Shown piece by piece: positions 1-64,000 of a DNA stretch of 64,000 bases. The notes below the pieces were generated by a model that ran no database searches, had not been told where the DNA came from, and saw nothing but the letters and a program-made list of their open reading frames with translations. Position numbers and translations under genes: made by a program. This stretch comes from Candidatus Scatosoma sp. (lineage in GTDB: Bacteria > Bacillota > Clostridia > Christensenellales > Borkfalkiaceae), in assembly GCA_045594025.1 (NCBI GenBank), contig JAZNXS010000030.1:3230-67229 (forward strand), written 5' to 3'. The number at the start of each line of letters is the position of its first letter. Positions within the stretch are counted from its first letter, which is position 1.

Positions 1-303
1 GATATGCTTTGTCGTATGGCAGATTTCTTCGGCTGTTCTATCGATTATCTGCTTGGCAGAGAAACCGAACGTTATCCAAATACGTTTTATCCCTGCCCCA
101 CTTTTCAAGAACGTTTGCCTGCACTTTGCCAGCAACTCAAAATCACAAAATACCGTTTACAAAAAGAAACGGGGGTTGCCGAATCTGCAATTTACAGTTG
201 GCAAAACGGAGAAAGTTCACCAAATATTATAAATATTTTAAAAATTGCAGAAGCCTTTGAATGTTCTGTAGATTTTGTTATAGGTAGAAGTAAAAATTTA
301 TAA
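1..303 (+). CDS. XRE-family helix-turn-helix transcriptional regulator, 5'-truncated by the window edge
   Basis: The frame is open to nt 1. Two HTH_3-like segments are visible: the first ends ...FFGCSIDYLLGR, and the second is LKITKYRLQKETGVAESAIYSWQNGESSPNIINILKIAEAFECSVDFVIGR. Confidence 0.6.
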   Translation, partial: DMLCRMADFFGCSIDYLLGRETERYPNTFYPCPTFQERLPALCQQLKITKYRLQKETGVAESAIYSWQNGESSPNIINILKIAEAFECSVDFVIGRSKNL

Positions 304-310
304 AATATTA

Positions 311-352
311 ACCGCCTCGCTATGTGTAGCGAGGCGGTCTTATTTTTGTTTT
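311..352 (+). terminator. Rho-independent terminator between convergent genes
   Basis: 11-bp stem ACCGCCTCGCT / AGCGAGGCGGT with a 6-nt loop, followed by a T-rich tract. Confidence 0.7.
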
Positions 353-418
353 TGCCTATCGGCATATCAAACGCTTTGCGTTGATGGCGAAAAACTGCGT
401 TTCTCGACTTCCTATCGT

Positions 419-1615
419 TTACTTCGTTAAGCCGTATTCTTCCGCTAGCTTTTTGAAAAGCGGTAACGCTTTTTCGATGCGTTCCGTTTGTACGCAGTAA
501 GCAATACGTACCCAGCCCTTTGCGCCGAAGTCCGCGCCGTTTACCAACAACAGCTCGTATTTTTTCGCGCGCTCGCAGAACGCCGCCGCATCCGCTTCCG
601 CCGCCTTCATAAACAGATAGAACGCACCGTCGGGATAAATGCAGGTAAAACCGCATTCCGTCAAGCCGTTATACAACAAATCACGGTTGCGCTTGTAGAC
701 GCTTAAATCCGCCGTCATGCCATCGCATTCTGCCACTACTCTTTGGAATAACGCAGGCGCACATACATACCCGAGCTTTCGCCCTGCGCCGCATACCGCC
801 GCATATACCGCTTTCGCACCTGTCGCCTTGGGGTTTACCGCAATATAACCGATTCTTTCCCCCGGCATGGACAACGATTTCGAGTACGAATAACACACCA
901 CCGTATTGTCGTAGTACGCCATCGGGCAGGGTACTACCGTTTCCTTGTCGTATACCAGTTCTCTGTACGGCTCGTCCGAAATCAAATAGATAGGCGCACC
1001 GTATTCTGCCGATTTCTCTTGCAGTAAAACAGAGAGCTTTTGCATCGTTTCCACACCGTACACTACCCCCGAGGGATTGTTAGGAGAATTGATAATCACC
1101 CCTTTCACGTGGGAATTGAGCGCTTTTTCCAGCGCATTAAAATCGGGTAACATCGTTTTTTCGTCCGATTGCAGCACGGTGAGTTTTGCCCCTGCCCCTG
1201 CCACGAATACCGCATATTCGGGGAAATAGGGCGCAAATACGATATATTCGTCCCCTTCGCAGGTCAATGCGTGCAAGGTAATCGTTAAAGATGCTGCCGC
1301 ACCGCAGGTCATATACAAATCGTCGCCCGTCAACTGTACCCCAAAACGTTTCGTGTAATTTTTTGCAATCTTCTCCCTTACGTCCTGACCGCCCTGTGCA
1401 GAGGTATACCCGTGCAACGCCACCGACGGCGTTTCTTGCACGATACGAGAAATCGCTTCGTTTACCGCTTCGGGCGCGGGTACGGAGGGATTACCGATGG
1501 AAAAATCGAATACGTTCTCCTTGCCAATCTCTGCGCTGCGCGTTTTCGCATATTCGAAAATCTCGCGGATTGTCGAACGCTTACTACCTAATTGATACGC
1601 TTTTTCGTTGTACAT
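419..1615 (-). CDS. PLP-dependent aminotransferase, class I/II (aspartate/alanine aminotransferase-like)
   Basis: 398-aa ORF with the PLP-lysine context YSYSKSLSMPGERIGY, plus INSPNNPSGVV and DEPYRELVY motifs. The substrate cannot be assigned. Confidence 0.85.
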   Translation of the reverse strand: MYNEKAYQLGSKRSTIREIFEYAKTRSAEIGKENVFDFSIGNPSVPAPEAVNEAISRIVQETPSVALHGYTSAQGGQDVREKIAKNYTKRFGVQLTGDDLYMTCGAAASLTITLHALTCEGDEYIVFAPYFPEYAVFVAGAGAKLTVLQSDEKTMLPDFNALEKALNSHVKGVIINSPNNPSGVVYGVETMQKLSVLLQEKSAEYGAPIYLISDEPYRELVYDKETVVPCPMAYYDNTVVCYSYSKSLSMPGERIGYIAVNPKATGAKAVYAAVCGAGRKLGYVCAPALFQRVVAECDGMTADLSVYKRNRDLLYNGLTECGFTCIYPDGAFYLFMKAAEADAAAFCERAKKYELLLVNGADFGAKGWVRIAYCVQTERIEKALPLFKKLAEEYGLTK

Positions 1616-1704
1616 ACTGCCCCTTTCCTTATTATTATATACGCGTGTGTATACGCGTACGCGTAAGCCTCCCTTTTCTTTCGAGGGAGGCTATCGTTTT
1701 TTGC

Positions 1705-3306
1705 TTAATATAAATTGAAGAACGCCTTACTGCCTGCAAGCAGCTTTTCATCCAACACCCATTCGCCGTTTTTCTGCACGAGCCCGAAGGAGCATTCCTT
1801 CGCCGCGTCATACAAATCGTTACCGTCGTAGCCAACGATTTTATCGGACATGGTTTCCAAAATCCGCTTTGCGTCAGGCGTAAACCGAGAGGTCGTTATG
1901 AATATTCCACGGCAGTTTTGCTTGCCGTCTCTGGCTTGTCTGCAAGCACACGCGCCGATGAATTGCTGTAACAGCGTTTCCCCAACTACCCACAGCTTTT
2001 CGTCCCCCTTTTCAGGGTTCCAGTTTTTCGACTGTATGTAGATGGTCTCTCTAAAACCAAGCTTATCCGTCAGCTCGATTTCTCCGTCGATACCGCCGTC
2101 ATGGTCGCCGCCGTTGATTTTCATCCCCTCCAACCGTCTGCCGTTTTTTAATGAATATCTTTCCAGTAAATACACGGAATAATACTCGAAATAGTCTCCG
2201 CCAAGCGAACGAATGCGCTTTAAAAACGTTTCCTTTAAACGCTCGTCCTTGGTCAAAGGCTTTTCCGCCTGCTTTTTCGCCACACGCAGGGGCGTGGGCG
2301 CTTTTAACGTCTTTTTAGACGCTTCCGCTTTCGCCGTTTGCGCAGGTTTTTCCTCCGCTTTCATGGGCGCTTGCTTAGGCTTTTCTTCCGTTTTTACCGC
2401 TTTGATCGGCGCGGTGGGCACAACGGGAGTAGAATTTTTTACTTCCACTTTCGTTTCCGTCGGTTTTTGTTCCGCTTTTTCTGTCTTTTCCGCAGACTTT
2501 GCAGGGGTTTGTGCCGATTTTGCAGGGGTTTGCGCCGACTTTGCGCCGAATAAGAAGCTCATGTCCATGACGACGCTCTTTTTCGCCACTTCTGCCTTTT
2601 CCTTGATGATCAGCTCCCCTTTGGGTTCTTCTTTTTGGACTTCCTCTTTCTTTTGCGGCTCTTCCACAGATTTTTCCGTGGGAGCTTCCACTAACTGTGA
2701 CGGCGTTTCTTTTTCTGTAACAACTTCCTTTGCCTTGGGTTTTCTGCCACGCTTTTTGGGCGCAGGTTTTTCCTCATCCTGCGGAATAGGTTCGGGCGCC
2801 GATTCGGGGGTAACGGGCGCTACGGGCGCAATCGGTTGTATGGGCGCAGGGGGAAGAGGTTCTGCCTTTTCTTTTTTCGCCGCCGTTTTCTTCGTCTTTT
2901 TGACGGGTTTTTCTTCCGTATCCTCTGCTTTTACTACAGGTTCTTCCGTCTTTTTCTTGGATTTCGTTGTTTTCTTTGCAGGTTTTTCTTCCGCTGCTTC
3001 GGGCATAACGGGCAATGCGCGCGCTTTCAATGCGTACATACCGTCCTCGTAAGCAACGTCGCCCTCTTTTTTCATAATATCGAGGACAGAACCTACCCTT
3101 CCTTTCACGTCGTTGACGTTATCTGTTTCCTCACCGCCGAAACGTTCGGTGTACAACTTGGAAACCCCTTCTAAAAGCTCGTTGTGTTTATGCGGTTTTA
3201 CCGCCAAAAGTTCTCTAATCAGGTTTTTGGTCGCATCCTTTTTCTCTGCGCGAGTAACGACCGCCGTTTCCTTAACGGCTTCTTTCTTTTTTGTTGTTCT
3301 TGCCAT
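1705..3306 (-). CDS. Mrr-type restriction endonuclease-domain protein with a long K/E/P/A/T-rich low-complexity linker
   Basis: The C-terminal segment GGDHDGGIDGEIELTDKLGFRETIYIQSKNW fits the Mrr_cat D...(E/Q)xK core. A short folded N-terminal region is followed by roughly 330 aa of charged low complexity. Confidence 0.7.
   Translation of the reverse strand: MARTTKKKEAVKETAVVTRAEKKDATKNLIRELLAVKPHKHNELLEGVSKLYTERFGGEETDNVNDVKGRVGSVLDIMKKEGDVAYEDGMYALKARALPVMPEAAEEKPAKKTTKSKKKTEEPVVKAEDTEEKPVKKTKKTAAKKEKAEPLPPAPIQPIAPVAPVTPESAPEPIPQDEEKPAPKKRGRKPKAKEVVTEKETPSQLVEAPTEKSVEEPQKKEEVQKEEPKGELIIKEKAEVAKKSVVMDMSFLFGAKSAQTPAKSAQTPAKSAEKTEKAEQKPTETKVEVKNSTPVVPTAPIKAVKTEEKPKQAPMKAEEKPAQTAKAEASKKTLKAPTPLRVAKKQAEKPLTKDERLKETFLKRIRSLGGDYFEYYSVYLLERYSLKNGRRLEGMKINGGDHDGGIDGEIELTDKLGFRETIYIQSKNWNPEKGDEKLWVVGETLLQQFIGACACRQARDGKQNCRGIFITTSRFTPDAKRILETMSDKIVGYDGNDLYDAAKECSFGLVQKNGEWVLDEKLLAGSKAFFNLY
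2494..2546 (-). repeat. In-frame 21-nt tandem repeat (2.5 copies) inside the Mrr-like gene
   Basis: gactttgcaggggtttgtgcc / gattttgcaggggtttgcgcc / gactttgcgcc. It encodes AKSAQTP-AKSAQTP-AKSAE. Confidence 0.75.
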
Positions 3307-3323
3307 TTTAAAAATCCTTTAAC

Positions 3324-4046
3324 TTAGTCGAATAACCGAATCAATTCCCCTAAATTTTCGAATTTGGATTCGGTCTTTTCGGAAAGATACGCTTTCACGA
3401 GGCGCAGAGCGCGTTTCTTGCCCCCGTCCAAAGCGGATTCCGAATAGGTTAAACCCGCGCATTTGCGCAAGGTATGATAGGTGGAGAGACTTGCTCGCTC
3501 TCCGTTGACGCACCGATCGAAGGTAGTAAATCTCCCGTCTGCGAAATCAAACCAAAGCCGTTCGCCGATACCCCCGTCGCATTCCTCTAAAAAACCGAGG
3601 TCGATGGGATAGCCGCTTTCCCGAAGGGCAATCAGCGCAAAACCAAGCACAGCCTCAGCGGGATCGTCTTCGGATAACGCAAGGGATTTTAAACATTCGA
3701 TAAGCCCGATAAACAGGCTTTCATAGCTTTCGTTTTCATAGAGAATTGCAAGGCAGATCTCCGCCGCCGCGCAAGCCGCATAAAAACGTACGATGTCGTA
3801 GCGAAGGGAGAAAAAACTTTCGTGCAAGTACGCGCTTGTCACCGTGTACCTGCCCCCCTTCTCCGCGAGAACGTATTCTGCAAAACAGAAAGGCTGCGCC
3901 GAAAACGCCAGCTTTGCTTTCGGTTTCTTTACACCGCGTGCGCCTGCAGTGATCCTACCCAAAGTCGGGGAAAAAAGCGTAAGCAATTTATCGTTATCTT
4001 TATAGTCGATTGATTGTAAAACGATTGCTTCCGTTTTGATCTCCAT
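3324..4046 (-). CDS. recO: DNA repair protein RecO
   Basis: 240-aa ORF with a typical RecO N-terminal OB-fold sequence (MEIKTEAIVLQSIDYKDNDKLLTLFSP...GRITAGARGVKKPKAKL). It lies downstream of era, as in Bacillus. Confidence 0.9.
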   Translation of the reverse strand: MEIKTEAIVLQSIDYKDNDKLLTLFSPTLGRITAGARGVKKPKAKLAFSAQPFCFAEYVLAEKGGRYTVTSAYLHESFFSLRYDIVRFYAACAAAEICLAILYENESYESLFIGLIECLKSLALSEDDPAEAVLGFALIALRESGYPIDLGFLEECDGGIGERLWFDFADGRFTTFDRCVNGERASLSTYHTLRKCAGLTYSESALDGGKKRALRLVKAYLSEKTESKFENLGELIRLFD

Positions 4047-4062
4047 ATCTTTTGTTCCTGTT

Positions 4063-4176
4063 TTACTTTTTTCTCATTAAATCGTAGTACAGCATATAAT
4101 AGCTGATACTACCCGTTTTTTCGAAGAGCTCCCACGCCATTTTAGCGGCGCCGTTTTCTTCCTTTTTGTCGTGCAT
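4063..4176 (-). CDS. yqzL: YqzL-like small protein (37 aa), not in the supplied ORF track
   Basis: Hand translation gives MHDKKEENGAAKMAWELFEKTGSISYYMLYYDLMRKK. An SD GGGAGGG lies just upstream. The W..F..TG.I..Y pattern and the position between era and recO match YqzL of Bacilli. Confidence 0.55.
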   Translation of the reverse strand: MHDKKEENGAAKMAWELFEKTGSISYYMLYYDLMRKK

Positions 4177-4227
4177 AGTTTCGCCCTCCCAACATCAGTT
4201 TGAGACGAGCGAGAGGAAAGTATGCAG

Positions 4228-4400
4228 GGGAATTACCTAACGTATCCTACGGATGTTAATTACGCCTAACAGCGCGTGAATTGGCTAACGCCGTGAATTG
4301 TCCTACGGACGTGAATTGCAACGCAAAGCGTTGCGTTGTGGAAATATTACAATAACGACGGCAAAGCCGTCAATTCACTGAGCGACAGCGAAAATTCACG
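4228..4400 (+). repeat. Hairpin-ladder repeat, GTGAATTG family, copy A
   Basis: GTGAATTG at 4276, 4293 and 4311, with degenerate GGGAATTA at 4228 and GTTAATTA at 4255. These are separated by mini-hairpins (GGCtaacGCC, GTCCtacGGAC, GCAACGCaaaGCGTTGC, GACGGCaaaGCCGTC). Inverted units follow: CAATTCAC at 4371 and AATTCAC at 4393. The core aligns with the reverse complement of 38042-38152. Confidence 0.7.
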
Positions 4401-4452
4401 AAAGCTTTGGTTAACCGAGCCGCGACGAAGTATTGCGCTGCAAATATACGTT

Positions 4453-5340
4453 TTACTCCACGTCGTCGTATCCGTATTCGCGTAAAAGCCCCGGCTTATC
4501 ACGCCAATCCTCTTTCACCTTAACGTAGGTAGTGAGGAAAACCTTTGCGCCCAAGAATTTCTCCATGTCCTGACGGGCAAAGGAAGAAACCTCCTTAATC
4601 GCCTTGCCCTGCTTGCCGATCAAAATGGCTTTGTGGTTGGCTCTCTCGCAAACAATATCGAGATTCACCTCGTACACGCCGTTATCCTGCAAACGGAAGG
4701 TGTTGATGACAATGGCGATCCCATGGGGAATTTCTTTGTCAAATTTTAAAAGAATTTTTTCACGCATGATTTCGGAAATCATAAAGCGTTCGCTCTTATC
4801 CGATACAATATCTTCCGTGAATACTTTCTCCCCCTCGGGCATCTGTTTTGCAAGGAACTCTTTCAGCTGGCGCACGTTCTTCCCCTTACGCGCTGAAACA
4901 GGGAAAACGTCTAAATCGAGCTCCGCATCCGAGAATTTCGCCATATCTAAAGGAATGTTTTCCTTAGGCATAATATCGATCTTCGTATACGCAACCGCCA
5001 TGGGCACGCCGAGCGCTTTGTACTTTCTAATCAGCTCAAAATCCTCGTCCTTTACCCCTTCGTGTCCATCCAAAACAAACAGGATATAATCCACCGCTTT
5101 CGCGCTGGAGTCCGTCGTGCGCATCATCATATCCGTCAAGGCGTTTCTCGCCTTATAGATCCCCGGCGTATCCACGAAAACAATTTGATAATCATCCTCC
5201 GTCAATACCCCCAAAATCCGATCCCTCGTCGTCTGCGGTTTGGGAGAAACAATCGACACCTTCTCCCCTACCATGACGTTAATGAGCGTACTTTTTCCTG
5301 CATTTGCTCTGCCGATAACCGCTACGTATCCGCTTCTCAT
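4453..5340 (-). CDS. era: GTPase Era
   Basis: G1 GRANAGKST, G3 DTPG, G4 TKID, and a C-terminal KH domain. Confidence 0.95.
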   Translation of the reverse strand: MRSGYVAVIGRANAGKSTLINVMVGEKVSIVSPKPQTTRDRILGVLTEDDYQIVFVDTPGIYKARNALTDMMMRTTDSSAKAVDYILFVLDGHEGVKDEDFELIRKYKALGVPMAVAYTKIDIMPKENIPLDMAKFSDAELDLDVFPVSARKGKNVRQLKEFLAKQMPEGEKVFTEDIVSDKSERFMISEIMREKILLKFDKEIPHGIAIVINTFRLQDNGVYEVNLDIVCERANHKAILIGKQGKAIKEVSSFARQDMEKFLGAKVFLTTYVKVKEDWRDKPGLLREYGYDDVE

Positions 5341-5364
5341 AATTTTGTTCTTACTCCTAACTAT

Positions 5365-5847
5365 TTACTCCCTCGTAATACCGAGTTTTGCCAAAATAAA
5401 TTCTTCCTTTTCACGCATTTCCGCCTTTTCTTCGTCCGTCATGTGGTCGTATCCAAGGCAGTGCATGATGCCGTGTACAATCAAGTAGTGCAGCTCCCGA
5501 TTGTACGAATGTCCGTATTCCTCCGCTTGCTCTTTCGCGCGGTCGCAACAAATCGCAATCGAACCGATCACAAGCCGTCCTTCTTCATCCATCTCGAATG
5601 GATAGTCCTCCCCGTAAATCGGCTCGCCTTTGATGCCGTCGAGCGTAGGAAAACTGAGCACGTCCGTCACCTTGTCTATGGAACGCAACTCGCGATTCAG
5701 CCTTTGAATTTCTTCCCCGTCCACAAAAACGAGCTCCACCGCCAAGCAAACGTCCGTTTCCACAAAACCCTGCATGGCATTTTCCAAAGCCGTTACGTTT
5801 TCTAAGGACAGCGATTCATCATCGCAAAGAATTACAAATTCCCTCAT
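5365..5847 (-). CDS. ybeY: rRNA maturation endoribonuclease YbeY
   Basis: Zinc motif HGIMHCLGYDH. 160 aa. 4-nt overlap with the upstream gene. Confidence 0.9.
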   Translation of the reverse strand: MREFVILCDDESLSLENVTALENAMQGFVETDVCLAVELVFVDGEEIQRLNRELRSIDKVTDVLSFPTLDGIKGEPIYGEDYPFEMDEEGRLVIGSIAICCDRAKEQAEEYGHSYNRELHYLIVHGIMHCLGYDHMTDEEKAEMREKEEFILAKLGITRE

Positions 5848-7349
5848 GCGTTTTCACCTTTCGTGCCGTGTTCCGTACGCTTATACTTGATACTGGGATA
5901 TTTCACTCTGTGATGATATACCCCCGTCAGCGTATTGACAAGCGCTTGTCTGATCTTCGTTAAGTCTACCATCGTGATGTCACACTCGGAGAACTGTTCC
6001 AAATCCATTCTTTCTTCGATAACCGCACGGATCGCTCTTTCCGCTTCTTCTGGCTTTCTCGCGTCTACTGCGCGCACCGCCGCCTCCGAGGCGTCCGCAA
6101 TCATGATGATTGCCGCCAGCTTGGTTTGCGGCTTCGGGCCAAGATAGGAGAAGTCCTCGATGTTCAATTCCCCGTCCGTCATCTTCAAGGCTTTCGCGTA
6201 GAAATAACGGATGGGCATCGTACCGTGATGCTGTACCGCAATTTCCGCCAAGAAATCGGGCAAGTGATTTGCTTTAATCAACGTGTAACCGTCCTTTGCG
6301 TGGGAACGGATAATATCTGCGGAAAGTTCCGGCGTCAACTCATCGTGCAGGTTGTAATCCCCTTGGTTTTCGGTGAAGTGTTCGGGATAATGCAATTTCC
6401 CTACGTCGTGATACAACGCCGCCGCACGCGCGTAATCTACGTCCTCGCCGATTGCCGCCGCGCTCGCCTCCGCAAGCTGCGCCACCATCATCGAGTGGTT
6501 GTACGTACCGGGCGCTTCCTCTTTGAGTTTCTTCAAAATCTTTGCGTCCGAGCTAGTCAGTTCGCGTAATCTATACACCGTCAAACAGTTAAACATGACC
6601 TCGAAAAGAGGCAGTATCGATAAGAAAAATACCGTGGACATCACGCCGCCGAATAAGCCGTAGCCCATGTGGAGAACAATCTGTTCAAACGCGGAAAGTC
6701 CGCCGCCTGCAGGCGCTTCTACAAACCTCGAAGTTTCCAAAAGGAAAATAATGATATCGACGGGGATAACAATCGCAATACCCACCGCTACGACGTGGAA
6801 ACGGGTTTTTGCTTTACTGCAGAAGAAAATCGCAAACATACCGGCAGAGAACGAAATCAGCAAGGAGGAATAGTACGCTCTATCCACCGAATAGCCACCC
6901 GTAAACGTATCCAAAACGAATATAAGCAGCGCGCTGATAATGTTCATGAAAATTGCCGAACGGCGGCTGACCAACACACACATCATAAGCGCCATAAATG
7001 CTACCGGACGGGCGTAAATATCTAAATATTTGCCGATTAACATGGAAATAAGCAAAGAAAAATCCAACACCGTAAAAAGGAGGGCTATGTTTCTCGCATT
7101 CGCCAACATCGACTTATCTTCAAAATAATAGTACAGGTAGGTGATCAGCACCAAAAGGAATATACAGAACAGCGCGTATAAATAGCTGGCGCCGTCCTTT
7201 TCCATATGCGTCGACAAATTTCCCAACTTATCCCCCAGCACCAACAGGGCGCTGATCAATACCAGTAATACGAAATGCAGGAAAAACAACAGAATACTTT
7301 TGAAAATATCCTGCTTTGTCCATTCTCTGTTGAGTCCGTTTATAACCAT
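5844..7349 (-). CDS. pgpH: 7TM-HD (HDIG) membrane phosphohydrolase, PgpH/YqfF-like
   Basis: Multiple N-terminal TM helices followed by HD-domain motifs (HSMMVAQLA, LYHDVGK, QHHGT). It sits in the conserved position between phoH and ybeY. Confidence 0.8.
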   Translation of the reverse strand: MVINGLNREWTKQDIFKSILLFFLHFVLLVLISALLVLGDKLGNLSTHMEKDGASYLYALFCIFLLVLITYLYYYFEDKSMLANARNIALLFTVLDFSLLISMLIGKYLDIYARPVAFMALMMCVLVSRRSAIFMNIISALLIFVLDTFTGGYSVDRAYYSSLLISFSAGMFAIFFCSKAKTRFHVVAVGIAIVIPVDIIIFLLETSRFVEAPAGGGLSAFEQIVLHMGYGLFGGVMSTVFFLSILPLFEVMFNCLTVYRLRELTSSDAKILKKLKEEAPGTYNHSMMVAQLAEASAAAIGEDVDYARAAALYHDVGKLHYPEHFTENQGDYNLHDELTPELSADIIRSHAKDGYTLIKANHLPDFLAEIAVQHHGTMPIRYFYAKALKMTDGELNIEDFSYLGPKPQTKLAAIIMIADASEAAVRAVDARKPEEAERAIRAVIEERMDLEQFSECDITMVDLTKIRQALVNTLTGVYHHRVKYPSIKYKRTEHGTKGENA

Positions 7350-7355
7350 CTTTCG

Positions 7356-8375
7356 TTACTCTCCTTCCGTGCTTTGCACACGGGCTTTCGCCTTCTTTTC
7401 TAAACGTTGCCTTTCCGCTTTTTCCGCGTCCTTCTCGTACGCACGTATAATTCGCATGACAAGCGGATGCCTTACAACGTCCTTTGCAGACAGCCGAACC
7501 ACCGATACACCCTCCACGCCGTCGAGTACTCCCGTTGCGTGAACAAGACCGCTGTCCTTGCCGTCTAAGTCGATCTGGGTAATATCCCCCGTTACAACCG
7601 TTTTACTTCCCTCACCCATACGGGTAAGGAACATTTTCATCTGTTCTTTTGTCGTGTTTTGCGCTTCGTCTAAAATAATAAACGCATTCGACAACGTGCG
7701 CCCGCGCATGTATGCGAGGGGGGCGACCTCTATCGCGCCTCTTTCCATTAGTTTTGCATACGTTTCTAACCCTAACAATTCTTGCAAAGCGTCGTACAAC
7801 GGACGAAGATAGGGATCCACCTTTTCATGCAGGTCGCCGGGTAGAAACCCAAGCTTTTCCCCTGCTTCCACCGCAGGTCTTGTCAAAATAATCTTCTCCA
7901 CCTGCTTACTCTTAAACGCAGAAACCGCCATACATACCGCTAAGTAGGTTTTCCCCGTACCCGCAGGCCCTACACCGAACACTACCGTATTTTTGCGGAT
8001 CGCTTCCACATAGGTTTTTTGCCCCACCGTTTTACACTTGATCTGCTTTCCTCGCGCCGTAATCGCTACCGTACCGCTTTCAATCAAGGCGATTTCATCC
8101 GCCCTGCCCTCTTTGGCAAGCTCGATACAGTACGCCACGCGCGCCTCGTCGATACGTTCGCCGTTTTTTACCGTCTGAATCAACGCATGAAGCACCGATT
8201 CTCCGCAAGCAACGTTCTCCTCTGCGCCCTCTAAACGGATTTTCATACCGTCTACGTACGCCAAAAGATCAAGCTCCCTCGAAAGATAAGTGAGGTTTTC
8301 ATCGTACGTACCCAGCACGCAGGACAGCTCGTCCAAGGATTTTAATTCAATTGTCTTTTTGATGGTAATGGACAT
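7356..8375 (-). CDS. phoH: PhoH-family ATPase
   Basis: Walker A GPAGTGKTYLA, Walker B IILDEAQN, and PhoH-like length and context. Confidence 0.9.
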   Translation of the reverse strand: MSITIKKTIELKSLDELSCVLGTYDENLTYLSRELDLLAYVDGMKIRLEGAEENVACGESVLHALIQTVKNGERIDEARVAYCIELAKEGRADEIALIESGTVAITARGKQIKCKTVGQKTYVEAIRKNTVVFGVGPAGTGKTYLAVCMAVSAFKSKQVEKIILTRPAVEAGEKLGFLPGDLHEKVDPYLRPLYDALQELLGLETYAKLMERGAIEVAPLAYMRGRTLSNAFIILDEAQNTTKEQMKMFLTRMGEGSKTVVTGDITQIDLDGKDSGLVHATGVLDGVEGVSVVRLSAKDVVRHPLVMRIIRAYEKDAEKAERQRLEKKAKARVQSTEGE

Positions 8376-8384
8376 GGACGCCTC

Positions 8385-9302
8385 TTAAAAATTTACGGTT
8401 TCTATTACCGAATACTCTATTTTCACGCGGTAACACGCGCCGTTTTGTATTGTTTCTGTTTTTAAAATTTCGTCTTTCTCGGAAAGACAAATGTTTAAAT
8501 AGGCTTTTGCAAAAGCTTCTTCCGCCGTTTCCGCCTCGATCTCCGCTTCGTACGCACACATAATGCGCACGCGCGAAATAATTTCAACGCGTACCTGCCC
8601 CCCTTGTTCGGTTTCGAAATACGGTTGGACAAGGATTTCCCCCTCTCGTACCGTATCCCCCACCTTCTTCGTGGGCGTTCCGCGCAGTACCGTCATGGCG
8701 ATGATTTCGCCCGTATGTTTTGCCTTCATGGCATTTTTGTCTATCGATTGCGTGGGGAAAGGACTGGTTTGGATTTCCACCAACACGCGATGGCCTTTCC
8801 GTTGCACCGAACAAAACTCCACACCGTCGATCCGCAATAATTTTGCGCAAACGAGGTCCTCTTTCCCTGCTTGGTAAAAGGAAAACGGGCGAATACCTAC
8901 CTCTTCTAAAGCCGTATACGCTTCCCTTGCGTATACGTCCGTACCCACAAAATCTATCGCAAGCACCAACGGATCGAAGTAGGTTGCCATAACCAAGCAA
9001 AGCACGCCGCCGAGCAATAATCCCAGCCGCGCTTTCGCTTTCTCCACGTATTTTCCAAGCCCCACAGCGCCCATTCTTTTTACCGTGTAAGCGCTATATA
9101 CGGACTTATTATAACATACATCCGGATAAATTGCAAAAACTTTTTCACAATCTTTTTTGTTTATACAAAAAAGTATTTGATTTTTCTCGACTTTTTTTGC
9201 ATAAAAAACGGGAATTCCCGCGCGACGAAGGCGCAATAGCGCCCGTTCGGGCATCAAGCCCTCTATCAATAATCGTTCTTTCGGGGAATACGGAAATTTC
9301 AT
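8385..9302 (-). CDS. yqfD: Sporulation protein YqfD
   Basis: Start reassigned to ATG 9302 (MKFPYSPKERL...), which has an SD GGAGGG and overlaps the yqfC stop (ATGA). It has one TM segment and YqfD-like length and context. The 349-aa track ORF has an unsupported N-terminal extension. Confidence 0.75.
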   Translation of the reverse strand: MKFPYSPKERLLIEGLMPERALLRLRRAGIPVFYAKKVEKNQILFCINKKDCEKVFAIYPDVCYNKSVYSAYTVKRMGAVGLGKYVEKAKARLGLLLGGVLCLVMATYFDPLVLAIDFVGTDVYAREAYTALEEVGIRPFSFYQAGKEDLVCAKLLRIDGVEFCSVQRKGHRVLVEIQTSPFPTQSIDKNAMKAKHTGEIIAMTVLRGTPTKKVGDTVREGEILVQPYFETEQGGQVRVEIISRVRIMCAYEAEIEAETAEEAFAKAYLNICLSEKDEILKTETIQNGACYRVKIEYSVIETVNF

Positions 9303-9568
9303 TTTCCCTCCTCCGAAGACGGATTTTCCACACGCAACACGTGAATATTGCCGTCGATTTGCAAATCGCCGTCGTAGTATTTTCGAATGGACAGATTTTT
9401 CCCTTCCGCCGCCACCGTTGTTTTCGGAAAACATACGACGATCCGTTCTGAGGAAAAATCCCCCACCGCTTTTACGCCCTCAAAATAACCGCCGCCACCC
9501 GGCACTACCGTGCACCGAGTAAACGCCGCGCCATCCGCATTTTTAAAGATTTCATCATATAACCGCAT
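9299..9568 (-). CDS. yqfC: YabP/YqfC-family sporulation protein
   Basis: 89 aa. Its position directly upstream of and overlapping yqfD matches the yqfC family. An SD AGGGG precedes the ATG. Confidence 0.75.
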   Translation of the reverse strand: MRLYDEIFKNADGAAFTRCTVVPGGGGYFEGVKAVGDFSSERIVVCFPKTTVAAEGKNLSIRKYYDGDLQIDGNIHVLRVENPSSEEGK

Positions 9569-9616
9569 ACCTGCCCCTCCACTCTTTACTATATGAGCGA
9601 ACGTCGCAGAGTATGT

Positions 9617-11239
9617 TTAACCTAAAATATGTTCCAACTCGTCCTTGATTTTTTGCGGTTGATCGGTTTTACAAACGATCGTCAATACGTCGCCGCTATG
9701 CAATACGGTGTCACCATCAGGAATAATATGCTCTTCTCCCCTAGAAAGCTCTTTCACGATTGCGCCTGCCGGCCACAGAATATTTCTCACCTCGCGCTTG
9801 TCCGCAATCGCGCCGGGCGCCACCTCCATTGTATATACCTCTCGCACAGCACGTTCGTGAATACCCGTTTCGTGCTCGTATTCCTTCAAAAGATCCTCAT
9901 AAATACAGTCAATTCTTGACATTTCCCCAATGACATAGCCTAAGCATACCGCAATAATCACGGGTAAAAGCGCGGCAAAGCTACCTGTAAATTCACAAAT
10001 CATGACGATCGCCGTAATAGGCGCTTTCACCACCGTTGTAAAGAACGCCGCCATACAGATCATCACCATTAAATCACAGTAGGGTAAAAAGCTTGGGTCG
10101 ATCCCCAGCCAAAGCCCGTTGAGCAAGCCGCCAAGACAGGCGCCGATGGCGATGATGGGAATAAAGATACCGCAGGGAATCCCTGAGCCGACGTTTACCG
10201 TCGTAATACCCAGCTTTAACACCAAAACGATAAGCAACGTCCATACCAGGGGCAAGCCGAATACGCTTTCCGTCATCACCGACGTCAAACCGCCGTTTGT
10301 ACCGAGGGATTCGATAAGTTCGTGTCCGCCGCCCATAACGCCTGCCGCAAGCAACGATACGATTCCACCCAAAAGCACCGCAATGAAGATACGGATACCA
10401 TGGGCAATCCTTACGTCCTTCGTTTGGATTTTTTTGAAAAGCTTACGCACGGCAAAGCACGCCTTATAAAAGAGTACGCCAAGGAGTCCGCAGACGAGCC
10501 CTGCCAACACCACGTAACCGTAATAGGTCAACGGGAAATCACGGAAAACGTAGGAATGAAACGCCCTTGCAACCTCCATATTCAACAAGCGATAAATCGC
10601 ACTGCGCGTCAGCATCCCGAAAATAACCGAAGAAAACGCACAAATGAATACTTCTGGCGTAAAACGCTTATGCGCTTCTTCAAAGGCAAACGCAATCCCC
10701 GTCAACGGTGCGTTGGACGCAACGGCAAGCCCTGTACAAGCGCCTCCCGTTACCTGATATCTGCGAATCATTTCATTGCGCTTTGTCAAGGTAGATACCC
10801 CGTCGCCCATTGCCGAGCCGATCAATACGCTAGGCCCCTCCGCGCCGATGGAAAGCCCCATAAAAATACTCAATAAGCTTGCCGCGAACATCGCGGAAAG
10901 ATCTCGCCACCACGTAAAGCGGACTATTCCTCTCGTCGCACCCTCTGCCTGCGGAATGCCGCAGCCACGAATGACAGACGACACGTTAACCAGCACGCTG
11001 ATTAGAAAAGCGCCTGCAAACAATCCTAAAAACAGCAAAGGAATAAAGCCCGGATTTTCGCGCACGTAAGCATAAACGCCTTGCGAGATTTTCTCCCCCT
11101 CGTGCGCAAAGATATTGAAAAGAGTAACGATGGCGCCGGCTAAAATCCCCGTAACGCTTCCCACAGCAATCAATTCCAAAAAGCTGCGGTAAAATTCACC
11201 CTTTTTCTTGTTTTGCTTTTGCTTGATTTCCTTTTGCAT
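9617..11239 (-). CDS. ClC-family chloride channel/antiporter with a C-terminal TrkA-C domain
   Basis: ClC motifs GCGIPQ, GAEGP and GIFIP, about 10 TM helices, and a C-terminal soluble RCK_C-like segment. Confidence 0.85.
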   Translation of the reverse strand: MQKEIKQKQNKKKGEFYRSFLELIAVGSVTGILAGAIVTLFNIFAHEGEKISQGVYAYVRENPGFIPLLFLGLFAGAFLISVLVNVSSVIRGCGIPQAEGATRGIVRFTWWRDLSAMFAASLLSIFMGLSIGAEGPSVLIGSAMGDGVSTLTKRNEMIRRYQVTGGACTGLAVASNAPLTGIAFAFEEAHKRFTPEVFICAFSSVIFGMLTRSAIYRLLNMEVARAFHSYVFRDFPLTYYGYVVLAGLVCGLLGVLFYKACFAVRKLFKKIQTKDVRIAHGIRIFIAVLLGGIVSLLAAGVMGGGHELIESLGTNGGLTSVMTESVFGLPLVWTLLIVLVLKLGITTVNVGSGIPCGIFIPIIAIGACLGGLLNGLWLGIDPSFLPYCDLMVMICMAAFFTTVVKAPITAIVMICEFTGSFAALLPVIIAVCLGYVIGEMSRIDCIYEDLLKEYEHETGIHERAVREVYTMEVAPGAIADKREVRNILWPAGAIVKELSRGEEHIIPDGDTVLHSGDVLTIVCKTDQPQKIKDELEHILG

Positions 11240-11260
11240 AAATTCCCCTTTAACCAGAGA

Positions 11261-13039
11261 TTAAGCAAACTGCCCGTTATACAGGGTTGCGTATGCGCCG
11301 CCAAGCGCCAACAATTCTTTATGCGTTCCCTGCTCCACCACACTGCCGTTCTCCATGACGAGAATGCAATCGGAATGGATAATCGTGGACAGCCTATGCG
11401 CTACGATAAACGAGGTTCTACCCTCCATCAGCTTTCCAAACGCATCGCTGATTTTCAGCTCTGTGCGGGTATCGATGGAAGAAGTCGCTTCGTCTAAAAT
11501 CAGCATGGGCGGTTTCGTCAACATAATTCTCGCAATACAAAGAAGTTGTTTTTGTCCCTCGGAAAGCGAGCCGCCCTCCCCAAGAACGGTATCATACCCC
11601 TTTTCCATACGCTTGATAAAGCTATGTGCGTGCGCCGCTTTCGCCGCCGCGATCATCTCTTCATCCGTTGCTTCAGGTTTGCCCATTTTTAAGTTTTCAC
11701 GGACGGTACCACTCTTTAACCAGGTTTCCTGCAATACCATACCGTAATGCTCGCGCAAGGATTTTCTCGTTAAACCGCGTATATCCTTTCCGTCCACTTG
11801 TACGCAGCCGCCCTTTACGTCGTAGAAACGCATCAAAAGATTGATGAGGGTGCTCTTACCTGCCCCCGTTCTACCGACGATTGCCACTCGCTGACCGGGC
11901 ACAACCTGCAAGGAAAGCCCTTCGATCAGCTTCTTCGTTTCCGTGTACGAGAAAGAAACGTCTTCCAACACAACACAGCCCTCTGCGTTTTTCAACACTT
12001 CATTTTCCGCATCGGAGCTTTCTTCCGTTTCGTCGATAAGCTCGAAAATACGCGCCGCGCATACGAACGCGCTTTTAAGCTCCGTCACCACTCCTGAAAT
12101 TTCATTGAACGGTTTCGTGTACTGGTTGGCATACGAAAGGAATTTCGTCAACTGCCCCACCGTGAAACCGCCAACGCCCATCACGACGTCCAGCGCGCCG
12201 AGCAGCGCCACCAACGCGTATACCAAATTATTGACAAACCGAGTGGAAGGATTCGTGAGCGAAGAATAGAAAGTAGCGTTCATGGACGCCTTTTCCAAAC
12301 GGCGGTTTATTTCATCAAATTTTTCTGCGTTTTCATCCTCGTGCGCAAACGCTTGCACCGTCTTTAACCCGCCGATCATCTCCTCGGTGAAAGCAGTCTG
12401 CTCTCCGCGCGTCGCCGTCTGTTCTTTAAAAAATTTATGGGTGTGATTTGCAACAAATCTCGCCACAAACAGCGAAACGGGGGTTACCAGTACCACGACG
12501 AGCCCGATTTTCACGCTGGTCAACAGCATGAATACGATGGTACCCAAAATCGTCAAAACACCGGTAAAGAATTGGGTAAAGCCCATCAAAAGCCCATCGG
12601 AAAATTGATCGGCATCCGCAACGACGCGACTGACCGTATCCCCATGGGAATGGGTGTCTACGTATTGCAACGGCAATTTTCCAAGTTTTGCGAAAGCGTC
12701 TTGGCGAATATCCCGTACAACGTTGCAGGAAATGCGATTATTGCAAAGACTGGTCAGCCATTGTGAAAGCGCGCCGACGCCAACAATGATAAGAATGTTA
12801 AGAAAAATTGATTTTAGCTTCGCCCACTGCACACCGTTTGCCATAATACAATCGATGGCGTCCCCGAAAAATACGGGTACTAACAACGTCGCCGTTACCG
12901 TCAATACGGAAAAGAACAACGACGCGATCAAAGATAAGGGATATCTCCCCACGTAACGCAGAACCCGTCGCAACGTGCCTGCGTTCTTCTTGCTTTCAAC
13001 CTGTACATGGGTGGGTGCTTTTACATTTCTCATGCGCAC
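11261..13039 (-). CDS. ABC exporter, fused permease/ATPase (type 1 exporter half-transporter)
   Basis: Six-TM N-terminal domain, Walker A GRTGAGKST, signature LSEGQKQ, Walker B ILDEATS. Confidence 0.9.
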   Translation of the reverse strand: MRMRNVKAPTHVQVESKKNAGTLRRVLRYVGRYPLSLIASLFFSVLTVTATLLVPVFFGDAIDCIMANGVQWAKLKSIFLNILIIVGVGALSQWLTSLCNNRISCNVVRDIRQDAFAKLGKLPLQYVDTHSHGDTVSRVVADADQFSDGLLMGFTQFFTGVLTILGTIVFMLLTSVKIGLVVVLVTPVSLFVARFVANHTHKFFKEQTATRGEQTAFTEEMIGGLKTVQAFAHEDENAEKFDEINRRLEKASMNATFYSSLTNPSTRFVNNLVYALVALLGALDVVMGVGGFTVGQLTKFLSYANQYTKPFNEISGVVTELKSAFVCAARIFELIDETEESSDAENEVLKNAEGCVVLEDVSFSYTETKKLIEGLSLQVVPGQRVAIVGRTGAGKSTLINLLMRFYDVKGGCVQVDGKDIRGLTRKSLREHYGMVLQETWLKSGTVRENLKMGKPEATDEEMIAAAKAAHAHSFIKRMEKGYDTVLGEGGSLSEGQKQLLCIARIMLTKPPMLILDEATSSIDTRTELKISDAFGKLMEGRTSFIVAHRLSTIIHSDCILVMENGSVVEQGTHKELLALGGAYATLYNGQFA

Positions 13040-14784
13040 ACCTCCCCTTCCGCATCGTATTGCGAAAAGTAAATTTCACGGTACACTTCACAGTCTTTCA
13101 TCAACTGCTCGTGCGTGCCGATTCCTACCGCCTTTCCGTCGTCTAACACGATAATTTTATCCGCGTCACGCACGGAAGAGGTGCGTTGCGACACCACAAA
13201 TACCGTCGTCTTTAATTGTCGAATCCCCTTCCTCAGCGCCGCGTCCGTCGCATAGTCAAGCGCCGAGGACGAATCGTCCAAAATCAAAATTTCAGGGTCT
13301 CTCACCAACGCTCTGGCAACAGTGAGACGTTGCTTCTGTCCGCCGGAGAAATTCTTGCCGCCTTGTTCTACGGTCGCATCCAAGCCACCTTTTTCTTGAA
13401 TAAACTCGTCCGCCTGCGCCATTTTTAACGCATTCCAAAGCTCTTCGTCCGTAGCGTTCGCTCTGCCCCAAAGCAGGTTTTCACGAACCGTGCCCTTAAA
13501 CAGCTTTGCTTTTTGCGGTACGACGCCGATACGTTCCCTTAAGAAGGATTGCAGACTTTTCTGCCTTACGTCTATGCCGTCAATAAACACACTGCCGCCG
13601 CTTACGTCATAGAAATGGGGGATTAAATTGACAAGCGTGGTTTTTCCCGAACCCGTACCGCCGATTACGCCTATCGTCTCGCCTTTTTGCACAGCGAAAG
13701 ACAGCTCTGAAAGAGCTTCGTCCGCGCCTTCGCTATAACGAACGCTGACGTTATCAAACACGATAAACCCGTCCATACCCCCTTGCTTCTCCGTTCTTTC
13801 TACCGTTTCCAAGGAAGGTTGCATTTTTAGTACTGCCTCGATACGGTCTGCGCTTGCTACGGCTTTGGCTACCGTCACAATCAGGTTAGCAAGCTTGATC
13901 AGCTCAATCAAAATCTGGCTCATCAAATTGTAGAGCGCAATCACTTCCCCTTGTGAGAGTAAACCGCTTTCCACGCGGAGCGCCCCCGTATACAGCAATA
14001 CGATAATGGCAAGGTTGACCAGTGCAAACGTTAAAGAGTTGGTGATGGCGGCTATTCCGCCAACAAATTTTCTTTCTTTCGTCAACTCTTCGTTGCGTTC
14101 GTCAAATAGCTTACGCTCGTCCTCTTCTTTACAAAATGCGCGCAATACTCTTGCGCCCGACAGATTTTCACGAGTGGAAAGCAGCACTTTATCCAACTTT
14201 GCCTGCGTCTTTTTATAAAGCGGCATACAAATGAACATGACGGCGTACACCACTGCCGCAAGCACGGCAATCGCACCGCCGAATACGCCGAACGACGCAG
14301 GATCGATGATACACGCGCAAATCAGCGCGCCGAATACGATAAACGGAGAGCGCAGCAGTAAACGCAAAAATAAATTGATCCCCGTTTGCATTTTATCCAC
14401 GTCGCTCGTCATACGGGTGAGCATGGTCGATTCGCCCATTTTATCAATGTCTTTATAGCTAAGCGATTGTAATTTTTTGAATAAGTCGCTACGCACGCTC
14501 GCCGCGACGCCCGTTGCCGCTTTTGCAGAGAAATACTGCGCCGTTACGGAGAAAATCAAACCCACCAAACCAAATACGGCAAGCACCAAACACATACCGA
14601 CGATAAATCCTTTATCCGCATGAGGATACCCAACGCCATCCACGTACTGACCAAGCCCTTTGTCCACAATCAAAGCCACGATAAAAGGAACCAAAAGCTC
14701 AAACGTCGCTTCCAGCAATTTAAACAGTGGTCCTAACAGGCTCTGCAATTTATACGGTTTAAAATAGGTGAAAATCTTTTTCAT
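13030..14784 (-). CDS. ABC exporter, fused permease/ATPase (partner half-transporter)
   Basis: Walker A GGTGSGKTT, signature FSGGQKQ, Walker B ILDDSSS. The gene overlaps the downstream partner by 10 nt. Start set to ATG 14784 (MKKIFTYFK). The track start is a TTG inside a promoter-like sequence. Confidence 0.85.
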   Translation of the reverse strand: MKKIFTYFKPYKLQSLLGPLFKLLEATFELLVPFIVALIVDKGLGQYVDGVGYPHADKGFIVGMCLVLAVFGLVGLIFSVTAQYFSAKAATGVAASVRSDLFKKLQSLSYKDIDKMGESTMLTRMTSDVDKMQTGINLFLRLLLRSPFIVFGALICACIIDPASFGVFGGAIAVLAAVVYAVMFICMPLYKKTQAKLDKVLLSTRENLSGARVLRAFCKEEDERKLFDERNEELTKERKFVGGIAAITNSLTFALVNLAIIVLLYTGALRVESGLLSQGEVIALYNLMSQILIELIKLANLIVTVAKAVASADRIEAVLKMQPSLETVERTEKQGGMDGFIVFDNVSVRYSEGADEALSELSFAVQKGETIGVIGGTGSGKTTLVNLIPHFYDVSGGSVFIDGIDVRQKSLQSFLRERIGVVPQKAKLFKGTVRENLLWGRANATDEELWNALKMAQADEFIQEKGGLDATVEQGGKNFSGGQKQRLTVARALVRDPEILILDDSSSALDYATDAALRKGIRQLKTTVFVVSQRTSSVRDADKIIVLDDGKAVGIGTHEQLMKDCEVYREIYFSQYDAEGEVCA

Positions 14785-14791
14785 GGGTATC

Positions 14792-14820
14792 ATTATAGCA
14801 CTATTTTTCCATAAACGCAA
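14792..14820 (-). promoter_or_regulatory. Sigma-A-type promoter abutting the ABC exporter start (possible leaderless transcript)
   Basis: The minus strand reads TTGCGT - 17 nt - TATAAT - gataccc - ATG. No SD precedes the ATG. Confidence 0.45.
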
Positions 14821-14830
14821 GGAAAAATGC

Positions 14831-14898
14831 TTTTTTTATAAAAAATACCTCTCTTTATGAGAGGTAAATCATAAACGGAGCAACTTGGTGCTCCGTTT
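14831..14898 (-). terminator. Tandem hairpins / rho-independent terminator after the 312-aa gene
   Basis: Read on the minus strand: AAACGGAGCAccaagTTGCTCCGTTT, then TACCTCTCataaaGAGAGGTA followed by TTTTTT. Confidence 0.7.
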
Positions 14899-14908
14899 GG
14901 TCATTGTA

Positions 14909-15847
14909 TTATTCTATCACAGCCGTTTCCAATACAGGCGTTGCAGTCAACGCTTCGTAAAGCTCTTTCTTTCCACGGATTTCCAATAAGGTTTTACCCT
15001 CCTCCGTCGAATCCAAACGCTCGTTCAAACGATACATGCGCGCCGCATTAATAAATTTGTTGGTGAAGATCGCAAACACGATAAACAATACCACGGAAAC
15101 ACAACCCATGATAATGGTGGGTACAATATAGGTGTCTTCTCTTGTGGAAAAGTTTTTAAGCCCGATCACAACCGTCACGATTACCGCCACAAGCAGGGGA
15201 ATCATAGAAAGCAAGAATCCAAGCCCCGTATGAAGCTTACGCACAGAAAGTATTTCCCTGCGCTTTTGTTGCTTGCTCTCCACCACTTCCGCAAGCGGTT
15301 TTTCCGCCTCAGAAAGTTCCGCTATACGCTTTTCAAACGCACCATGGTAGTCTCGTTTGATAATATCTGCCGCTTGATAACCCAAATCGAATTCCAAGCT
15401 TTCCAGCCCGGCTTCTACGTATTCGTCTATCAATACGTCGGGGTCTTTAAAATCGGAGGTCTTCGCTCTCCAATACCCAACGGAAGCTTCCGTTGCTACG
15501 TCATCGTAATCAAGCGCGCGTTCGTATTCCAATTCCGCCGCGTGATAACTGCCCGTTTCCAACAGCATTTTACCCTGTGCGCAAAGGTTTTCGTACTGCG
15601 CCAATCTGCGCGCGCTAGCTTGCGCTTTTTCTTTGCGAACGCGTTCCGCTTCCGCGGGGGTAAGGTCTACCAAATCCTCATCGTCCGTTTCCACCTCAAT
15701 CACAGGCATTTCAGAATCGAAATCCATAACGAATTCCTCCCCTTCTTCCAGCTCTGCCGTTGCGTCTACAATCTCCAACGTGCCGTCCGCCTTTTTCTTA
15801 TAACGGATCTCCTTACCGATTTCGTCTTCTAACATTCTTTCTTCCAT
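14909..15847 (-). CDS. Hypothetical membrane protein (acidic N-terminus, two C-proximal TM helices)
   Basis: 312-aa ORF with coherent composition and TM segments GLGFLLSMIPLLVAVIVTVVIGL and IVPTIIMGCVSVVLFIVFAIF. I recognise no family. Confidence 0.5.
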   Translation of the reverse strand: MEERMLEDEIGKEIRYKKKADGTLEIVDATAELEEGEEFVMDFDSEMPVIEVETDDEDLVDLTPAEAERVRKEKAQASARRLAQYENLCAQGKMLLETGSYHAAELEYERALDYDDVATEASVGYWRAKTSDFKDPDVLIDEYVEAGLESLEFDLGYQAADIIKRDYHGAFEKRIAELSEAEKPLAEVVESKQQKRREILSVRKLHTGLGFLLSMIPLLVAVIVTVVIGLKNFSTREDTYIVPTIIMGCVSVVLFIVFAIFTNKFINAARMYRLNERLDSTEEGKTLLEIRGKKELYEALTATPVLETAVIE

Positions 15848-15860
15848 AGTTTGCTCCCTT

Positions 15861-16793
15861 TTAACTTTCTATTTCTTCTTTGGAAAGTGCAAACGGATTT
15901 CTCCAACCCGTCTTTTTCCTCCCTACATAATCGGGGACCACCGTCTCCGTAACGTACGTGCGGAACTTCCCTTTATAACGGCTTTGCGCCCATTGACAAA
16001 GTTCGTTGGTTTCAAATAGCGCAATTACACAACTTCCCGAGCCCGTCATCACCGCGCCGAGTGGCGAAAACGATTCGGCTTCTTTAAACGCCTTTTCCAC
16101 GTCGGGATTGAGGTGTAACGCAGGCACGTATAAGTCATTCATCAAATACCTGCCCACCTCATTTATGTTATTACTAAGCAAGGCGTCTATACAACCTTGC
16201 GTTGCGCTTTCTTTCCACTGTAAGGTTTTGGGCAACTCGTCATACTTGCGGTAGCAACCGCCTGACGAAACCTCCGATAAAGGACAAATCAATAGCAAAT
16301 GCAGCTTTTGATCGGTGGAAATGTTCGTCACGTTCTCCCCTCTACCCTGCATGCGCGCAAAACCGCCCGTGAGCATATAGCCCGTATCACTGCCGAGAGC
16401 GTCGGCAAGCGCTTTTAAACGTTCTCTTTCCGTAACGCCGTACAGCTTTGCCATGCCGTTGAGCACCCCCGAAACGTCCGCAGACGAACCGCCAAGGCCT
16501 GCGCCCATCGGAATTTGCTTATATACAGTGATGTCCGCGCCGTTCGTTCCAAACGTTTCCGAAAAGAGCTCTGCCGCTTTCAACGCCGTGTTCTTTTCAG
16601 GAGGGATAGACTCACTCCCCATGCCTTTCATGGTTACACTTGATAGCTTGTCCTTCCTCTTTCGCAAAACAATTTTATCATACAGCGCCACGCTGGCAAC
16701 GAGGGAATCCAAGATGTGATATCCCACTTCCACCCCCGTGATCTCAAGAGTCAAATTCACTTTTGCATGCGCTTTGATGGTTACCGTATTCAT
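15861..16793 (-). CDS. ispE: 4-diphosphocytidyl-2-C-methyl-D-erythritol kinase
   Basis: GHMP kinase motif PMGAGLGGSSADVSG and the N-terminal AHAKVNLTLEI typical of IspE. Confidence 0.9.
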   Translation of the reverse strand: MNTVTIKAHAKVNLTLEITGVEVGYHILDSLVASVALYDKIVLRKRKDKLSSVTMKGMGSESIPPEKNTALKAAELFSETFGTNGADITVYKQIPMGAGLGGSSADVSGVLNGMAKLYGVTERERLKALADALGSDTGYMLTGGFARMQGRGENVTNISTDQKLHLLLICPLSEVSSGGCYRKYDELPKTLQWKESATQGCIDALLSNNINEVGRYLMNDLYVPALHLNPDVEKAFKEAESFSPLGAVMTGSGSCVIALFETNELCQWAQSRYKGKFRTYVTETVVPDYVGRKKTGWRNPFALSKEEIES

Positions 16794-16927
16794 CCTTCTT
16801 TCACCTGCGTATTGCGAAAATTGCGGCGAGGAACCCTCGCCGCATGGATTGCTCTTTTTCTATTTTACCATATTTTTACCGAAATTACAATATTTTAAAT
16901 AAAAATATTGCACGTTTTTGTAAAAAA

Positions 16928-18412
16928 TCACTTGATTTGTCTGTAAACGAAAATCCTTTCCCCTTCTTTTAACGGGAATTCTAAATCGGGATTGCACCGT
17001 TTGACGTCCTCGGGCGCACAAGCCAACCGCTTGGAAACCTGCCAAAGCTCTTCCCCAGCATTCGTCATGAACACCGAAAATGCCGCGTCCGTTTCACCGT
17101 ACGGTTCCCCTTCCGTTACCTCGGAAAGATATTCCCAGTTCCTCTGTTCATAACTGCAAAGGCTGAGCTTCAACGTAGCTTCCGCTTCCGTTTCACCATT
17201 CTTTTTACGGCGCACGTTTAAGCCGCAAACCATGCCTTCCGCTTCGACAATCTCCCCCTCTGTATCTATAGGAAACATAAACGGCAACGTGAGCGTTGTA
17301 CTACGGCGACTTCCGTCTGCGCCGCCAAGCAATACCTCCGCCAAAATCACGCCCTCTGCCTCCATACCTCTATCACCTTTACGGCAAGTGATTTCCGCGC
17401 GAGGCAATACAGCCGCTTGTAAGGTGTACTCTCCGTCCATCTCAGGCGAAAGCATGGAGACGCCGCTGATACGTTCGACGAATTTTGTGTGATTCGTTAA
17501 ATACATACCCCCGTCATTTTGCTTTTTTAAGAAAATTTCAGCCCCTGTGGAGAACGCGTCCTCCACCACGGAAACCTCCTCATGTGCCACCACGTAGCAC
17601 TCTGCTGAAAGGGTGTACGAAAAGACGATATGACTGGCGCCCTTTTCTTCGTCCGTGCCTGCCGCAAGATGCGCAGATTTTACAAACACTTTTGCTGCCG
17701 CAGAAACGTTCCCAAATGCTTCGTCGCAAGGTACGCTGATGGTAAAGGGAAGCAGCCTTTCATACGAACAAACCGAATCGTCGCTCTTTAATACGCAGAT
17801 ATTTAAACCGATTTCCCCTTCCACGTCGATTTGCCCGTTGCTGATGGAAACACGATTGACGATCGCCGTTTCGCTGTGCAGAAGAATATCCCCCACGTAA
17901 TCGGTATCAAATTCGTCCTCGCCTTCCATTTCGCCGCTGACGCAGACCGTCTTATAAACCTTAGCGACGTCTTTCTTCACAATCAACCCATCGCCGCCGG
18001 ATAAATATTCCATTTGCTTGCTGCCATATCCCGTAATATCTGCGTCGACAACAACGGACACGTACAATCCGGAACCCTCCCTGCGCCAAGTGACGTTGGC
18101 AGGCGTCAACGTAGTTTTCGCAAAGCAAGCCGGGGTAATCTCTCCGCCCTCCGCTTTATGGAAAAACTCTGCGCCGCGTTCTGCTCTACAAATTTTCTTA
18201 TCCCCATCTTCATACACAATACAAAGCAATAGCTTGCCGCCGTATTGCACTTCGCCGTCCACGCAAACGTTTTCCGTTGGCACTGCCTTCGCATGCACCG
18301 CCAAAATACTGCTAATCTCACTGCCGGGAAGCCGACATTCTACAATCGATTGACTCTTCAAACGGCAAATTTTTCCAACGTAACGATAGGTTTCAAACTG
18401 CGGTTTTATCAT
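16928..18412 (-). CDS. DUF3794-like repeat protein with a C-terminal LysM domain (possible SpoVID/SipL-type spore morphogenetic protein)
   Basis: The C-terminal ~45 aa (ELWQVSKRLACAPEDVKRCNPDLEFPLKEGERIFV) is LysM-like. The upstream beta-rich repeats resemble DUF3794. The functional assignment is tentative. Confidence 0.55.
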   Translation of the reverse strand: MIKPQFETYRYVGKICRLKSQSIVECRLPGSEISSILAVHAKAVPTENVCVDGEVQYGGKLLLCIVYEDGDKKICRAERGAEFFHKAEGGEITPACFAKTTLTPANVTWRREGSGLYVSVVVDADITGYGSKQMEYLSGGDGLIVKKDVAKVYKTVCVSGEMEGEDEFDTDYVGDILLHSETAIVNRVSISNGQIDVEGEIGLNICVLKSDDSVCSYERLLPFTISVPCDEAFGNVSAAAKVFVKSAHLAAGTDEEKGASHIVFSYTLSAECYVVAHEEVSVVEDAFSTGAEIFLKKQNDGGMYLTNHTKFVERISGVSMLSPEMDGEYTLQAAVLPRAEITCRKGDRGMEAEGVILAEVLLGGADGSRRSTTLTLPFMFPIDTEGEIVEAEGMVCGLNVRRKKNGETEAEATLKLSLCSYEQRNWEYLSEVTEGEPYGETDAAFSVFMTNAGEELWQVSKRLACAPEDVKRCNPDLEFPLKEGERIFVYRQIK

Positions 18413-18541
18413 GATTTTTCCTTCCTCTCCGTTTTATTTCGCTATGTATTTTTATGCAAAAAGCATGGCACATAGAACATACAAAAGGAAAATTTTTCCG
18501 TTTCTCGCATAATTTTAAGCGGCGTTGGGCATACTAAACGT

Positions 18542-18781
18542 ATGATTAAGCCGACAAAAAATATCAAGGACGTTAAACAAATGGTAAGAAGCTGCTCGGC
18601 ACAACGCGTCGCCGTGCGATTGAATTTGGGCAGAAATAAAAGCGTTAGCTATTCGGGTGTTCTTTCAGGAATCTATCCCTCCTTGTTCACCGTCAAGCCT
18701 GATGACGAGGATTTTTTAGGTAAAACCGCCTATTCCTATTCCGACGTGCTGTGCGGTACGGTGAAAATTAAACGTATATAA
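18542..18781 (+). CDS. veg: Veg protein
   Basis: 79 aa. The segments GRNKSVSYSGVLSGIYPSLFTV...YSYSDVLCGTVKI align by eye with B. subtilis Veg ([20 protein letters not shown]...YSYADILT). Confidence 0.85.
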   Translation: MIKPTKNIKDVKQMVRSCSAQRVAVRLNLGRNKSVSYSGVLSGIYPSLFTVKPDDEDFLGKTAYSYSDVLCGTVKIKRI

Positions 18782-18788
18782 TAAGGAA

Positions 18789-18826
18789 GAGGGCGCAACC
18801 GCAAAAGCGGTTGCGCCCTCTTTTTA
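18789..18826 (+). terminator. Bidirectional rho-independent terminator (veg / uvrA convergent)
   Basis: 14-bp stem GAGGGCGCAACCGC / GCGGTTGCGCCCTC with loop AAAA, followed by TTTTT. Confidence 0.85.
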
Positions 18827-18857
18827 CTCATTTCAATACATACCTGGTATACTTATT

Positions 18858-21680
18858 TTAGTTTTGTAACACTTTTTTAAGGAACTGTCCTGTATAGCTT
18901 TCCTTGACGTTGGCTACCTCTTCCGGTGTCCCCTCGCAAACGATTGTACCGCCGCCGTTGCCGCCCTCGGGGCCTAAATCGATGATATAGTCCGCCGTTT
19001 TAATAACGTCTAAATTATGTTCGATAACGAGCACTGTATTTCCGCCCTCGCGCAGCTGTAACAAAATTTTAATCAGCTTGTCCACGTCATAGGTATGCAA
19101 ACCCGTCGTGGGTTCGTCTAAGATATAGCAGGTCTTACCCGTAGAACGTTTTGCAAGCTCGGTGGCAAGTTTTACACGTTGCGCCTCACCGCCGGAGAGC
19201 GTTGTGGAGCTCTGCCCCAGCTTGATATACCCCAACCCAACGTCGTTAAGCGTTTTAATTTTATTATATACGGTAGGCACGGGCGCAAAAAATTCACACG
19301 CTTCCTCCACCGTCATATCCAACACGTCGGAAATACTCTTTCCTTTGTATTTGACCTCCAGGGTTTCACGGTTATACCGTCTTCCGACACAAACCTCACA
19401 AGGCACGAAAATATCGGGCAGGAAGTGCATTTCAATCTTCAAAATACCGTCGCCAAAACAGTGTTCACAGCGACCGCCTGATACGTTGAACGAGAACCTG
19501 CCTGCCTTGTATCCTCTTTCTTTGGCGTCGGGCGTCATCGCAAACAGATCGCGAATGGCATTGAATACACCCGTATACGTAGCCGGATTACTTCTCGGCG
19601 TTCTGCCGATGGGCGATTGATCGATAGCGATGACTTTATCGAAATATTCCACGCCGTCCGCGCGATCGTATTTCCCCTGCGCGTGCTTTGCGCCGTTGTG
19701 CGTGTTGGCGAGCATGGGGTACACAATTTCGTTGACAAAGCTGGATTTACCGCTTCCCGAAACCCCCGTTACCGCCGTAATTAAACCGACGGGCACTTTC
19801 ACGTCGATATTTTTTAAATTATTCTGCTTACAACCGTATACCTGCAACCATTTATCCGTCGCCTTTTTGCGTACGGGCGGCGTTTCGATTTTTCTTCTGC
19901 CGGCAAGATAGTCCCCCGTGATTGAACGAGGCTCTGCCATGATTTGTTCCTGCGTGCCGCAAGCTACAATCTCCCCACCGTGCACACCTGCTTGCGGGCC
20001 GATGTCCACAATATAATCCGCCGCTTTCATGGTATCCTCGTCATGCTCGACAACGATCAAAGTATTGCCAAGATCGCGCAAGCCCTTTAAGGAATTGAGT
20101 AGCTTTTCATTATCCCTTTGGTGCAGACCGATACTCGGTTCGTCCAAAATATACAACACACCCGTAAGCGCGCTGCCGATCTGCGTAGCCAAACGAATAC
20201 GTTGGCTCTCACCACCCGACAACGTGACCGCCGTACGGGTAAGCGTCAAGTAATTGAGCCCCACATTGCGCAAGAAACCCAAACGGTTATTGATTTCCTT
20301 GATAATGGCGTCCGCAATCAAATGCTCGGTATGCGTCAGCTTGGTGGACAACTCGTCCATGAAATCACAGAGCTTATCCACGGACATTTCGCAGACGTCC
20401 CAAATATTTTTACCGCCTACGTGCACCGCAAGCGCTTCTTTTTTTAATCGTTTGCCTTGACAGCCGTCGCAGGGCGCGTTGCGCATCAAGCGCTCAATGT
20501 CGCTCTTTACGCCGTCTGAGGTCGTTGCCCCGTAACGACGCTGCAGATTGTTCACGTATCCTTCCCACGTCTTCTTAAAGCTACCCGAAAACGAACGGGT
20601 TTGGTAATGCATATCCACCGTTCTGTCGCTGCCGTACATCAGCACGTCATAAATTTCTTTCGGTAGATCCTGCACGGGAACGTCCAAAGAAAAGCCGTAG
20701 GCTTTGGCAAGCGCCGACATCTCCATCAGCGCCATAGAGCTAGAACCCAAGTTCCACCCCGTCACTTTCATCGCGCCCTCGCGCAACGTTTTCGTCTTAT
20801 CGGGACAAATCAGGTCAGGATCGACAAACTGCTTCATACCAAGCCCCGAACAGGTAGGACACGCGCCGTACACCGTATTGAATGAGAACATACGCGGCTC
20901 GATTTCCTCCAACGAAATACCGCAATCAGGACAAGCGTAGTTGACGGAATACAACTCTTCATTGCCCTCGCAGTCAATCACAACCAGTCCGTCTGCAAGC
21001 TTGAGCGCCGCCTCCAAACTATCCGTTAAACGCTTTTGCACGGTGGGCTTTACAATCAATCTATCCACAACCACCGAAATGTTATGCTTGATGTTTTTTT
21101 CCAGCTTGATTTCTTCCTGTAAATCATAGACGATTCCGTCAATTTTAACCCTGCCGTAACCGCTTTTCTTAAAGCCGCTGAGCTCCTTGACGTATTCCCC
21201 TTTTCTACCTCGAACCACGGGCGCGTTGATCAGAATTTTACTCCCCTCAGGCAACGTCATAACTCTGTCGCAAATCTCATCTACCGTCTGACGGCGAATC
21301 TCCCTGCCGCACTTCGGACAGTGCGGAACGCCGATTCTTGCAAACAGCAAACGGAAATAATCGTAAATCTCCGTTACCGTTCCCACCGTGGAACGGGGGT
21401 TACGCGAAGTCGTCTTTTGATCGATGGAAATCGCAGGGGAAAGCCCGTCTATGCTCTCCACGTCAGGCTTTTCCATCTGCCCCAAAAATTGACGGGCATA
21501 GGAAGAAAGACTTTCCACGTACCGTCTTTGTCCCTCGGCAAAAATGGTATCAAACGCCAGTGTGGATTTACCGCTTCCCGAAAGCCCGGTAAACACCGTC
21601 AGTTTGTTTCTGGGGATGGTCACGTCCACGTTTTTTAAGTTATTCTCTTTTGCGCCTCTTACTACTATATTTTCTTGCAT
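18858..21680 (-). CDS. uvrA: Excinuclease ABC subunit A
   Basis: 940 aa. Two ABC ATPase modules (GLSGSGKST, GVSGSGKSS) and zinc-finger CxxC pairs. Confidence 0.97.
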   Translation of the reverse strand: MQENIVVRGAKENNLKNVDVTIPRNKLTVFTGLSGSGKSTLAFDTIFAEGQRRYVESLSSYARQFLGQMEKPDVESIDGLSPAISIDQKTTSRNPRSTVGTVTEIYDYFRLLFARIGVPHCPKCGREIRRQTVDEICDRVMTLPEGSKILINAPVVRGRKGEYVKELSGFKKSGYGRVKIDGIVYDLQEEIKLEKNIKHNISVVVDRLIVKPTVQKRLTDSLEAALKLADGLVVIDCEGNEELYSVNYACPDCGISLEEIEPRMFSFNTVYGACPTCSGLGMKQFVDPDLICPDKTKTLREGAMKVTGWNLGSSSMALMEMSALAKAYGFSLDVPVQDLPKEIYDVLMYGSDRTVDMHYQTRSFSGSFKKTWEGYVNNLQRRYGATTSDGVKSDIERLMRNAPCDGCQGKRLKKEALAVHVGGKNIWDVCEMSVDKLCDFMDELSTKLTHTEHLIADAIIKEINNRLGFLRNVGLNYLTLTRTAVTLSGGESQRIRLATQIGSALTGVLYILDEPSIGLHQRDNEKLLNSLKGLRDLGNTLIVVEHDEDTMKAADYIVDIGPQAGVHGGEIVACGTQEQIMAEPRSITGDYLAGRRKIETPPVRKKATDKWLQVYGCKQNNLKNIDVKVPVGLITAVTGVSGSGKSSFVNEIVYPMLANTHNGAKHAQGKYDRADGVEYFDKVIAIDQSPIGRTPRSNPATYTGVFNAIRDLFAMTPDAKERGYKAGRFSFNVSGGRCEHCFGDGILKIEMHFLPDIFVPCEVCVGRRYNRETLEVKYKGKSISDVLDMTVEEACEFFAPVPTVYNKIKTLNDVGLGYIKLGQSSTTLSGGEAQRVKLATELAKRSTGKTCYILDEPTTGLHTYDVDKLIKILLQLREGGNTVLVIEHNLDVIKTADYIIDLGPEGGNGGGTIVCEGTPEEVANVKESYTGQFLKKVLQN

Positions 21681-21717
21681 AATTTACACCTTCATCTCGT
21701 ACACGGTACACCCTTTC

Positions 21718-23679
21718 TCATTTCTGCGCTTTTCTAAGCTTCATTTTGAGCTCAGCAATCTTTTCCCGAATTTCAATGGCGCGTTCAAAGTCAAGCTGAC
21801 CGCTTGCCACCTTCATGAGCGCCTTCAATTTCTCAATCTCGTCGGGAATATCTTGCATCTTGATATCGTCGTCCGTCTTTTTCTTGGTGATATTCAAGGT
21901 GGATTTCACTTCCTTGATAATCGTTTTGGGTACAATGCCGTGCGCCTTGTTATATTCGTCCTGCACCTTGCGGCGACGGTTGGTTTCGCCTATGGCGCGT
22001 TTCATGCTGTCCGTGATCGTATCCGCATACATGACCACTCGCCCTTCACTGTTACGTGCCGCACGCCCGATCGTTTGGATCAGCGCCGTATCGCTACGCA
22101 AAAAGCCTTCCTTATCCGCGTCCAAAATCGCCACGAGTTTTACTTCAGGTAAGTCCAACCCTTCGCGAAGCAGGTTGATTCCGCAAAGTACGTCAAATTC
22201 CCCCAAACGAAGCCCGTTGACAATGTCAATTCGCTCCAACGTATCCACGTCGCTGTGCATGTATTTCACCTTGATAGAATGTTCCTTTAAATAGTCGGTG
22301 AGCTCCTCTGCCATACGCTTGGTAAGCGTGGTGATCAAAACCCTGCCCCCCTCGTTTATCACAGTATGGATCTCGGATAAGAGGTCATCGATCTGTCCTT
22401 TCGTGGGTTTTACCGTGATTTCAGGATCCAGTAAGCCCGTGGGACGAATGAGCTGTTCCACCTTTTGCCCTGCTTGCTCCAGCTCGTACGGCGCAGGGGT
22501 TGCAGATACGCATACCATCTGTGGCACTCTAGCGTCAAACTCCGAAAAGGTAAGCGGTCGGTTATCGTACGCGGAATTCATTCTAAACCCATACTCTACC
22601 AAATTCTTTTTTCTCGAAAGGTCGCCGTGATACATGGCGCGAATCTGCGGAATCGTCATGTGGCTTTCGTCAATGAATACAAGAAAGTTCCCCGACGGAA
22701 AATAATCCAACAAGGTAAACGAGGGCTCGCCCGGTTGTCTGCCGTCGAAATAGCGGCTGTAATTTTCAATACCGCTGCAATAGCCTATCTCACGCATCAT
22801 CTCTAAATCGTGCTCCGTACGCTGCTTTAAACGCTGTGCTTCGAGGATCTTTCCACTCTCCTCAAACGCGCGTACTTCACCGCGAAGATCCTCTTCAATC
22901 ATCGCCAGCGCGCCCTTTAATTTCTCCGTGCCCACCGCATACTGGCTAGCAGGGAAAATCGCCACGTGAGAAAGCTCGTTTAAGCGGTTGCCCGTCAACG
23001 CTTCCACCTCGTAAATCTTCTCGATCTCGTCGCCGAAAAACTCCACGCGAATCGCCACTTCCGAGTTGGAAGCAGGGAAAATCTCCAAGGAATCCCCACG
23101 CACACGGAAGGTAGAACGCTTGAAATCGGTGTCGTTTCTCGCATATTGTAATTCAATTAACTTGCGCATGAGCGCGTTCCTCTCCCATTCCATACCCGGA
23201 CGAAGAGAAAGCGAAAGGCGGAAATATTCCTCCGGCGCGCCCAGACCGTATATACAGGACACGGACGCGACAACCAAAACGTCCTCGCGCTCCATTAGCG
23301 AGCCCGTTGCGCTGTTACGCAGCTTGTCGATTTCGTCGTTCATGCTCAGGTCTTTTTCAATATAGGTATCGGTGGAGGGAATGTAGCTTTCCGGCTGATA
23401 GTAATCGTAGTAGGATACGAAATATTCTACTCGGTTTTCGGGGAAAAACTCCCGAAACTCATTACAAAGCTGCGCCGCCAACGTCTTGTTGTGCGCGATG
23501 ACGAGGGTAGGCCTATTGACGTTTTTGATGACGTTTGCCATCGTAAACGTTTTACCGCTACCCGTAACCCCGACAAGCACCTGCGTGCGAATGCCGTCCA
23601 GTATCCCTTCCGTCAGCTTTTCAATCGCCTGCGGCTGATCGCCGGTAGGCGCAAACGGCGCATGCAATTTGAAATCCAT
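21718..23679 (-). CDS. uvrB: Excinuclease ABC subunit B
   Basis: Helicase motif [10 protein letters not shown] and a C-terminal UVR domain. Start set to ATG 23679 (MDFKLHAPF) with an SD GGAGG 8 nt upstream. Confidence 0.95.
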
Positions 23680-23693
23680 ATCACGATCCTCCA

Positions 23694-23717
23694 CAAACGA
23701 ATGTTTGCTTTATTATA
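23694..23717 (-). promoter_or_regulatory. Extended -10 (TGgTATAAT) plus a LexA/Cheo-like palindrome upstream of uvrB
   Basis: CAAACGAATGTTTG (23694-23707) is a perfect 5-4-5 palindrome with one mismatch to CGAACRNRYGTTYG. TATAAT lies on the minus strand at 23712-23717 with an upstream TG. Confidence 0.4.
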
Positions 23718-23759
23718 CCACACAATCCGTCAAAAGTAAACAAAATAAACGGATATTTT

Positions 23760-24128
23760 TTAAAATATCCGTTTCAGCACCAAACCGACGAGGAATGCCA
23801 CAATCGCCGACGCAACCGCCCAGAATAGCTTTACCGCCCCATCACGCTTTTGTTGCAAGGAGTAACGCTTATACGCATATCCGTTTGCACGCAGGGAAAT
23901 GACGTACATTTTTTCCCCTTTCCGTTCGGAAGAAAGCAACTCGAAATAATTATCTAAGGCAAGCTCGCTCAAAATCGCTTCCAGCTGCGTTTCCGTGTAT
24001 TTTTTTCGGTTAGGAAGCATGGATAAGAGTTCGGATGGAGAAATTAAACAGATGCCCTTTTCATGACAAACCGAATAGACAACGTTCATCACCTCGTTTT
24101 CTCGTCGATTTAGCATATCACCCTCCAT
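23760..24128 (-). CDS. Hypothetical small protein with a winged-helix-like N-terminus and a C-terminal TM helix
   Basis: 122-aa ORF. An alternative start at 24116 (MLNRREN) follows an SD GGAGGG. The C-terminal hydrophobic segment is LFWAVASAIVAFLVGLVL. The BlaI/CopY-like resemblance is weak. Confidence 0.45.
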   Translation of the reverse strand: MEGDMLNRRENEVMNVVYSVCHEKGICLISPSELLSMLPNRKKYTETQLEAILSELALDNYFELLSSERKGEKMYVISLRANGYAYKRYSLQQKRDGAVKLFWAVASAIVAFLVGLVLKRIF

Positions 24129-24389
24129 TTCATTGTATACCTGCCCCTATGATTTATTTTTAATCTCGTACCTGCCCACCGCATTTCTTTGTGTTAGTAT
24201 ACGCCTTTTTCGTCCATTTCATGCGCAAAAGACGAACGCCTGCCGCGAAAAAAGGCGTTTCTTGTGTGAAATTTTCGTTTTTTTGCTACTTTTTTTCTCT
24301 CTTCACTTCCCTTTTTTATTTTTTTATGATATAATATGCGTATGGGCGTATCCGTTACGTCTGTAAACGCGAGTATAAAGGAGGCTTTT

Positions 24390-25229
24390 ATGCCTGCAAT
24401 TTACGCACATCTACGCTTTGGAGAAGAAGTAGCCAAAACACTGCCCATTCCCTTTGCAGATTGCATTGAAAAATATCCCGAACCGTTCGCTTTGGGTACA
24501 CAGGGCCCGGATATTCTGTTTTATCATCATCCTATGAAGAAAAACGAAATCCGCAAGCGCGGCACGTTTTTACACACGCTTTCGGGAAATGCATTCTTCT
24601 TAGAACAAGCAAAAAAGCTTGAGGCAGGGGAAACCGTAGCGGAAGTTTTGAAAAACAACGGCGCATTCGCTGCCTACCTTTGCGGATTTTTATGCCACTT
24701 CACCTTGGACGTAAGCTGTCATCCGTATATTGACGGACATTCTAACGAGGCGGTTTCCCACGGTAAAATCGAATCGGAATTCGATAAACATATATTGAGA
24801 CTAGACGGAAAGCCCATCCGAGGGTATAACACAGCAACGCCGATTTTAGATCAAAACGGAACAAAGGAGGCGGTTTCCAAAACCTTGGACGTCCCTGCGG
24901 AAAACATTGCCGTCAGTATTAAGACGATGCGCCAAATCAACGGTTGGTTTTCCAAAAAATGCGAGCCCTTCCATTGGATCGCGCACGTGTTTTTAAAGAT
25001 CGCGGGTATGGAGAGAAAATTTGGGGATATGTTCCTGCATAAAAAGGACGATCCTCTTTGCGAAGAACCCAACCGCGATTTGACGGAAAAATTCTATGCG
25101 GCAATCCCTAAAGCGGCTGCTCTTATTGAAGAATTTTTTAATAACGCACAGGCGCTTATCCAAAACGGTGAGCTTGAAAACGAACTCTTCCGCTATAACT
25201 TTAGCGGTATATTAACAACGGAGGACTAA
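24390..25229 (+). CDS. Zinc-dependent phospholipase C-like family protein
   Basis: Start at ATG 24390 with an SD AAGGAGG. The N-terminal AHLRFGEEV...GTQGPDILFYHH histidine-rich pattern resembles the Zn-PLC-like family. Family call is tentative. Confidence 0.5.
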   Translation: MPAIYAHLRFGEEVAKTLPIPFADCIEKYPEPFALGTQGPDILFYHHPMKKNEIRKRGTFLHTLSGNAFFLEQAKKLEAGETVAEVLKNNGAFAAYLCGFLCHFTLDVSCHPYIDGHSNEAVSHGKIESEFDKHILRLDGKPIRGYNTATPILDQNGTKEAVSKTLDVPAENIAVSIKTMRQINGWFSKKCEPFHWIAHVFLKIAGMERKFGDMFLHKKDDPLCEEPNRDLTEKFYAAIPKAAALIEEFFNNAQALIQNGELENELFRYNFSGILTTED

Positions 25230-25234
25230 TACTT

Positions 25235-26611
25235 ATGCAGGAAAACAACACCCCCATGCAGACGGTAAAAAAATCCGCTTTTACAAAGCATGAAAAGAAC
25301 TGGATTTTGTACGACGTAGCCAACTCGGCTTATACGTTGCTCGCTACCGCACTGCTTGCCTTTTACTTTGATTTCCTTTCCCCTTCCGAAAGCCTTACAA
25401 CGGTTTGGGGCTCGGTAAACGTAATCGTAACGGTAATTGCCGTTATCCTTTGCCCCATTATGGGTACTTACGCCGATTTTAGCCAAAAGAAAAAAATCTT
25501 TATGATTTTTGCAGGCGTCGGTATAGGCGGTTGTTTATTGCTGTCTATCTTTAGCGCTTTCAAAGGCTTTGCTATCGCAGGCGTACTGTTCATGATCATT
25601 TACGTCATCACCGAAGTGGGTTATACTTCCGCAAACGTATTCTACGATTCAATGCTGTCCGATATTACCACGGACGAAAAGATGCACAAGGTCTCCGCAA
25701 ACGGTTACGCTTGGGGCTATATCGGTAGCTGTATTCCTTTCATCGTTTGCTTGGTACTGTACGTGCTTGGCGATATGGTTTTGGTTACGAAAGACGCCGC
25801 TGGGGTAGTTGTTGATAAACCTTATCTTGGTGTTGCTTATACGCTTTGCTGTGTGATTACGGCAGCTTGGTGGTTCATCTTCACAATGCCCCTTTATAAG
25901 AGCTACAAGCAGGTGCATTTCCTGCCTCGCCCCGAACATCCCGTGAAAGAAACGTTCGTACGTTTGGGCTCCATCTTCAAAGAACTTGCAAAGAATAAGA
26001 AAGCGTTGTTCTTCCTGATTGCATACTTCTTCTATATCGACGGCGTACATACCATTATTAAGATGGCAATGAGTATCGGTAAGGACTTGAACTTCCCCAA
26101 CTTCGGCGTAGTAAAACTCGTTATCGCATTATTCGTTACGCAGATCGTAGCCTTCCCGTTTGCTATTCTATTTGGTAAGTTGGCTTCTAAATTCAAATCT
26201 AACTTCCTCCTGATTGCATGCATCGGCGCATACATGGCTATCGGTCTCCTCGCCGTGTTCCTTCGTCAGGAATGGCAATTCTGGGCGATGGCTGTCGGCG
26301 TTGGTATGTTCCAGGGCGGTATTCAGGCAATGTCCCGTTCCTACTTCACGAAGATTATTCCCGCAGAAAGAACAGGTGAATTCTTCGGTATTTACGATAT
26401 CTTCGGCAAGAGCGCCGCTATCGTGGGCGTGGGCTTGATCTCCTTGCTCAGCGGTATCTTCCCCTTGGCAGAAGGCACGTGGATCAATATTTCCTTGATT
26501 CCCCTTCCCATTCTGTTTGCGCTTGGTTTGGTATTCTTCATTATCTCTATGAAAATCCCTGCAGATAAGGATAGCAAGCTTGCAAAAGAAGAGGAAAGCT
26601 TTGAAAACTAA
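25235..26611 (+). CDS. MFS transporter (UMF1/Atg22-like)
   Basis: 458 aa with about 12 predicted TM helices. It lies 6 nt after the upstream gene. Confidence 0.7.
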   Translation: MQENNTPMQTVKKSAFTKHEKNWILYDVANSAYTLLATALLAFYFDFLSPSESLTTVWGSVNVIVTVIAVILCPIMGTYADFSQKKKIFMIFAGVGIGGCLLLSIFSAFKGFAIAGVLFMIIYVITEVGYTSANVFYDSMLSDITTDEKMHKVSANGYAWGYIGSCIPFIVCLVLYVLGDMVLVTKDAAGVVVDKPYLGVAYTLCCVITAAWWFIFTMPLYKSYKQVHFLPRPEHPVKETFVRLGSIFKELAKNKKALFFLIAYFFYIDGVHTIIKMAMSIGKDLNFPNFGVVKLVIALFVTQIVAFPFAILFGKLASKFKSNFLLIACIGAYMAIGLLAVFLRQEWQFWAMAVGVGMFQGGIQAMSRSYFTKIIPAERTGEFFGIYDIFGKSAAIVGVGLISLLSGIFPLAEGTWINISLIPLPILFALGLVFFIISMKIPADKDSKLAKEEESFEN

Positions 26612-26626
26612 ATCCGTATAAAAGAA

Positions 26627-26660
26627 AAACACTCGGCGGTTGCCGAGTGTTTTTTTGTTT
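26627..26660 (+). terminator. Bidirectional rho-independent terminator (MFS / ridA convergent)
   Basis: AAACACTCGGC ggtt GCCGAGTGTTT followed by a T-run. Confidence 0.85.
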
Positions 26661-26666
26661 CAAGGA

Positions 26667-27047
26667 TTAGTGCGTTGCGATGACTTCCACTTCCACAAGT
26701 ACGTTTTTAGGAAGCTGTTTAACAGCCACACAACTTCTTGCAGGGTTGGTGGTGAAATATTTTGCATATACAGCATTGAAAGCCGCAAAATCGTCCATGT
26801 TCGCAAGATAGCACGTCGTTTTGATCACTTTTTCAAAGCTGCTTCCCGAAGCCTTTAATACTGCGCCGATGTTTTGCATAACCTGTTCCGCTTGCGCTTC
26901 AATCGTCGTCGCCTCTACATTTCCGCTTTCGGGATTGATGGGAATTTGCCCCGAGGTGAATACCATGTCCACGTATACCATCGCTTGGGAGTAAGGGCCG
27001 ATTGCAGCAGGCGCATCGGGGGTAGATACTTTCTTTAATTTTGCCAT
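26667..27047 (-). CDS. ridA: RidA-family reactive enamine/imine deaminase
   Basis: 126 aa with YjgF/RidA-like sequence (APAAIGPYSQA...GQIPI...TTCYLANMDDFAAFNAVY...PARSCVAV). Confidence 0.85.
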   Translation of the reverse strand: MAKLKKVSTPDAPAAIGPYSQAMVYVDMVFTSGQIPINPESGNVEATTIEAQAEQVMQNIGAVLKASGSSFEKVIKTTCYLANMDDFAAFNAVYAKYFTTNPARSCVAVKQLPKNVLVEVEVIATH

Positions 27048-27062
27048 AATGTTTATTCTCCT

Positions 27063-28256
27063 TTATAATAACTTGAAACCGTAATCGGTCAATGCTTTTC
27101 TAATTTGTTGGATATGTTCGTAGTTCCTCGTTTCCAAAACGATACGCAAATAACAGCCGTTTACATCCGAGCCTTCGTTGGCTCTTTCATGATGAACGGA
27201 AGTGACGTTGCCGCCGAGATCGGCAATAATCCTGGAAACGTTCTTTAACTGACCGGGTTTATCAATCAGCTCGATCATCAGCTGACAGCTTCTTCCCGAC
27301 ATTAAAAGACCACGTTTGATGACACGGGAAAGAATGGTTACGTCGATATTACCGCCCGATAGTATACACACCGCTTTCTTCCCTGCGATATCCACTTTCC
27401 CGAACATTGCCGCCGCTACCGCTACCGCGCCTGCGCCTTCCGTGACCAGCTTGTGCTGTTCCATCAGCGCCAAAATCGCCGCGGAAATCTCATCGTCGGA
27501 AACCGTTACGATCTCGTCTACGTACTTTGTACAAAGCTCGTACGTGAGTTCACCCGGTTGCTTCACCGCAATACCATCTGCAATCGTCGATACCGAACGC
27601 AGCGCCTCAATCTCTCCGTGTTCCAAGGCATTCTTCATAGACGGAGCGCCCGAAGCTTCCACGCCGTACACTTTTACGTGTGGATAGAGCGTCTTTATCG
27701 TATAAGCAATCCCTGAAATCAATCCACCGCCGCCAACGGGAACGATTACCGCGTCCAAATCGGGGAGCTGTTCTGCAAGCTCTAAGGCGATCGTACCCTG
27801 CCCTGCAATCACGTCCTCATCATTGAACGGATGCAGGAAAGTGTACCCCTGCTCATCACGTAAAGAAAGCGCTTTTTGATAAGCGTCGTCGTACACACCC
27901 TCCACAAGGCAGACCTCTGCGCCATAGCTTTTCGTTGCCTCTACTTTGGAAATGGGCGCGCCGTCAGGCAAACAAATGACTGCCTTGATACCGCTTTTTT
28001 GCGCCGCAAGCGCTACGCCTTGCGCGTGATTTCCTGCCGAGCACGCCACCACGCCTTTTTCCTTTTCCGCCGCGGAAAGCCGCGACATTTTATAATACGC
28101 GCCACGCACCTTGAACGAACCCGTAATCTGTAAATTCTCCGTCTTTAAATACAGCTGCGCATTCTCACAAAGTTTGGGCGCATAGATTACGTCCGTTTTT
28201 CGAATGACGTTTTTTAAGGCTTGACTTGCCCTATATACGTTGTCAATCGTAAGCAT
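27063..28256 (-). CDS. ilvA: Threonine ammonia-lyase (threonine dehydratase)
   Basis: PLP lysine motif SFKVRGA, glycine loop GGGGLISG, and a single C-terminal ACT-like domain. Confidence 0.9.
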   Translation of the reverse strand: MLTIDNVYRASQALKNVIRKTDVIYAPKLCENAQLYLKTENLQITGSFKVRGAYYKMSRLSAAEKEKGVVACSAGNHAQGVALAAQKSGIKAVICLPDGAPISKVEATKSYGAEVCLVEGVYDDAYQKALSLRDEQGYTFLHPFNDEDVIAGQGTIALELAEQLPDLDAVIVPVGGGGLISGIAYTIKTLYPHVKVYGVEASGAPSMKNALEHGEIEALRSVSTIADGIAVKQPGELTYELCTKYVDEIVTVSDDEISAAILALMEQHKLVTEGAGAVAVAAAMFGKVDIAGKKAVCILSGGNIDVTILSRVIKRGLLMSGRSCQLMIELIDKPGQLKNVSRIIADLGGNVTSVHHERANEGSDVNGCYLRIVLETRNYEHIQQIRKALTDYGFKLL

Positions 28257-28303
28257 ATTTACCTCTTTATCACATACCTGGGTATATAATTTTTTATTTT
28301 TCC

Positions 28304-29491
28304 TTACAATAGTGAATTAATAAACTGTTCCGCACATCTTGCCGAACGGTTGCCCTTTCTTAAGGCGAACGCCTCCGCTTGCACTTCCAACGTCTTTTCG
28401 TCCATTTTGATTTGGAAACGCTTCGCAAGTTCTTTCACAATCTCCAAATACAGCTGTTTGTTAGGCTTGGAGAATAGAACGGTAAGCCCAAAACGTTCGG
28501 AAAGGGAAAGCGTTTCTTGCAACGTATCGTTTCTATGTACGTCATCGCCCTCGCGATCGGCAAAGCTTTCCTTGATGATATGGCGGCGGTTGCTGGTTGC
28601 ATAAATCACTGCATTGTCCGCCATGGCACTCGCCGAGCCCTCCAACGCCGCTTTCAGCATGCTGAAATTATCGTCGTTTTGATTGAAGGACAAATCGTCG
28701 ATAAAGATAATAAACTTCAACGGATTACCGTTAATTTTTCCCATTACCTCGGGAAGATAACGAAGCTGATCCTTGCGCAGCTCTATCAAACGCACGCCCT
28801 CGTGGAAAAATGCGTTTGCCACCGCTTTTACCGTGGACGATTTTCCTGCGCCTGCGTCGCCGCAAAGGAGTACGTTTGCCGCAGGTCTTCCCTCCACAAA
28901 CGCTTTGGTGTTTTCCACCACCTTGCCGCGCTCCTCTTCATAACCGATAAATTGAGAAAGCTGGGTTTTATCCGCGCTGGCAATCGCCTCAATATTCCGT
29001 TCGTCCGTGAAACGGAACATGACGTTGTAGGAGAATATCCCATAACCGTATTTATCGATATTTTGCAATCTTTCACGGTACAAGATATCCATGTCCGCAT
29101 TGAACGAGTCAAAACCAGGAAGCTCTTTCAAATCGACGCCCATATCCTCCGCAAAGTCCTTCGGCGTTAAAGAAGCGAATTCAGCAAAAATTTTCAATTC
29201 TCTTTCAGCCGAAGCAAGAATATGCGGCTTAACCGTTTCCCTCTTTGCCGCTGCTTTCACATAGACGTTTTCATCGGTAAAAACGAGCTTTTGCACCAAC
29301 TCCGTCAGATTGCCGCCGTGCCGATATATCTCTGCGACAAAGCCCGCGTAGGAATCCATTTGCGCATAAGCGTCTTCTTCGCTAAGGAAGCAATATCCCC
29401 CGAAAAGCGAAAATAAGGAGTGTTCCAAAACCCCTCGAAAAACGGCGCAAGAGCAGAGCCTCATATGCAGTTTTTGCAGTTTGTTTTCCAT
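28304..29491 (-). CDS. DUF815-type AAA ATPase
   Basis: Walker A GDAGAGKSS and Walker B FIIFIDDLS. The 395-aa length and overall pattern match DUF815 proteins. Confidence 0.65.
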   Translation of the reverse strand: MENKLQKLHMRLCSCAVFRGVLEHSLFSLFGGYCFLSEEDAYAQMDSYAGFVAEIYRHGGNLTELVQKLVFTDENVYVKAAAKRETVKPHILASAERELKIFAEFASLTPKDFAEDMGVDLKELPGFDSFNADMDILYRERLQNIDKYGYGIFSYNVMFRFTDERNIEAIASADKTQLSQFIGYEEERGKVVENTKAFVEGRPAANVLLCGDAGAGKSSTVKAVANAFFHEGVRLIELRKDQLRYLPEVMGKINGNPLKFIIFIDDLSFNQNDDNFSMLKAALEGSASAMADNAVIYATSNRRHIIKESFADREGDDVHRNDTLQETLSLSERFGLTVLFSKPNKQLYLEIVKELAKRFQIKMDEKTLEVQAEAFALRKGNRSARCAEQFINSLL

Positions 29492-29503
29492 ACTCGTTCC
29501 CTT

Positions 29504-30574
29504 TTATAACGCTTCGATAATTTTATCCGTCATTTCTGCCGTGCTCAAAGCAGGTGCTCCGTGCGCAAGGTCTGCCGTACGATAACCTGCCTCCAGTACC
29601 TTATCCACCGCCGAAACAATCGCCTCCGAAGCCGCCTTTTCATCAAACGCATACAAAAGCATCATCGCCGCAGAAAGCAGGGTGGCAATCGGGTTGGCCT
29701 TGTTCTGCCCTGCAATATCGGGCGCAGAGCCATGAATCGGTTCGTAAAGTCCCCTCTTGCCATCGTTGAGTGAAGCCGAGGGCAACATACCGATCGAGCC
29801 CGTAATTTGCGAAGCTTCGTCGGAGAGAATGTCGCCGAACATATTGCTCGTTACAATAACGTCAAATTGCGAAGGGTTGCGCACAAGTTGCATTGCGGCA
29901 TTATCCACAAGCATATCGCTTACCGTTACGTCGGGATATTCCGCCGCGATTTCACATACGATTTTGCGCCATAATCTGGACGTTTCCAACACGTTCGCCT
30001 TGTCGATGCTTGTCAGCTTTTTATTGCGCTTTCTCGCTGTTTCAAACGCTACGCGTACGATACGTTCGATCTCCATACGACTATACGCCTCTGTGTCGTA
30101 AGCCTCTTCGCCGTACTTGCCCTCACGATACCCTCTTTCACCAAAGTAGATACCGCCCGTAAGTTCTCTTACAATCATAATATCAAAGCCGTTTGCAACA
30201 ATATCCTCACGAAGAGGGCATTCCCCTTTCAGCGCAGGATAGAGCTTCGCCGGACGGAGATTTGTAAACAATCCCATCGCTGCACGAATACCGAGCAGCG
30301 CCTTTTCGGGGCGCAAGTGCCCGGGCAACGTATCCCATTTCGGGCCGCCAACCGCGCCAAGTAATACGCTATCCGAAGCAAGGCAGCCCTTTACCGTTTC
30401 TTCGGGTAAGGGCGCGCCGTAAGCGTCGATTGCCGCGCCGCCGATTAAATACGGCGTAAAGGTAAAGGTGAGGTTATACTTTTTACCCACTGCCTCTAAA
30501 ACGCGTACTGCGCTATCCACGATTTCAGGGCCGATTCCGTCCCCTTTTAATAAACCGATATTGTAATTTTTCAT
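29504..30574 (-). CDS. leuB: 3-isopropylmalate dehydrogenase
   Basis: N-terminal [11 protein letters not shown] and the [12 protein letters not shown] motif. Start at ATG 30574 with an SD GAGGTG. Confidence 0.93.
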
Positions 30575-30604
30575 ATTCACCTCATACACGGTGCCTTCAT
30601 TTCG

Positions 30605-31096
30605 TTAAATGGAGCCCTTCCTAATAGATTGAACTAACCCACCGTTTGCAATAATTTCCTGTATGAACGCAGGGAAAGGCTGTGTTTTAAAACTCTTACC
30701 CGTCGTGCGGTTATAGATAACGCCGTTATCCAAATCCGCCTCCACTTTATCCCCCTCGGAAATTCCGTCCACTGCTTCGTCGCATTCAATAATCGCAAGC
30801 CCGATGTTGATAGAGTTGCGGTAAAAAATACGCGCAAAGCTTCTTGCGATGACCAAAGAAATACCGCTTGCTTTGATGGCGATGGGAGCGTGCTCTCTCG
30901 AAGAACCGCAGCCAAAATTGTTCCCTGCCACCATGATATCCCCTTGCGATACCTTGTGGATAAAATCCTTATCGATATCCTCCATACAATGGACAGCAAG
31001 CTCTTTATGATCGATGGTGTTGAGGTAACGCGCAGGAATGATTACGTCCGTATCTACGTTGTCCCCGTATTTGATTGCTTTTCCGTTAAAAATCAT
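30605..31096 (-). CDS. leuD: 3-isopropylmalate dehydratase small subunit
   Basis: [13 protein letters not shown] motif. The start at ATG 31096 overlaps the leuC stop (ATGA) and follows an SD GGAGGTG. The track ORF N-terminal extension is rejected. Confidence 0.92.
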
Positions 31097-32358
31097 TCCA
31101 TCACCTCCAAAGGATCTGCAATGCGGCCCAAAACCGCACTTGCCGCCGCCACTGCAGGGCTCGCCAAATATACTTCCGAATCCACGTGCCCCATTCTGCC
31201 AACGAAGTTTCTGTTCGTCGTTGCCACAGCGCGTTCCCCTGCGGCAAGGATACCCATATATCCGCCGAGACAAGGACCGCAGGTGGGCGTGGACACGATA
31301 CAGCCCGCTTCAATGAAGATTTTTAACAGTCCGTTTTCCATCGCTTGCATGTAAATATCCTGCGTTGCGGGAATGATGATGGCGCGTACTCGTTTCGCTA
31401 CTTTTTTCCCTTTGAGAATTTCTGCGGCTTCCGCAAGATCTTTGTACTGTCCGTTGGTGCAGGAACCGATAACGACTTGGTCGATTTTTACCTCGCCGAT
31501 TTCGTCAAAGGTCTTTGTGTTTTCAGGCAAATGCGGAAATGCCACCGTCGATTTGATTTGAGATAAATCGATTTCGTACGTTTCATCATATACCGCATCT
31601 TCATCTGCGGTATAGATGGGGTATTCCCTATCCGAACGCTCTTTCACGTAGCGCACCGTCTCCTCGTCCACTTCGAAAATACCGTTCTTTGCGCCGGCTT
31701 CGATTGCCATGTTGGAGATGGTCAAACGATCGAAAATCGTCAGCGATTTTACGCCATCGCCCGTAAATTCCATGGATTTATACAACGCACCGTCCACACC
31801 GATTTTACCGATAATATGTAAAATCACGTCCTTGCCGGATACGTATTTATTCAGCTTGCCTTTGAGGATAAACTTGATAGCGGAAGGCACTTTAAACCAA
31901 GCCTTACCCGTCGCCATGCCGCAAGCCATATCCGTCGAGCCTACCCCCGTAGAGAACGCGCCGAGTGCGCCGTACGTGCAGGTATGGGAATCCGCGCCGA
32001 TGACAACGTCGCCGGGGACAACCAAGCCCTTTTCAGGGAGTAACGCATGCTCAATGCCCATTTGCCCAACGTCATAAAAATGCGTAACCTCGTGCTGATC
32101 GCAAAAGTCTCGGCACATTTTGCATTGTGCCGCCGCTTTGATGTCTTTGTTGGGGGCAAAGTGGTCCATGACCATGGTCACTTTGTCCTTGTCGTATACT
32201 TCGGTAGCGCCGATTCGTTCAAATTCTCGAATCGCCACAGGGGAGGTGATGTCGTTGCCCAAAACACGGTCTACGTTCACCAAAATCAACTGCCCTGCCT
32301 CTACCTTGTCCAATCCTGCGTGCGCCGCAAGGATTTTTTGCGTCATTGTCATTGACAT
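31093..32358 (-). CDS. leuC: 3-isopropylmalate dehydratase large subunit
   Basis: Aconitase-family motifs (GADSHT, GSCTNG, CGPCLG). 421 aa. Confidence 0.93.
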
Positions 32359-32385
32359 AGAAATACCTGTCCTATAAATAATTTT

Positions 32386-32775
32386 TTACCAAATTTCATA
32401 TCCTACCAACTCGTGAACGCGGCAGGAAACCGGTTCATAGTTCGTCGTAGTTCTAGCGCAGAAACGCCATTTACCGCCAACTTCAATCAGTTCAACCGAA
32501 TCATACCCCGAACCGATTACGTTGCCATCGGCATCGTAAATCAATATGGATATACTACCCGAAACGTCCTTATCCGCCGTGTTTTCCACAATCCCTTCCA
32601 CGTACACGTCGTAATATTTGTATTCTTCGTCATACATCGAGGAAATGACCGGTTCTTGCACAAGCGTAAGGTCTACGCTTTGGTTTTCAAAAAACCACCA
32701 ACAACCCGTAAAGGAAAATACAGACAAAATCACCATAAGTACGGATACTAATGTTTTTGCTAATTTTGTTTTCAT
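32386..32775 (-). CDS. Hypothetical lipoprotein
   Basis: Signal peptide plus lipobox (VLMVILSVFSFTGC). 129 aa. I recognise no family. Confidence 0.55.
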   Translation of the reverse strand: MKTKLAKTLVSVLMVILSVFSFTGCWWFFENQSVDLTLVQEPVISSMYDEEYKYYDVYVEGIVENTADKDVSGSISILIYDADGNVIGSGYDSVELIEVGGKWRFCARTTTNYEPVSCRVHELVGYEIW

Positions 32776-32844
32776 GATTTTACCCCCTTTGTCGCATACA
32801 TGGTATGCTTATCATTACATTTTGCTATCGCAAAGCAAAACATG

Positions 32845-34503
32845 TTACTTGTTCAATATTGCCCCTTTGTCTGCCGACGAAACCTGCGCCGCATACCGCT
32901 TCAAATACCCCGATACTTCTTTCTTTTTGATGGGCATTTCCGCTTTGCGTTTTTTCAGCTCTTCCTCGGAAACTTTAAGCGTAATCGAATAGTTGGGAAT
33001 ATCAATCGAGATGACGTCGCCGTCCTTGACGTAGGCGATAACGCCGCCCGAAACCGCTTCGGGAGAAACGTGCCCGATAGACGCGCCGCGCGTTGCGCCT
33101 GAAAAACGCCCGTCCGTAATCAATGCTACGTCTTTATCCAAGCCCATACCGGCAATCGCCGACGTCGGGGAGAGCATTTCTCTCATACCCGGACCGCCTG
33201 CAGGGCCTTCATAGCGGATAACGACTACGTCGCCCTTGACAATTTTACCGCCGTAAATTGCCGCAATGCATTCCTCTTCACTTTCAAATACCTTTGCAGG
33301 GCCTTCGTGCACCAACATTTCCGCCGCCACCGCCGCGCGCTTCACGACGCAACCGTCCGGTGCAAGATTGCCTTTTAATACCGCTATACCGCCCGTCTTT
33401 CCAAATGCATTTTCGGGTTTTCTAATCACTTCTTCATCTAGATTGACGATGCCTTCCAGGTTTTCTTTCATGGTTTTACCCGTGCAGGTCATTACCGAGG
33501 TATCCAACAAGGAAAGCGCCTCCAACTCTTTCAATACAGCGTACACGCCGCCTGCCTCGTTGAGGTCTTCCATGTACGTAGGGCCTGCCGGCGCCAAGTG
33601 ACAAAGGTTGGGCGTTTTTTCGCTGATGACGTTCACTTCGTCCAAGTCGAAAGGTACGTTCAATTCGTTGGCAATCGCAGGCAGGTGCAGCATGCTGTTT
33701 GTCGAACAACCAAGCGCCATGTCCGCGGTGACTGCGTTACGAATCGCCGCCGCCGTCATAACATCACGAGGACGGATATTCTTCTTCACAAGCTCCATTA
33801 CCTGCATACCTGCATGCTTTGCAAGCTCGATTCTGGCAGAATATACCGCAGGAATCGTACCGTTGCCCTGCAAGCCCATACCGAGCACTTCGGTCAAGCA
33901 GTTCATGGAATTCGCCGTATACATACCCGAACACGAACCGCAGGTAGGACATACCTTTCTTTCAAACTCGGTAAGCTGTTCTTCGTTGATTTTGCCTGCT
34001 TTATAAGCGCCAACCGCCTCGAACATACTGGAAAGCGAACGCTTCTTACCGTTCACTCTCCCTGCGAGCATCGGGCCGCCGCTTACGAATACGGTGGGAA
34101 TATTCAATCTTGCCGCCGCCATCAAAAGACCGGGTACGTTCTTATCGCAGTTGGGAATCATAACGAGTCCGTCAAAACCATGTGCGCGAACCATCGCTTC
34201 CGTAGAATCCGCAATTAAATCACGGGTAACAAGGGAATATTTCATCCCCGTATGCCCCATGGCAATACCGTCGCAAACGGTGATTGCAGGGAACATAATC
34301 GGCGTTCCCCCTGCCATGGCTACGCCAAGCTTTACCGCCTGCGCAATTTTATCGAGGTTGGTGTGCCCCGGTACGATTTCGTTGTACGAACAAACGATAC
34401 CGATCAAAGGGCGAGCCATTTCCTCGTCCGTCATACCCAACGCATGATACAACGATCTATGCGGCGCATTGTGAAATCCGTCTACTATTGTTTCTTTAAT
34501 CAT
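32845..34503 (-). CDS. ilvD: Dihydroxy-acid dehydratase
   Basis: [10 protein letters not shown] and RFSGATRG motifs. 552 aa. Confidence 0.95.
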
Positions 34504-34697
34504 AATATTTTACCTTAAGTTTGCGTGAAAGTTACTTTGATAAGTGCGCTATGAGAGCGCAAACCGATACAGTACGAAGCTTAAATGGATAGTTGCAAGC
34601 AGTTCAAGGCGTAGCGAGCATATTGATAGGAGTGTACTAAGCGTACACGACTGAAATACGCGGAGATACAACGCCGAAATGCGCCGCAAATATACAT

Positions 34698-35747
<1,050 letters not shown>

Positions 35748-35759
35748 TTATTTTTCTTC

Positions 35760-36260
35760 TTATTCCGTGAACAGAGTTTTACTTCCTCTATCCAGAGCAA
35801 CGATACCGGTACGACACATTTCCAAAATACCGAACGGCTGCATCAGTTTCACAAAGGCGTCAATTTTGGAAGGACTGCCCGTCACCTCAATGCACATGCC
35901 TTCAGGAGAATAATCGATAACCCCTGCACGGAAGACGTCTACCGCTGTCATAATATCGCTACGGTATTTCGATTGATTGCGCACCTTGATCAGCATCAGT
36001 TCTCTCTTGATGGGCTCTTCGTCTAAAACTTCTACTTTCTTGACTACAAGCAATTTCTTCAGCTGGTTGATAAGCTGCGCTTTCATATACGAATCCCCAC
36101 TCATCGCGATCGTGATACGGGAATATTCAGGATGCTCCGTTTCTCCTACCGTAAGGGCGTCGATGTTAAATCCTCTGCGCGTGAACATTGCCGTAACCCT
36201 CGTCAATACACCCGCTTTGTTGTCTACGTATACCGCTATGACAAATTTATTGTTTTCCAT
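35760..36260 (-). CDS. ilvN: Acetolactate synthase small (regulatory) subunit
   Basis: ACT-domain N-terminus (VDNKAGVLTRVTAMFTRRGFNI). 166 aa. It lies directly after ilvB. Confidence 0.9.
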   Translation of the reverse strand: MENNKFVIAVYVDNKAGVLTRVTAMFTRRGFNIDALTVGETEHPEYSRITIAMSGDSYMKAQLINQLKKLLVVKKVEVLDEEPIKRELMLIKVRNQSKYRSDIMTAVDVFRAGVIDYSPEGMCIEVTGSPSKIDAFVKLMQPFGILEMCRTGIVALDRGSKTLFTE

Positions 36261-36272
36261 AATTTCACCCTC

Positions 36273-37952
36273 TTATTTTACTACCGTGATAATGTCGCTG
36301 ATCGCGCCGCCGGGCGGAAGCATAGGAAGCACCAGCTCGTCCTTGTCAATTCTTACGTCGATCACAACGGGTTTATTCGCTTGAATCGCCGCGTCGAACG
36401 CACGTCTGAATTCCACTTCCGTTTCCGCCAAATACCCCTCTGCGCCAAATGCTTTCGCAAGCGCAACGAAATCGGTCTTCCTTTCCAAAATTGTGTTCGA
36501 ATACCGCTTCCCAAAGAACAGCGTTTGCCACTGTCTTACCATACCCAAAACACCGTTGTTCATGAGCACGATTATAACGGGGATTTTATACGTTACCGCC
36601 GTTGCCAACTCGTTCAGGTTCATGCCGAAGCTGCCGTCGCCCGTAATCAAAATAACGGGATCTTTCGTTGCTACGTATGCGCCGATCGCTGCGCCAAGCC
36701 CAAAGCCCATCGTACCCAAGCCGCCGCTGGATACAATTCTGCGAGGACGGTCGAACGTGGAATACTGCGCCGCCCACATTTGATGTTGACCAACGTCCGT
36801 CGCCGTAATCGTGGCAGGCAATTTCTTTTCATTGATGATTGCAAATACCTGCCTGGGGGTAAGGGGCGCTTTTGCCGCCGCGGCAATTTCTTCCTCGAAA
36901 CGCTTTTCTTCCCTCTTCAATTCGTCTACGCGCAACAGCCACTCGCTATTTTCTTTCTTGTCGCAAAGCTTAGCAACTCTCTTAAACGAATCCTCAATAT
37001 CACCCACAAGCCCTACGTCTACTTTGACGTTTTTGTTGATTTCCGCAGAGTCGGGATCTAACTGAATGATTTTACTTCTCTTTGCAAACTTCGCTACGTT
37101 GCCCGTCGCTCTGTCGGAAAAGCGCACGCCGATGGCGATGATTAAATCGGATTCATCCTGCGCCACGGAAGAGGCGTAATGCCCGTGCATACCCTGCATA
37201 CCGAGGAATCTGTCGCTCTCTTGGGGAATGCTCGAAAGCCCCATAAACGAACAACCGATTACCGCGCCGATTTTCTTTGCAAAGGCAACGATTTCTTTGC
37301 CCATACAGAGTCCTGCTGCGCCGCCGCCTACGTAAATATAAGGTTTTTTCGAGGCATTGATCAGCTCTGCCGCCGCCTGCACGTATTTATCCTTTACCTT
37401 AGGCAAAGGCTGTTTTTCCACGATGGACTGCGGCTCGAACTCGTATTTCGCTACCTGCACGTCCTTGGGAATATCCACAAGCACGGGGCCCGGTCTGCCC
37501 GACTTCGCTACCGAAAACGCCTCGCGAAGGGTATCCGCCAAATCCTCAATTTTATGGACGAAATAGTTATGCTTAGTAATGGGCAAAGTCACGCCCGTGA
37601 TGTCGATTTCCTGGAAGCTGTCCTTACCGATGAGAGAACAGGGTACGTTACCCGTGATCGCGACCATGGGTATGGAATCGAGCATCGCCGTAGCAATACC
37701 GGTGACGAGGTTGGTAGCACCCGGGCCACTGGTAGCGATACATACGCCAACCTTACCCGTCGCCCTCGAATAGCCGTCCGCCGCATGCGCTGCGCCCTGT
37801 TCGTGCGCCGTCAGTACGTGATTGATTTTGTCCTTGTATTCGTACAGCGCGTCGTAAATATTGATAACCTGGCCGCCAGGATACCCGAAAACGTCGGTTA
37901 CCCCCTGCTCAATTAAGGTCTGTATTAAAATTTGAGCACCGTTTAATTGCAT
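36273..37952 (-). CDS. ilvB: Acetolactate synthase large subunit
   Basis: ThDP motif GDGSFGMN...NN. Start at ATG 37952 (MQLNGAQIL) with an SD AAGGAGAG. Confidence 0.93.
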   Translation of the reverse strand: MQLNGAQILIQTLIEQGVTDVFGYPGGQVINIYDALYEYKDKINHVLTAHEQGAAHAADGYSRATGKVGVCIATSGPGATNLVTGIATAMLDSIPMVAITGNVPCSLIGKDSFQEIDITGVTLPITKHNYFVHKIEDLADTLREAFSVAKSGRPGPVLVDIPKDVQVAKYEFEPQSIVEKQPLPKVKDKYVQAAAELINASKKPYIYVGGGAAGLCMGKEIVAFAKKIGAVIGCSFMGLSSIPQESDRFLGMQGMHGHYASSVAQDESDLIIAIGVRFSDRATGNVAKFAKRSKIIQLDPDSAEINKNVKVDVGLVGDIEDSFKRVAKLCDKKENSEWLLRVDELKREEKRFEEEIAAAAKAPLTPRQVFAIINEKKLPATITATDVGQHQMWAAQYSTFDRPRRIVSSGGLGTMGFGLGAAIGAYVATKDPVILITGDGSFGMNLNELATAVTYKIPVIIVLMNNGVLGMVRQWQTLFFGKRYSNTILERKTDFVALAKAFGAEGYLAETEVEFRRAFDAAIQANKPVVIDVRIDKDELVLPMLPPGGAISDIITVVK

Positions 37953-38019
37953 ACTTCTCTCCTTGTATATTATCATAGGTTAAGTTTTGCTGTCGCAAAG
38001 ATGTTTCGTGGGCAATACT

Positions 38020-38215
38020 GTGAATTGTCCGCCCTGCGGACGTGAATTTTCGCTGTCGCTCAGTGAATTGAAAACTATGTTTTCGTGAATTGACGGCTTT
38101 GCCGTCGTTGTGGCAATAATTCCGAAACGCAACGCACAGCGTTGCAATTCACGCGCTATTAGGCGCAATTCACGCCGTAAGGCAATTCATTTTTTCACAT
38201 AGTGAAAAATTTCAC
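38020..38215 (-). repeat. Hairpin-ladder repeat, GTGAATTG family, copy B (inverted relative to copy A), plus a flanking TTTTTCACATAGTGAAAAA palindrome
   Basis: On the plus strand, GTGAATT(G/T) occurs at 38020, 38042, 38063 and 38085. CAATTCA(C/T) occurs at 38145, 38166 and 38183. Mini-hairpins lie between the units (GTCCGCcctGCGGAC, GACGGCtttGCCGTC, GCAACGCacaGCGTTGC). The palindrome is at 38191-38209. Confidence 0.7.
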
Positions 38216-38218
38216 TTC

Positions 38219-39877
38219 TTATAAACTTCTGTTCACCGCCGAAACCAGCGCGCATATCGACGACGTCATAATATCGCTGTGGATGCCGACGCCCCAGTGC
38301 GTCTCGTCTCCCTCGACAATGCTGATATACGAAGCCGCCTTCGACGTGGATTTTTCTTCCAACGCGTGGCTGACGTACGTTTCCAAAATATATTCTTTCC
38401 CTGTGACCTCTTTGATCGCGTTGGAAACACAGTCCAAACGCCCATTGCCTTGAATATCGACCAGATGTTTTTCTCCGTTATATTCAATTTCCACCTTGGC
38501 GTTGACCACTTCCGCGCTCGCGTCCTCATACGAGACGTTGATTACGCTGAGTTTCTCACGCACGTTGACGAAATCACGCAGGAAAATATCGTGTACTTCC
38601 TCAGGACTGAGTTCTTTATGCGCATGGTCAGAGATACTCTTGACATGATAACCGAACACCTCGCGCATCTTGGGCGGCAACACCAGCTTGAACTGTGTTT
38701 CGAGAACGTAACCAATCCCGCCTTTGCCCGATTGAGAATTGATACGGATAACATCCGCTTCGTACACCCTTCCAACGTCCGCAGGATCGATGGGAAGATA
38801 GGGAACCGTCCACGTTTCCGCGCCCTTTTCCACACGGTATTTCATACCCTTTGCAATCGCGTCTTGATGAGAGCCCGAAAACGCCGCGAAAACAAGCGCG
38901 CCGCTGTACGGCTGACGTTCGCCCACGTGCATTCTGGTCACACGTTCATACACTTCCGTAATCTTCGGCAAGTCGGAAAAATCCAGCCCAGGATCAATCC
39001 CTTGTGAATACATATTCAGCGCCAACGTAACAATGTCGACGTTCCCCGTTCTTTCGCCGTTACCAAACAGCGTCCCTTCGATTCTGTCGCCCCCTGCCAG
39101 CAAGCCCATTTCACTATCCGCCACCGCGCAACCTCTGTCGTTATGCGGATGCAGGGAAACGATAACGTTCTCTCTGTATTTTAAATTTTTACACATGTAT
39201 TCCACTTGGTTGGCGTACACGTGCGGCATGGAATGGGACACCGTAACGGGCAGGTTGATAATCACCTTATCCTCGTTTGTCGGCTGCCATACGTCTAATA
39301 CGGCGTTGCAAATCTCCGCGGCAAATTCCGGCTCTGTGCCCGTAAAGCTTTCGGGGGAATATTCAAACGTAATTCTCCCTTCCGCTTTTTTCTTGTATTC
39401 CTTGCAAAGCTTTGCGCCGAAAACGGCAATATCCACAATTTCCTTTTTATTCCGTCTAAATACCTGCTCTCTCTGCGCTACGGACGTGGAATTGTACAAA
39501 TGCACGATGGCGTGTTTTGCCCCTTTTAACGCCTCGAACGTTTTCGCAATAATATGCTCGCGCGATTGCGTCAATACCTGGATTGTCACGTCGTCGGGGA
39601 TCAAATCCTGTTCAATCAACGTACGGCAAAATTCGTACTCCGTTTCACTCGCTGCAGGAAACCCGATTTCTATTTCCTTAAAACCGACCTTACACAAAAG
39701 CTTGAAAAATTCCAGCTTTTCTTCCAGACTCATGGGGATAATCAGCGCTTGATTGCCGTCTCGCAAATCCACACTACACCAGACGGGAGGCTTTTCCACG
39801 CAGGACTTCTTCGTCCAGTCCATCGCCACCCCTTTCGGTTCGAAATATTGTTTCACGTATTTGTTGCTATTCCTCAT
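38219..39877 (-). CDS. leuA: 2-isopropylmalate synthase (long form)
   Basis: VDLRDGNQA and HPHNDRG motifs. 552 aa. Confidence 0.93.
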   Translation of the reverse strand: MRNSNKYVKQYFEPKGVAMDWTKKSCVEKPPVWCSVDLRDGNQALIIPMSLEEKLEFFKLLCKVGFKEIEIGFPAASETEYEFCRTLIEQDLIPDDVTIQVLTQSREHIIAKTFEALKGAKHAIVHLYNSTSVAQREQVFRRNKKEIVDIAVFGAKLCKEYKKKAEGRITFEYSPESFTGTEPEFAAEICNAVLDVWQPTNEDKVIINLPVTVSHSMPHVYANQVEYMCKNLKYRENVIVSLHPHNDRGCAVADSEMGLLAGGDRIEGTLFGNGERTGNVDIVTLALNMYSQGIDPGLDFSDLPKITEVYERVTRMHVGERQPYSGALVFAAFSGSHQDAIAKGMKYRVEKGAETWTVPYLPIDPADVGRVYEADVIRINSQSGKGGIGYVLETQFKLVLPPKMREVFGYHVKSISDHAHKELSPEEVHDIFLRDFVNVREKLSVINVSYEDASAEVVNAKVEIEYNGEKHLVDIQGNGRLDCVSNAIKEVTGKEYILETYVSHALEEKSTSKAASYISIVEGDETHWGVGIHSDIMTSSICALVSAVNRSL

Positions 39878-39964
39878 AATCTGTTCCTATTGTTTTTTTG
39901 TCGTGAAGAGTTCTGTTTGTATCTTGGAAAGCGTCTTGAAAGTAAGAACGTCTCCTTCGCCACG

Positions 39965-40215
39965 CGTTTAAAAAACGCCGTTACGAAAGAGACGAAGAAT
40001 ACTCCGCGGTACCACTCTATTTGATGCAAACGCACCCACTCGCGCCCCAAAAGGCATTCTCTGTAACGGGAGATCCCGTCCGAATCTAATAAGCAATTTC
40101 TTGCCGTTCTCTCGGCGGCTCGGGGAGGAGTATATTCCGTAGCGTTCTATCGACTCGCACCCACCGTCGACTCTCTGCAAAGCAACCCTTACGGATTTTG
40201 TTCCCGTCATAGCCT
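39965..40215 (-). promoter_or_regulatory. T-box riboswitch leader upstream of leuA (probably Leu-specific)
   Basis: The minus strand contains the T-box core AGAGTGGTACCGCGGAG (plus coordinates about 40002-40018). The stem I elements AGAGAG and GGTGGGTGCGA are present. CUC codons lie in the candidate specifier region (GAAUAUACUCCUCC). A U-run follows (CGGCGTTTTTT). Confidence 0.75.
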
Positions 40216-40225
40216 TTTATATAAA

Positions 40226-40354
40226 TTATTTCTTGTTCGTTTTACTCCAAGCAATCGCGCCGCAAATCAATGCTACCACGGGAATCAAAACACCGCCCGT
40301 GATAATACTGCCACAACCTGCACAACCGCCAAATATAGCACTTACAGCACCCAT
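40226..40354 (-). CDS. Small hydrophobic Gly/Cys-rich peptide (42 aa), not in the supplied ORF track
   Basis: Hand translation gives MGAVSAIFGGCAGCGSIITGGVLIPVVALICGAIAWSKTNKK. An SD AAAGGAG lies 6 nt upstream, and the gene has its own near-consensus promoter. Confidence 0.45.
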   Translation of the reverse strand: MGAVSAIFGGCAGCGSIITGGVLIPVVALICGAIAWSKTNKK

Positions 40355-40394
40355 AAAAATCTCCTTTTTCACATAGTGAAAATATCTTTTGTAT

Positions 40395-40424
40395 ATTGTA
40401 CTCTATTTCCCCTCGTCTTGTCAA
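40395..40424 (-). promoter_or_regulatory. Sigma-A-type promoter for the 42-aa ORF (and possibly the T-box/leuA transcript)
   Basis: The minus strand reads TTGACA - 18 nt - TACAAT. The palindrome TTTTTCACATAGTGAAAA (40365-40382) lies between the -10 and the SD. Confidence 0.5.
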
Positions 40425-40650
40425 CGGATTGCCCACAGTTTTTTGTGGAAAACATAGGAAAATATCGCTTTAGCTTTGTCACTGAAAATGGTTGATTTGT
40501 GATTTACTACATTTTTACGAGAAAAACACAAGAAAGGCAAGAATGACACAAGGGCGCGTACCCTCTGCGGTCCGTAACCGAGTGTGATACGTAACATTTC
40601 ACAGCGTTTTTCCGTAAAAAATCAACCAAGCGATATGATAGAGCTTTTCT

Positions 40651-41712
40651 TTATAACTTGTACACCCAGCCGTACGGATCTTCCATCTTGCCCCATTGAA
40701 TGCCCGTCAACGTATCGTACAGCTTTTGGGTGACTTCGCCGATTTTTCCCTTATTGACAACATACTCGTCGTCGCCGATTGCCAGTCTGCCGATAGGCGA
40801 AACCACCGCCGCCGTACCGCAACCCCACGCTTCCTCTAATTTACCTGCTTTAATACCTGCCAACAGCTCGTCCACGGAGAAAAGCTTTTCCGTTACCGTA
40901 TATCCCATCGTTTTCAGCACTTCAATACAGCTCTTACGGGTGATACCGGGCAAAATTGAACCCGTCAGCTTCGGCGTGATAATCTCTCCGCCGATTTTAA
41001 ACATAACGTTCATCGCGCCCACTTCTTCAATGTACTTTCTCTCGACGCCGTCCAACCATAATACCTGCGAATACCCTCTTTTTGCAGCTCTTTCGCCTGC
41101 CCTTGTACTCGCCGCATAGTTGCCGCCGCACTTCGCGTACCCCGTGCCGCCGCGCACCGTTCTTACGTCCTCATCCTCAATCATGATGCTGACAGGGTTG
41201 ATTCCCTCTGCATAATAGCTACCGCTGGGGGAGGCAATCAGCATGAACGTTGCATTCTTTACCGCATGTACCCCCAACGCCTCGTCGTTCCCGAACAAAA
41301 ACGGACGCAAATATAGCGAAGTTCCAAACGATTTCGGTACCCATCTCTCTTCCAGCTTCACAAAGGTAGTCAACAGCTTCAGCATGTCCGCTTCCGGCAT
41401 TTCAGGCAAGCTCATACGCTCTGCCGAACGGTTCATACGCTTTACGTTTTCCATCGGACGGAATAACTGTACTCCCCCGTCTGCCCTGCGGTATGCCTTT
41501 AACCCCTCAAAGATTTCCGCGCCGTAATGCAACACCGTGGACGCAGGATGCAACGAAATTCTGCCAAACGGCTCGATTCTCGCATCGTGCCAACCTAGCT
41601 GTTCGTTCCAATCCACAATCAACATATGGTCGGTGAACACCTTACCAAAGCCCAGCTTGTTTTCAGGAGGCATCACCCCTGGATTTTTCGTTTTCGTGAT
41701 TCTGATTTGCAT
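40651..41712 (-). CDS. ilvE: Branched-chain amino acid aminotransferase
   Basis: 353-aa class IV aminotransferase with FGKVFTDHMLIV and LHYGAEIFEGLKAYR motifs. Confidence 0.9.
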   Translation of the reverse strand: MQIRITKTKNPGVMPPENKLGFGKVFTDHMLIVDWNEQLGWHDARIEPFGRISLHPASTVLHYGAEIFEGLKAYRRADGGVQLFRPMENVKRMNRSAERMSLPEMPEADMLKLLTTFVKLEERWVPKSFGTSLYLRPFLFGNDEALGVHAVKNATFMLIASPSGSYYAEGINPVSIMIEDEDVRTVRGGTGYAKCGGNYAASTRAGERAAKRGYSQVLWLDGVERKYIEEVGAMNVMFKIGGEIITPKLTGSILPGITRKSCIEVLKTMGYTVTEKLFSVDELLAGIKAGKLEEAWGCGTAAVVSPIGRLAIGDDEYVVNKGKIGEVTQKLYDTLTGIQWGKMEDPYGWVYKL

Positions 41713-41923
41713 ATTCTTCCTCCTTGCGCACCGAATTTCTTATTCGTTTTTTGCATTACGAAGCGTTTTTTAATTTGTTTAAGTGATAATATAATGATAG
41801 CACAACCGTGCGTTGAAGTCAACGTTTTTCACAAGCGAAACGCGGATTTTTTTCACTTTTTTATGAAATAAAACCGCTTTTCGAGCTTTTTCCCCAAGTT
41901 TACAAATCTTTTAACAATTTTCG

Positions 41924-41953
41924 TTGGCTTTTTTGCCAAGTTATTGCTATAAT
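41924..41953 (+). promoter_or_regulatory. Candidate sigma-A promoter for galM
   Basis: TTGGCT - 18 nt - TATAAT, about 30 nt upstream of the ATG at 41983. Confidence 0.4.
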
Positions 41954-41982
41954 ATAAAGTAACGAAGCGAGGACGAAAAAAA

Positions 41983-43011
41983 ATGATTAAAAAAACGTAT
42001 TCTTTTGAAAAGGACGGAAAACGTTGCGACGTATATACTCTTTCTAATCAAAACGGGTTGGAAGCGGATATTCTCACCTACGGCGGAAGATTGATTCGCT
42101 TAAACGCGCCCGATAGAAACGGAAACTTTACAGACGTTATCGTCGGTTGCAAAACTCCAGAAGATTATTTTGAAGAAAACCCCTATTTCGGCGCAACGAT
42201 AGGCAGATATGCAAACCGTATCGGCGGCGCTAAATTCACCATTGACGGCGGGGAATATACCATCGAAGCAAACGAGGGAGCAAACACTTTGCACGGCGGC
42301 TATTCCGCCAACTTCGACCGCGTTGTTTGGGGGGCGAAAATCAACGGAGATCGACTGATTCTTTCCCACTTCTCCCCCGACGGAGCAGGCGGTTTTCCGG
42401 GAAATTTGACGGTGAACGTCACTTTCTCCCTCTCACAGGATAACGAGCTGAAAATCGAATACACGGCAACGACGGATAAAGACACCGTTTGCAACCTAAC
42501 CAACCACGCCTATTTTAATATCGGCGATACCCCTACCGTCTTAGAGCAGGAGTTGACGATTCACGCAAAGTACATCACTCCTGTGGATAGCAAACTGATT
42601 CCCCATGGCGAGAAGATGGAAATTACAAACACGCCGTATAGTTTCCTAAAACCCAAAAAGCTTGGAACGGATATGCATTCGGACGCGCCCATGATCAAAC
42701 AATGCAACGGCTTTGATTTTAACTACTGCTTGGACAGAGTGGGTAAAGGCTTAGAACGGGTTGCCGAGGTTTACGATCCCGCTTCGGGAAGACGCATGTC
42801 TTGCTACACCACTCTGCCCGGTTTGCAATTATATACCGCTTGCGCTTTGGGTAGCTTCAAGGGAAAGAAGCTGTATACGAACTATGCCGCGCTTTGCTTG
42901 GAAGCGCAAGATTTCCCCAACGCACCCAACTGTCCGCAATACCCCTCAACCCTTTTAAAAGCAGGGGAAACGTATCACGAAATCACCTCGTATAAATTCT
43001 CCGTAAAATGA
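41983..43011 (+). CDS. galM: Aldose 1-epimerase (galactose mutarotase)
   Basis: 342 aa. The motifs GRYANRI, NTLHGG and TNHAYFN are typical of the mutarotase family. Confidence 0.85.
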   Translation: MIKKTYSFEKDGKRCDVYTLSNQNGLEADILTYGGRLIRLNAPDRNGNFTDVIVGCKTPEDYFEENPYFGATIGRYANRIGGAKFTIDGGEYTIEANEGANTLHGGYSANFDRVVWGAKINGDRLILSHFSPDGAGGFPGNLTVNVTFSLSQDNELKIEYTATTDKDTVCNLTNHAYFNIGDTPTVLEQELTIHAKYITPVDSKLIPHGEKMEITNTPYSFLKPKKLGTDMHSDAPMIKQCNGFDFNYCLDRVGKGLERVAEVYDPASGRRMSCYTTLPGLQLYTACALGSFKGKKLYTNYAALCLEAQDFPNAPNCPQYPSTLLKAGETYHEITSYKFSVK

Positions 43012-43159
43012 TTTTAAATCCCCGAATATTCGTCGAGGATTTTTATTCATTGCATACATGCCCCCCTCGTTTTTGTTTTGTGCGTAAAAATCTTTTTTGA
43101 CCTACTTTTAAAAATTTTTGTGAAAAAACTGAAAATCTCGGTTTTCAACCTTAGTAAGG

Positions 43160-43188
43160 TTGACAAAACGGAAAAAATAGGGTATTAT
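43160..43188 (+). promoter_or_regulatory. Candidate sigma-A promoter for the DUF1538/PII operon
   Basis: TTGACA - 17 nt - TATTAT, about 40 nt upstream of the ATG at 43230. Confidence 0.5.
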
Positions 43189-43229
43189 AGTACGGACTTT
43201 ACGAATATAATCAAAAAGGATTCGCAGAC

Positions 43230-44759
43230 ATGTTGAAAGCGTTATTGACAAAAATGAAAGAAGCCGCCGTATCCGTGCTCCCCGTGGCATTGATCGTGCT
43301 TTTATTAAATTTCACCCCCTTGGTGTCCTTCACCTTGGAGGAGACTATCGTTTTCGCATGCTCTTCCATAGCCCTCATTTTGGGCATCTCCCTTTTTAAC
43401 CTCGGCGCAGACATCTCTATGACGCCTATGGGAGAACAAATCGGTTCGACCTTACCGAAATCCGGGCATTTCAAAACGTTGCTTGCGGTTTGTTTTATTA
43501 TGGGTGTGTTCATCACGATTGCTGAACCCGACTTGTCCGTACTTGCTTCGCAGGTAAAAGACGCCATCGACGGAAAACTGCTTACGGTTGCCATCGGCGT
43601 CGGCGTTGGATTTTTCCTGCTTTTATCGGTGCTGAAAATCGTCTTCCGTATCAGCCTTTCCAAGTTATTGACCTTCTTTTATATGTTGTTGTTTGCGTTG
43701 GTATCCTTGGTTCTGATTAACGGAAACGGAAACTTCCTGCCCCTTGCTTTTGACTCGGGTGGGGTTACCACGGGCCCGATCACCGTGCCTTTTATCATGG
43801 CGCTTGGCGTAGGCGTCTCCGCCAGCCTTGGCGATAAGAAGGATAGAGAATCCAGTTTCGGCTTTATCGCGCTTTGCTCCATCGGCCCTATCCTTGCTGT
43901 TATGCTACTCGGCGTGTTTGCGGATAATCAACTGACTTACACCCTGCCGGATTATTCCATGGAAGCGCACTTGGGTGACTTGTCCTCAACCCTGCTCCAC
44001 ACAATGCAGGAGGTTGTGATTGCTATCGCCCCCATCGTTGCGTGCTTCTTTATTTTACAAGCGCTGTTTATGAAATTGCCGAAAAAGCGTCTTTTGCAGA
44101 TCGTCATCGGTATTTTCTACACCTTCTTCGGTTTGGTGATTTTCCTCACCGCCGTCACCGTCGGTTTTATGCCCATCGGTTTTAAATTAGGAACTCAGCT
44201 CGCGCAGACACATAACGCGCTCCTTGTAGCCATCGCATTCGTGCTTGGGTTTGCCGTCGTTCTTGCCGAACCTGCCATTCACGTTTTGAAACGTCAAGTG
44301 GAAACGGTCACAAACGGCGCCGTTAGTAAAAAATCTATGTTGATTGCGCTCTCCGTGGGCGTAGGCGCATCCATTGCGTTGTCGGTCATCCGCATCATCT
44401 TTAATTTCAGCATTCTTTATTATATGATACCCGGCTATTTCATCTCGCTTGGGTTGTCCTTCTTTGTGCCGAAATTATACACGGCAATCGCATTCGACTC
44501 CGGCGGCGTTGCAAGCGGACCCTTGACGTCGACGTTTATTCTCCCCTTTGTTATCGGGATCTGCGCGACGCTCTATCCCGCCGATCCGAATAACGTGCTC
44601 ACCCTTGCGTTTGGGCTTGTCGCCATGGTTGCCATGACGCCGCTTATCACCATTCAGGCTTTGGGCTTTAAATCCATCGCTACTCAGCACTTCAAAGAAC
44701 GCATCGCTATGCGCCGTATTCTTGACGCAGACGACGAACAGATCATTCAATTTATGTAA
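43230..44759 (+). CDS. DUF1538-like polytopic membrane protein with an internal duplication
   Basis: 509 aa with more than 10 TM helices. A duplicated signature is present: AFDSGGVTTGPITVPFIMALGVG and AFDSGGVASGPLTSTFILPFVIG. Confidence 0.65.
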   Translation: MLKALLTKMKEAAVSVLPVALIVLLLNFTPLVSFTLEETIVFACSSIALILGISLFNLGADISMTPMGEQIGSTLPKSGHFKTLLAVCFIMGVFITIAEPDLSVLASQVKDAIDGKLLTVAIGVGVGFFLLLSVLKIVFRISLSKLLTFFYMLLFALVSLVLINGNGNFLPLAFDSGGVTTGPITVPFIMALGVGVSASLGDKKDRESSFGFIALCSIGPILAVMLLGVFADNQLTYTLPDYSMEAHLGDLSSTLLHTMQEVVIAIAPIVACFFILQALFMKLPKKRLLQIVIGIFYTFFGLVIFLTAVTVGFMPIGFKLGTQLAQTHNALLVAIAFVLGFAVVLAEPAIHVLKRQVETVTNGAVSKKSMLIALSVGVGASIALSVIRIIFNFSILYYMIPGYFISLGLSFFVPKLYTAIAFDSGGVASGPLTSTFILPFVIGICATLYPADPNNVLTLAFGLVAMVAMTPLITIQALGFKSIATQHFKERIAMRRILDADDEQIIQFM

Positions 44760-44775
44760 AACGGGGGTTACAGGT

Positions 44776-45183
44776 ATGAGTTTATTGAAAAAACCTCGCA
44801 AAAACAGAAAAGCCAACCTCGTGGAAAAGGACGCACCTATGAAAGCGGACTTTAAGAAATTAAAGCTGATCGTAACCGTGGTCAACCGCAATAAAACGGA
44901 ATTCTTCCTCGACTATTTAACAACGTTTGGCGTCAACTTCCAAACGGCGGTCGCAGGACAAGGCACAGCAAAATCGGAAACGCTGTATCTGCTTGGTTTG
45001 GAAGATTCGGATAAAGGCATTATTTTTAGCGTTATCAACGAGGACAAAGCGCCTGAGGCTATGCAAGGCTTGGAAGAAAAATTCCACACCATTCGCAACG
45101 GCAAAGGGATTGCATTCACCGTCCCCTTAACCAGCGTCATCGGCGTTGCTATTTACCGTTTTTTAAGTAACAATAGGAAATAA
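44776..45183 (+). CDS. PII-like (GlnB-fold) small regulatory protein with a basic N-terminal extension
   Basis: Start at ATG 44776 with an SD GGGGG. The core KLIVTVVNRNKTEFFLDYL...GIIFSVINEDKAPEA...GIAFTVPLTSVIG looks like a beta-alpha-beta PII fold. Confidence 0.55.
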   Translation: MSLLKKPRKNRKANLVEKDAPMKADFKKLKLIVTVVNRNKTEFFLDYLTTFGVNFQTAVAGQGTAKSETLYLLGLEDSDKGIIFSVINEDKAPEAMQGLEEKFHTIRNGKGIAFTVPLTSVIGVAIYRFLSNNRK

Positions 45184-45195
45184 GGAGAAAGACTC

Positions 45196-45525
45196 ATGAA
45201 ATATAATCACGAAGCTATTTTTTGTATCGTAAACAGCGGTTACAGCGACGTCGTTATGGACGCTGCGAAAAAGCTTGGCGCGCGCGGCGGTACTGTGATC
45301 AACGCCAGAGGTACTGCAAGCAAAGACGCGGAATCCTTCTTTGGAATCACCATTCAACCGGAAAAGGAAATCGTTATGATTCTTGTCCCCTCCTCCATTA
45401 AAGACGACGTTTTACACGCTTTGTATAAGGAAGCAGGGTTGGATACGGCAGGCCAAGGGATTGCCTTTGCGCTGCCCGTAGATAGCGTAGTCGGTCTTGC
45501 CGACTCCACCTCGGAAACGAAATAA
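45196..45525 (+). CDS. PII-like (GlnB-fold) small regulatory protein
   Basis: 109 aa. AIFCIVNSGYSDVVMDAAKKLGARGGTVINARGT...EIVMILVPSSIKDDVLHAL...GIAFALPVDSVVG. Confidence 0.65.
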   Translation: MKYNHEAIFCIVNSGYSDVVMDAAKKLGARGGTVINARGTASKDAESFFGITIQPEKEIVMILVPSSIKDDVLHALYKEAGLDTAGQGIAFALPVDSVVGLADSTSETK

Positions 45526-45542
45526 TACATTCACAAATAGAG

Positions 45543-45570
45543 AAAAGCACCCAGCAGGGTGCTTTTTTTG
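45543..45570 (+). terminator. Rho-independent terminator after the PII-like genes
   Basis: GCACCC agca GGGTGC followed by TTTTTTT. Confidence 0.8.
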
Positions 45571-45675
45571 TTGACGACGTTCGTCCCTCTTTTATATCGC
45601 TTAGTAAGAAGGAAGTATTTGACAATATTCTCATACCTACCCCTTTCTTTTTGCTTGTTTTTTCTAAACTTGCTT

Positions 45676-46884
45676 CTACTGATATTTTAACCGCGAAAGC
45701 GCAAAATGCGCATAGAGCGCCGCGCCAACGTACAGCGCGTCCTCGTCAAAACGCGCTTTGGGATGATGCAACGGATATGCGTAGCCTTTCTCTCTTTCCC
45801 CTGCTGACAGCGCCATCATAATCGACGGAACTTCATGCGCGATATAGGCAAAATCTTCCGAGCCGCCGCTTCGTTTCACGGCGCTGTTTGGGCTCAACTC
45901 TTGCACGGTGAACGCCTTCTTTTTTCCCAACAATTCTTTGGCTACGCTTGCCGTAAAAACAGATAATTCCTCGTCGTTCCATAATGTGGGACAACCGCTT
46001 GTAAATTCCGTTTTTGCTTGCAAGCGATGGGCTTTTGCTATGGCATTCACCGTTTCTATAATTCGTTTTTTAAGACGAATACGTTCCTCCTCATTAAAGA
46101 TACGCGACGTTCCTTTCAGGGTAACCATGGACGGAATCACGTTTCCTGCCTCTCCACCGTGTACGCATCCAACCGTTAAAACCGCGCCTTGCGAAACGGG
46201 GATTTCCTGCGCGGTAAGCCCATTTAACGCCAAAATTAAGTGCGCCGCCCCGGAAAGAGGATTTCTCCCCTCCCACGGCGAAGAGCCGTGACAGCCTTTC
46301 CCAGTCAAGCGCACGGTGAAAAAATCTGCGGCAGGTGCGCTGACGCCAGGCGAGGAAATGATCGCCGTTCCCGTAGGGAAATCCGTATTCGTCATCACAT
46401 GCAGCATCATTGCCGCTTGTGGCGAGGGGTTTTCTAGCACGCCGTGTTTCAAAACGTCGTTTGCCCCCTCCAACGTTTCTTCCGCAGGCTGAAACAATAA
46501 CTTAACACAACCGTCGCAATCCCCCTCGTTTTCCTTGAGCAGCTTTGCCGCACCCAATAACATGGCTGTATGAAGATCGTGTCCGCAGGCGTGCATATTT
46601 CCCTTTTTACAGGCAAACGTTTCCCCCGATTTTTCCTGTATAGGCAAGGCGTCCATATCCGCGCGCAAAAGAATACATTTTTTCGCATTCACTCTACCCA
46701 TGGTCGCAATTACCCCTGCTTTTCCACAAGGTTTTGGGATATATCCAAATGATTTTAGCGTGCTTTCCACAAAGCTTACGGTATCCTTTAAATCAAACCC
46801 GATTTCGGCGTGACTGTGTAAGCTTCTTCTATATTGTATAAGTTCCTCTTGCAAGGCTTTGGCTTGTTTCAATAAACTGTTCAT
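45676..46884 (-). CDS. M20D-family amidohydrolase (N-acyl-amino acid amidohydrolase-like)
   Basis: MHACGHDLH metal-binding motif and FQPAEE. The start is uncertain. ATG 46884 (MNSLLKQ) was chosen because the longer ORF overlaps the upstream terminator. Confidence 0.8.
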   Translation of the reverse strand: MNSLLKQAKALQEELIQYRRSLHSHAEIGFDLKDTVSFVESTLKSFGYIPKPCGKAGVIATMGRVNAKKCILLRADMDALPIQEKSGETFACKKGNMHACGHDLHTAMLLGAAKLLKENEGDCDGCVKLLFQPAEETLEGANDVLKHGVLENPSPQAAMMLHVMTNTDFPTGTAIISSPGVSAPAADFFTVRLTGKGCHGSSPWEGRNPLSGAAHLILALNGLTAQEIPVSQGAVLTVGCVHGGEAGNVIPSMVTLKGTSRIFNEEERIRLKKRIIETVNAIAKAHRLQAKTEFTSGCPTLWNDEELSVFTASVAKELLGKKKAFTVQELSPNSAVKRSGGSEDFAYIAHEVPSIMMALSAGEREKGYAYPLHHPKARFDEDALYVGAALYAHFALSRLKYQ

Positions 46885-46906
46885 GCGCTTAGTATGGGCA
46901 AACCGC

Positions 46907-46936
46907 ATAAAAAAACGCACCCTTCCGGGTGCGTTT
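46907..46936 (-). terminator. Rho-independent terminator closing the TIR operon
   Basis: The minus strand reads AACGCACCC ggaa GGGTGCGTT followed by TTTTTTT. Confidence 0.8.
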
Positions 46937-46949
46937 TGATAAAGTTCGC

Positions 46950-49034
46950 TTATTTGGATCCTGCGTTCGACGGCTCGTTCGCCTCTCGTTTAATAACGGA
47001 ATAATCAATCCTATCTAACGCTTCGCACATGCCGTCGATGACCATATAATCATAACGGTATATCGATGCCAGCGTATTCATATCCGTAGAGCCAACCTTC
47101 TTTTCGCCCTTTTCAGCCGCTTCTTGTAACACTTTTTGCTTATGCTTAAGCAGCTTGTCAAGCCCAGCATACGTCGTCAGGCAGGCATGGCGGAATTTTG
47201 CTCCGTTCTTGTGCTGTAACACGTCCTTACCCTTTTCGTTACGCGTCCAAATAAATTCCTTAAACGGTAAGGGCTTATATCCGGATAACAAGTAGTAGGC
47301 ATTCCAACGGGAATGTTCGATAAACGCCAACACGTTAGCCGCCTGCGTCCCAAAGAAGTAGTTGTAATCCTCCCCTTTGCTATCCATAAAGACGCCGGGG
47401 CAGTGCTTTTCGATTTCCGCTTTCGTAAGTCCTTCCCCTTTACCCTTCTTTAATTCTAAGCCCATAAGATGCAGCTTGAAATAGAGGTTCAGCGCCGCGT
47501 TAATGTTAGAATATTGCTCCACCACGGGCAGCTTTTGCCAGTCGCGTAACTGCGCCCATTTATCTTTCGTGTAATCGTTATATAAGTCGTTTACGTTTTG
47601 AGAGAGCACCATTAAGTCATTGTTAACAATGTTTTCATGCAAGTAACACTCTGCATTCTCCCCGAAATAAACAATGTTTTTCTCGTCTTTGTTCAATAAA
47701 CGACTTTCCTTTCCCTTCGAGCGAACGAAAATCTTGTAATTTTGCTCGTCCTCCAAGTATTTTTTAAGATCGTGCGCGAAATCAGCGTCTTGATAATCGT
47801 CGGATATGGACACGATGAAATACGTATACGTATCTTTGTTGACCAGCGCGCGAATCTGTTTACGCGTCTCCGCAGAATGCGCGTCCATCGGTAAGCTTTC
47901 CTTTAAATCGCAAATCTTTTCCGCTGCGGGTAAATCGGAATTTTTAAAAATCTCGTCGTACTCGTTAATCAGCTTGATAAAATGCTCGTTATTGAAGCGT
48001 TCGCTGTTGTTTTCAAAGGTATAATAATGCACGGGCGCGGCATATAACTGATCCCCTTTTTGCTTTGCAAATTGGAAATTCGTCGCCATCAGTTTGAACA
48101 GCTCATAATTGACTTTTCCAAACCCCAAAAAGACAACGTTGACTTCCTTTTCATCTTTCAACGTTAAGTTCTCGTTGAAAAAGCTACGGGGCATGTACTT
48201 GGTGATGGGGTGTTCCATGATAAAACGGCGCGCCATCAGCTCGTAACGGCAGAACGGCAATACGAACGTATTTGCTTGCTCGGAAACGTCCGAAAGATAC
48301 TTTTCACGCACCATTCCCAGCTCATTTACATTGGCTTCCAAATGTAAAAATAATCGCTTATCCCTCTTTTCCTTCAGTTTCTCAAAACACGATAAAATGG
48401 AAAAGTAGGAATAGCTTGTATCGCGGAATACAATCAAATGATACTCTGCGCCCTTTAAACACTTAGAAACGGTTTTTTCGTTCAATGGCGCTTTATGTAC
48501 GGCATGTTGCTGTTTAATCAAGCTCAAATACGTCTCTTTGTCGATTTCTTCCACCCAAAGCACAGCGCCTTTATGGGCTTCTAAGTATTTCAAAGAGCTG
48601 GGCGACAGTCCGATTACGATGTCGCCGCCCATCATGAAGCTTTTGCGTTTCTTTAAGCCGTTTGTGATTGCCACGCCAAAGAAAACGAAAACGCCGAAGA
48701 TAACGGTGATAAACGAGAGAATGCACGCCCCGATCATCGCTGCATGAAACCAAGGATTCGCTTGACTTAAAGCAAGCACCAACGAATCATTTAATTCCAT
48801 GGATACCATGGATAACGTTTCATGAATGAGTAAAAATAACGTATAGAACGTAATCTTCTCGCCGTTATAAACGGTCGCCATCGTATACAGCGCGTACACC
48901 ACAACAAAGGCGGGCAGCGCATAAATCAAGCTTTTTTTGTCGATCACCGCCCTCTTTTTGATAATCAAATACCCCAAAAACCCGATTAACGCTATTTCTA
49001 TACATAAAAACAATATGCTTAATTCCGTATACAT
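46950..49034 (-). CDS. Polytopic membrane protein with Rossmann-like modules and a C-terminal RyR-like segment (third gene of the TIR operon)
   Basis: 694-aa ORF with an SD GGAGAA. Four to five N-terminal hydrophobic helices span aa ~5-125. Rossmann-like strand-loop starts are DIVIGLSPSS and VNVVFLGFGKVNYEL. The C-terminal IEHSRWNAYYLLSGY...FRHACLTTYAGLDKL resembles the bacterial RyR-domain pattern. Confidence 0.6.
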   Translation of the reverse strand: MYTELSILFLCIEIALIGFLGYLIIKKRAVIDKKSLIYALPAFVVVYALYTMATVYNGEKITFYTLFLLIHETLSMVSMELNDSLVLALSQANPWFHAAMIGACILSFITVIFGVFVFFGVAITNGLKKRKSFMMGGDIVIGLSPSSLKYLEAHKGAVLWVEEIDKETYLSLIKQQHAVHKAPLNEKTVSKCLKGAEYHLIVFRDTSYSYFSILSCFEKLKEKRDKRLFLHLEANVNELGMVREKYLSDVSEQANTFVLPFCRYELMARRFIMEHPITKYMPRSFFNENLTLKDEKEVNVVFLGFGKVNYELFKLMATNFQFAKQKGDQLYAAPVHYYTFENNSERFNNEHFIKLINEYDEIFKNSDLPAAEKICDLKESLPMDAHSAETRKQIRALVNKDTYTYFIVSISDDYQDADFAHDLKKYLEDEQNYKIFVRSKGKESRLLNKDEKNIVYFGENAECYLHENIVNNDLMVLSQNVNDLYNDYTKDKWAQLRDWQKLPVVEQYSNINAALNLYFKLHLMGLELKKGKGEGLTKAEIEKHCPGVFMDSKGEDYNYFFGTQAANVLAFIEHSRWNAYYLLSGYKPLPFKEFIWTRNEKGKDVLQHKNGAKFRHACLTTYAGLDKLLKHKQKVLQEAAEKGEKKVGSTDMNTLASIYRYDYMVIDGMCEALDRIDYSVIKREANEPSNAGSK

Positions 49035-49085
49035 CTCTTTCTCCGCGGCCGTCCATAATCCTATACGGTTATGACGCCGATTCTT

Positions 49086-52031
49086 TTATAATTGATCGAT
49101 GATATGTTTAAACTCAAAATTATTCTCTATCATTCTTTCAAACAGCTCGATACCGATTTGCGTCTTCATTTCGTTTTTCTTGCTCTTCCACTGAGACGCT
49201 TCTTCCTGTGTGAACGTGTATTTTGCGGAAGCATAATACTCGAAGAAGGTATATACCGTCTGCAAAACATTGACGTCGTGCGCAATTTTCGCATTGATAT
49301 TGTTGCTGTTATAGTATCCCGTCCAAACGTTATAATAATACGTGAGGTTGGCAATATTCGGATACGTGCCTTTTAAGAAGAGCTTTCTCATAAAATGATT
49401 TTGCTCGGCAGGATCCATATCCTCAGAGACCATTTTCGCCCCCTGGCTTCTGTTTTGAACCTGCGCCATGTCATGAATCAACAGCATATCCAAAATTTCT
49501 TTTTTGTTATAGCCTTCCGCCGCCATTTCTTCCGGCAGGAAGAGCATCGCCAAGAGCCAAGAGCTAAACATGTGCTCTGAAACGCTTTCCGGTACGTCTA
49601 CCGTATCAATCCATTGCGTCCGTTTAATCTGCCTTAAAACGTTGCACTGATTGTACAGCATCGGGCCGATGTCAAGCCCTCCGTCAGCAAGGAAACGTAA
49701 GAAGTCCTCTTTGACGCTCTCGAAATAATAAAGAATTTTAGAGGATACGATATTGTGCGGCTTTTGTTGATACGTTTCCAAATAACGCACTGCATTTTTG
49801 ACGTAGGTTTGAATGTCAAAGTTAGGCTTTATCACCTTACTTTGAATACGGGTTTGCAATAAGGTAAGCAACGTAACTAGATTGTTCTCTACAAACTTAT
49901 CCCTATTGTTCTCCAACGACGCTTCCACTCTGGCCTCCAACGCCTTGATTGCGCCCTCGCCAAAATTCGGGTTCGTGTCCAGATAGTAGGTGTTATGCGC
50001 CCCCATTTGGTACTGTTCGCTGTAATATTCCACCGTTGCGCCACGGTTTACGGCGTTTGCAATATCGTTGGTGATGACAATACACAAGTATTCGTCCATC
50101 ATGTTGGCTTGGCCGTGGAATAACATACCCGTACAAACCGCGCGGAACAATAAATGCTTATCTAAATTATCCTGCGTGTTCTTGTTGTTGGTTTTCACCG
50201 CAGACTTTAACTTTGTAAACTCCCCTGTTAAGAAGGAAAGGGCATAGTTGACCATCTCCTTGCTGTAATTGATTCTACCAAGCCAAAAGGCTGCGTTCGC
50301 TTTTTGACGAACGTCAAACACCTCATATTTATCGTCGATAAAGGCGATGAATTTCTCCTGCAATTCATAGTTATCTTGTAACATTGCCACTACAAACTGG
50401 TTTGCCGTCGCCGTCAGCATAACTTTGAAGAAATCATAGTTATTCAACGTCTTATAATTTTCGATTTGATAAACGAAATAATACGCAATCAAATACCCTA
50501 AGTAAGTATGATGTTTGTTGGGGAAAGACCACACTTTGCCATCGTAAGCATTATCGATACAGCCGTCACCGCCGCTAAATAAATATTCAAACAGCGTTTT
50601 GGATACCTGCAATAGTCTTTCTTCTTCCAAATATTCCGTCAAAACGAACTTTTCATACATGTCGCTGAGGCAAATATCCGTATCGTAGCTGGTGGCAATT
50701 TCCCTTGCAATGAGCCTGATTAAGAATATATCCACAGAGGGATATTTTAACTTCTTTAACAGGTCGTACACCGTCTCGCAAGCCGCGCTTTCCCCATACA
50801 TTTTTAACACGCTGCGAATCACTTTCGTGATTTTTTGTTTTTGTTCGATAGGGATAGAATGGAATAATAATAAATATCCGCCGCGCATTTCCCCCGCGAT
50901 AGGAATTACCTTCTTTAAGCGTATGCGGTTTTGAATCAAACCCGTATCGATCGCCACTGCTCTATTGTAGCGTTCGAAGGGCTTAAACAGCATATAAATG
51001 ATTTTTTCGGGACTCAGACGGGTAACAACGTACTCTCTTACCCCTTCCAGCAAAAGAACGGGTTTTACTTCTTTGTTTTGCTTAACGTACTGGAAAAATT
51101 CCGCCGTGTCCTCCGAAATCAATTCCTGCATTTCGGATTCCGCATCGTTATAATCAAACTTTTCATAATACCCGATGGACAGGTATATCGGTAAAACGTC
51201 GCTTTCGTTTTTCTCGAAGCGATCCAGCATTTTAAAAAACGCCAGCTGTAATAACATGTTTTTCGCGCTGCCGGGCAACCCCTGCACACGGACGATATTA
51301 TGCTCTTTTGCCGATAAAGCGTCTACCAATAAACGGACGTAATCCGTATCTTGCGAAAGCAGTTCATCCTTGTTATAACCACTCACCGTTTCCGAGAATA
51401 ACACGTTGGCTTCTTTTACAAAGCTATTATACGACTCCTCGCCGTCTACGCGGTCGAATAAGCTGTACGCAAATTTCGAGGAAAGCATCTTCAGTTTCCA
51501 TACGATTGCCTTTCTCGTTAGATTATCTTCTATAACCGCCTTTGCCTTGACGGAAGCCTCTTCTGTCTTTTTTATAATGGGTCTGGGAATGCTCCGCAGC
51601 GTATCTGCGCGCGGAATTTCTTTGCCCTTTGCACCCAGAATGCTCATAATGGTCGAGCGCAGTTTTTCCAGCCCTTCTGCAAAATCGTGATACGCGTCAA
51701 TCCAGTGCTTTCTTCCTAAGTAATACAAAAAGCCGTTGGAAAATTTCACGTTTTCGATTTTGAACGCGATGATGGGTTTTTCGCAATCGAACGCGATTGC
51801 CAGCTCGTTGCTGACGTGGTTAGATTCGTTGGTGTCTTCGGAAGCAACCAACACGAACGCATCGCAATTTTTAATTCCTTCCACAATTTCTGTAGGATAA
51901 TCCTTTCCGGGAGAAATACTGTACGGCGCCATCCAACACCCGATTCCGCTTCTTTGCAGAAATTGATATACGGCGTCTGCGCTTTCTATGTTGTTAGAAG
52001 TATAGCTGATAAAAATCGAATTTGCGTTCAT
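49086..52031 (-). CDS. TIR domain - degenerate P-loop (STAND/NACHT-like) - HD phosphohydrolase fusion protein
   Basis: The start is ATG 52031, with an SD AGGAG 9 nt upstream. GTG 52064 is the long-ORF alternative. TIR-like N-terminus: SIFISY, GCWMAP, CDAFVLVASEDTNESNHVSNELAIA. Central region: VRVQGLPGSAKN and KPVLLLEGVRE. C-terminal HD motif: ESVSEHMFSSWLLA...LLIHDMAQV. Confidence 0.7.
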   Translation of the reverse strand: MNANSIFISYTSNNIESADAVYQFLQRSGIGCWMAPYSISPGKDYPTEIVEGIKNCDAFVLVASEDTNESNHVSNELAIAFDCEKPIIAFKIENVKFSNGFLYYLGRKHWIDAYHDFAEGLEKLRSTIMSILGAKGKEIPRADTLRSIPRPIIKKTEEASVKAKAVIEDNLTRKAIVWKLKMLSSKFAYSLFDRVDGEESYNSFVKEANVLFSETVSGYNKDELLSQDTDYVRLLVDALSAKEHNIVRVQGLPGSAKNMLLQLAFFKMLDRFEKNESDVLPIYLSIGYYEKFDYNDAESEMQELISEDTAEFFQYVKQNKEVKPVLLLEGVREYVVTRLSPEKIIYMLFKPFERYNRAVAIDTGLIQNRIRLKKVIPIAGEMRGGYLLLFHSIPIEQKQKITKVIRSVLKMYGESAACETVYDLLKKLKYPSVDIFLIRLIAREIATSYDTDICLSDMYEKFVLTEYLEEERLLQVSKTLFEYLFSGGDGCIDNAYDGKVWSFPNKHHTYLGYLIAYYFVYQIENYKTLNNYDFFKVMLTATANQFVVAMLQDNYELQEKFIAFIDDKYEVFDVRQKANAAFWLGRINYSKEMVNYALSFLTGEFTKLKSAVKTNNKNTQDNLDKHLLFRAVCTGMLFHGQANMMDEYLCIVITNDIANAVNRGATVEYYSEQYQMGAHNTYYLDTNPNFGEGAIKALEARVEASLENNRDKFVENNLVTLLTLLQTRIQSKVIKPNFDIQTYVKNAVRYLETYQQKPHNIVSSKILYYFESVKEDFLRFLADGGLDIGPMLYNQCNVLRQIKRTQWIDTVDVPESVSEHMFSSWLLAMLFLPEEMAAEGYNKKEILDMLLIHDMAQVQNRSQGAKMVSEDMDPAEQNHFMRKLFLKGTYPNIANLTYYYNVWTGYYNSNNINAKIAHDVNVLQTVYTFFEYYASAKYTFTQEEASQWKSKKNEMKTQIGIELFERMIENNFEFKHIIDQL

Positions 52032-52067
52032 CTCATTTTTCTCCTGTGTAACCTGTCTTGTCACGCT

Positions 52068-53375
52068 TTAAAACCAAACGGTATACATAACGTACCCGGC
52101 GTTAAAAATAAACTCTTCGCCGAAAAAAGCCTCTTCCAAATCGTCGTAATATTCATCCACCCAAGCCAAAACTTCTTTTGCCGTTTCGTCGTTGGGATCT
52201 TCTTTCAGCATCAAGCCGAAATCGTTGGGGATAAAAGCGAACCAAGACTCGAATAACAAGCGCTTCGCTTCATAATCCATACCCGTCGAGTTGATCCCGC
52301 AACGCTCTAAGCGGATATCCTTCGCACCAAGCTTTTTCATGTAGCTGTAAATTTGTCTGCCCGATTTACGGAATCCGCCCAGCTTATTAAACTTGTAGAA
52401 AGACTGAAATTCTTTAAACAGATTGTTTTCATCAGGGTAAGCGAACACCAACGTGTCATCCACGTCGCGAATGAACGCTACTGCATTCGGGTTCATATAT
52501 TTCTTGATTTTTTTCAAAACTTTGAACGGAGATTCCAAATCCAAAATTGTCATAGTAAGATTGAGGAAATCAAAGCCCTTAATACCGCGCTCTTGCATGA
52601 CCCTCGGTAATACTTCGTCAATTTTATCCTTGGTTAAATCCATCAGATAAAACCGCATGTTGTCATGCTCTTCACAGAGTTTATTTCCCTCTTCAATCAT
52701 CTGTTGATCATAGGAGAAATATACGGCTTTGCCCACTTCCTTACGATCGAATCTTCTTATGGTAGAATCTGCGCTAAGCACATTAAAATCCAAAACGGCT
52801 ACGTTCTCGCGGCCCAAAAGCAGCTTATCGTAATACGGCTTTTCATAGCTATACAACAGCTCTTCTTCGTTGTGGATTCTTTCACATTCTACTGCGTCTT
52901 CGGGCATGTAGTATTGATTAACCTTTCTTTCCACTTCCACCTTTTCATTCTTCTCGTAGCGCTCTGTTTTCTCAATACCTAAAATAGGCACCAGCTGTTC
53001 GTAAAGGTGGTAAATACTCTGTTCCAAAGGCTCGCTTACGGCGTCGATCCAATGCAGACGCTTTACGTAATATTCCATGGCTTTGGAAAGAATTCCTTCG
53101 TCCACTTTGAACGGGATAATGGTGATTTCACCGTTTAAAATACGCTTGTACGCCATTTCCACTTCATTTAATACGTGCGGAGATTCCGACGAGTTGTGAT
53201 TGAGAATCAAAACGAAAACTTTGCATTTTTCAATCGCTTCCACGATAGACGTGGCGTAGTCGCCGTAAACGTCCCGAGGCGCATACCAACAACGCACCCC
53301 TCTCGTCTCTAATACAGAACAGATATTATCCGCGATCGATTTCGATTCGTGCTCGTAACTGATGAAAACGTCCAT
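52068..53375 (-). CDS. TIR domain - methyltransferase-fold-like fusion protein
   Basis: 435 aa with an SD AGGGAGA. TIR-like aa 1-135: VFISYEH, VRCWYAPRD, CKVFVLILNHNSSESPHVLNEVEMA. The C-terminal half resembles a class I methyltransferase fold with a degenerate SAM loop: VAVLDFNVLSADS and FDFLNLTMTILDLESPFKVLKKIKKYMNPNAVAFI. Confidence 0.65.
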   Translation of the reverse strand: MDVFISYEHESKSIADNICSVLETRGVRCWYAPRDVYGDYATSIVEAIEKCKVFVLILNHNSSESPHVLNEVEMAYKRILNGEITIIPFKVDEGILSKAMEYYVKRLHWIDAVSEPLEQSIYHLYEQLVPILGIEKTERYEKNEKVEVERKVNQYYMPEDAVECERIHNEEELLYSYEKPYYDKLLLGRENVAVLDFNVLSADSTIRRFDRKEVGKAVYFSYDQQMIEEGNKLCEEHDNMRFYLMDLTKDKIDEVLPRVMQERGIKGFDFLNLTMTILDLESPFKVLKKIKKYMNPNAVAFIRDVDDTLVFAYPDENNLFKEFQSFYKFNKLGGFRKSGRQIYSYMKKLGAKDIRLERCGINSTGMDYEAKRLLFESWFAFIPNDFGLMLKEDPNDETAKEVLAWVDEYYDDLEEAFFGEEFIFNAGYVMYTVWF

Positions 53376-53415
53376 ATAATTTCTCCCTTGTCTTTTGTTA
53401 ATTTTGATTTGGTTA

Positions 53416-54039
53416 TTATGCTTTCGTTCCGCGGCGTATCATGCGGTAGCAAGGAACGTCCGTAAAACCTAAATATTCGGTGGTAATTTCAAAACCCACC
53501 GCTTCGTACGTTTTCAACGCCGCCACGTTATCCTTCACCGATTCGAGGTGGTAGGTCTTGTGAGGCGCGGCTTTTACGTATTCCGCCATCATTTTCTTTC
53601 CAATTCCCAAACCGCGATAACGACTATCTACGCAGACGTTAGCAATATAGACCCCATCGGGCTCGTCCTCAAACAGCTTGTAGTATTCGTTAAACGTTTT
53701 CGTGAACCGATCGCCAACCGCTTCGTTTGCATCGAGAAAACAACGCACCATAGCGCCCAAATCAACGGAGATTGGCGTTTCTTGCGCCACGATAATTCCC
53801 ACAATATTTTCACCGAGCGTTGCAACCGTGATATTGCGATAATTGTAGATCGTATCACTGTGAATCATGTTAATGATTACGGGGATTCCCCTTTCAATAT
53901 CGTTATCGTAAAGATATGGGAACACGTAATCGTCCGTATAATAAATCAGCCGCGCCACTTGCATAAGATCGTCGCTAAGCGATAGCGGCCGCAAAATCAA
54001 ATCTTGCTCCATATTCTCTCTCCTTGGCTTATTTTCCAT
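53416..54039 (-). CDS. GNAT-family N-acetyltransferase
   Basis: Acetyl-CoA motif A YRGLGIGKKMM. 207 aa. Confidence 0.8.
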   Translation of the reverse strand: MENKPRRENMEQDLILRPLSLSDDLMQVARLIYYTDDYVFPYLYDNDIERGIPVIINMIHSDTIYNYRNITVATLGENIVGIIVAQETPISVDLGAMVRCFLDANEAVGDRFTKTFNEYYKLFEDEPDGVYIANVCVDSRYRGLGIGKKMMAEYVKAAPHKTYHLESVKDNVAALKTYEAVGFEITTEYLGFTDVPCYRMIRRGTKA

Positions 54040-54535
54040 ACACTTCCCGATAAATTTCTTTTACTGCTTTTTCCGCGTTCTCTAAAACGCACGGACAACT
54101 CATTAAAATCAAGCGCACCTCGTTGCCGTTCTCTCTGTACGAAGGCTGCATATACGGATATTCGTTCGCTACAAAACCCTGTCTTTGATAAAAAGCAAAG
54201 CGACGCACCGCCATAGGCTCTTGAGGAGGTTCTACCTCCAAGACGATTTGTCCGTAGCGTTGTTTAACAACCCCCAAAGCCGTCCCACCAAGCCCCTTAT
54301 TACGGTGCTCGGCGTAGATGACAAAATGCTCCACAAATGCAAACCCGTCAAATGCCCAAATCGCAATAAAGCCCACGTTTTCGCCATCTTTTTGAAGATG
54401 GTATAAATGATATTTCTCGTGGTCGTAAACCTTTTCGGCTTGCGGAAAGTCTCTTATTTCGTCTAAACAGAAATTTTGCTGCATTTGCACGTAAATTTGT
54501 GCCAAATCCGCTTTTTTCGACAAAACAAGTTGCAT
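54029..54535 (-). CDS. GNAT-family N-acetyltransferase
   Basis: Motif A HRNKGLGGTAL. 168 aa. It overlaps the downstream GNAT gene by 11 nt. Confidence 0.8.
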   Translation of the reverse strand: MQLVLSKKADLAQIYVQMQQNFCLDEIRDFPQAEKVYDHEKYHLYHLQKDGENVGFIAIWAFDGFAFVEHFVIYAEHRNKGLGGTALGVVKQRYGQIVLEVEPPQEPMAVRRFAFYQRQGFVANEYPYMQPSYRENGNEVRLILMSCPCVLENAEKAVKEIYREVYGK

Positions 54536-54659
54536 ACTACTCTCCTTTTTTACATCTTAGCCCTATGCGCGAAGCGCATTATACGTATATTTTAACTGAA
54601 ATGACCGAAAAAGTCAATAGTTTCATGATTATAAGTATAGTTTCACGGAAAATCTAATG

Positions 54660-54688
54660 TAAAAAGCACCCACAAAGGGTGCTTTTTG
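54660..54688 (-). terminator. Bidirectional rho-independent terminator after the ASCH gene
   Basis: AAAAAGCACCC acaa AGGGTGCTTTTT. Confidence 0.75.
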
Positions 54689-54690
54689 CT

Positions 54691-54701
54691 TTGGAGCAGG
54701 T
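54691..54701 (-). repeat. 11-nt direct repeat of the tRNA-Gly 3' end (att-like scar)
   Basis: ttggagcaggt at 54691-54701 is identical to 55779-55789, which covers the CCA end and the 3' acceptor stem of the tRNA. Confidence 0.5.
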
Positions 54702-54786
54702 AATAAAAGTTATATCATGTATAAAACCACGAGAATACTGCCCTCTATTTATTTCTTTTCTCATTAAGTAACTCTCTTACAGTGAT

Positions 54787-55131
54787 TTATTTAAGCCTGA
54801 TTTCAATTCCGACAACACCATAGCATTTTTGCTTTTCCAACGAATAATATGCTTCCATATCTTTGGCAGAGGATGTAGCAATTTCTTCGGGTAAGTAACC
54901 ACATTTATCTAATGGTAATATTTGATACAGTTCTTCAAAATTTGCAAAAATATGTAGTTTCTCAACCACGCAAGAAATTGTAGAATTCGCATCTTTGGTG
55001 TTTGTAAAAATCAATGTGTCACCGATTGAAATTAATTGCCTTTTTTCATCAAACAACCGTAGCTCTATGGTCTTATTACCGTTTGCTATCATTGAAAACG
55101 GTTGTGGGTGAAGCTTCATATAATGTGTCAT
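54787..55131 (-). CDS. ASCH domain protein
   Basis: 114 aa. The N-terminal pattern MKLHPQPFSMIANGNKTIELRLFDEKRQLISIGDTLIF is typical of ASCH. Confidence 0.7.
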   Translation of the reverse strand: MTHYMKLHPQPFSMIANGNKTIELRLFDEKRQLISIGDTLIFTNTKDANSTISCVVEKLHIFANFEELYQILPLDKCGYLPEEIATSSAKDMEAYYSLEKQKCYGVVGIEIRLK

Positions 55132-55133
55132 TG

Positions 55134-55481
55134 TTATTTAGATTCCTTTTTCAGCGTTTTACAACTAGCAATTAGCATTCGTCTAATTCGACCGCAAAGA
55201 TTGCGATAGGTTTTAAAAGTTTCTTCGTCTATGGCGTTAGTGTTAAATAACAGTTTGAGCCAACCTTCGGTTTCGTTACATTCTTTGAGTGCTATTTCAA
55301 ATTTCGATATCATATCTGATTTGCTTTGCCCGTAATTTGCTTCGCGTATATTTGCATAAATACTGCTTGAACTTTTCCGTATTTGGAATATAGTGTTTGA
55401 AGAAGCTTTTATATTCTGACAAAGCAATTCGATTTCAGACGCAAGTTGCTCGGAGTATATCAACAAGTAATTCTTTGGCAT
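55134..55481 (-). CDS. Four-helix-bundle protein (23S rRNA intervening-sequence protein family-like)
   Basis: 115 aa. IRKSSSSIYANIREANYGQSKSDMISKFEIALKECNETEGWLKLL matches the family pattern by eye. Confidence 0.65.
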   Translation of the reverse strand: MPKNYLLIYSEQLASEIELLCQNIKASSNTIFQIRKSSSSIYANIREANYGQSKSDMISKFEIALKECNETEGWLKLLFNTNAIDEETFKTYRNLCGRIRRMLIASCKTLKKESK

Positions 55482-55552
55482 AATATCACCTCTTTATTTC
55501 ATTATACCATAACTACATAAATAAAACAAGAGCTTTTCCCATTTCTGCGTCC

Positions 55553-55736
55553 TCATCACGCCATAGGCGTGTATATCATCAAGGCGCAAGCCTTGTATAT
55601 CACCAACACAAAGTGTTGTATATCATCAAGGCGCAGATAGATACACGCTGATGCGTGATGATATACAGCTCCAAAGGAGCTGATGATATCCACCACACTT
55701 CGTGCGGTGATGATATACCAAGTCTGCGACTTGGAT
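55553..55736. repeat. Hairpin-ladder repeat, GTATATCATCA family
   Basis: GTATATCA(T/C)CA occurs at 55571, 55595 and 55618. The inverted TGATGATAT(A/C)C occurs at 55656, 55681 and 55708. Seven perfect mini-hairpins lie between them (CACGCCataGGCGTG, AAGGCgcaaGCCTT, AACACaaaGTGTT, CACGCtgatGCGTG, AGCTCCaaaGGAGCT, CACCaCACttcGTGcGGTG, CCAAGTCtgcGACTTGG). Confidence 0.75.
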
Positions 55737-55779
55737 AAAAAAATACTGCAGAAAATGTGTCCTTTTCTGCAGTATTTTT
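55733..55779 (-). terminator. Rho-independent terminator downstream of tRNA-Gly
   Basis: 15-bp stem AAATACTGCAGAAAA / TTTTCTGCAGTATTT flanked by A/T runs on both sides. Confidence 0.8.
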
Positions 55780-55854
55780 TGGAGCAGGTGACGAGAGTCG
55801 AACTCGCCGGGAACAGCTTGGGAAGCTGCCGCCATACCGCTAGGCGACACCTGC
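55780..55854 (-). tRNA. tRNA-Gly (anticodon CCC), CCA encoded
   Basis: The reverse complement is GCAGGTGTCGCCTAGCGGTATGGCGGCAGCTTCCCAAGCTGTTCCCGGCGAGTTCGACTCTCGTCACCTGCTCCA, which I folded into a cloverleaf by hand. Features: 7-bp acceptor stem, anticodon loop TTCCCAA, T-loop TTCGACT. Confidence 0.9.
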
Positions 55855-55968
55855 ATTTCAATCTTTACTTTCTTATTATATCCCTTTTAAAAGAAATTGT
55901 CAATCCTTTTTTGCTCTTCCTAAAAAATTTCTTTCATAATATGAAAAACGGGCGCTTTCGCCCGTCAA

Positions 55969-56349
55969 TCACTTCTTTAAACACGCCTTGCACGTGCCAT
56001 AAAATTCTACACTGTAACCACTCACTTGAAACCCATGATTCGCCGTTGCGATCAGTCCCTCCGTAGGAATCCCCGTCGCCATTACATCCGCTACTCTTCC
56101 GCACGTCAAACAACGTGCATGATAATGCGGCGCTACGTTATAATCATAACGTACCTCTTCCCCTGCCGTGCGCAATTCTAATGCCCTGCCGTTCGCCGCA
56201 AAACCTCCCAAAACTCGGAACACTGGTGCACGTGAAACAGTAGGGAAGTTTTCGTGCACATAGCCGTACACCTCCGTGGCTGTCGGGTGATCCAACGTTT
56301 TCAACGCATCATATATAATCTGCTTTTGCTTCGTTTGTCTTTCCTGCAT
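55969..56349 (-). CDS. Fur-family transcriptional regulator (Fur/PerR/Zur type not resolved)
   Basis: 126 aa. N-terminal winged helix, HYHARCLTCG and CKAC metal-site motifs. Confidence 0.8.
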   Translation of the reverse strand: MQERQTKQKQIIYDALKTLDHPTATEVYGYVHENFPTVSRAPVFRVLGGFAANGRALELRTAGEEVRYDYNVAPHYHARCLTCGRVADVMATGIPTEGLIATANHGFQVSGYSVEFYGTCKACLKK

Positions 56350-56474
56350 ACCACTTCCTCCTTTATTAAGATTGAGTACTGATTATAGTATAGCATAGAA
56401 TTTGTCGCTCGTCAAGAGTTTTCGATCAATTTTTTACAGTAAAGAAAAAGGCTCTTTTAACAGAGCCTTTTAGA

Positions 56475-58316
56475 TTATCTTACGTTGTTCACGTTGATGA
56501 TTGCAATTTCTTCACCCGTACCTGCATCTAAGAAAATATAATAATTTTCTTCCCCGTACGAACAAAGAAATTCATACGCCGCGCGTTCCCCTCTTGCGGT
56601 ATCTACCACAGCGAGACGGGAAGCCTCCACCGAGAGTTTTTCGCTGAGCTTTTTATAGGCGGTTTCCATGTTGATTTTTACATTCAACTCGTCCCTGCCC
56701 CTATGATTTTTTAAATATTTCGCAGCATCCATACCTGAAACAACCCCTCTGCTACGACATACTTTTACGTGTACCGTATCCGGATAATACACCACGCCAT
56801 CCTCTTCATAGACAAAGGTGAAATCCACCGTAGAGCCGTTCGCCTTATATCTTGCCACCGTCAAATCTTCATAACCAAGCGTCTTTAAAAATTCTTGCGC
56901 GATTCGTTCTGCGTTATCCATATCAAACTTCTCCGCAGAACATTCTTCATAGTAGTCAAAACGGATTAAATCACCGCTGTTTCTATCTACTTCGGCAAAC
57001 AACATCGAGCCTTTCTCATCAAACCCCTGCACGTTATAAGCCGAATACTTCTGGGTTACCGTTTCGCCAACACATTGAAATTCTTGAATATTATACTTAC
57101 TGAAATAGGTTGCGCAAAGCTCCTCCGCTTTTGCCGTATCCACGGCGGAACCTTTGTTTTCCGCGCCGTTGGATGACTTTGGTTGCATACCTGCCCCCTT
57201 CATTTCTTCCATTTTATTCTCAATAGCAGCCCTATTTTCCGCCAACGTCATATTCTCTAAATTATTCATAACGTCAGACAGCATTCCTTTGCCATCCTTC
57301 ATATAATCCATCCAATCCTGATCCGTCATTTTCTCTGTCAACTTATCCAACTCTGTACGAATAGAGTGGTTGGTTTTATACAAGCTTTCCAACGTTTCCA
57401 TGTCCTGTTTAGATAACGTTCCGCCGTTGCGAAGCTTTGAAAGCATTCTTTCGCTCTCTGCTGCCGTACGATTCAAAAATTCTGTGATGTTGCGTTCTTT
57501 TTCCATCGAAATCGGCAACTTTTCAAGATCCGCTTCCGCAAGACGAGCTTGCACCAAAAGATCGGTTAAAATACGGCTTTGCTGCATCGAAGAAGAGGAA
57601 ACGCGGATTCTATCCAAATCGTCGTCTACGTGTTCCATGATGCCCGTCAACTCGTACATGGTACCCCTCTGTGCAGTCATCATACCCTCTTTCATCGCTT
57701 TCATTTCCATAGCGCCAACGGTAACCGTTGTCGCTAAAGCCAAGGTTGTTACGCCAAGCGCCACAACTGCGGCAATCCAACCGCCATATCCTTTTTCGCG
57801 TTTTTTATTTCCATCCGCGTTGTTTTTGCGGTTTCGGTTTGCTCTGCGTTTTGCTCTTTCCTGATTTCTGTTCGCTTTGGCGTGCGCTCTTTCACGAATC
57901 TTTGCTTCCTTTTCCGCGGCGCGTTTTTCTGCAAGGGCTTTCTTTTCGGCTAAACGCTTTTCAATCACCGCCTTTCTTTCTGCAATTCGCTTTTCACGCG
58001 CGGCTTGGCGTTCTGCCTTTTTCTTGGCTTGCGCTTCTTTGCGCGCCGCCTGCTCTTTTTTCTTTTTTAATGCGCGTTCTACCCGTGCTTTTGCGGCTTC
58101 ACTTTCCTTATCCGCTTTGCTTTCCACACTTTTTTTCACCGTCTGTTTAACAGAGTCGCCAAGCGCGGAATCCCCTTTCGCGCTTTCTTTTTTTACAGTT
58201 TTAACCGCAGTTTTTGTTTTGCCGTTTTGTTCCTTTTTTAATTCCTTTTCAACCGTCTCCACCTTTTCCGCGCCCGAGGACACGTTGGTTGCGATTTCCG
58301 TTTCTTTCTTTTTCAT
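56475..58316 (-). CDS. ypeB: Germination protein YpeB-like with an extended K/E/A-rich N-terminus
   Basis: Start at ATG 58316 with an SD GGGGGAA. A TM segment (GWIAAVVALGVTTLALATTVTV) and PepSY-like C-terminal repeats are present. It lies directly downstream of sleB. Confidence 0.75.
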   Translation of the reverse strand: MKKKETEIATNVSSGAEKVETVEKELKKEQNGKTKTAVKTVKKESAKGDSALGDSVKQTVKKSVESKADKESEAAKARVERALKKKKEQAARKEAQAKKKAERQAAREKRIAERKAVIEKRLAEKKALAEKRAAEKEAKIRERAHAKANRNQERAKRRANRNRKNNADGNKKREKGYGGWIAAVVALGVTTLALATTVTVGAMEMKAMKEGMMTAQRGTMYELTGIMEHVDDDLDRIRVSSSSMQQSRILTDLLVQARLAEADLEKLPISMEKERNITEFLNRTAAESERMLSKLRNGGTLSKQDMETLESLYKTNHSIRTELDKLTEKMTDQDWMDYMKDGKGMLSDVMNNLENMTLAENRAAIENKMEEMKGAGMQPKSSNGAENKGSAVDTAKAEELCATYFSKYNIQEFQCVGETVTQKYSAYNVQGFDEKGSMLFAEVDRNSGDLIRFDYYEECSAEKFDMDNAERIAQEFLKTLGYEDLTVARYKANGSTVDFTFVYEEDGVVYYPDTVHVKVCRSRGVVSGMDAAKYLKNHRGRDELNVKINMETAYKKLSEKLSVEASRLAVVDTARGERAAYEFLCSYGEENYYIFLDAGTGEEIAIINVNNVR

Positions 58317-58341
58317 AATCTTTCCCCCTAAAAAATACCCC

Positions 58342-59100
58342 TTAAATAGCAAACACGTGTTTACCGATCACCGTGACCGTTTGTCGATCGAAAATCCAAG
58401 AACTAGTCGCTACCGCAGGATTGTAATAATAGAGCGCGCCGCCCGAAGGATCCCAACCGTTAATAGCATCCCTTGCGGCATTCATTGCCGTTTCGTTCGG
58501 CGTAAGGTTAATCTGTCCGTCGTCCACCGCCGTAAACGCGCCCTTTTGATATACGACACCTGCGACGGTGTTCGGAAATTGATTGCTACGAATGCGGTTC
58601 ATAATCACCGCGCCAATCGCCACCTGACCAGTGTACGGCTCGCCCCTGCCCTCCGCGTATATTGTTTTGGCAAGCAGATACACGTCCGAGCTTGTAAATC
58701 CGCCCGTATTACTTGTATTATTCTTCCCCACGAGCACTTGGTACGAGTTGTTCATCCCTAGCGCCTTATACGTTGACGCGCCAACAACGCCGTCCGCCGT
58801 TAAACCATTCTTTTTTTGAAACTTGATAACCGCCTCGCGAGTTCCTGCGCCGAAAACGCCATCCACGCTACCGTTATAATATCCCCACGTCTTCAACCGA
58901 CGCTGTACCTCTTTAACCTCGCCACCTTTTGCGCCTTGACGCAATACAGCAGCTGCAAGTACTTCGTTTTCCCTCGACTCCGTTACCACAGCCGATTCCG
59001 CATGGCTATTACAAATTTCCGCAATACCCGTAACCAGGGTCGGGGCCATGATTGCGCAAGCAAACGATACCAGCGCCAATTTCTTGATTGACTTCTTCAT
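58342..59100 (-). CDS. sleB: Spore cortex-lytic enzyme SleB
   Basis: Signal peptide. PG_binding_1-like segment (GEVKEVQRRLKTWGYYNGSVDGVFGAGTREAVIKFQKKNGLTADGVVG). Hydrolase_2-like C-terminus (AEGRGEPYTGQVAIGAVIMNRI). Confidence 0.88.
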   Translation of the reverse strand: MKKSIKKLALVSFACAIMAPTLVTGIAEICNSHAESAVVTESRENEVLAAAVLRQGAKGGEVKEVQRRLKTWGYYNGSVDGVFGAGTREAVIKFQKKNGLTADGVVGASTYKALGMNNSYQVLVGKNNTSNTGGFTSSDVYLLAKTIYAEGRGEPYTGQVAIGAVIMNRIRSNQFPNTVAGVVYQKGAFTAVDDGQINLTPNETAMNAARDAINGWDPSGGALYYYNPAVATSSWIFDRQTVTVIGKHVFAI

Positions 59101-59109
59101 TTTTTCCTC

Positions 59110-59676
59110 CTATTTATCTTTTTGAAACTCTTGAATAATTTCCAAAATTTTACTTTTATAAATCACGTTTGTATCCGTCGCGGCAAAACAAAGCGGTGGA
59201 TACACCACACACCACCAGTTGTCCCCCGCACCGCGCCCTAGATTGATGATAAGCGCGGAATACTCCCCGGCAGGCAACGTATAGTCACCATATACCCTCG
59301 TTGGAAAACTTTCCTTCTGCAAGGTTGCCGTCGCGCCATAGGGAAATCCCTCTTTTTGTAGCGTTTTCGTGGCAACCCTCTCCACCTGTTTTAAATGCCG
59401 AGCAATCCCCTCCATTGCAGCTTCTTTTGTAGTATACTCTGCGACAAGCGGCGTTAAATATTCCACAACGCATTCTTTGACGCGATATTTTACGGCTTGC
59501 GCGGCATCCTCGTTGGAATCCGCGCGAATATGAATCCGCAAATAATCGTTGTTTGCGCCCACATTACGAGAATTCGTCGCAGACATGGTGCTTCCATTTC
59601 GCGAAACTCCCCCAAAAGAAACTGCCGTTAAACTTATTATGATTGACAAAAGAAAAATTATGCAATTCTTTTTCAT
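59110..59676 (-). CDS. spoIIR: Stage II sporulation protein R
   Basis: Signal/TM N-terminus, the YLRIHIRADSNEDAAQAVKYRVKECV motif typical of SpoIIR, and WWCVVYPPLCF. Confidence 0.85.
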   Translation of the reverse strand: MKKNCIIFLLSIIISLTAVSFGGVSRNGSTMSATNSRNVGANNDYLRIHIRADSNEDAAQAVKYRVKECVVEYLTPLVAEYTTKEAAMEGIARHLKQVERVATKTLQKEGFPYGATATLQKESFPTRVYGDYTLPAGEYSALIINLGRGAGDNWWCVVYPPLCFAATDTNVIYKSKILEIIQEFQKDK

Positions 59677-59752
59677 AAAAAAATAACCTCCGTGATTTTA
59701 CACGGAAGTTATTCCCTCTTTTTTGTGATTTTATACCTATGAAACAATGCTT

Positions 59753-60256
59753 TTATTCAGCTTCACTCCATTTATGATGATGCAATTCCCCCTCTTCCAA
59801 AAGACCTTGATAATCGGTTTGCCGCAACGCTTCATATAAAGCTACCGCAACAGAGTTGCTTAAATTCAACGAACGAGCCTCCGAAAACATCGGGATACGC
59901 AGGCATTCCCCTTCGTGCTGTAATAACAGCTCTTCGGGCAAACCTTTCGTCTCCTTGCCAAACACCAAGAAATCCCCATCTTGGAACTTCACGTCGCTGT
60001 GGCGATGTCTTCCCTTAGTGGTAAAAAAGAAAAATCGGTTTTCGGAGTATTTCGCTTTTAATTCGTCAAAACTGTCGTAATAGGAAATACTGACGAGATT
60101 CCAGTAATCTAAGCCCGCCCTTTTTAAATACTTATCCGTCACCTCAAAACCTAAGGGGCGAATCATGTGTAAGTGCGTACCCGTAGCCGCACACGTACGC
60201 GCGATATTGCCTGCATTTTGCGGAATTTCCGGCTCAACTAAAACAATGTGGAACAT
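59753..60256 (-). CDS. trmL: tRNA (cytidine/uridine-2'-O)-methyltransferase TrmL (SpoU family)
   Basis: Start at ATG 60256 (MFHIVLVEPEIPQNAGNIARTC) with an SD AAGGAG. SPOUT motifs are present. Confidence 0.88.
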   Translation of the reverse strand: MFHIVLVEPEIPQNAGNIARTCAATGTHLHMIRPLGFEVTDKYLKRAGLDYWNLVSISYYDSFDELKAKYSENRFFFFTTKGRHRHSDVKFQDGDFLVFGKETKGLPEELLLQHEGECLRIPMFSEARSLNLSNSVAVALYEALRQTDYQGLLEEGELHHHKWSEAE

Positions 60257-60471
60257 ATTTACTCCTTGAAAGAATAGGGGCAGGTATGCGTTGAATATAA
60301 TTTTCGCCATGCCCCTTTATATATATTATTGTAGCGGATTTTTGCGGTTTTGGCAAGCGTTTTTCCATAGATTAACAACCCTGATGGCGGATAATCGAAA
60401 AAAAACGTCACATACTAACCGCAGAAGGAAAACGGAAGTCGAACACGGTTCACCTTCATAAGGAGTATTTT

Positions 60472-61068
60472 ATGCAATTTGAAAAAACGGAAACTTTTCT
60501 CAACCTCGCCCGCAGTTTTGCAGGCGAATGCCAGGCGGGAATGCGATATCAAATGATTGCAAAGCTTGCCATGAAAGAAGGCTTGAAAACTTTATCGGAT
60601 ACGGTAAAAACCATTGCTAAAAACGAAACGTTACACGCTACGCAATTCTTTAATAAGATTATTGAAAAATCGGGTAGCCGTGAAAATATTGTGTTTGATG
60701 CAGGCTATCCGTTCCATATGGGCACGTTAGAAGAAGGATTGAAGTTCGCCGCCGCTGATGAAAAAGCGGAAATGGAAGAAATCTACCCTAAGTTTGGTGA
60801 AATTGCCAAACAAGAAGGCTTTGAAGATATTGCCGCTTTATATAAAATGGTGGCAAACGTAGAACAGCATCATAACACAATCTTTCGCTATTTACACGAC
60901 GCTGTAAGAAACGGCACTTTGTATAAATGTGAAAGCCCAATTCTTTGGATTTGTAGCGAATGCGGTCATATGCACGTCTCCACAGAAGCATGGAAAGTTT
61001 GTCCGCTTTGTAAAGCAGGACAAGGCTACGTGGAATTGCATTTACCTTATGAAGGCGTAAGAGTATAA
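60472..61068 (+). CDS. rbr: Rubrerythrin
   Basis: Ferritin-like diiron E..E..H motifs plus a C-terminal rubredoxin-like CSECG...CPLC. Confidence 0.88.
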   Translation: MQFEKTETFLNLARSFAGECQAGMRYQMIAKLAMKEGLKTLSDTVKTIAKNETLHATQFFNKIIEKSGSRENIVFDAGYPFHMGTLEEGLKFAAADEKAEMEEIYPKFGEIAKQEGFEDIAALYKMVANVEQHHNTIFRYLHDAVRNGTLYKCESPILWICSECGHMHVSTEAWKVCPLCKAGQGYVELHLPYEGVRV

Positions 61069-61122
61069 CAAGCAAGGAAGCGTTTTCGAGTTCTTGGATT
61101 TCTATAAATAAGGAGAATTATT

Positions 61123-61257
61123 ATGAAAAACAATCAGAACAACAATCAAAACAAAAACAACCAGAATAACCAGAAAGCAAAAAACTGCGGCAATAAGAAT
61201 TGCGGCAACAAAAACTGCGGCGGCCACGATTACAATCACGGCGGTAACAACGACTAA
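61123..61257 (+). CDS. 44-aa Asn/Gln-rich peptide with three NCG(N/G)K repeats, not in the supplied ORF track
   Basis: Hand translation gives MKNNQNNNQNKNNQNNQKAKNCGNKNCGNKNCGGHDYNHGGNND. An SD AAGGAG lies 7 nt upstream of the ATG. Confidence 0.5.
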   Translation: MKNNQNNNQNKNNQNNQKAKNCGNKNCGNKNCGGHDYNHGGNND

Positions 61258-61412
61258 TGTCGGCAAAACGTACAGTTAATCGCGTACCTGCCCCCACCAA
61301 AAAGGCTTTAAACCTCTTTGAAGATGCAAAGCATTCGGATATAAACGGGAGTTATACGGGACGACCAAAAAATAAAAAAGAGATTCCCGTGCAGGATGCG
61401 GACGACTTATAA
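61257..61412 (+). CDS. 51-aa small protein translationally coupled to the preceding peptide
   Basis: A TAATG stop/start overlap links the two ORFs. Translation gives MSAKRTVNRVPAPTKKALNLFEDAKHSDINGSYTGRPKNKKEIPVQDADDL. A strong terminator follows. Confidence 0.45.
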   Translation: MSAKRTVNRVPAPTKKALNLFEDAKHSDINGSYTGRPKNKKEIPVQDADDL

Positions 61413-61452
61413 AAAAATCCACCGAGCTATTTGCTCGGTGGATGTCTTTTTA
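61413..61452 (+). terminator. Bidirectional rho-independent terminator
   Basis: CCACCGAGC tattt GCTCGGTGG flanked by an A-run and a T-run. Confidence 0.8.
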
Positions 61453-61453
61453 T

Positions 61454-61927
61454 TTAGAAATCGTCGTCGTCATCGTCGTCATCGTCATCGTCGTCATCAT
61501 CCATATCGTAATAATCGTCCGCCGATACGTATTCGAAGTCGTCTTCTCTTTCTTCAATTTCCTCTTCCTCTTCTTCCTCTTCTTCCTCATCGTCAAACTC
61601 GGAATCGGGAATACCAAGGTCGATTTCCTCTTCTTCATCGTCCAGATAACTTCTCCAGGACGCGTCCTCTTTTTCTTCGTCTTCCTCCACTTCGTCTTCG
61701 TAGGTGGATTTCTTTTTACACTCTTCGCACATCTTTTCGCCAAGAGCCATATAGTTCTCGCCGCAAAGAGGACAAAGCTCCGTTTCCTCTACCGCATCCT
61801 CTGCGTCAAAGCCGTCCGCAAACGTCTTTTCTCCACTCAATTCTTTTACGCATACGTCGCAATACTCTTGTTCGTCTGCGTCAATAAAATTCAATTCGCA
61901 TCTGGGGCAAATAATATATCTCGCCAT
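61454..61927 (-). CDS. Double zinc-ribbon protein with an extremely acidic tail ending in a 14-residue poly-Asp run
   Basis: Four CxxC motifs (CPRC, CDVC, CPLC, CEEC), then a D/E-rich tail ending in 14 consecutive Asp and a final Phe. 157 aa. Confidence 0.65.
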   Translation of the reverse strand: MARYIICPRCELNFIDADEQEYCDVCVKELSGEKTFADGFDAEDAVEETELCPLCGENYMALGEKMCEECKKKSTYEDEVEEDEEKEDASWRSYLDDEEEEIDLGIPDSEFDDEEEEEEEEEEIEEREDDFEYVSADDYYDMDDDDDDDDDDDDDDF

Positions 61928-62084
61928 CTGATTTTCCTCTATATCATGATTTTGCTATATTATATTAAGATTTCTCAATTTTGTAAACTGTTTTTTACCC
62001 TATTTTTTAAAGTTTTTATGTTTTTTACTTATTTTTTTGCAAAGAAAAGTCGTTTCCGTTATGGAAACGACTTTTTTCCTCATT

Positions 62085-64000
62085 TTATTCTTCGGAAGAC
62101 TCCTCTGTTTGAGGCGCTTCTGCTTCCTCATCAGCATATACGTCGATAGACTTATCATCCGTCGTGTCAAGCTTCACACGCTTGTGTGCATTGACGATAG
62201 CGTCTGCTCTTGCACGTTCTGCTTTCTTCTTGTTTACAATGACAACGGGGATTACGATTGCCGCCGCAACCACAATCACGCCTGCTGCCACGATCAAGCA
62301 AATCTGCCAAACTTCCAAGCCGGTAGCCGCGACTTCGGTTTCTTCTGCGAAGGGAAGGGAATCCACCCATTCCTGTCTAATCGCTTCCTTGTCTGCAGCC
62401 GTCTGTGCGCCGATAAGCGTGATCAAATCCTTTTCATATACGTGCGCGTAGCTGTCTGCCGCTGCTACGAATTTATTGAATTCTTCATACCATGCAAGGT
62501 CTTTATCGTTGTTCTTCGCTTTATATTCTTCGTTTAACGCCTTCACATCTTCCAACGCATAGTCAGCCGCATTGCCCGTACCTGTACGGAAATAGTATTT
62601 CGCCGCTTTCTTCAAATCTGCGTTTTCATCCGCCAAGTTGTTTTCAATCAACTCGTAAGCCGCTTCGTAAGCTTCATTATTCGCTTCGATCGTATCCGTC
62701 GCCAAAGACGTTGCATAAATATAATTATAGGAGTTGGTTACCGCAGCCTGCGCATTTGCATAGAGCAATACTTGATTGCCTGCTTCTACGGTAATGATTT
62801 CGGGAAGATACCAGCTGCTGGGATCTACGATATCCACGTATGCAAGAACGCGAGGTCTGTATTCTTCATTCGCCTCATCAAGGTTCAGCAAAGGCTCGTA
62901 CTTGTCTTTCGCGCCATTCCACTGAATGCGAATTACGTTGAAGCCCGTCGTTGGCGCAGCATTTACAGGATTCGTACCTGCCGCATAGTAGTAAAGGTAA
63001 TCGCCGTCAACTTTCCAAAGCTTCGCACCGGAGGGAGCTTGGCAAAGTTCGATTTCTTCGCCCTTACCCGTCGTTTCATCCACGTCCACTCTTACAATCT
63101 TAGAAGAGCTGTTTACGTAAATATATTGATGCTGACCGCCGTTTTCAAGGAATAATGCCGTGCTGGACGCGTTCGTCGTACTCCAAGCCACTGCAACGGC
63201 CTTTTCATTTGCCGCAACCGTGTTATTCGTCTCAAATACGCTTTCTGCTACGTAGTACAATCTAGGATCCGTCGTGTCGCCCGTTCTCGTAAAGTAGATA
63301 CCATCGTTATCATGACGGGTAATCGTATACGTATAACCTTTCAAGGTATTAGCGGAAGTGCCTACTAAGGAACCGTCTTCCTTCAATTCGTTATAACGCT
63401 TATCTTTATCTTCTTTATTGCTGTCCACGCCGATACCGTCAACCACCAAAGTACCAAGGTTTACGTAAGGATACGTCGTGTAATCGTCGAACACGTACTT
63501 TGCTTCGTACTTCGTGCCGTTATTTTGCGCAGTCTTCTTCGCTTCTGCGTTCTTGTCTTCCATCCAATCCTTATCGAAATCGTAGGTCTTGTAGTCAACG
63601 TACTTTTCCTGCGCTTTGTCATAGGTTTTTACGGTATAGGAAGCCTCGCCTGCATTTACGCTTACCGTATTTGCCGCGTTTACACAGTAAATCTGGTTAT
63701 ACGACGCCGCAGACGAGAAATCAGTGTCCACTTTGTTGGTAAAGCTCATCGTATAATATACGTTTGCGTTGGTGGGATCTTCCTGGTCGAAGAAATACGA
63801 GCCCGCGCCCTCAACAAGTATCGTCGTTGTCTTATCTTTTGTATTGTAGGATTTCAACGTGCCGCTTTCTACGTAGAGACAGTATACCACACCGTTATCC
63901 GCTTGCACGAAACGATAGTTCGTAATCGAGCTGGAAAGCGCACGGAAATAGTACCCTTTCATAACCTCGGAACCGTCAAGCCTTGCACACTTGAAGTCGA
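62085..64000 (-). CDS. Large secreted/surface-type protein with a C-terminal TM anchor, 5'-truncated by the window edge
   Basis: The frame stays open from 63962 to the window end. The body is beta-rich and Y/N/T-rich. The C-terminal TM segment VWQICLIVAAGVIVVAAAIVIPVVIV is followed by a charged tail. Confidence 0.6.
   Translation of the reverse strand, partial: DFKCARLDGSEVMKGYYFRALSSSITNYRFVQADNGVVYCLYVESGTLKSYNTKDKTTTILVEGAGSYFFDQEDPTNANVYYTMSFTNKVDTDFSSAASYNQIYCVNAANTVSVNAGEASYTVKTYDKAQEKYVDYKTYDFDKDWMEDKNAEAKKTAQNNGTKYEAKYVFDDYTTYPYVNLGTLVVDGIGVDSNKEDKDKRYNELKEDGSLVGTSANTLKGYTYTITRHDNDGIYFTRTGDTTDPRLYYVAESVFETNNTVAANEKAVAVAWSTTNASSTALFLENGGQHQYIYVNSSSKIVRVDVDETTGKGEEIELCQAPSGAKLWKVDGDYLYYYAAGTNPVNAAPTTGFNVIRIQWNGAKDKYEPLLNLDEANEEYRPRVLAYVDIVDPSSWYLPEIITVEAGNQVLLYANAQAAVTNSYNYIYATSLATDTIEANNEAYEAAYELIENNLADENADLKKAAKYYFRTGTGNAADYALEDVKALNEEYKAKNNDKDLAWYEEFNKFVAAADSYAHVYEKDLITLIGAQTAADKEAIRQEWVDSLPFAEETEVAATGLEVWQICLIVAAGVIVVAAAIVIPVVIVNKKKAERARADAIVNAHKRVKLDTTDDKSIDVYADEEAEAPQTEESSEE

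Follow-up and report, generated by a model that had tools for sequence, protein, structure and literature searches.

This locus raises the question of how a TIR domain and an HD domain, carried at opposite ends of a single polypeptide, may work together. The window, that is, the whole stretch of 64,000 nucleotides of Candidatus Scatosoma sp. DNA analyzed here, contains the gene on its minus strand at 49086..52031 including the stop codon. The listed open reading frame spans 49086..52064 on the same strand and opens at a GTG; the true start is likely the ATG at 52031, which is favored by an AGGAG sequence 9 nt upstream and gives a protein of 981 amino acids. This product is 100% identical to a database protein (P0001) and has ~77 close full-length homologs in gut Clostridia with ~47% overall identity, and the residue counts given below were taken from a 63-sequence alignment of such homologs. 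All domain and motif features are retained across the 77 full-length homologs, which indicates that the architecture did not arise by chance. Together with AlphaFold2 models (pLDDT 86.8 and 86.6), these analyses confirmed a real gene whose product consists, in order, of a TIR domain, a disordered linker, a NACHT/NLR-like STAND core, a helical domain, and a YfbR/HDDC2-type HD domain.

The N-terminal TIR domain claimed in the preliminary description was borne out. The region (aa 1-134; 51630..52031, minus strand) matched Pfam TIR_2 (PF13676) over aa 6-124 (E 7.9e-20; 72 bits, cutoff 28), and Foldseek revealed resemblance to the NADase TIR domains of SPARTA and SARM1 with an rmsd of 2-3 Å. A putative catalytic residue, Glu76 (51804-51806, minus strand), lies within SNHVSNELAI (51795-51824) and was unchanged in 63/63 aligned homologs. 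It was placed by hhalign on the Glu of the SARM1 motif 'WVHKEIV', and this conserved glutamate of the αC-helix suggests a TIR domain of the NADase type. The subsequent linker (aa 135-169; 51525..51629, minus strand) is predicted to be disordered (pLDDT <50 for aa 135-168) and is unconserved, with a mean pairwise identity of 0.09.

The middle region (aa 170-500; 50532..51524, minus strand) was identified by Foldseek as a STAND/NACHT-like nucleotide-binding oligomerization module composed of N-terminal helices, a P-loop α/β domain, and helical and winged-helix-like parts. The AlphaFold2 models matched NLRP9, NLRP3, RPP1, Apaf-1, and ORC/Cdc6 with E-values of 5e-7 to 1e-3 and a probability of 1.0. 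The plant TIR-NLR RPP1 (7dfv_B) topped the list for the whole model (E 5.4e-7), and the middle-only model retrieved NLRP9 (5.5e-6), NLRP3, Apaf-1, the archaeal STAND protein 6mfv, and ORC/Cdc6 at Foldseek probabilities of 0.98-1.0; the TM-scores of the STAND-core matches were modest (0.2-0.43). The predicted order, a P-loop α/β domain and then helical and winged-helix domains, is the one expected of a STAND fold. Searches by sequence were less informative: the family profiles gave nothing significant against NLRs (NLRC4 E 0.19, Cdc6 E 0.024), the middle region had no HMM match in Pfam, NCBIfam, or PADLOC, and Pfam NACHT (PF05729) matched neither the window protein nor 17 relatives. Sub-threshold P-loop matches (nSTAND3, AAA_22, NPHP3_N) were seen only in relatives with canonical motifs. 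The proposed STAND assignment is thus founded on fold similarity of the models and on the continuity of motifs with distant relatives.

The nucleotide-binding motifs of this core depart from the canonical ones. The Walker A position reads GLPGSAKN (aa 251-258; 51258..51281, minus strand) instead of GxxxxGK[ST]; G251, G254, and K257 are invariant, A256 is present in 59/63 and N258 in 62/63 homologs. The Walker B segment, VLLLEGVRE (aa 325-333; 51033..51059, minus strand), sits 67 aa beyond it, with E/D at position 329 in 63/63 and an invariant R332, and its consensus in the close family is hhhh[ED][AG][IV]RE. The NACHT signature after the Walker B strand is D[GAS]hDE (Kibby et al., bioRxiv 10.1101/2022.07.19.500537), for which the window protein has E-G-V-R-E. 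Distant members of the same family carry a canonical GxxGxGK[ST] together with a NACHT-type hhhhDGxDE[YH], and this DGxDE[YH] motif makes a NACHT-type ancestor likely even though the window protein itself lacks it. The change in the clade is from GK[ST] to xKN and from the second acidic residue of DGxDE to an invariant Arg. Of the proteins counted, 53 combined GK[ST] with D/E at Walker-B+3 and 98 combined xKN with R, whereas the mixed states xKN with D/E and GK[ST] with R occurred in 0 and 4 proteins, respectively, in raw counts that ignore kinship. [quoted passage not shown] The remodeled P-loop probably lacks canonical Mg2+-dependent ATP hydrolysis, and the core would then serve as an assembly scaffold that is nucleotide-independent or only binds nucleotide. 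The degenerate STAND-like P-loop core of the preliminary description therefore stands, both motifs having been re-translated and the NLR-type fold recovered by Foldseek, and its suggestion of a possibly non-hydrolyzing NTPase gains evolutionary support from motif changes that are family-wide, conserved, and co-varying. Altered STAND proteins of this kind have precedents: KpAvs8 is a defense STAND with degenerate Walker motifs (PMC13581612), and the iSTANDs of predicted immune systems have disrupted or eroded NTP-binding motifs (PMC8195603).

The STAND core is followed by an all-helical domain (aa 501-794; 49650..50531, minus strand), as delineated from the secondary structure of the models. 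It carries invariant motifs such as NRGATVEYY, was found in every relative having the STAND core, and shows a mean pairwise identity of 0.52, on par with the enzymatic domains. As the domain is not hypervariable, its ligand or target is more likely to be conserved, and a role as a diversifying receptor for protein antigens is less likely.

The C-terminal domain (aa 795-981; 49089..49649, minus strand) is of the YfbR/HDDC2 type. Pfam HD_3 matched aa 797-955 (E 2.4e-14; 54 bits, cutoff 22.5), the family profile found HDDC2 among PDB sequences at E 1e-12, the A3 profile matched the characterized 5'-nucleotidases HDDC2 (2e-27), yeast YGL101W (7e-27), and YfbR (1e-5), and Foldseek superimposed the domain on HDDC2 (4dmb/4l7w) with a target-normalized TM-score of 0.72. 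These matches agree with the YfbR-type HD domain that had been proposed from its H...HD...D signature. Scoring of the metal ligands against YfbR/HD_3 located all four, H820, H853, D854, and D919 (H33, H68, D69, and D137 of YfbR), and each was invariant in 63/63 homologs. Judged from its sequence, the domain is a member of the mononuclear monophosphatase subfamily and not of the phosphodiesterase type, which has additional His ligands. R804 and W807, the counterparts of the R18/W19 substrate clamp of YfbR, are also present. Within the HD motif HDMAQVQNRS (aa 853-862; 49446-49475, minus strand), Q857 replaces the equivalent of YfbR E72, one of the functional residues of that enzyme, and S862 replaces the equivalent of D77; the YfbR catalytic and specificity set is thus kept only in part by the window copy and its closest relatives. 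The family consensus retains HDxAExxxGD, with E857 kept in 46/63 and D862 in 45/63 close homologs, in contrast to the invariant Glu76 of the TIR domain. The full set RW..H..HD..E..GD..D (RWHHDEGDD pattern) is near-universal in the wider family, which fits an active enzyme, and hence a co-effector, as well as it does a sensor, and in a few relatives the Asp of the HD dyad is gone while the domain itself is kept. In YfbR, substitutions of R18/W19 and of the deoxyribose-binding D77 inactivate the enzyme (PMC8177086). Since the metal ligands and the R/W clamp are kept and the E72-like and D77-like residues are absent, the HD domain of the window protein may bind a ligand without turnover.

The middle-region profile collected 480 cluster representatives at E<=1e-3, and these ~480 more distant representatives share the STAND–helical–HD chassis. 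Among the 150 representatives listed, 146 were new, of which 82 had the chassis (NOD+HEL+HD) without a TIR domain detected by the family-derived TIR profile and 20 had a TIR domain. The N-terminus of the distant relatives is occupied by a TIR domain, a PNP-like nucleosidase, a PRTase-CE domain, a caspase-like domain, or none of these; PRTase-CE, PNP_UDP_1, and Peptidase_C14 were identified in the sampled relatives, and in PADLOC the types with PNP_UDP_1 and PRTase-CE fall among known defense effectors. Minimal relatives of ~830 aa have no N-terminal effector domain, but small ORFs that adjoin or overlap them on the upstream side could provide one. STAND–helical–HD is thus a constant chassis on which N-terminal death or nucleotide-attack effectors are swapped. 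Because the HD domain is constant whatever the N-terminal effector, it is tied to the chassis and not to TIR chemistry.

The reading that we prefer, and to which we give an even chance, is that the protein works by itself as an NLR-like (STAND) immune sensor whose effector is a TIR NADase, in which the HD domain is part of a constant sensing or regulatory module, and which probably acts against phages or in abortive infection. The trigger would be read by the constant C-terminal module, that is, the helical domain and the HD pocket, and the most plausible ligand would be a nucleotide-like small molecule at the HD metal site. Binding of the trigger would release autoinhibition and allow the STAND module to oligomerize; the clustered TIR domains would form active NADase sites, and the outcome would be NAD+ depletion or an NAD-derived signal. 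Small-molecule sensing has been proposed for GUN4 domains at the C-terminus of NLRs, as discussed in Kibby et al. (bioRxiv 10.1101/2022.07.19.500537), and the Clover system is a defense that senses changes of the nucleotide pool (PMC12265719).

A more specific version, offered tentatively and in itself rather unlikely, is that the YfbR-like HD domain is the ligand sensor of a bacterial NLR, and that occupancy of its metal site licenses oligomerization of a non-hydrolyzing STAND module. The ligand, resembling a 5'-(deoxy)nucleotide, would arise or build up in infection; dNMPs released by host-DNA breakdown and a nucleotide modified by the phage are examples. Asn and Arg would stand in for the Mg2+-handling Ser/Thr and Asp, copies like that of the window (E857Q, D862S) would be natural substrate-trap sensors, and the enzyme-derived small-molecule receptor would drive a TIR, PNP, PRTase, or caspase death effector.

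The HD domain may instead be a second, constant effector that dephosphorylates dNMPs or other nucleotides and, for example, stops a phage from reusing the breakdown products of host DNA, with the N-terminal domain as an added weapon and the helical domain as the sensor. We regard this as a serious possibility though not the probable one. It accords with the near-universal catalytic and specificity set of the wider family, with the strong A3-profile matches to 5'-nucleotidases described above, and with the effector-less relatives of ~830 aa, in which the HD domain is the sole recognizable enzyme and could itself be the effector; the small ORFs preceding these minimal forms are, however, another possible effector source. 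STAND proteins normally carry the swappable effector and the sensor at opposite ends, whereas this HD domain never swaps. In addition, neither the E72-like residue nor the D77-like one, whose substitution inactivates YfbR, is present in the window copy or its closest relatives, and the Glu is absent from 17/63 close homologs while the TIR Glu is invariant. A plain dNMP- or dNTP-depleting role is hence doubtful for the window copy, in which Q857 and S862 replace E72 and D77.

The genomic setting might also point to another arrangement. The genes of the window cassette are co-oriented and separated by 29-52 nt, with promoter-like sites ahead of the first GNAT gene and a terminator-like hairpin behind the M20 gene. 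As context, the upstream neighbor (52068..53375, minus strand) encodes a 435-aa fusion of TIR (Pfam TIR_2 E 1.5e-18) and a SAM-methyltransferase-like region (weak Methyltransf_23/31 match), with at least 282 homologs, many of which have an evident methyltransferase domain; the downstream neighbor (46950..49034, minus strand) encodes a 694-aa multi-pass membrane protein with no sequence match in Pfam, PADLOC, NCBIfam, or PDB. The three genes could form a multi-gene TIR system, e.g., with several TIR proteins feeding a membrane effector. Homologs of the membrane protein adjoin the TIR–STAND–HD gene in two loci (L004, L056), lie ~4 kb away in a third (L035), and adjoin the TIR-methyltransferase in four others (L052-L055), and additional TIR genes, TIR-LRR proteins among them, were found within 5 kb in 12/42 loci. 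Nevertheless, most TIR–STAND–HD loci have neither neighbor, and 11 more distant membrane-protein loci have no TIR neighbor. Comparison by blastn with the related cassette of L052, ordered GNAT–GNAT–TIR-methyltransferase–membrane protein, aligned its positions 2623-5082 with 54536-52068 of the window and 5135-7155 with 49034-47017, leaving a mere 52-bp spacer where the window has the TIR–STAND–HD gene; L053-L055 likewise have the cassette without this gene. The gene is therefore a clean single-gene insertion of 3,033 bp (49035..52067, minus strand) and moves as a single-gene cassette, and a multi-gene system is improbable.

The preliminary description had also considered the TIR and HD domains as a self-limiting signal generator or a producer and eraser pair, in which the TIR domain makes an NAD-derived signal and the HD domain of the same chain degrades it. 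Both domains are conserved in one chain, and HD-superfamily phosphodiesterases that degrade signaling nucleotides exist. The idea is nonetheless disfavored and very improbable, since the same HD domain occurs on PNP-like, PRTase-CE, caspase-like, or effector-less chassis, including with a caspase-like peptidase that makes no nucleotide signal; it belongs to the subfamily of the YfbR/HDDC2 mononuclear monophosphatases, without the extra His ligands of the phosphodiesterase type, and the window copy lacks two residues required by the YfbR mechanism. Least probable of all is that the protein has a housekeeping role in gut Clostridia and regulates NAD or nucleotide metabolism. Although many contexts are ordinary housekeeping or metabolic neighborhoods and L002 has a separate YfbR-like gene within a few kb, the distribution is patchy with varied contexts, the gene is a single-gene insertion, the swapped effectors are typical of conflict systems, and relatives occur on mobile elements and in defense-like neighborhoods (a conjugative element with a SIR2 gene nearby and, for minimal relatives, an OLD-family ATPase neighbor and a serine-recombinase element).

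Characterized bacterial NLR-like/STAND defense proteins mostly recognize phage proteins. The fixed C-terminal nucleotidase-type pocket of the immune sensor preferred here makes it a concrete and testable candidate for an NLR whose input is a nucleotide-like metabolite. The family spans canonical NACHT-type relatives, intermediates, and the conserved xKN/R clade, a natural series of ATPase-site evolution that could reveal how an NLR functions when canonical ATP hydrolysis is absent. PADLOC v2 had no full-length system model that matched the protein, only partial TIR-level matches (aa 3-128, E 3e-7 to 4e-4), and did not match the chassis of the relatives. Because Pfam, NCBIfam, and PADLOC all miss it, this chassis of ~480 representatives has been overlooked in gut Clostridia by current defense annotation. 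No description of the chassis was found in the literature searched.

Compared with known systems, the protein shares an HD-superfamily domain in an antiviral setting with bacterial dGTPase, Clover CloA, and SAMHD1 (PMC12265719), but those are oligomeric, allosterically regulated dNTP triphosphohydrolases of another HD subfamily and carry no STAND or TIR fusion. The 5'-deoxynucleotidases YfbR, HDDC2, and yeast YGK1 have the same fold, H..HD..D mononuclear metal site, and R/W substrate clamp; they are free-standing proteins of ~200 aa, whereas the domain is here the C-terminus of a STAND protein and the window copy has Q and S at the E72 and D77 equivalents. iSTAND and iSTAND2 (PMC7159879, PMC8195603) are likewise STAND modules of predicted immunity with altered NTP-binding motifs, but they belong to three-gene MoxR–vWA systems, and no MoxR ATPase or vWA gene was adjacent in the window or the sampled loci; their motifs are eroded, whereas a specific substitution pattern is conserved here. 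Avs proteins resemble the present protein as single-gene STAND defenses with variable N-terminal effectors, and KpAvs8 also in its degenerate ATPase motifs (PMC13581612), although no Avs model matched the window protein, Avs sensors see phage proteins via TPR-like domains, and the KpAvs8 paper makes no mention of an HD-type C-terminal module (PMC13581612). In the plant TIR-NLRs (RPP1, ROQ1), the TIR domain also precedes a STAND core, and RPP1 was the top structural match. These proteins are activated by oligomerization-induced assembly of the TIR NADase; their core is an NB-ARC with canonical motifs followed by an LRR/C-JID protein sensor and no HD domain, and a sequence-level relationship to the window protein was not detected. 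The bNACHT proteins (Kibby et al., bioRxiv 10.1101/2022.07.19.500537) also combine an N-terminal effector (TIR included), a NACHT-type STAND module, and a C-terminal sensor in one polypeptide; distant relatives of the present family bear DGxDE, a D[GAS]hDE-type motif, and NACHT NLRs were the best fold matches of this core. Unlike them, the window protein is unmatched by Pfam NACHT and all PADLOC models, its clade has xKN for GK[ST] and Arg for the first acidic residue after the Walker B Asp, and its C-terminus is a helical domain with a YfbR-type HD domain in place of their repeats, FGS, transmembrane, or short SNaCT-type sensors.

The TIR–STAND–HD gene lies on the minus strand in an ORF (49086..52064) that opens with GTG. 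An in-frame ATG is present at 52031, with AGGAG 9 nt upstream, and the 981-aa product translated from this ATG is identical to the database protein P0001. Thus, the coordinates in the preliminary description (49086-52031) delimit the right gene. The motifs quoted there were also recovered by re-translation: GLPGSAKN at aa 251-258, VLLLEGVRE at aa 325-333 and HDMAQVQNRS at aa 853-862. Pfam assigned TIR_2 to aa 6-124 (E 7.9e-20) and HD_3 to aa 797-955 (E 2.4e-14), both well over the curated cutoffs, in agreement with the proposed TIR and YfbR-type HD domains. The closest solved relative of the C-terminus was human HDDC2, with E 1.8e-4 for the single sequence and 1e-12 for the family profile. No match in Pfam, NCBIfam or PADLOC was obtained for aa 170-794 of the window protein and the corresponding region of 17 relatives.

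A whole-protein AlphaFold2 model built on 63 homologs was confident (pLDDT 86.8, pTM 0.74), and the linker at aa 135-168 was its sole disordered stretch. When this model was compared with the PDB, the plant TIR-NLR RPP1 ranked first (E 5.4e-7), followed by NLRP3, NLRP9, NLRC4/NAIP, Apaf-1, an archaeal STAND protein and ORC1. For the TIR part the matches were the TIRs of SPARTA and SARM1 (2-3 A), and for the C-terminus HDDC2 (TM-score 0.72). A separate model of aa 170-795 (pLDDT 86.6, pTM 0.85) matched NLRP9, NLRP3, NLRP2/7, Apaf-1, archaeal STAND and ORC/Cdc6 proteins (E 5.5e-6 to 1e-3). The TM-scores of the STAND-type matches were modest (0.2-0.43), as expected because these are multi-domain proteins in differing conformations. 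Sequence-profile searches of the PDB, with the close family or with relatives carrying canonical motifs, returned no significant NLR (best matches, Cdc6 at 0.024 and NLRC4 at 0.19), and the STAND assignment is therefore based on fold and motifs. By its predicted fold, aa 170-500 is a STAND, NACHT-like module, and the P-loop-type middle region of the preliminary description is borne out by the matches of both models to STAND/NLR proteins. Among viral structures, the whole model best matched an 822-aa phage or prophage NLR-like protein (BFVD A0A8S5V3T3, Siphoviridae sp.; E 7.4e-6), indicating that phages too carry STAND proteins of this general shape.

The P-loop had been described as degenerate. 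Its motifs are indeed non-canonical, but mere degeneracy does not describe them, since the rewrite is conserved and co-varies within the family. Among 63 aligned close homologs with an overall identity of ~47%, G251, G254, K257 and R332 were invariant, N258 was found in 62, A256 in 59, and Glu or Asp at position 329 in all 63. Distant relatives carry GxxGxGK[ST] at Walker A and hhhhDGxDE[YH] at Walker B; their DGxDE is the same as the NACHT-defining signature D[GAS]hDE of Kibby et al. (bioRxiv 10.1101/2022.07.19.500537). Intermediate motif pairs were also present (for example, GPLGSYKNR with DGIRDF and GNSGSEKNA with DGLRDF). In a count over ~190 proteins, uncorrected for phylogeny, 53 combined GK[ST] with an acidic Walker-B+3 residue and 98 combined xKN with Arg; GK[ST] with Arg occurred in 4 and xKN with an acidic residue in none. 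These patterns suggest a selected rewrite of the ATPase site, in which Asn and Arg would together have taken over from the Mg2+-handling Ser/Thr and acidic pair, and the glycine preceding the lysine would have given way to residues expected to crowd the phosphate loop. Given both changes, the remodelled site most likely no longer performs canonical Mg2+-ATP hydrolysis, while it appears to be still strongly selected. Degenerate or disrupted motifs in defence-associated STAND proteins are on record for KpAvs8 (PMC13581612) and the iSTANDs (PMC8195603).

We found 77 full-length homologs at 38-77% identity plus one at 29%, all from gut-type Clostridia MAGs such as Christensenella, Lachnospiraceae, Oscillospiraceae and Coproplasma. 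A middle-region profile searched against 1.84 billion cluster representatives detected 480 at E<=1e-3 and 148 at E<=1e-30. Among 150 listed of these 480, 146 new representatives were scanned with domain HMMs cut from the close family. STAND, helical and HD domains, which together form the chassis of the family, occurred together in 102 of the 146; the family-derived TIR profile detected a TIR in 20 of those 102 and not in the other 82. The remaining 44, mostly shorter proteins, missed at least one of the three core domains. The N-termini sampled included PRTase-CE, PNP_UDP_1 (nucleosidase-like) and caspase-like Peptidase_C14 domains, several gave no Pfam match, and ~830-aa forms had almost no N-terminal domain. 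PADLOC assigned the PNP and PRTase portions to known defence effectors and never recognised the chassis itself in the relatives scanned. STAND proteins usually combine an exchangeable N-terminal effector with a constant core, and this family follows that pattern, with the HD domain as part of the constant core.

Several variant architectures were observed. P0218 (1,900 aa) is a tandem double-NLR chain, in which PNP–STAND–helical–HD precedes another NACHT module, this one canonical and with TPR repeats. P0062, P0005, P0069, P0080 and P0083 (1,213-1,466 aa; L019-type loci) carry a ~230-aa extension N-terminal to the TIR. The extension of P0062 gave a weak GNAT match (E 0.006), and its homology to the GNAT genes of the window was rejected, as there was no pairwise similarity to either. 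Minimal STAND–helical–HD relatives of 830-834 aa with canonical GK[ST]/DGxDE are encoded at L050 5514-8493 and L051 3604-6706. Upstream of each is a small ORF of no known family (161 and 202 aa) that adjoins or overlaps it, and the N-terminus of at least the 161-aa ORF looks hydrophobic in an alignment judged by eye. One of these loci lies in a serine-recombinase-rich element and the other adjoins an OLD-family AAA_15/TOPRIM ATPase.

In the alignment with YfbR suggested in the preliminary description, all four metal ligands (H820, H853, D854, D919) were kept, and they are conserved in close homologs together with R804 and W807, the equivalents of YfbR R18 and W19. The family consensus HDMAEAxxGD matches the YfbR motif HDASEVLTGD, and the Q857 position is the equivalent of YfbR E72, a residue of the catalytic set. 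Substitution of R18, W19, D77 or the metal ligands inactivates YfbR (review, PMC8177086). The window copy, HDMAQVQNRS, has Gln at the E72 equivalent and Ser at the D77 equivalent; its nearest relative, P0002, has Gln and Pro. The HD Glu was absent in 17 of 63 close homologs; TIR Glu76 was invariant. In the wider family the full HD catalytic pattern is almost universal, and in a handful of proteins the HD dyad has lost its Asp although the domain is retained. It is possible, though less probable than a sensory role, that the HD domain is a constant second effector, as the near-universal catalytic set and the minimal forms without an effector domain would suggest. However, the HD position never swaps, and variants without catalytic residues exist, the window copy among them.

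The mean pairwise identity was equal (0.52-0.55) across the TIR, nucleotide-binding, helical and HD domains, and 0.09 in the linker. Non-conservation in homologs would have counted against the domains first proposed; TIR, core and HD all fall in the 0.52-0.55 range. Since the helical domain is as conserved as the others, it is not a rapidly diversifying sensor of the antigen-receptor type.

The gene stands in a same-strand run of GNAT, GNAT, TIR-SAM-methyltransferase, TIR–STAND–HD, 694-aa membrane protein and M20 peptidase genes, with promoter-like sites upstream and a terminator-like hairpin downstream. Four loci of related genomes (L052-L055) contain GNAT–GNAT–TIR-methyltransferase–membrane protein without the TIR–STAND–HD gene. 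By blastn, collinearity ends exactly at the TIR-methyltransferase stop codon and resumes at the membrane-protein start codon, which makes window 49035-52067 an insertion of a single gene (3,033 bp) in place of a 52-bp spacer. In the nearest relative, a membrane-protein homolog (65% identity) is next downstream and the upstream region differs. Other settings were a conjugative element near a SIR2 gene and ordinary neighbourhoods, and other TIR genes, including TIR-LRR proteins, lay nearby in 12 of 42 loci. These settings fit an autonomous, horizontally moving single-gene module with a tendency to settle at TIR-rich or defence-like sites and no need of fixed partners. That the gene forms a multi-gene system with the TIR-methyltransferase and membrane protein on either side is possible but rather improbable, and is not required.

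The four-gene cassette itself (minus strand; GNAT, GNAT and TIR + SAM-methyltransferase at 52068-54535, ~690-aa membrane protein at 46950-49034) is conserved in related Clostridia (in L055, YpeB and FUR genes are syntenic too) and may represent a separate TIR-based system. At least 282 proteins belong to the TIR-methyltransferase family and 89 to the membrane-protein family, the latter with no Pfam or PDB sequence match. An obligate link between membrane protein and TIR was rejected for the wider membrane-protein family, as 11 metagenome loci lacked a TIR neighbour. The 691-aa gene downstream in L001, a homolog locus, was rejected as a conserved counterpart of the 694-aa membrane protein, the two being unrelated. 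TIR + leucine-rich-repeat proteins (652-686 aa) are encoded directly 3' of the TIR–STAND–HD homolog at L020 10867-12927 and L023 10971-12929. An upstream block common to L007, L014, L019, L020, L023 and L038 encodes a 1,083-1,389-aa protein with no Pfam match, and in the two loci scanned (L007 and L020) transglutaminase-core proteins too.

Between a tRNA-Gly(CCC) gene (55780-55854, minus strand) and TTTGGAGCAGGT (54690-54701), which repeats 12 nt of its 3' end exactly, lie ~1.1 kb that contain genes for an ASCH-domain protein (54787-55131) and a 23S-rRNA-IVP-family protein (55134-55481). The arrangement resembles what a small tRNA-targeted insertion would leave behind. Just downstream of the tRNA, two 36-nt direct repeats (55553-55635), 47 nt apart and 78% identical, have GTATATCATCAAGGCGCA in common. 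G+C falls from ~0.48 to 0.39-0.43 over window ~47000-57000, a region that takes in the cassette together with the inserted and tRNA-linked genes; the drop fits horizontally acquired DNA. A DUF1538 membrane protein followed by two P-II-like small proteins (43230-45525, plus strand) lies just outside this region.

The preliminary description had also suggested that a TIR producer and an HD eraser might be paired in one chain. This is disfavoured and seems very unlikely, as this HD also occurs alongside PNP, PRTase and caspase effectors; moreover, the HD is of the monophosphatase type, not the phosphodiesterase type. A housekeeping role is likewise very unlikely. The analyses show the domain identities, conservation patterns, modularity and mobility of the family, and the protein is most likely a single-chain NLR-like sensor. 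From these we infer its trigger, oligomerisation and NADase activity: the helical and HD domains at the C-terminus would recognise a conserved trigger, with a nucleotide-like ligand in the HD metal site as a plausible candidate; the remodelled STAND module would form oligomers with no need for canonical ATP hydrolysis; and NAD+ would be cleaved by the TIR domains so clustered.

The literature searched describes no STAND or NACHT family in which an HD_3 domain forms the C-terminus, and the chassis is modelled by none of three HMM libraries (Pfam, NCBIfam, PADLOC). Judged by its domains, the protein is best filed with the known NLR-like single-gene defence systems with a TIR effector, from which it would stand out by two unusual features: a putative enzyme-type nucleotide pocket within the constant module and an apparently selected rewrite of the ATPase site.

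What the first reader, a model, noticed from the sequence alone, without database searches (positions are those of the whole stretch)
52068..53375. TIR fused to a methyltransferase-like fold with a degenerate SAM loop
After the TIR domain (aa 1-135) and a linker, the C-terminal ~250 aa follow the strand/helix rhythm of class I methyltransferases. The canonical glycine-rich VLDxGxGxG loop is replaced by VLDFNVLSADS. That suggests a ligand-binding pseudo-enzyme, for example a nucleotide or NAD-derivative sensor, rather than an active methyltransferase. I do not know of a described TIR + methyltransferase-fold fusion.
Basis: inference. Interest (0 to 1): 0.7.

Follow-up and report, generated by a model that had tools for sequence, protein, structure and literature searches.

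The report
TIR enzyme fused to dead methyltransferase
This gut-bacterium gene fuses an NAD-cleaving immune-type TIR domain to a methyltransferase fold that has lost its cofactor site, and it travels with two acetyltransferases and a membrane protein that looks built to sense TIR-made nucleotide signals, so it is probably an undescribed variant of Thoeris-type anti-phage signalling.

Summary
It has a TIR domain (aa 1-132, catalytic Glu71 kept), a disordered linker, and a confident class I methyltransferase fold (aa ~160-435). VLDFNVLSADS sits where GxGxG should be.

Of 65 non-redundant relatives, 39 keep an intact SAM motif. The other 26 form one clade that lost the glycine loop and the ribose-binding acid, and changed an invariant His279 to Asp. 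That clade is still under constraint, so it is a remodelled pseudo-enzyme and not a decaying one.

All 26 degenerate members have GNAT acetyltransferase gene(s) directly upstream, against 1-2 of 39 intact members.

A 694-aa membrane protein (46950-49034) recurs beside both types. It has an RCK gating-ring-like core and a divergent RyR-like C-terminus. RyR domains were reported in 2026 to bind TIR-made cADPR isomers.

GNAT-GNAT-TIR/pseudoMT-membrane protein moves as a four-gene cassette. In this window it is split by an inserted TIR/P-loop/HD gene.

Best reading: an undescribed Thoeris-like signalling module. What the pseudo-methyltransferase domain does (ligand sensor or substrate holder for the GNATs) is inferred only. 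I found no published description.

The parts
52068..53375 (-). TIR / pseudo-methyltransferase gene (435 aa), the finding itself
   Evidence: ORF and translation. Pfam TIR_2 E 1.5e-18. AF2 model pLDDT 89. Foldseek hits to SAM methyltransferases.
52980..53375 (-). TIR domain, aa 1-132. The catalytic-type Glu71 is the codon at 53163-53165, within HVLNEVEM.
   Evidence: Pfam. A family profile hits the NADase TIRs Cat1 (E 3.7e-7) and TIR-STING (E 5.6e-6), with Glu71 aligned to their helix-C Glu. Glu71 is present in 65/65 relatives. Codon checked.
52071..52895 (-). Class I methyltransferase-like domain, aa 161-435, predicted to be catalytically dead
   Evidence: Fold. Clade-specific losses G198, G202, the strand-2 acid, His279 to Asp and Asn310 to Val.
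52764..52796 (-). Degenerate motif I, VLDFNVLSADS (aa 194-204), replacing VLDxGxxxG
53416..54039 (-). GNAT acetyltransferase 'b' (207 aa), 40 bp upstream of the TIR gene; acetyl-CoA motif RGLGIG kept
   Evidence: Pfam Acetyltransf_1 E 5.8e-11. Sequence. Directly upstream of 26/26 degenerate-loop relatives.
54029..54535 (-). GNAT acetyltransferase 'a' (168 aa), overlapping GNATb by 11 nt; motif NKGLGG kept
   Evidence: Pfam. PDB 3ey5 E 7e-17. Sequence. Fused to GNATb as one 367-aa protein in some relatives.
46950..49034 (-). Conserved partner 'c2' (694 aa): N-terminal transmembrane helices (aa 1-135), two RCK/Rossmann-like domains (aa ~137-460) and a divergent RyR (R12)-like C-terminal domain (aa ~465-685)
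   Evidence: No Pfam hit. AF2 pLDDT 84, pTM 0.79. Foldseek hits GsuK, CASTOR, DMI1, TrkA and MthK gating rings, best E 9e-6. hhalign to Pfam-positive RyR proteins, Prob 97.3, E 2.3e-11. Lies within two genes of TIR-MT in 14/65 loci.
49086..52064 (-). Inserted gene (992 aa): TIR + P-loop-like/helical region + HD_3 phosphohydrolase. It splits the cassette in this genome only.
   Evidence: Pfam TIR_2 E 8e-20 and HD_3 E 2.4e-14. PDB HDDC2 E 2e-4. Synteny shows a 3,033-bp insert relative to L014, L015 and L007. Its TIR is 36% identical to the target TIR.
45676..46920 (-). M20 amidohydrolase (414 aa). Last gene before the terminator, so probably co-transcribed; not part of the conserved cassette.
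   Evidence: Pfam and NCBIfam. Terminator. Absent from the syntenic block in close relatives. Recurs next to other TIR genes.
54589..54617 (-). Promoter-like site TTGACT-17-TAAAAT upstream of GNATa
   Evidence: Consensus scan only.
45543..45566 (-). Terminator-like hairpin (10-bp stem followed by a T run) downstream of the M20 gene
   Evidence: Consensus scan only.

Best explanation
The gene is the TIR (signal-making) subunit of a four-gene, Thoeris-like cassette: GNATa, GNATb, TIR/pseudo-methyltransferase, and a membrane RCK/RyR-like protein.

Shown:
- The TIR domain keeps its catalytic-type glutamate.
- The C-terminal domain has a methyltransferase fold. Its SAM loop, ribose-binding acid and a clade-invariant His are lost, while the rest of the pocket is conserved.
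- The GNATs and the membrane protein are conserved neighbours.

Inferred:
1. On infection or another trigger, the TIR converts NAD+ into an ADP-ribose-derived molecule.
2. The pseudo-methyltransferase domain no longer transfers methyl groups. It keeps the ancestral small-molecule pocket and acts as the ligand-binding module of the TIR protein. It either gates the TIR or holds the acceptor or product that the two GNATs acetylate, in place of the methylation carried out by intact relatives.
3. The product is read by the RyR-like domain of the membrane protein, whose RCK-type ring then opens or disrupts the membrane, stopping the cell or the phage.
For: TIR:
- Pfam TIR_2 hit.
- Glu71 is present in 65/65 relatives and aligns to the Glu of the NADase TIRs Cat1 and TIR-STING.

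Pseudo-enzyme:
- Fold confirmed.
- The motif I glycines and the strand-2 acid are lost; His279 to Asp is fixed 26/26 against 39/39.
- The domain is still constrained: mean pairwise identity 0.49 against 0.66 for the TIR, a ratio similar to the intact clade (0.40 against 0.48). New residues E170, E178 and D279 are fixed at 100%.
- The degenerate clade is monophyletic inside an intact radiation.

GNAT link:
- A GNAT lies directly upstream of 26/26 degenerate members against 1/39 intact (Fisher p = 3e-17).
- The GNATs occur fused to each other and, in L033, fused to the membrane partner.
- The same methyltransferase family occurs elsewhere as MT-GNAT fusions.
- Both window GNATs keep the acetyl-CoA motif.

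Membrane partner:
- It lies within two genes in 14/65 loci, spanning 28-88% identity and both clades.
- The four genes are collinear as a unit in L007, L014 and L015, while the flanks differ.
- RCK gating-ring fold.
- The C-terminus is homologous to Pfam-positive RyR domains, with the H-x-x-W and downstream His conserved.
- RyR R12-type domains bind 2'cADPR, 3'cADPR and cADPR through those residues (PMC13232231; 10.64898/2026.06.04.730250).
- The same TIR subfamily fused to STAND-TPR pairs with TM/RCK/RyR proteins carrying a K+-channel-like GYGD motif.
- Other c2 homologues also sit beside a TIR gene.
Against: - Nothing here is biochemical. No NADase activity, ligand binding or phage-defence phenotype has been tested.
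- Only 14/65 loci have the membrane partner nearby, and many TIR-MT genes stand alone. The TIR could therefore act by itself.
- c2 itself has no Pfam RyR hit, no PDB sequence hit and no viral fold hit.
- The Asp equivalent to the RyDEP/RyR-Tad ligand Asp is not alignable in c2.
- c2 has no K+ selectivity filter.
- The GNAT correlation is one evolutionary event, because the clade is monophyletic, so the p-value overstates independence.
- The GNAT fused to methyltransferases elsewhere is only distantly related to the window GNATs.
- PADLOC finds only weak TIR-level hits.
- The window's flanks are housekeeping and sporulation genes, not a defence island.
Confidence: 0.45

Rival explanations
1. 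Self-contained abortive-infection NADase. The methyltransferase-like domain is only a sensor, of a phage product or a metabolite. Once triggered, it oligomerises the TIR, which kills by depleting NAD+. The neighbouring membrane protein and GNATs would be independent genes or mere regulators.
For: - Many relatives have no conserved partner: 51/65 lack c2 or c73 within two genes, and L001-3 are followed by a convergent AraC gene.
- Single-protein TIR effectors fused to sensor domains are a known type. In sister architectures of the same TIR subfamily, the C-terminal region is a recognised sensor-type module: STAND-TPR or MORN repeats.
Against: - The strict retention of GNATs (26/26) and the cassette-level synteny with c2 are hard to explain if those genes are unrelated.
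- The methyltransferase pocket is invariant over deep divergence. This is unlike fast-evolving sensors of phage proteins.
- c2-type proteins recur next to TIR genes of several architectures.
Confidence: 0.25
2. Not immunity at all: a physiological second-messenger circuit. A TIR-made NAD derivative, tailored by transferases, would regulate an RCK/RyR-type membrane transporter for ion homeostasis or stress and sporulation control in gut Clostridia.
For: - The window locus is embedded among housekeeping and sporulation genes.
- The stand-alone relatives of the methyltransferase sit in MatE / STAS / SpoIIE partner-switching operons, which are regulatory and not defensive.
- RCK domains normally gate ion transport.
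- No PADLOC system match.
Against: - The cassette is patchily distributed, and it moves between unrelated contexts and phyla, including one archaeon.
- Some genomes carry two paralogues.
- Neighbours in several loci are defence genes: Cas9, DUF4062-STAND, a ResIII/Eco57I restriction-type pair and TIR-LRR.
- In this window a TIR/P-loop/HD gene is inserted inside the operon.
Confidence: 0.15
3. The domain is still an active methyltransferase that binds SAM through a non-canonical loop.
For: - The fold is intact and confidently modelled.
- The adenine-side Asp246 and the LD of strand 1 are kept.
- A few class I methyltransferase-fold enzymes tolerate unusual motif I sequences (general knowledge).
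Against: - Both glycines (100% and 97% in intact relatives) are replaced by bulky or polar residues.
- The strand-2 acid is lost in 26/26.
- His279 and Asn310, invariant in intact relatives, are replaced.
- The losses are coordinated and coincide with the gain of GNATs.
Confidence: 0.07
4. The methyltransferase-like half is a decaying relic with no function of its own.
For: Its cofactor motifs are degenerate.
Against: - It is full length in all 26 clade members, with no frameshifts.
- Mean pairwise identity is 0.49.
- Clade-specific residues are fixed at 100%, and the shared pocket motifs are invariant.
- AF2 confidence is mostly above 90.
Confidence: 0.03

Closest known systems
Thoeris anti-phage systems (ThsB TIR + effector; types I-XI, Yirmiya et al. 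2025 preprint 10.64898/2025.12.03.692087)
   Same: - A TIR protein with the catalytic Glu sits beside a variable effector that carries a domain able to bind ADPR-derived signals.
- Effectors are often membrane-spanning.
- Multiple TIR genes occur per locus.
- The effector is swapped between loci.
   Different: - The TIR is fused to a methyltransferase fold. No Thoeris TIR is described with one, and the words methyltransferase, GNAT and RyR do not occur in that paper or its held tables.
- GNAT genes are obligatory in the degenerate clade.
- The effector is a TM/RCK/RyR-like protein that is not among the named effectors.
- PADLOC ThsB hits are only E 1e-4.
- No defence phenotype or signal is known.
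Phage RyR-domain proteins RyDEP and RyR Tad (PMC13232231; 10.64898/2026.06.04.730250)
   Same: The partner protein's C-terminal domain is homologous to Pfam RyR domains. It keeps the H-x-x-W and the following His, which in RyDEP and RyR Tad contact 2'cADPR or 3'cADPR.
   Different: - Those are small soluble phage anti-defence sponges or glycosidases. Here the domain is host-encoded and attached to a membrane/RCK module, so it would be a receptor.
- The ligand-contacting Asp is not alignable.
- c2 falls below Pfam detection.
Uncharacterised class I methyltransferase 3mgg (Methanosarcina mazei) and small-molecule or peptide-carboxyl methyltransferases (LahSB 6uak, RebM, TleD, JHAMT, GtmA/TmtA)
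   Same: Same fold. 3mgg also shares the strand-4/5 region and the GRQIY helix at the sequence level (E 1.3e-10).
   Different: - The target lacks GxGxG, the ribose-binding acid and His279.
- It is fused to a TIR.
- Its substrate is unknown.
Methyltransferase-fold proteins that are not methyltransferases (for example the SpnF [4+2] cyclase, 4pne)
   Same: A class I methyltransferase fold reused for a role other than methyl transfer. SpnF is among the Foldseek hits.
   Different: SpnF still binds SAM or SAH and is a biosynthetic enzyme. Here the SAM site itself is dismantled.
RCK-gated K+ channels and transporter rings (GsuK, MthK, TrkA, CASTOR/DMI1)
   Same: The partner protein's cytoplasmic core matches tandem RCK gating rings attached to transmembrane helices. 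The sister family c10 has a GYGD filter-like motif.
   Different: c2 has no recognisable selectivity filter. It carries an added RyR-like domain and is linked to TIR genes.

Membership tests
TIR-domain NAD+-consuming enzymes | TIR fold or profile match | tested here: met
   Pfam TIR_2 E 1.5e-18, 67.8 bits against cutoff 28. The family profile hits Cat1 and TIR-STING.
TIR-domain NAD+-consuming enzymes | Conserved catalytic glutamate in helix C | tested here: met
   Glu71 (HVLNEVE) aligns with the Glu of Cat1 WDELEQ. It is present in 65/65 relatives.
TIR-domain NAD+-consuming enzymes | NAD+ cleavage or cyclisation activity | not testable with these tools
   Needs an enzyme assay with LC-MS.
Class I SAM-dependent methyltransferases | Seven-stranded Rossmann-like methyltransferase fold | tested here: met
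   AF2 model. Foldseek finds 927 PDB matches at E <= 1e-3, the top ones all SAM methyltransferases.
Class I SAM-dependent methyltransferases | Motif I glycine-rich loop (GxGxG) after strand 1 | tested here: not met
   The target has VLDFNVLSADS. The glycines are 100% and 97% conserved in the 39 intact relatives and 0% in the 26 degenerate ones.
Class I SAM-dependent methyltransferases | Acidic residue at the end of strand 2 that binds the SAM ribose | tested here: not met
   The target has Ser (VYFSY). E/D occurs in 39/39 intact relatives and S/C/A/T in 26/26 degenerate ones.
Class I SAM-dependent methyltransferases | Acidic or polar residue after strand 3 that contacts adenine | tested here: inconclusive
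   Asp246 (MDL) is kept and is at least 90% conserved family-wide. Its role here is assigned by position only.
Class I SAM-dependent methyltransferases | Methyl transfer activity | not testable with these tools
   Needs biochemistry. Loss is predicted from the motifs plus His279 to Asp and Asn310 to Val.
Thoeris-type TIR signalling systems | TIR gene adjacent to an effector gene that has a sensor domain for an ADPR-derived signal | tested here: inconclusive
   c2 is within two genes in 14/65 loci and is syntenic as a cassette. Its RyR-like domain is supported by hhalign (Prob 97.3) but not by Pfam, PDB sequence search or BFVD fold search.
Thoeris-type TIR signalling systems | Match to curated ThsA/ThsB models | tested here: not met
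   PADLOC gives only weak TIR-level hits: ThsB E 1e-4, SAVED_TIR E 1e-7. There is no effector hit.
Thoeris-type TIR signalling systems | Association with defence islands, or phage protection | tested here: inconclusive
   Some loci carry Cas9, STAND, restriction-type or TIR-LRR genes, and the window has a TIR/P-loop/HD insert. The flanks here are housekeeping. No formal enrichment test or phenotype was done.
RyR (R12, PF02026) domain, for the partner protein c2 | Profile match to PF02026 | tested here: not met
   No Pfam hit for any of 12 c2 members. The sister families do match: c10 at 34.2 and 29.4 bits against cutoff 27.4, and c68 at E 5e-11.
RyR (R12, PF02026) domain, for the partner protein c2 | Homology to bona fide RyR domains, and conserved H-x-x-W plus downstream His ligand residues | tested here: met
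   hhalign of the c2 C-terminus against the c10 C-terminus gives Prob 97.3, E 2.3e-11. The core alone gives Prob 92.6, E 4.5e-7. H574 (nearly invariant), W577 and H616 (invariant) are conserved. The residue roles come from PMC13232231 and 10.64898/2026.06.04.730250, and the mapping is by motif only.
RCK gating-ring proteins, for c2 | Tandem RCK/Rossmann domains attached to a membrane domain | tested here: met
   Foldseek: GsuK E 9e-6, CASTOR, DMI1, TrkA, MthK. N-terminal helices aa 2-135.
RCK gating-ring proteins, for c2 | K+ channel selectivity filter (TxGYG) | tested here: not met
   None in c2 by reading the sequence. The c10 relatives have MGYGDTPP.
GNAT acetyltransferases, for the two upstream genes | GNAT profile and the R/Q-x-x-G-x-G/A acetyl-CoA motif | tested here: met
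   Pfam E 5.8e-11 and 5.9e-8. Motifs RGLGIG and NKGLGG.

The most novel reading that the evidence does not exclude
Bacterial TIR signals may be chemically tailored.
- In intact family members, the fused methyltransferase would methylate the TIR's ADP-ribose-derived product or its acceptor.
- In this clade, the dead methyltransferase would merely hold that molecule while the two GNATs acetylate it.
- This would create a new class of modified ADPR messengers.
- Those messengers would gate an RCK/RyR-domain membrane channel. That would be a prokaryotic counterpart of cADPR acting on ryanodine receptors in animals.
Probability: 0.15. Interest if true: 0.9.

Novelty: new variant of a known kind. 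Interest (0 to 1): 0.66.

Why it matters
If the reading is right, three things follow.

1. It adds a TIR architecture (TIR + methyltransferase fold) and an effector type (membrane RCK ring + RyR-like sensor) that the 2025 systematic Thoeris survey does not mention.

2. It gives a natural experiment. Within one family, an intact enzyme and a clade-wide pseudo-enzyme always accompanied by GNATs can be compared to ask whether TIR-derived signals are chemically modified.

3. It puts a host-encoded RyR-type domain downstream of a TIR. That makes the proposed evolutionary link between cADPR-type signals and ryanodine-receptor domains directly testable in bacteria.

The family is confined mainly to uncultured gut Clostridia and Bacilli. 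This may explain why screens based on E. coli and Bacillus relatives missed it.

Tried and rejected
- Plus-strand reading of the coordinates: rejected because it is full of stops.
- NCBIfam: no meaningful hit for the target, the 992-aa protein or c2.
- PADLOC: only weak TIR hits.
- Single-sequence PDB search: marginal. The family profile was needed.
- c2 against Pfam (single sequence and 12 members), PDB by HMM (full length and C-terminus), and the BFVD fold library: nothing useful. The RyR assignment therefore rests on profile-profile alignment through c10.
I rebuilt it from database hits.
- Exact-sequence context look-up of P0121, which is identical to the window's c2: not on record.
- The Burroughs/Aravind 2015 nucleotide-centric-systems paper could not be read. 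Their 2022 Viruses paper has no mention of methyltransferase, RyR or GNAT.
- My first ORF selection hid four GNATs and eleven TIR-MT genes behind spurious longer ORFs. This was corrected by prioritising HMM hits.
- Downstream genes in other loci (FtsK, CdaA, Cas9, Metallophos, esterase) were checked and judged unrelated neighbours or separate defence genes.
- M20 amidohydrolase as a core component: rejected for the cassette because it is absent from the syntenic block in close relatives. It is kept as a passing note.
- The GNAT of the MT-GNAT fusions as the same subfamily as the window GNATs: not supported, with only E 2e-4 to 0.9.
- Phage origin: rejected. There is only one TIR-level hit for the target and none for c2.
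Full report
**1. The observation**

The coordinates 52068-53375 hold a 435-aa ORF, but on the minus strand. The N-terminal third is a TIR domain (Pfam TIR_2, aa 3-115, E 1.5e-18).

The remainder gives only a sub-threshold Methyltransf_23 hit by sequence. An AlphaFold2 model built on 31 relatives is confident: mean pLDDT 89, with 10-residue block means mostly above 90 for aa 161-435. Only the linker at aa 138-144 is disordered. The strand/helix order is that of a class I methyltransferase.

Foldseek against PDB returns SAM methyltransferases almost exclusively. These include 3mgg at E 3e-13 and TM 0.68, then LahSB, RebM, TleD, phosphoethanolamine methyltransferases, JHAMT, GtmA/TmtA, HNMT, and the non-methylating SpnF. 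A family profile hits 3mgg at E 1.3e-10.

VLDFNVLSADS is at aa 194-204, window 52764-52796, exactly where motif I should be.

**2. The family and the state of the SAM site**

A word-seeded search found 282 homologues. Nearly all of the 120 listed are about 435 aa and cover the full length of the query. A scan of one genome per species gave 80 loci. The nearest are Candidatus Scatosoma MAGs (88% and 86% identity). The rest are gut Christensenellales and other Clostridia, Bacilli (Acholeplasma-like), Olsenella, and one Methanomethylophilaceae archaeon.

After my own ORF calling and clustering there were 65 non-redundant TIR-MT proteins.

- 39 keep VLD[LIV]G[SCA]xxG, an E/D at the end of strand 2, and LLH[LIM] on strand 4.
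- 26, including the window protein, have neither glycine, have S/C/A/T in place of the acid, and have Asp in place of the His. H279D is 26/26 against 39/39, and N310V is 81% against 92%.

The degenerate proteins form one clade nested inside the intact radiation in a neighbour-joining tree. They are not decaying.

- Mean pairwise identity of the methyltransferase-like half is 0.49 against 0.66 for the TIR. In the intact clade the figures are 0.40 against 0.48.
- Several new residues (E170, E178, D279, A351) are fixed at 100%.

Shared by both clades, and partly by stand-alone relatives, are E163, R166, L195-D196, D304/D306/D307, P314-D315, G334, R336, R340 and G427. I read these as a conserved small-molecule pocket with two arginines. 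That reading is inference.

Glu71 of the TIR is present in 65/65. It aligns with the helix-C Glu of the NADase TIRs Cat1 and TIR-STING.

**3. Neighbours**

*GNATs.* Every one of the 26 degenerate-loop genes has a GNAT directly upstream on the same strand, often preceded by a second GNAT or replaced by a GNAT-GNAT fusion. Only 1 of 39 intact genes does, plus one more that overlaps its GNAT by 54 bp. Fisher's test gives p = 3e-17. This is effectively a single event maintained across a clade that now spans about 40% identity and two classes. Both window GNATs keep the acetyl-CoA motif.

*Membrane partner.* The 694-aa protein at 46950-49034 ('c2') or its relative c73 lies within two genes of TIR-MT in 14/65 loci, in both clades and in either order. 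c2 has only 89 homologues in 5.8 billion clusters. None has a Pfam domain or a name.

*The cassette.* blastn shows that GNATa-GNATb-TIR/pseudoMT (54536-52068) and c2 (49034 to about 47000) are collinear with L014, L015 and L007. There the two blocks abut, and the sequence outside them is unrelated. The four genes therefore move as a cassette. In this window a 3,033-bp insert carrying a 992-aa TIR/P-loop-like/HD_3 gene sits precisely between them.

*Transcription unit.* A promoter-like site precedes GNATa. The first convincing terminator follows the M20 amidohydrolase gene, so all six genes are probably one transcript.

**4. What the partner is**

The AF2 model of c2 (pLDDT 84, pTM 0.79) has three parts:

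- N-terminal transmembrane helices;
- two Rossmann-type domains;
- a helical C-terminal domain.

Foldseek matches RCK gating rings of K+ channels and transporters: GsuK at E 9e-6, then CASTOR, DMI1, TrkA, MthK and Slo.

The C-terminal domain has the conserved E573-H574-x-R576-W577 (H574 nearly invariant), the invariant H616, and a YDY motif. Pfam, PDB HMM searches and BFVD fold searches find nothing for it.

Profile-profile alignment does link it to a neighbouring family, c10. The C-terminus gives Prob 97.3, E 2.3e-11. The core alone gives Prob 92.6, E 4.5e-7. c10's aligned region passes the Pfam RyR gathering score, at 34.2 and 29.4 bits against a cutoff of 27.4.

c10 proteins also carry RCK-like domains and an MGYGDTPP K+-filter-like motif. 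They sit next to proteins that fuse the same TIR subfamily (44-50% identical) to a STAND NTPase and TPR repeats. Other neighbours include RyR + SLOG proteins (c68), a YpsA-type SLOG protein, TIR-LRR and double-TIR proteins. Two further c2 homologues were examined. One is followed by a TIR gene fragment and the other by an unknown 190-aa gene.

Two 2026 preprints show that phage RyR (R12-type) domains bind, and in one case cleave, 2'cADPR, 3'cADPR and cADPR. The contacts are an H-x-x-W pair, a His about 25 residues later, and an Asp 17 residues after that (PMC13232231; 10.64898/2026.06.04.730250).

- c10 fits this spacing with a five-residue insertion.
- c2 keeps the H-x-x-W and the His, but the Asp is not alignable.
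- This would suit a binder rather than a hydrolase. The residue mapping is by motif only.

**5. The methyltransferase domain outside TIR proteins**

An exhaustive HMMER search with aa 150-435 found 408 cluster representatives. Besides TIR fusions there are two other forms:

- stand-alone enzymes of about 285 aa;
- fusions of about 470-530 aa, made of the methyltransferase plus a GNAT and a zinc ribbon.

All of these have an intact GxGxG. They lie in MatE / methyltransferase(-GNAT) / HAMP-SpoIIE operons with a STAS protein nearby.

A methyltransferase-GNAT partnership therefore exists independently of TIR. The GNAT involved is only distantly related to the window GNATs.

**6. Mechanism**

*Shown:*
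- the domain architecture;
- the retained TIR Glu;
- the dismantled SAM site inside a constrained fold;
- obligate GNAT neighbours;
- a recurrent TM/RCK/RyR-like neighbour;
- cassette-level mobility.

*Inferred (best reading, confidence about 0.45):*
- The TIR makes an ADPR-derived signal.
- The pseudo-methyltransferase keeps the ancestral ligand pocket. It either gates the TIR or presents the acceptor or product to the GNATs, which replace the lost methyl transfer.
- The RyR-like domain of c2 reads the product and acts on the membrane.

*Rivals:*
- a stand-alone NAD+-depleting TIR with the pseudo-methyltransferase as sensor (0.25);
- a non-immune second-messenger circuit (0.15);
- a still-active non-canonical methyltransferase (0.07);
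- a functionless relic (0.03).

**7. Comparison and novelty**

It works like Thoeris but fails curated membership. PADLOC gives only weak TIR hits.

Full-text searches for TIR-methyltransferase terms found nothing relevant. The 2025 systematic Thoeris survey contains no mention of methyltransferase, GNAT or RyR. Its held tables contain no TIR with this subfamily's signature peptides, although Table S1 is truncated in the copy I could read.

Neither the target nor c2 is phage-borne.

I class it as a new variant of a known kind.

**8. Caveats**

- All functional statements are computational.
- The GNAT correlation is phylogenetically one event.
- The RyR assignment for c2 is indirect.
- Gene calls in the related loci are my own crude ORF selections. 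One round needed correction.

Noticed in passing
window 49086-52064 (-): A 992-aa gene encoding TIR + a P-loop-like GLPGSAKN/helical region + a C-terminal HD_3 (HDDC2/YfbR-type) phosphohydrolase. It is inserted precisely between the TIR/pseudoMT gene and its usual partner. It is absent from the closest relatives and is a singleton in my locus set. It looks like a separate NLR-like TIR defence gene nested inside the operon.
   Followed up: partly
window 45676-46920 (-); also L004 11751-12971, L074 6700-7881, L078 6666-7868: An M20 amidohydrolase (N-acyl-amino-acid deacylase type) is the last gene of the window operon. Homologues of the same cluster sit 4 bp after a 4-TM gene that follows an intact TIR-MT (L004-6, L032), and directly upstream of TIR-MORN genes (L074, L078). 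It is not in the syntenic cassette of close relatives. This may be a recurrent accessory or may be chance.
   Followed up: partly
L076, L077, L083, L089, L090, L091 (about 6.3-10.4 kb in each): In Oscillospiraceae, Lachnospiraceae and Ruminococcus loci, proteins of about 790 aa fuse the same TIR subfamily to STAND and TPR. They sit next to proteins of about 480 aa with transmembrane helices, a K+-channel-like MGYGDTPP motif, RCK-like domains and a Pfam-positive RyR domain. This would be a TIR + RyR-channel pair, which I did not find described.
   Followed up: partly
L026 3264-9314: One MAG contig carries, in tandem, a RyR + SLOG protein (761 aa), an intact-loop TIR-MT, GNATa, GNATb and a degenerate-loop TIR-MT. 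At least five other MAGs (those of L019/L064, L022/L045, L023/L035, L025/L038, L044/L068) carry two TIR-MT paralogues at separate loci; in four of them one is intact and one degenerate.
   Followed up: partly
L033 9314-11902: In an Anaeroplasmatales MAG, the c2 membrane partner has a C-terminal GNAT domain fused to it. This links the GNAT and the membrane protein physically.
   Followed up: no
L099-L103 (e.g. L102 3963-9494): Stand-alone and GNAT/zinc-ribbon-fused relatives of the methyltransferase domain sit in a conserved STAS / MatE / methyltransferase(-GNAT) / HAMP-SpoIIE(-HATPase_c_2) operon. In L102 an 860-aa AAA + RyR-domain protein lies just upstream. The function is unknown.
   Followed up: partly
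L034 3757-6966; L057 5154-9701; L004 2259-8448: Some TIR-MT genes lie beside recognised defence genes: a Cas9 gene, a DUF4062-STAND NTPase of 1,516 aa, and a ResIII/Eco57I restriction-type pair.
   Followed up: no
window 54787-55481 (-): Just upstream of the cassette are an ASCH-domain gene and a '23S rRNA intervening sequence protein' (four-helix bundle) gene. A strong hairpin at about 54660-54700 follows them. I did not examine any relation to the cassette.
   Followed up: no
window 62085-63962 (-): A 625-aa ORF with no Pfam hit at E <= 1e-3. It lies among housekeeping and sporulation genes.
   Followed up: no

Follow-up and report, generated by a model that had tools for sequence, protein, structure and literature searches.

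The hairpin ladder at positions 55553-55736 of the 64,000-nt stretch of DNA analysed here (the window) belongs to a family of conserved non-coding sequences that form the head of small, recombinase-less cassettes at the 3′ ends of tRNA and tmRNA genes in Oscillospirales. In the direction of the tRNA, these cassettes consist of a terminator right after the CCA and the tetranucleotide ATCC, followed by the ladder, then usually by an outward promoter, with the last TTGATT of the ladder as its -35 box, and finally by the cargo and a sequence resembling a tRNA 3′ end. The cargo may be absent, or it may be made of a four-helix-bundle gene and one variable gene. We consider it very probable that the ladder is the head of a mobile cassette of this kind.

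In the window, the ladder, the four-helix-bundle gene and the gene after it are one 1,088-bp insertion at a tRNA 3′ end, a point that had been missed in the previous sequence-only reading of this DNA. The inserted cassette (54692-55779, minus strand) lies directly after its target, tRNA-Gly(CCC) (55780-55854, minus strand; called by ARAGORN, Rfam tRNA score 51 bits), and is bounded by a 10-nt direct repeat, ACCTGCTCCA. Precisely, the left copy (55789-55780, minus strand) is the last 10 nt of the tRNA gene and the right copy (54692-54701, minus strand) forms a pseudo tRNA-Gly 3′ end. The order on the minus strand is terminator, ladder, promoter, four-helix-bundle gene, ASCH gene and tRNA-3′-end repeat. 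The terminator (55737-55779, acting on both strands) is borne by the element: an A-run directly after the CCA is followed by an 18-bp inverted repeat with a TACTGCAGAAAA core and 100% complementarity, by a T-run and then by ATCC. Terminators of the same type recur after tRNA-Arg (L097) and tRNA-Glu (L110). The ladder had been placed between the terminator following tRNA-Gly(CCC) and the four-helix-bundle gene, which is correct, but the hairpin at 55738-55780 is the terminator of the element and not that of the tRNA. The native tRNA-Gly terminator (AAGCAAAAAGCACCC-TTTG-TGGGTGCTTTTT; 54661-54691, minus strand) is displaced and lies outside the element, just past the right repeat. In the syntenic L126 and L127 the same native terminator directly follows tRNA-Gly, which is the empty site. 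For the window, the empty site would read tRNA-Gly ...CTGCTCCA joined to AAGCAAAAAGCACCC. Upon excision, the cassette of the window would be expected to leave the circle junction ...TTATTACCTGCTCCA joined to AAAAATACTGCAGAAAA.

The first cargo gene (55134-55481, minus strand) encodes a four-helix-bundle protein of the 23S rRNA intervening-sequence protein/Avd family, as indicated by its matches to PF05635 (E = 1e-19, 71.2 bits against a cut-off of 33.8), TIGR02436 (E = 2e-21, 76.2 bits against a cut-off of 24) and PDB 2RLD (E about 2e-16, precisely 1.8e-16). The second (54787-55131, minus strand) encodes an ASCH-domain protein (PF04266) and occupies a position that holds a different gene in almost every related cassette.

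The mobility of these cassettes is indicated by direct repeats of the tRNA 3′ end, by an empty site and by the presence of the same element at different sites. Direct repeats of 10-34 nt bound elements from 245 bp to 2.6 kb in length; the repeat is 10 nt long in the window and 12-34 nt long in L022, L040, L042, L044, L163 and L190. A sister cassette of 1.09 kb, 98.6-99.5% identical across L160, L162, L163, L164, L166 and L190 and with a 92% variant in L171 and L172, was found at five different tRNA-type ends (two types each of tRNA-Gln and tRNA-Met, and one pseudo-end), with flanks that differ at each site and with exact junctions (left, CCA|AAAAA; right, ACTCA|AAA). The circle junction expected upon excision of the human-gut cassette would be ...GGCACCTCTACTCA joined to AAAAATCAAGCAACC. 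As regards the insertion sites, 62 of 105 distinct arrays follow a called tRNA or tmRNA gene at a distance of 48-64 nt, with a single exception at 99 nt, and another 28 follow a CA|A-run pseudo-end; the A-run begins at the tRNA end in 57 of the 62 tRNA-linked arrays. The target tRNAs comprise 22 different anticodons, and tandem cassettes are present at several loci. We also considered ATATCTTTTT as a universal right-end motif and rejected it, having found it in only 1 of 26 pseudo-ends and conserved in one subclass only.

These features recall CIMEs (cis-mobilizable elements), in which the integration and transfer genes have been lost while attL and attR have been retained, and for which tandem accretions are known (PMC6323972). 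The cassettes are similar to them in the direct repeats of tRNA 3′ ends, the lack of integration and transfer genes (neither recombinase nor transfer genes were found inside the islets by Pfam and tblastn), the tandems and the empty sites. They differ in being much smaller (245 bp to ~2.6 kb) and in sharing one conserved head, made of terminator and ladder, across ~100 species and >22 tRNA types. Moreover, neither an integrase nor a larger parent element related to them came to light, and the search for an autonomous parent in the loci, viral contigs, phages and plasmids gave none.

The ladder itself is made of two convergent arms, each containing three times a mini-hairpin plus a GTATATCATC linker. 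The left arm (55553-55628, sense on the plus strand) comprises the partial unit TCATCA, hairpin H0 (55557-55571), unit U1 (55571-55581), H1 (55582-55594, with a GCAA loop), U2 (55595-55605), H2 (55606-55617) and U3 (55618-55628). The right arm (55641-55736, sense on the minus strand) comprises, in its own direction, ATCC, the terminal hairpin T (55718-55734), a unit at 55708-55718, H5 (55693-55707), a unit at 55681-55691, H4 (55667-55680), a unit at 55656-55666, Hc (55644-55657) and the truncated unit TGTAT. In agreement with what had been reported, the 11-nt unit GTATATCA(T/C)CA occurs three times on the plus strand (from 55571, 55595 and 55618) and three times as its reverse complement (from 55656, 55681 and 55708), the outer and inner pairs being perfectly complementary and the middle pair matching at 9 of 11 positions. 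When at most one mismatch is allowed, the window contains 10 copies of the 11-mer, where 0.58 would be expected; 6 of these fall inside the ladder, and a count of 10 was reached by none of 100 shuffles. There is, as claimed, a mini-hairpin in every gap; six of the seven are perfect, while H5 (CCACAC-TTC-GTGCGG) contains one A.C mismatch, hence the earlier count of seven perfect hairpins was a little too high. The loops of the left arm are of the C(G..A)G type on the plus strand. Between the arms, the centre segment C (CAAGGCGCAGA; 55627-55637, plus strand) complements the loop and the 3′ arm of the terminal hairpin (55723-55733), with one mismatch in the copy of the window. The conserved motif of the ladder is GTATATCATCA / TGATGATATAC.

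The folding energy of the ladder was compared with that of shuffled sequences. We obtained z-scores of -6.9 and -6.3 with RNA parameters and of -7.9 and -8.2 with DNA parameters. With the latter, the predicted minimum-energy fold is the exact three-rung ladder on both strands, hence the stack of 11-bp helices proposed in the sequence-only reading agrees with the single-stranded DNA prediction. Selection for this stack was not borne out by comparison, as described below.

The ladder is clearly not unique to this genome. We collected 137 distinct arrays, 76 of which have exactly the 3+3 layout (>>><<<), almost all from Oscillospirales gut genomes, and the design recurs in ~100 species of gut Clostridia. 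The groups carrying cassettes include Acutalibacteraceae, Oscillospiraceae and Ruminococcus, from gut and rumen. Arrays grow when modules of 22-25 nt are duplicated in tandem (up to 12+4 units in L064 and 9 in L030), and single arms also exist alone. Units with a variant linker, GTATGGAATC, are present in L028. Many arrays are located at contig ends.

In the stems of 169 distinct hairpins, 849 of 864 pairs are Watson-Crick, the others being 9 G.T and 6 A.C pairs, with no strand bias; real stems are close to the maximum possible length, whereas chimeric halves pair far less. The selection on hairpin pairing that had been suggested is thus supported. In the 11-bp rungs, on the contrary, we found 4 compensated cells between the arms against 8.9 expected from shuffling, even if the units are still pairable in ~94% of cells. 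This lack of compensatory change in the rungs means that what is conserved in the units is their sequence. The ladder fold is possible, although the comparative data do not point to selection for its rungs. The spacing of the units within an arm varies from 19 to 31 bp with no helical phasing, which fits folded hairpins better than rigid duplex DNA. The centre and the terminal hairpin covary over a span of ~90 nt in at least 8 sequence types; in 54 elements the mean exact complementary run between them is 10.0, against 6.0 with shuffled partners. The loops are polar in each arm, G..A being on the sense strand of both arms in 80 cases against 3. It should be considered that C(GNA)G is a very stable DNA mini-hairpin. 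Overall, the ladder consists of two convergent polar arms, namely chains of Watson-Crick hairpins separated by the invariant 10-nt linker GTATATCATC, with a centre that complements the terminal hairpin.

According to the sequence-only reading, the ladder, as RNA or single-stranded DNA, would form 11-bp helices stacked on one another and separated by four-way junctions. If it were a structured non-coding RNA, it would be transcribed and would fold in this way, or else as hairpins with single-stranded linkers that bind proteins. The strong RNA folding z-scores, the covariation of the hairpins, the frequency of GNRA-type loops and a bidirectional terminator that could end a plus-strand transcript would agree with an RNA. 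However, G.U wobble pairs are almost missing and show no strand bias (9 G.T against 6 A.C in 864 pairs), the rungs do not covary, and the GNA and GNRA loops are divided between opposite strands in the two arms, so that no single transcript carries all of them. No conserved promoter is directed into the ladder, which on the tRNA strand comes after a strong terminator and beside which the promoter faces outward. As had been anticipated, no named RNA family was recognised. At the gathering threshold, Rfam reported only tRNA and a T-box leader in the window, and when positions 55300-55950 were scanned permissively, no hit over the ladder other than tRNA exceeded 20.4 bits, against thresholds of 40-88. 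With no G.U bias and with the ladder lying between a strong terminator and an outward-facing promoter, nothing appears to favour an RNA role, and we regard this explanation as quite improbable.

The same low probability was assigned to a selfish repeat similar to REP/BIME, in which hairpin plus linker would be the substrate of an HUH-type enzyme (RAYT or IS200/IS605-like) encoded once per genome, while the arrays duplicate and hitch-hike between genes. HUH enzymes recognise a hairpin beside a short conserved single-stranded sequence, and a hairpin with a conserved linker suits such recognition; the growth of arrays by tandem module duplication (L064, L030), the location of many arrays at contig ends, as for multi-copy repeats, and the DNA-type loops are also in favour. 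Like REP/BIME, BOX and other intergenic mosaic repeats, the ladder is short, modular, palindromic and intergenic, with a variable number of internal modules and a position beside terminators. However, what is conserved in REPs is an imperfect palindrome together with a 5′ tetranucleotide, and the ladder shows the reverse, with 169 distinct palindromes and a constant unpaired 10-nt linker; therefore, it fails the REP/BIME sequence feature tested, consistently with its not having been recognised earlier as a classical REP/BIME. Furthermore, the ladders are not scattered but strictly positioned at tRNA 3′ ends with direct repeats, a strictness that also separates them from mosaic repeats, and the 64-kb window carries one ladder only. 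No Y1/HUH or RAYT gene was noticed among 423 neighbouring ORFs, scanned as cluster representatives.

The position of the ladder beside the cassette promoter must be considered as well. In the window, the candidate outward promoter (55501-55529, minus strand) consists of TTGTTT, 17 nt and TATAAT preceded by TG; it was read from the sequence, its -35 box matches the consensus at 3 of 6 positions only and the site is absent from the consensus-scan list. In many relatives the end of the ladder forms the -35 box TTGATT, followed by 17 nt and TGnTATAAT, before unrelated genes. The ladder could then be an insulator and operator module, that is, a boundary controlling the cassette promoter, with units acting as operators for autoregulation by the four-helix-bundle protein or for a host factor, with hairpin arrays stopping or destabilising transcripts from either side, and with mobility due to the tRNA-like ends only. 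This agrees with the constant location of the ladder between a bidirectional terminator and an outward promoter to which it provides the -35 box, with the fact that each arm shows its sense strand to polymerases coming from its own side, and with the conservation of the unit sequence in both orientations. The link with the four-helix-bundle gene is also tight, with a ladder within 250 nt upstream in 33 of 37 evaluable relatives, and L160, which has lost the ladder, still keeps the promoter and the four-helix-bundle gene. On the other hand, most ladders have no four-helix-bundle gene nearby, and the minimal element of 245 bp (L040) contains terminator and ladder only, hence neither a promoter nor cargo to be regulated. 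In addition, an unphased spacing of 19-31 bp is poor for cooperative binding to duplex DNA, and double-stranded binding explains neither the covariation of the hairpins nor the pairing of the centre with the terminal hairpin. We consider this explanation unlikely.

An origin of replication of the excised cassette, of the iteron type or a single-strand origin, is in our opinion very improbable. The layout would comprise TTATCCA as a sequence similar to a DnaA box, then three direct repeats and, past a centre rich in A/T, three inverted repeats that overlap the first gene's promoter. Plasmid origins of the iteron type, in which the rep promoter is autoregulated, are similarly arranged; the TTATCC at the ladder edge is conserved, and the strong predicted single-stranded fold recalls the single-strand origins of rolling-circle replicons. 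Nevertheless, the cassette has no initiator or Rep gene (to our knowledge, the 115-aa four-helix bundle is not an initiator), most ladders lack even the four-helix-bundle gene, the spacing is unphased, and BLAST against PLSDB plasmids and INPHARED phages gave no match to the ladder.

Among the systems of site-specific recombination, we compared the ladder with the attP of heterobivalent tyrosine integrases directed at tRNA 3′ ends, including lambda-type arms and phage mv4. The attP of mv4 is 234 bp long, and 17 bp of it, the core, are identical to tRNA-Ser (10.1101/2023.11.06.565760). With its 245 bp, the minimal element falls in the same size class of ~240 bp; several ~11-bp direct and inverted sites surround a core that copies the tRNA end, and a replacement terminator is supplied, as in the cassette. 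A circular permutation of the minimal element fits the arm-site layout of attP, but the cargo-bearing cassettes do not, having both ladder arms on one side of the crossover. The arms of attP are not known to contain variable hairpin palindromes, and the cassette has no adjacent integrase, since no integrase with an arm-binding domain was found beside the ladder in the loci scanned. Finally, the 11-mer of the ladder remains the same in many species and at many target tRNAs, whereas related phages normally have different arm sites.

A comparison was also made with the attC sites of integrons. Like attC, the ladder is a long, imperfect palindrome in which short inverted motifs are conserved, the filler varies but always pairs, and unpaired bases are position-specific. 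Both would act as a folded single strand of DNA, which for the ladder is a fold prediction only, and both bound recombinase-less cassettes of one or two genes with very diverse functions, piling up in arrays. The ladder lacks the GTTRRRY core (R″/R′), and intI and attI are absent nearby. Its cassettes start at tRNA or tmRNA genes, with the tRNA 3′ end as landing site, and the ladder is placed at the cassette head, with 3+3 units and side hairpins; promoter and terminator are supplied by the cassette itself. As to 23S rRNA intervening sequences and the Avd proteins (PF05635) of diversity-generating retroelements, they share the protein family with the cassette, and the gene is again beside a stable-RNA gene and a long hairpin-forming sequence. 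The cassette, however, is not inside an rRNA, has no reverse transcriptase and no template or variable repeats, and its hairpin region is wholly upstream of the gene instead of flanking it.

In Rfam, in the phage and plasmid collections and in the literature searched, no described element or RNA family matched the design of the ladder. Literature searches with the unit sequence returned only unrelated primer-type matches, those on tRNA-downstream repeats and on mobility of intervening-sequence proteins returned nothing relevant, and an exact look-up of the Fur protein of the window returned no record. A CRISPR-like array, type III toxin-antitoxin RNA repeats, a DNA uptake sequence, Chi-like sites, a DnaA-trio, an anti-Shine-Dalgarno mimic and a Rho rut site were considered too; each was contradicted by the sequence or without support.

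In the explanation that we prefer, and to which we give an even chance, the ladder would be a cis-acting DNA site, similar to att arms or to attC, through which a recombinase encoded elsewhere moves the cassettes; both enzyme and mechanism are inferred. The narrower statement, by which recombination or mobilisation takes place at the ladder itself, we hold as tentative, somewhat below an even chance. The six linkers would be putative sequence-specific sites for a protein made elsewhere, the recombinase, possibly aided by the four-helix-bundle protein of the cassette. The hairpins would free the spacing of the linkers from spacer length in the folded single strand, as in integron attC, or they may be architectural joints, as in phage attP arms. 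Recombination would join the cassette to the tRNA 3′ end, with a crossover in the identity block from T-loop to CCA or at CA|AAAA, after which the terminator would restore termination of the tRNA and the promoter would express the cargo.

Some observations stand against this cis-acting site. The ladder is not consistently accompanied by a recombinase, a transposase or an HUH enzyme (the 423 neighbouring ORFs form 368 clusters of ordinary genes, on whose representatives the Pfam scan was run, and tblastn with XerD found a tyrosine recombinase in 3 of ~170 loci only, in no consistent position), so the proposed recombinase is hypothetical. In cargo-bearing cassettes both arms are on one side of the junction and ~900 bp separate the inner arm from the opposite end, at variance with the classical attP geometry, and we know of no attP or attC with variable hairpins between the binding sites. 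No excised circle was observed, the phage and plasmid collections gave no attP-like permutation, and the scan of viral contigs retrieved nothing but simple tandem repeats, most of them from a single giant-virus MAG and none with the architecture of the ladder. It could be repair of quasi-palindromes by template switching, instead of selection, that keeps the hairpins perfect. Likewise, the terminal tRNA-like sequences alone could drive mobility, in which case the ladder would insulate or regulate the adjacent promoter.

A more specific version, which we consider speculative and rather unlikely, is that the ladder is the attC-equivalent of an unrecognised integron-like system of gut Oscillospirales. 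Cassettes of one or two genes with their own terminator and promoter would be captured at many tRNA and tmRNA 3′ ends through a folded single-stranded site, made of sequence-specific 10-nt linkers and sequence-free hairpins, by a recombinase encoded elsewhere, with the four-helix-bundle protein of the Avd/intervening-sequence family as accessory factor.

The ladder represents a new site architecture, in which an invariant single-stranded linker alternates with hairpins of free sequence in mirrored arms. If it is a recombination site, DNA would be read by a recombinase in a new manner, and a compact tool, promiscuous with respect to tRNA ends, could be obtained from it. We know of no role for four-helix-bundle proteins of the 23S rRNA intervening-sequence/Avd type outside diversity-generating retroelements, and this orphan family is now tied to a defined DNA element. 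The ladder is also a ready marker for the cassettes and explains contig breaks in metagenome-assembled genomes. For the abundant and poorly studied Clostridia of gut and rumen, the cassettes are a recurrent source of strain variation, by which small cargo genes are placed behind tRNA genes.

The ladder, a hairpin-ladder element at 55553-55736 of the window, consists of three direct 11-nt units, GTATATCA(T/C)CA, at 55571, 55595 and 55618 on the plus strand and of three inverted units (the reverse complement of GTATATCA(T/C)CA) at 55656, 55681 and 55708, all found in the window sequence as the sequence-only reading had described. Allowing at most one mismatch, 10 copies of the 11-mer were counted in 64 kb where 0.58 were expected, and none of the shuffles reached 10. 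A short palindrome was present in each gap between units, but only six were perfect and not seven, as previously counted, the one at 55693-55707 having a single A.C mismatch. The folding energy was 6-8 standard deviations better than that of shuffles, either as RNA or as DNA and, with DNA parameters, the predicted minimum-energy fold of either strand was a three-rung ladder with side hairpins, i.e. the fold already drawn from the sequence. An Rfam search with the ladder returned no family, in agreement with the earlier remark that its architecture was not recognised as that of a named RNA family.

An exact pattern of two adjacent units, searched in a collection with one genome per species, gave at least 120 loci. 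Among the matches listed, all but three loci were from metagenome-assembled genomes of Clostridia, with labels such as Acutalibacteraceae, Oscillospiraceae, Ruminococcus and Eubacteriales, and the source assemblies were about 100. With metagenome loci included there were at least 137 distinct arrays, hence the ladder is not unique to this genome, the case in which its proposed importance was to be given up. The exact layout of three direct and three inverted units (>>><<<) was found in 76 of the 137 listed, with typical unit spacings of ~23/24/38/23/25. Single-arm arrays (loci L008, L095, L035, L072 and L032) and long arrays grown by tandem duplication of 22-25-nt modules (12+4 units in L064, nine in L030) were also present. 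At L028 (2050-2140, reverse strand), hairpin-separated modules with another linker, GTATGGAATC, adjoin a normal array, which suggests that sister families with other linker sequences may exist. Nothing comparable to the ladder was found among the viral contigs of IMG/VR, the phages of INPHARED or the plasmids of PLSDB, and a role of the ladder as a replication origin seems to us highly unlikely. The IMG/VR matches (L130-L147, e.g. L133 20-135) were rejected as relatives, having neither hairpin spacers nor the ladder layout; they come from a single giant-virus MAG and a small number of other viral contigs, in which the 11-mer lies inside exact 21-, 30- or 12-nt tandem repeats.

On the tRNA strand (minus in the window) the conserved order was the CCA of a tRNA or tmRNA, an immediate A-run, a hairpin, a T-run, ATCC, the ladder and TTGATT, the A-run, hairpin and T-run being a predicted bidirectional terminator. 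Among the matches listed, 62 of 105 distinct arrays were downstream of a called tRNA/tmRNA gene on the same strand, with 22 different anticodons represented. The first unit was 48-64 nt past the tRNA end in 61 of these 62 (99 nt in the remaining one), and the A-run began at the tRNA end in 57. A further 28 of the 105 followed a CA|A-run junction with no called tRNA, and many of these junctions look like decayed tRNA ends. Terminator types recurred behind different tRNAs, one of them being common to the window (Gly-CCC), to L097 (Arg-ACG) and to L110 (Glu-CTC). The commonest type, (T/C)CGACAAGTTTCGACTTGTCG(A/G), holds TGTCGAA and its complement (L005, L020, L022, L024, L039 and others). TGTCGAA is the Spo0A-box consensus, from Bacillus; the hosts are spore-formers, and the likeness may be a coincidence.

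Downstream of the ladder we distinguished two classes. In the first, the ladder's own TTGATT serves as the -35 of a promoter; TGnTATAAT comes 17 nt later, a ribosome-binding site is conserved, and the genes behind it are unrelated to one another. That the ladder is an insulator or operator for this promoter we consider rather unlikely. In the second class there is a short tail resembling a tRNA T-arm. Precisely, this conserved tail, 10-70 nt past the ladder, is a T-arm-like GTTCAAGTCC hairpin followed by AAAA..ATATCTTTTTT, in cassettes with neither promoter nor cargo (L005, L014, L041, L092, L093, L101 and others). The ATATCTTTTT motif did not prove general, occurring at only 1 of 26 other cassette ends. 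GGTGAT, the conserved ribosome-binding site of many cassettes, is similar to TGATGAT of the inverted unit, and in the window the ribosome-binding site/start region of the four-helix-bundle gene (GGTGATATTATG, 55483-55490) has ATATCACC in common with the variant second unit of the left arm (55597-55604).

The 3' end of the window tRNA-Gly, ACCTGCTCCA (55789-55780), recurs at 54701-54692 and is then followed by AAGCAAAAAGCACCC-TTTG-TGGGTGCTTTTT, a hairpin that lies directly after tRNA-Gly in a related species (L126/L127) at the syntenic SpoIIR-SleB-YpeB-Fur-tRNA-Gly locus. Therefore, 54692-55779 is a 1,088-bp insertion that brings along a terminator of its own and the ladder, then a promoter and two genes, for the four-helix-bundle protein and for an ASCH-domain protein. 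In L126, the region (4060-4710) syntenic to window 54690-55780 has no ladder after tRNA-Gly(CCC). Past the native terminator come the decayed 3' end of a second tRNA-Gly (..CTCGTCCTGCTCCA), one more terminator and a four-helix-bundle gene other than that of the window, so that an islet lacking the ladder seems to occupy the same hotspot. Elements of 1,112, 245, 1,647, 2,194 and 1,208 bp from other genomes are bounded by directly repeated tRNA 3' ends (T-loop through CCA) of 19, 21, 34, 12 and 21 nt, respectively; the 245-bp element (L040) is a terminator plus a ladder and nothing else.

A sister cassette of 1.09 kb from human-gut metagenomes was 98.6-99.5% identical in L160, L162, L163, L164, L166 and L190, with a 92% variant in L171/L172. 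Its targets were two kinds of tRNA-Gln, two kinds of tRNA-Met and one pseudo-end, its junctions were exact (CCA joined to AAAAATCAAGC, and CTCTACTCA joined to AAA) and its flanks differed at all sites, which shows recent movement. The cassette terminators of L164 (2245-2280) and L162 (2246-2281), otherwise identical, differ solely by an inverted loop, CCTTTTGG vs CCAAAAGG, the kind of flipped hairpin loop that template switching at palindromes typically leaves. At L171 the tRNA-Met carries a truncated ladder cassette, and a tyrosine integrase and a ParA-like gene (1148-2176 and 274-1095) lie just upstream of and divergent from this tRNA, which may itself be on another mobile element.

At several loci two or three cassettes stand in tandem behind one tRNA cluster. 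No recombinase gene was found inside the cassettes examined, whose cargo included HTH, MerR, hydrolase, membrane and lipoprotein genes; the 423 ORFs neighbouring ladders fell into 368 clusters, ordinary and mutually unrelated. These comparisons show the ladder as the conserved head of non-autonomous cassettes inserting at tRNA/tmRNA 3' ends.

The gene adjoining the ladder is a member of PF05635/TIGR02436, which comprises the 23S rRNA intervening-sequence proteins and Avd. In its relatives (≥62% identity) a ladder was at most 250 nt upstream in 33 of 37 evaluable loci; among the matches listed, such a gene was present at only about one sixth of ladder loci. The gene after it is nearly always different and often translationally coupled. 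This arrangement recalls a master copy among non-autonomous copies; no catalytic activity is known for the protein. A few genes past the cassette there is a pair of TIR-domain genes (49086-53375, minus), encoding a 992-aa TIR and HD-domain protein and a 435-aa TIR protein in which one region weakly resembles methyltransferases; both look like candidate anti-phage defence genes. A T-box leader at 39985-40219 (minus) scored 100.5 bits, above the Rfam gathering score.

The selection on structure previously proposed is supported for the mini-hairpins and not for the 11-bp rungs. In 169 distinct mini-hairpins there were 849 Watson-Crick stem pairs, only nine G.T and only six A.C; real stems were about as long as possible, and chimeras from halves of different elements paired much less. 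Hence the hairpins are maintained, but they lack the wobble pairs and strand bias expected of RNA, and we consider a structured RNA very unlikely. The 11-nt units were nearly invariant in 52 distinct canonical elements, where variation in one unit, such as the A-to-C change at position 5 of the third unit in 22 elements, was not compensated by the partner in the other arm (four compensated cells against 8.9 expected from shuffling). Rung pairing was still possible in ~94% of cells, but the comparative signal in the units is one of conserved sequence and not of pairing. The last base of the unit covaries with the base preceding the next one, and the true constant linker is therefore 10 nt, GTATATCATC.

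In the terminal hairpin, the loop and one arm are complementary to the centre segment (mean exact run 10.0 vs 6.0 when partners were shuffled), and at least eight sequence types covary; this pairing spans ~90 nt and crosses the rungs. In all canonical elements, centre (55627-55637 in the window) and terminal hairpin (55723-55733) are 11-bp inverted repeats flanking the right arm. Inversion between them would convert >>><<< to six direct units in an unbroken array, with a full hairpin at its middle, and all-direct arrays exist (e.g. L048 2134-2307).

The loops are polar: on the strand where neighbouring units read GTATATCATCA, 80 were of the C(G..A)G type vs three of the complementary type, in both arms. 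Each arm is therefore polar, its sense strand pointing (5' to 3') to the centre, and the two arms of the ladder converge. C(GNA)G is a classic, very stable DNA mini-hairpin. Unit spacing within arms (19-31 bp) lacks helical phasing, which argues for a form with the hairpins folded out. That the ladder is a REP-like HUH substrate is distinctly improbable in our view.

We infer instead that the ladder would be the cis site by which a protein made elsewhere moves the cassettes. The linkers would be sequence-specific binding sites for this protein, and the hairpins would take shape in single-stranded DNA, in the manner of integron attC sites, or else serve as joints of a protein-DNA complex of the attP type. 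The minimal ladder element (245 bp) is about the size of a complete attP, that of mv4 measuring 234 bp and having a 17-bp core that matches tRNA-Ser exactly (10.1101/2023.11.06.565760), and CIMEs, integrase-less elements keeping attL and attR, form tandem accretions (PMC6323972). Against the cis-site reading, no enzyme moving the cassettes was identified, no excised form was seen, and cargo-bearing cassettes have their two arms on the same side of the junction.

Islets at tRNA ends and att sites are of known kinds. The unit sequence was absent, in a ladder context, from the literature that could be searched. Neither this literature nor Rfam describes the architecture (a constant 10-nt linker and hairpins of free sequence in alternation, two convergent arms and centre-to-end pairing) or its conservation over ~100 species (among the matches listed) and more than 22 tRNA targets. 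There is a small but by no means negligible chance that the ladder marks a distinct integron-like cassette system.
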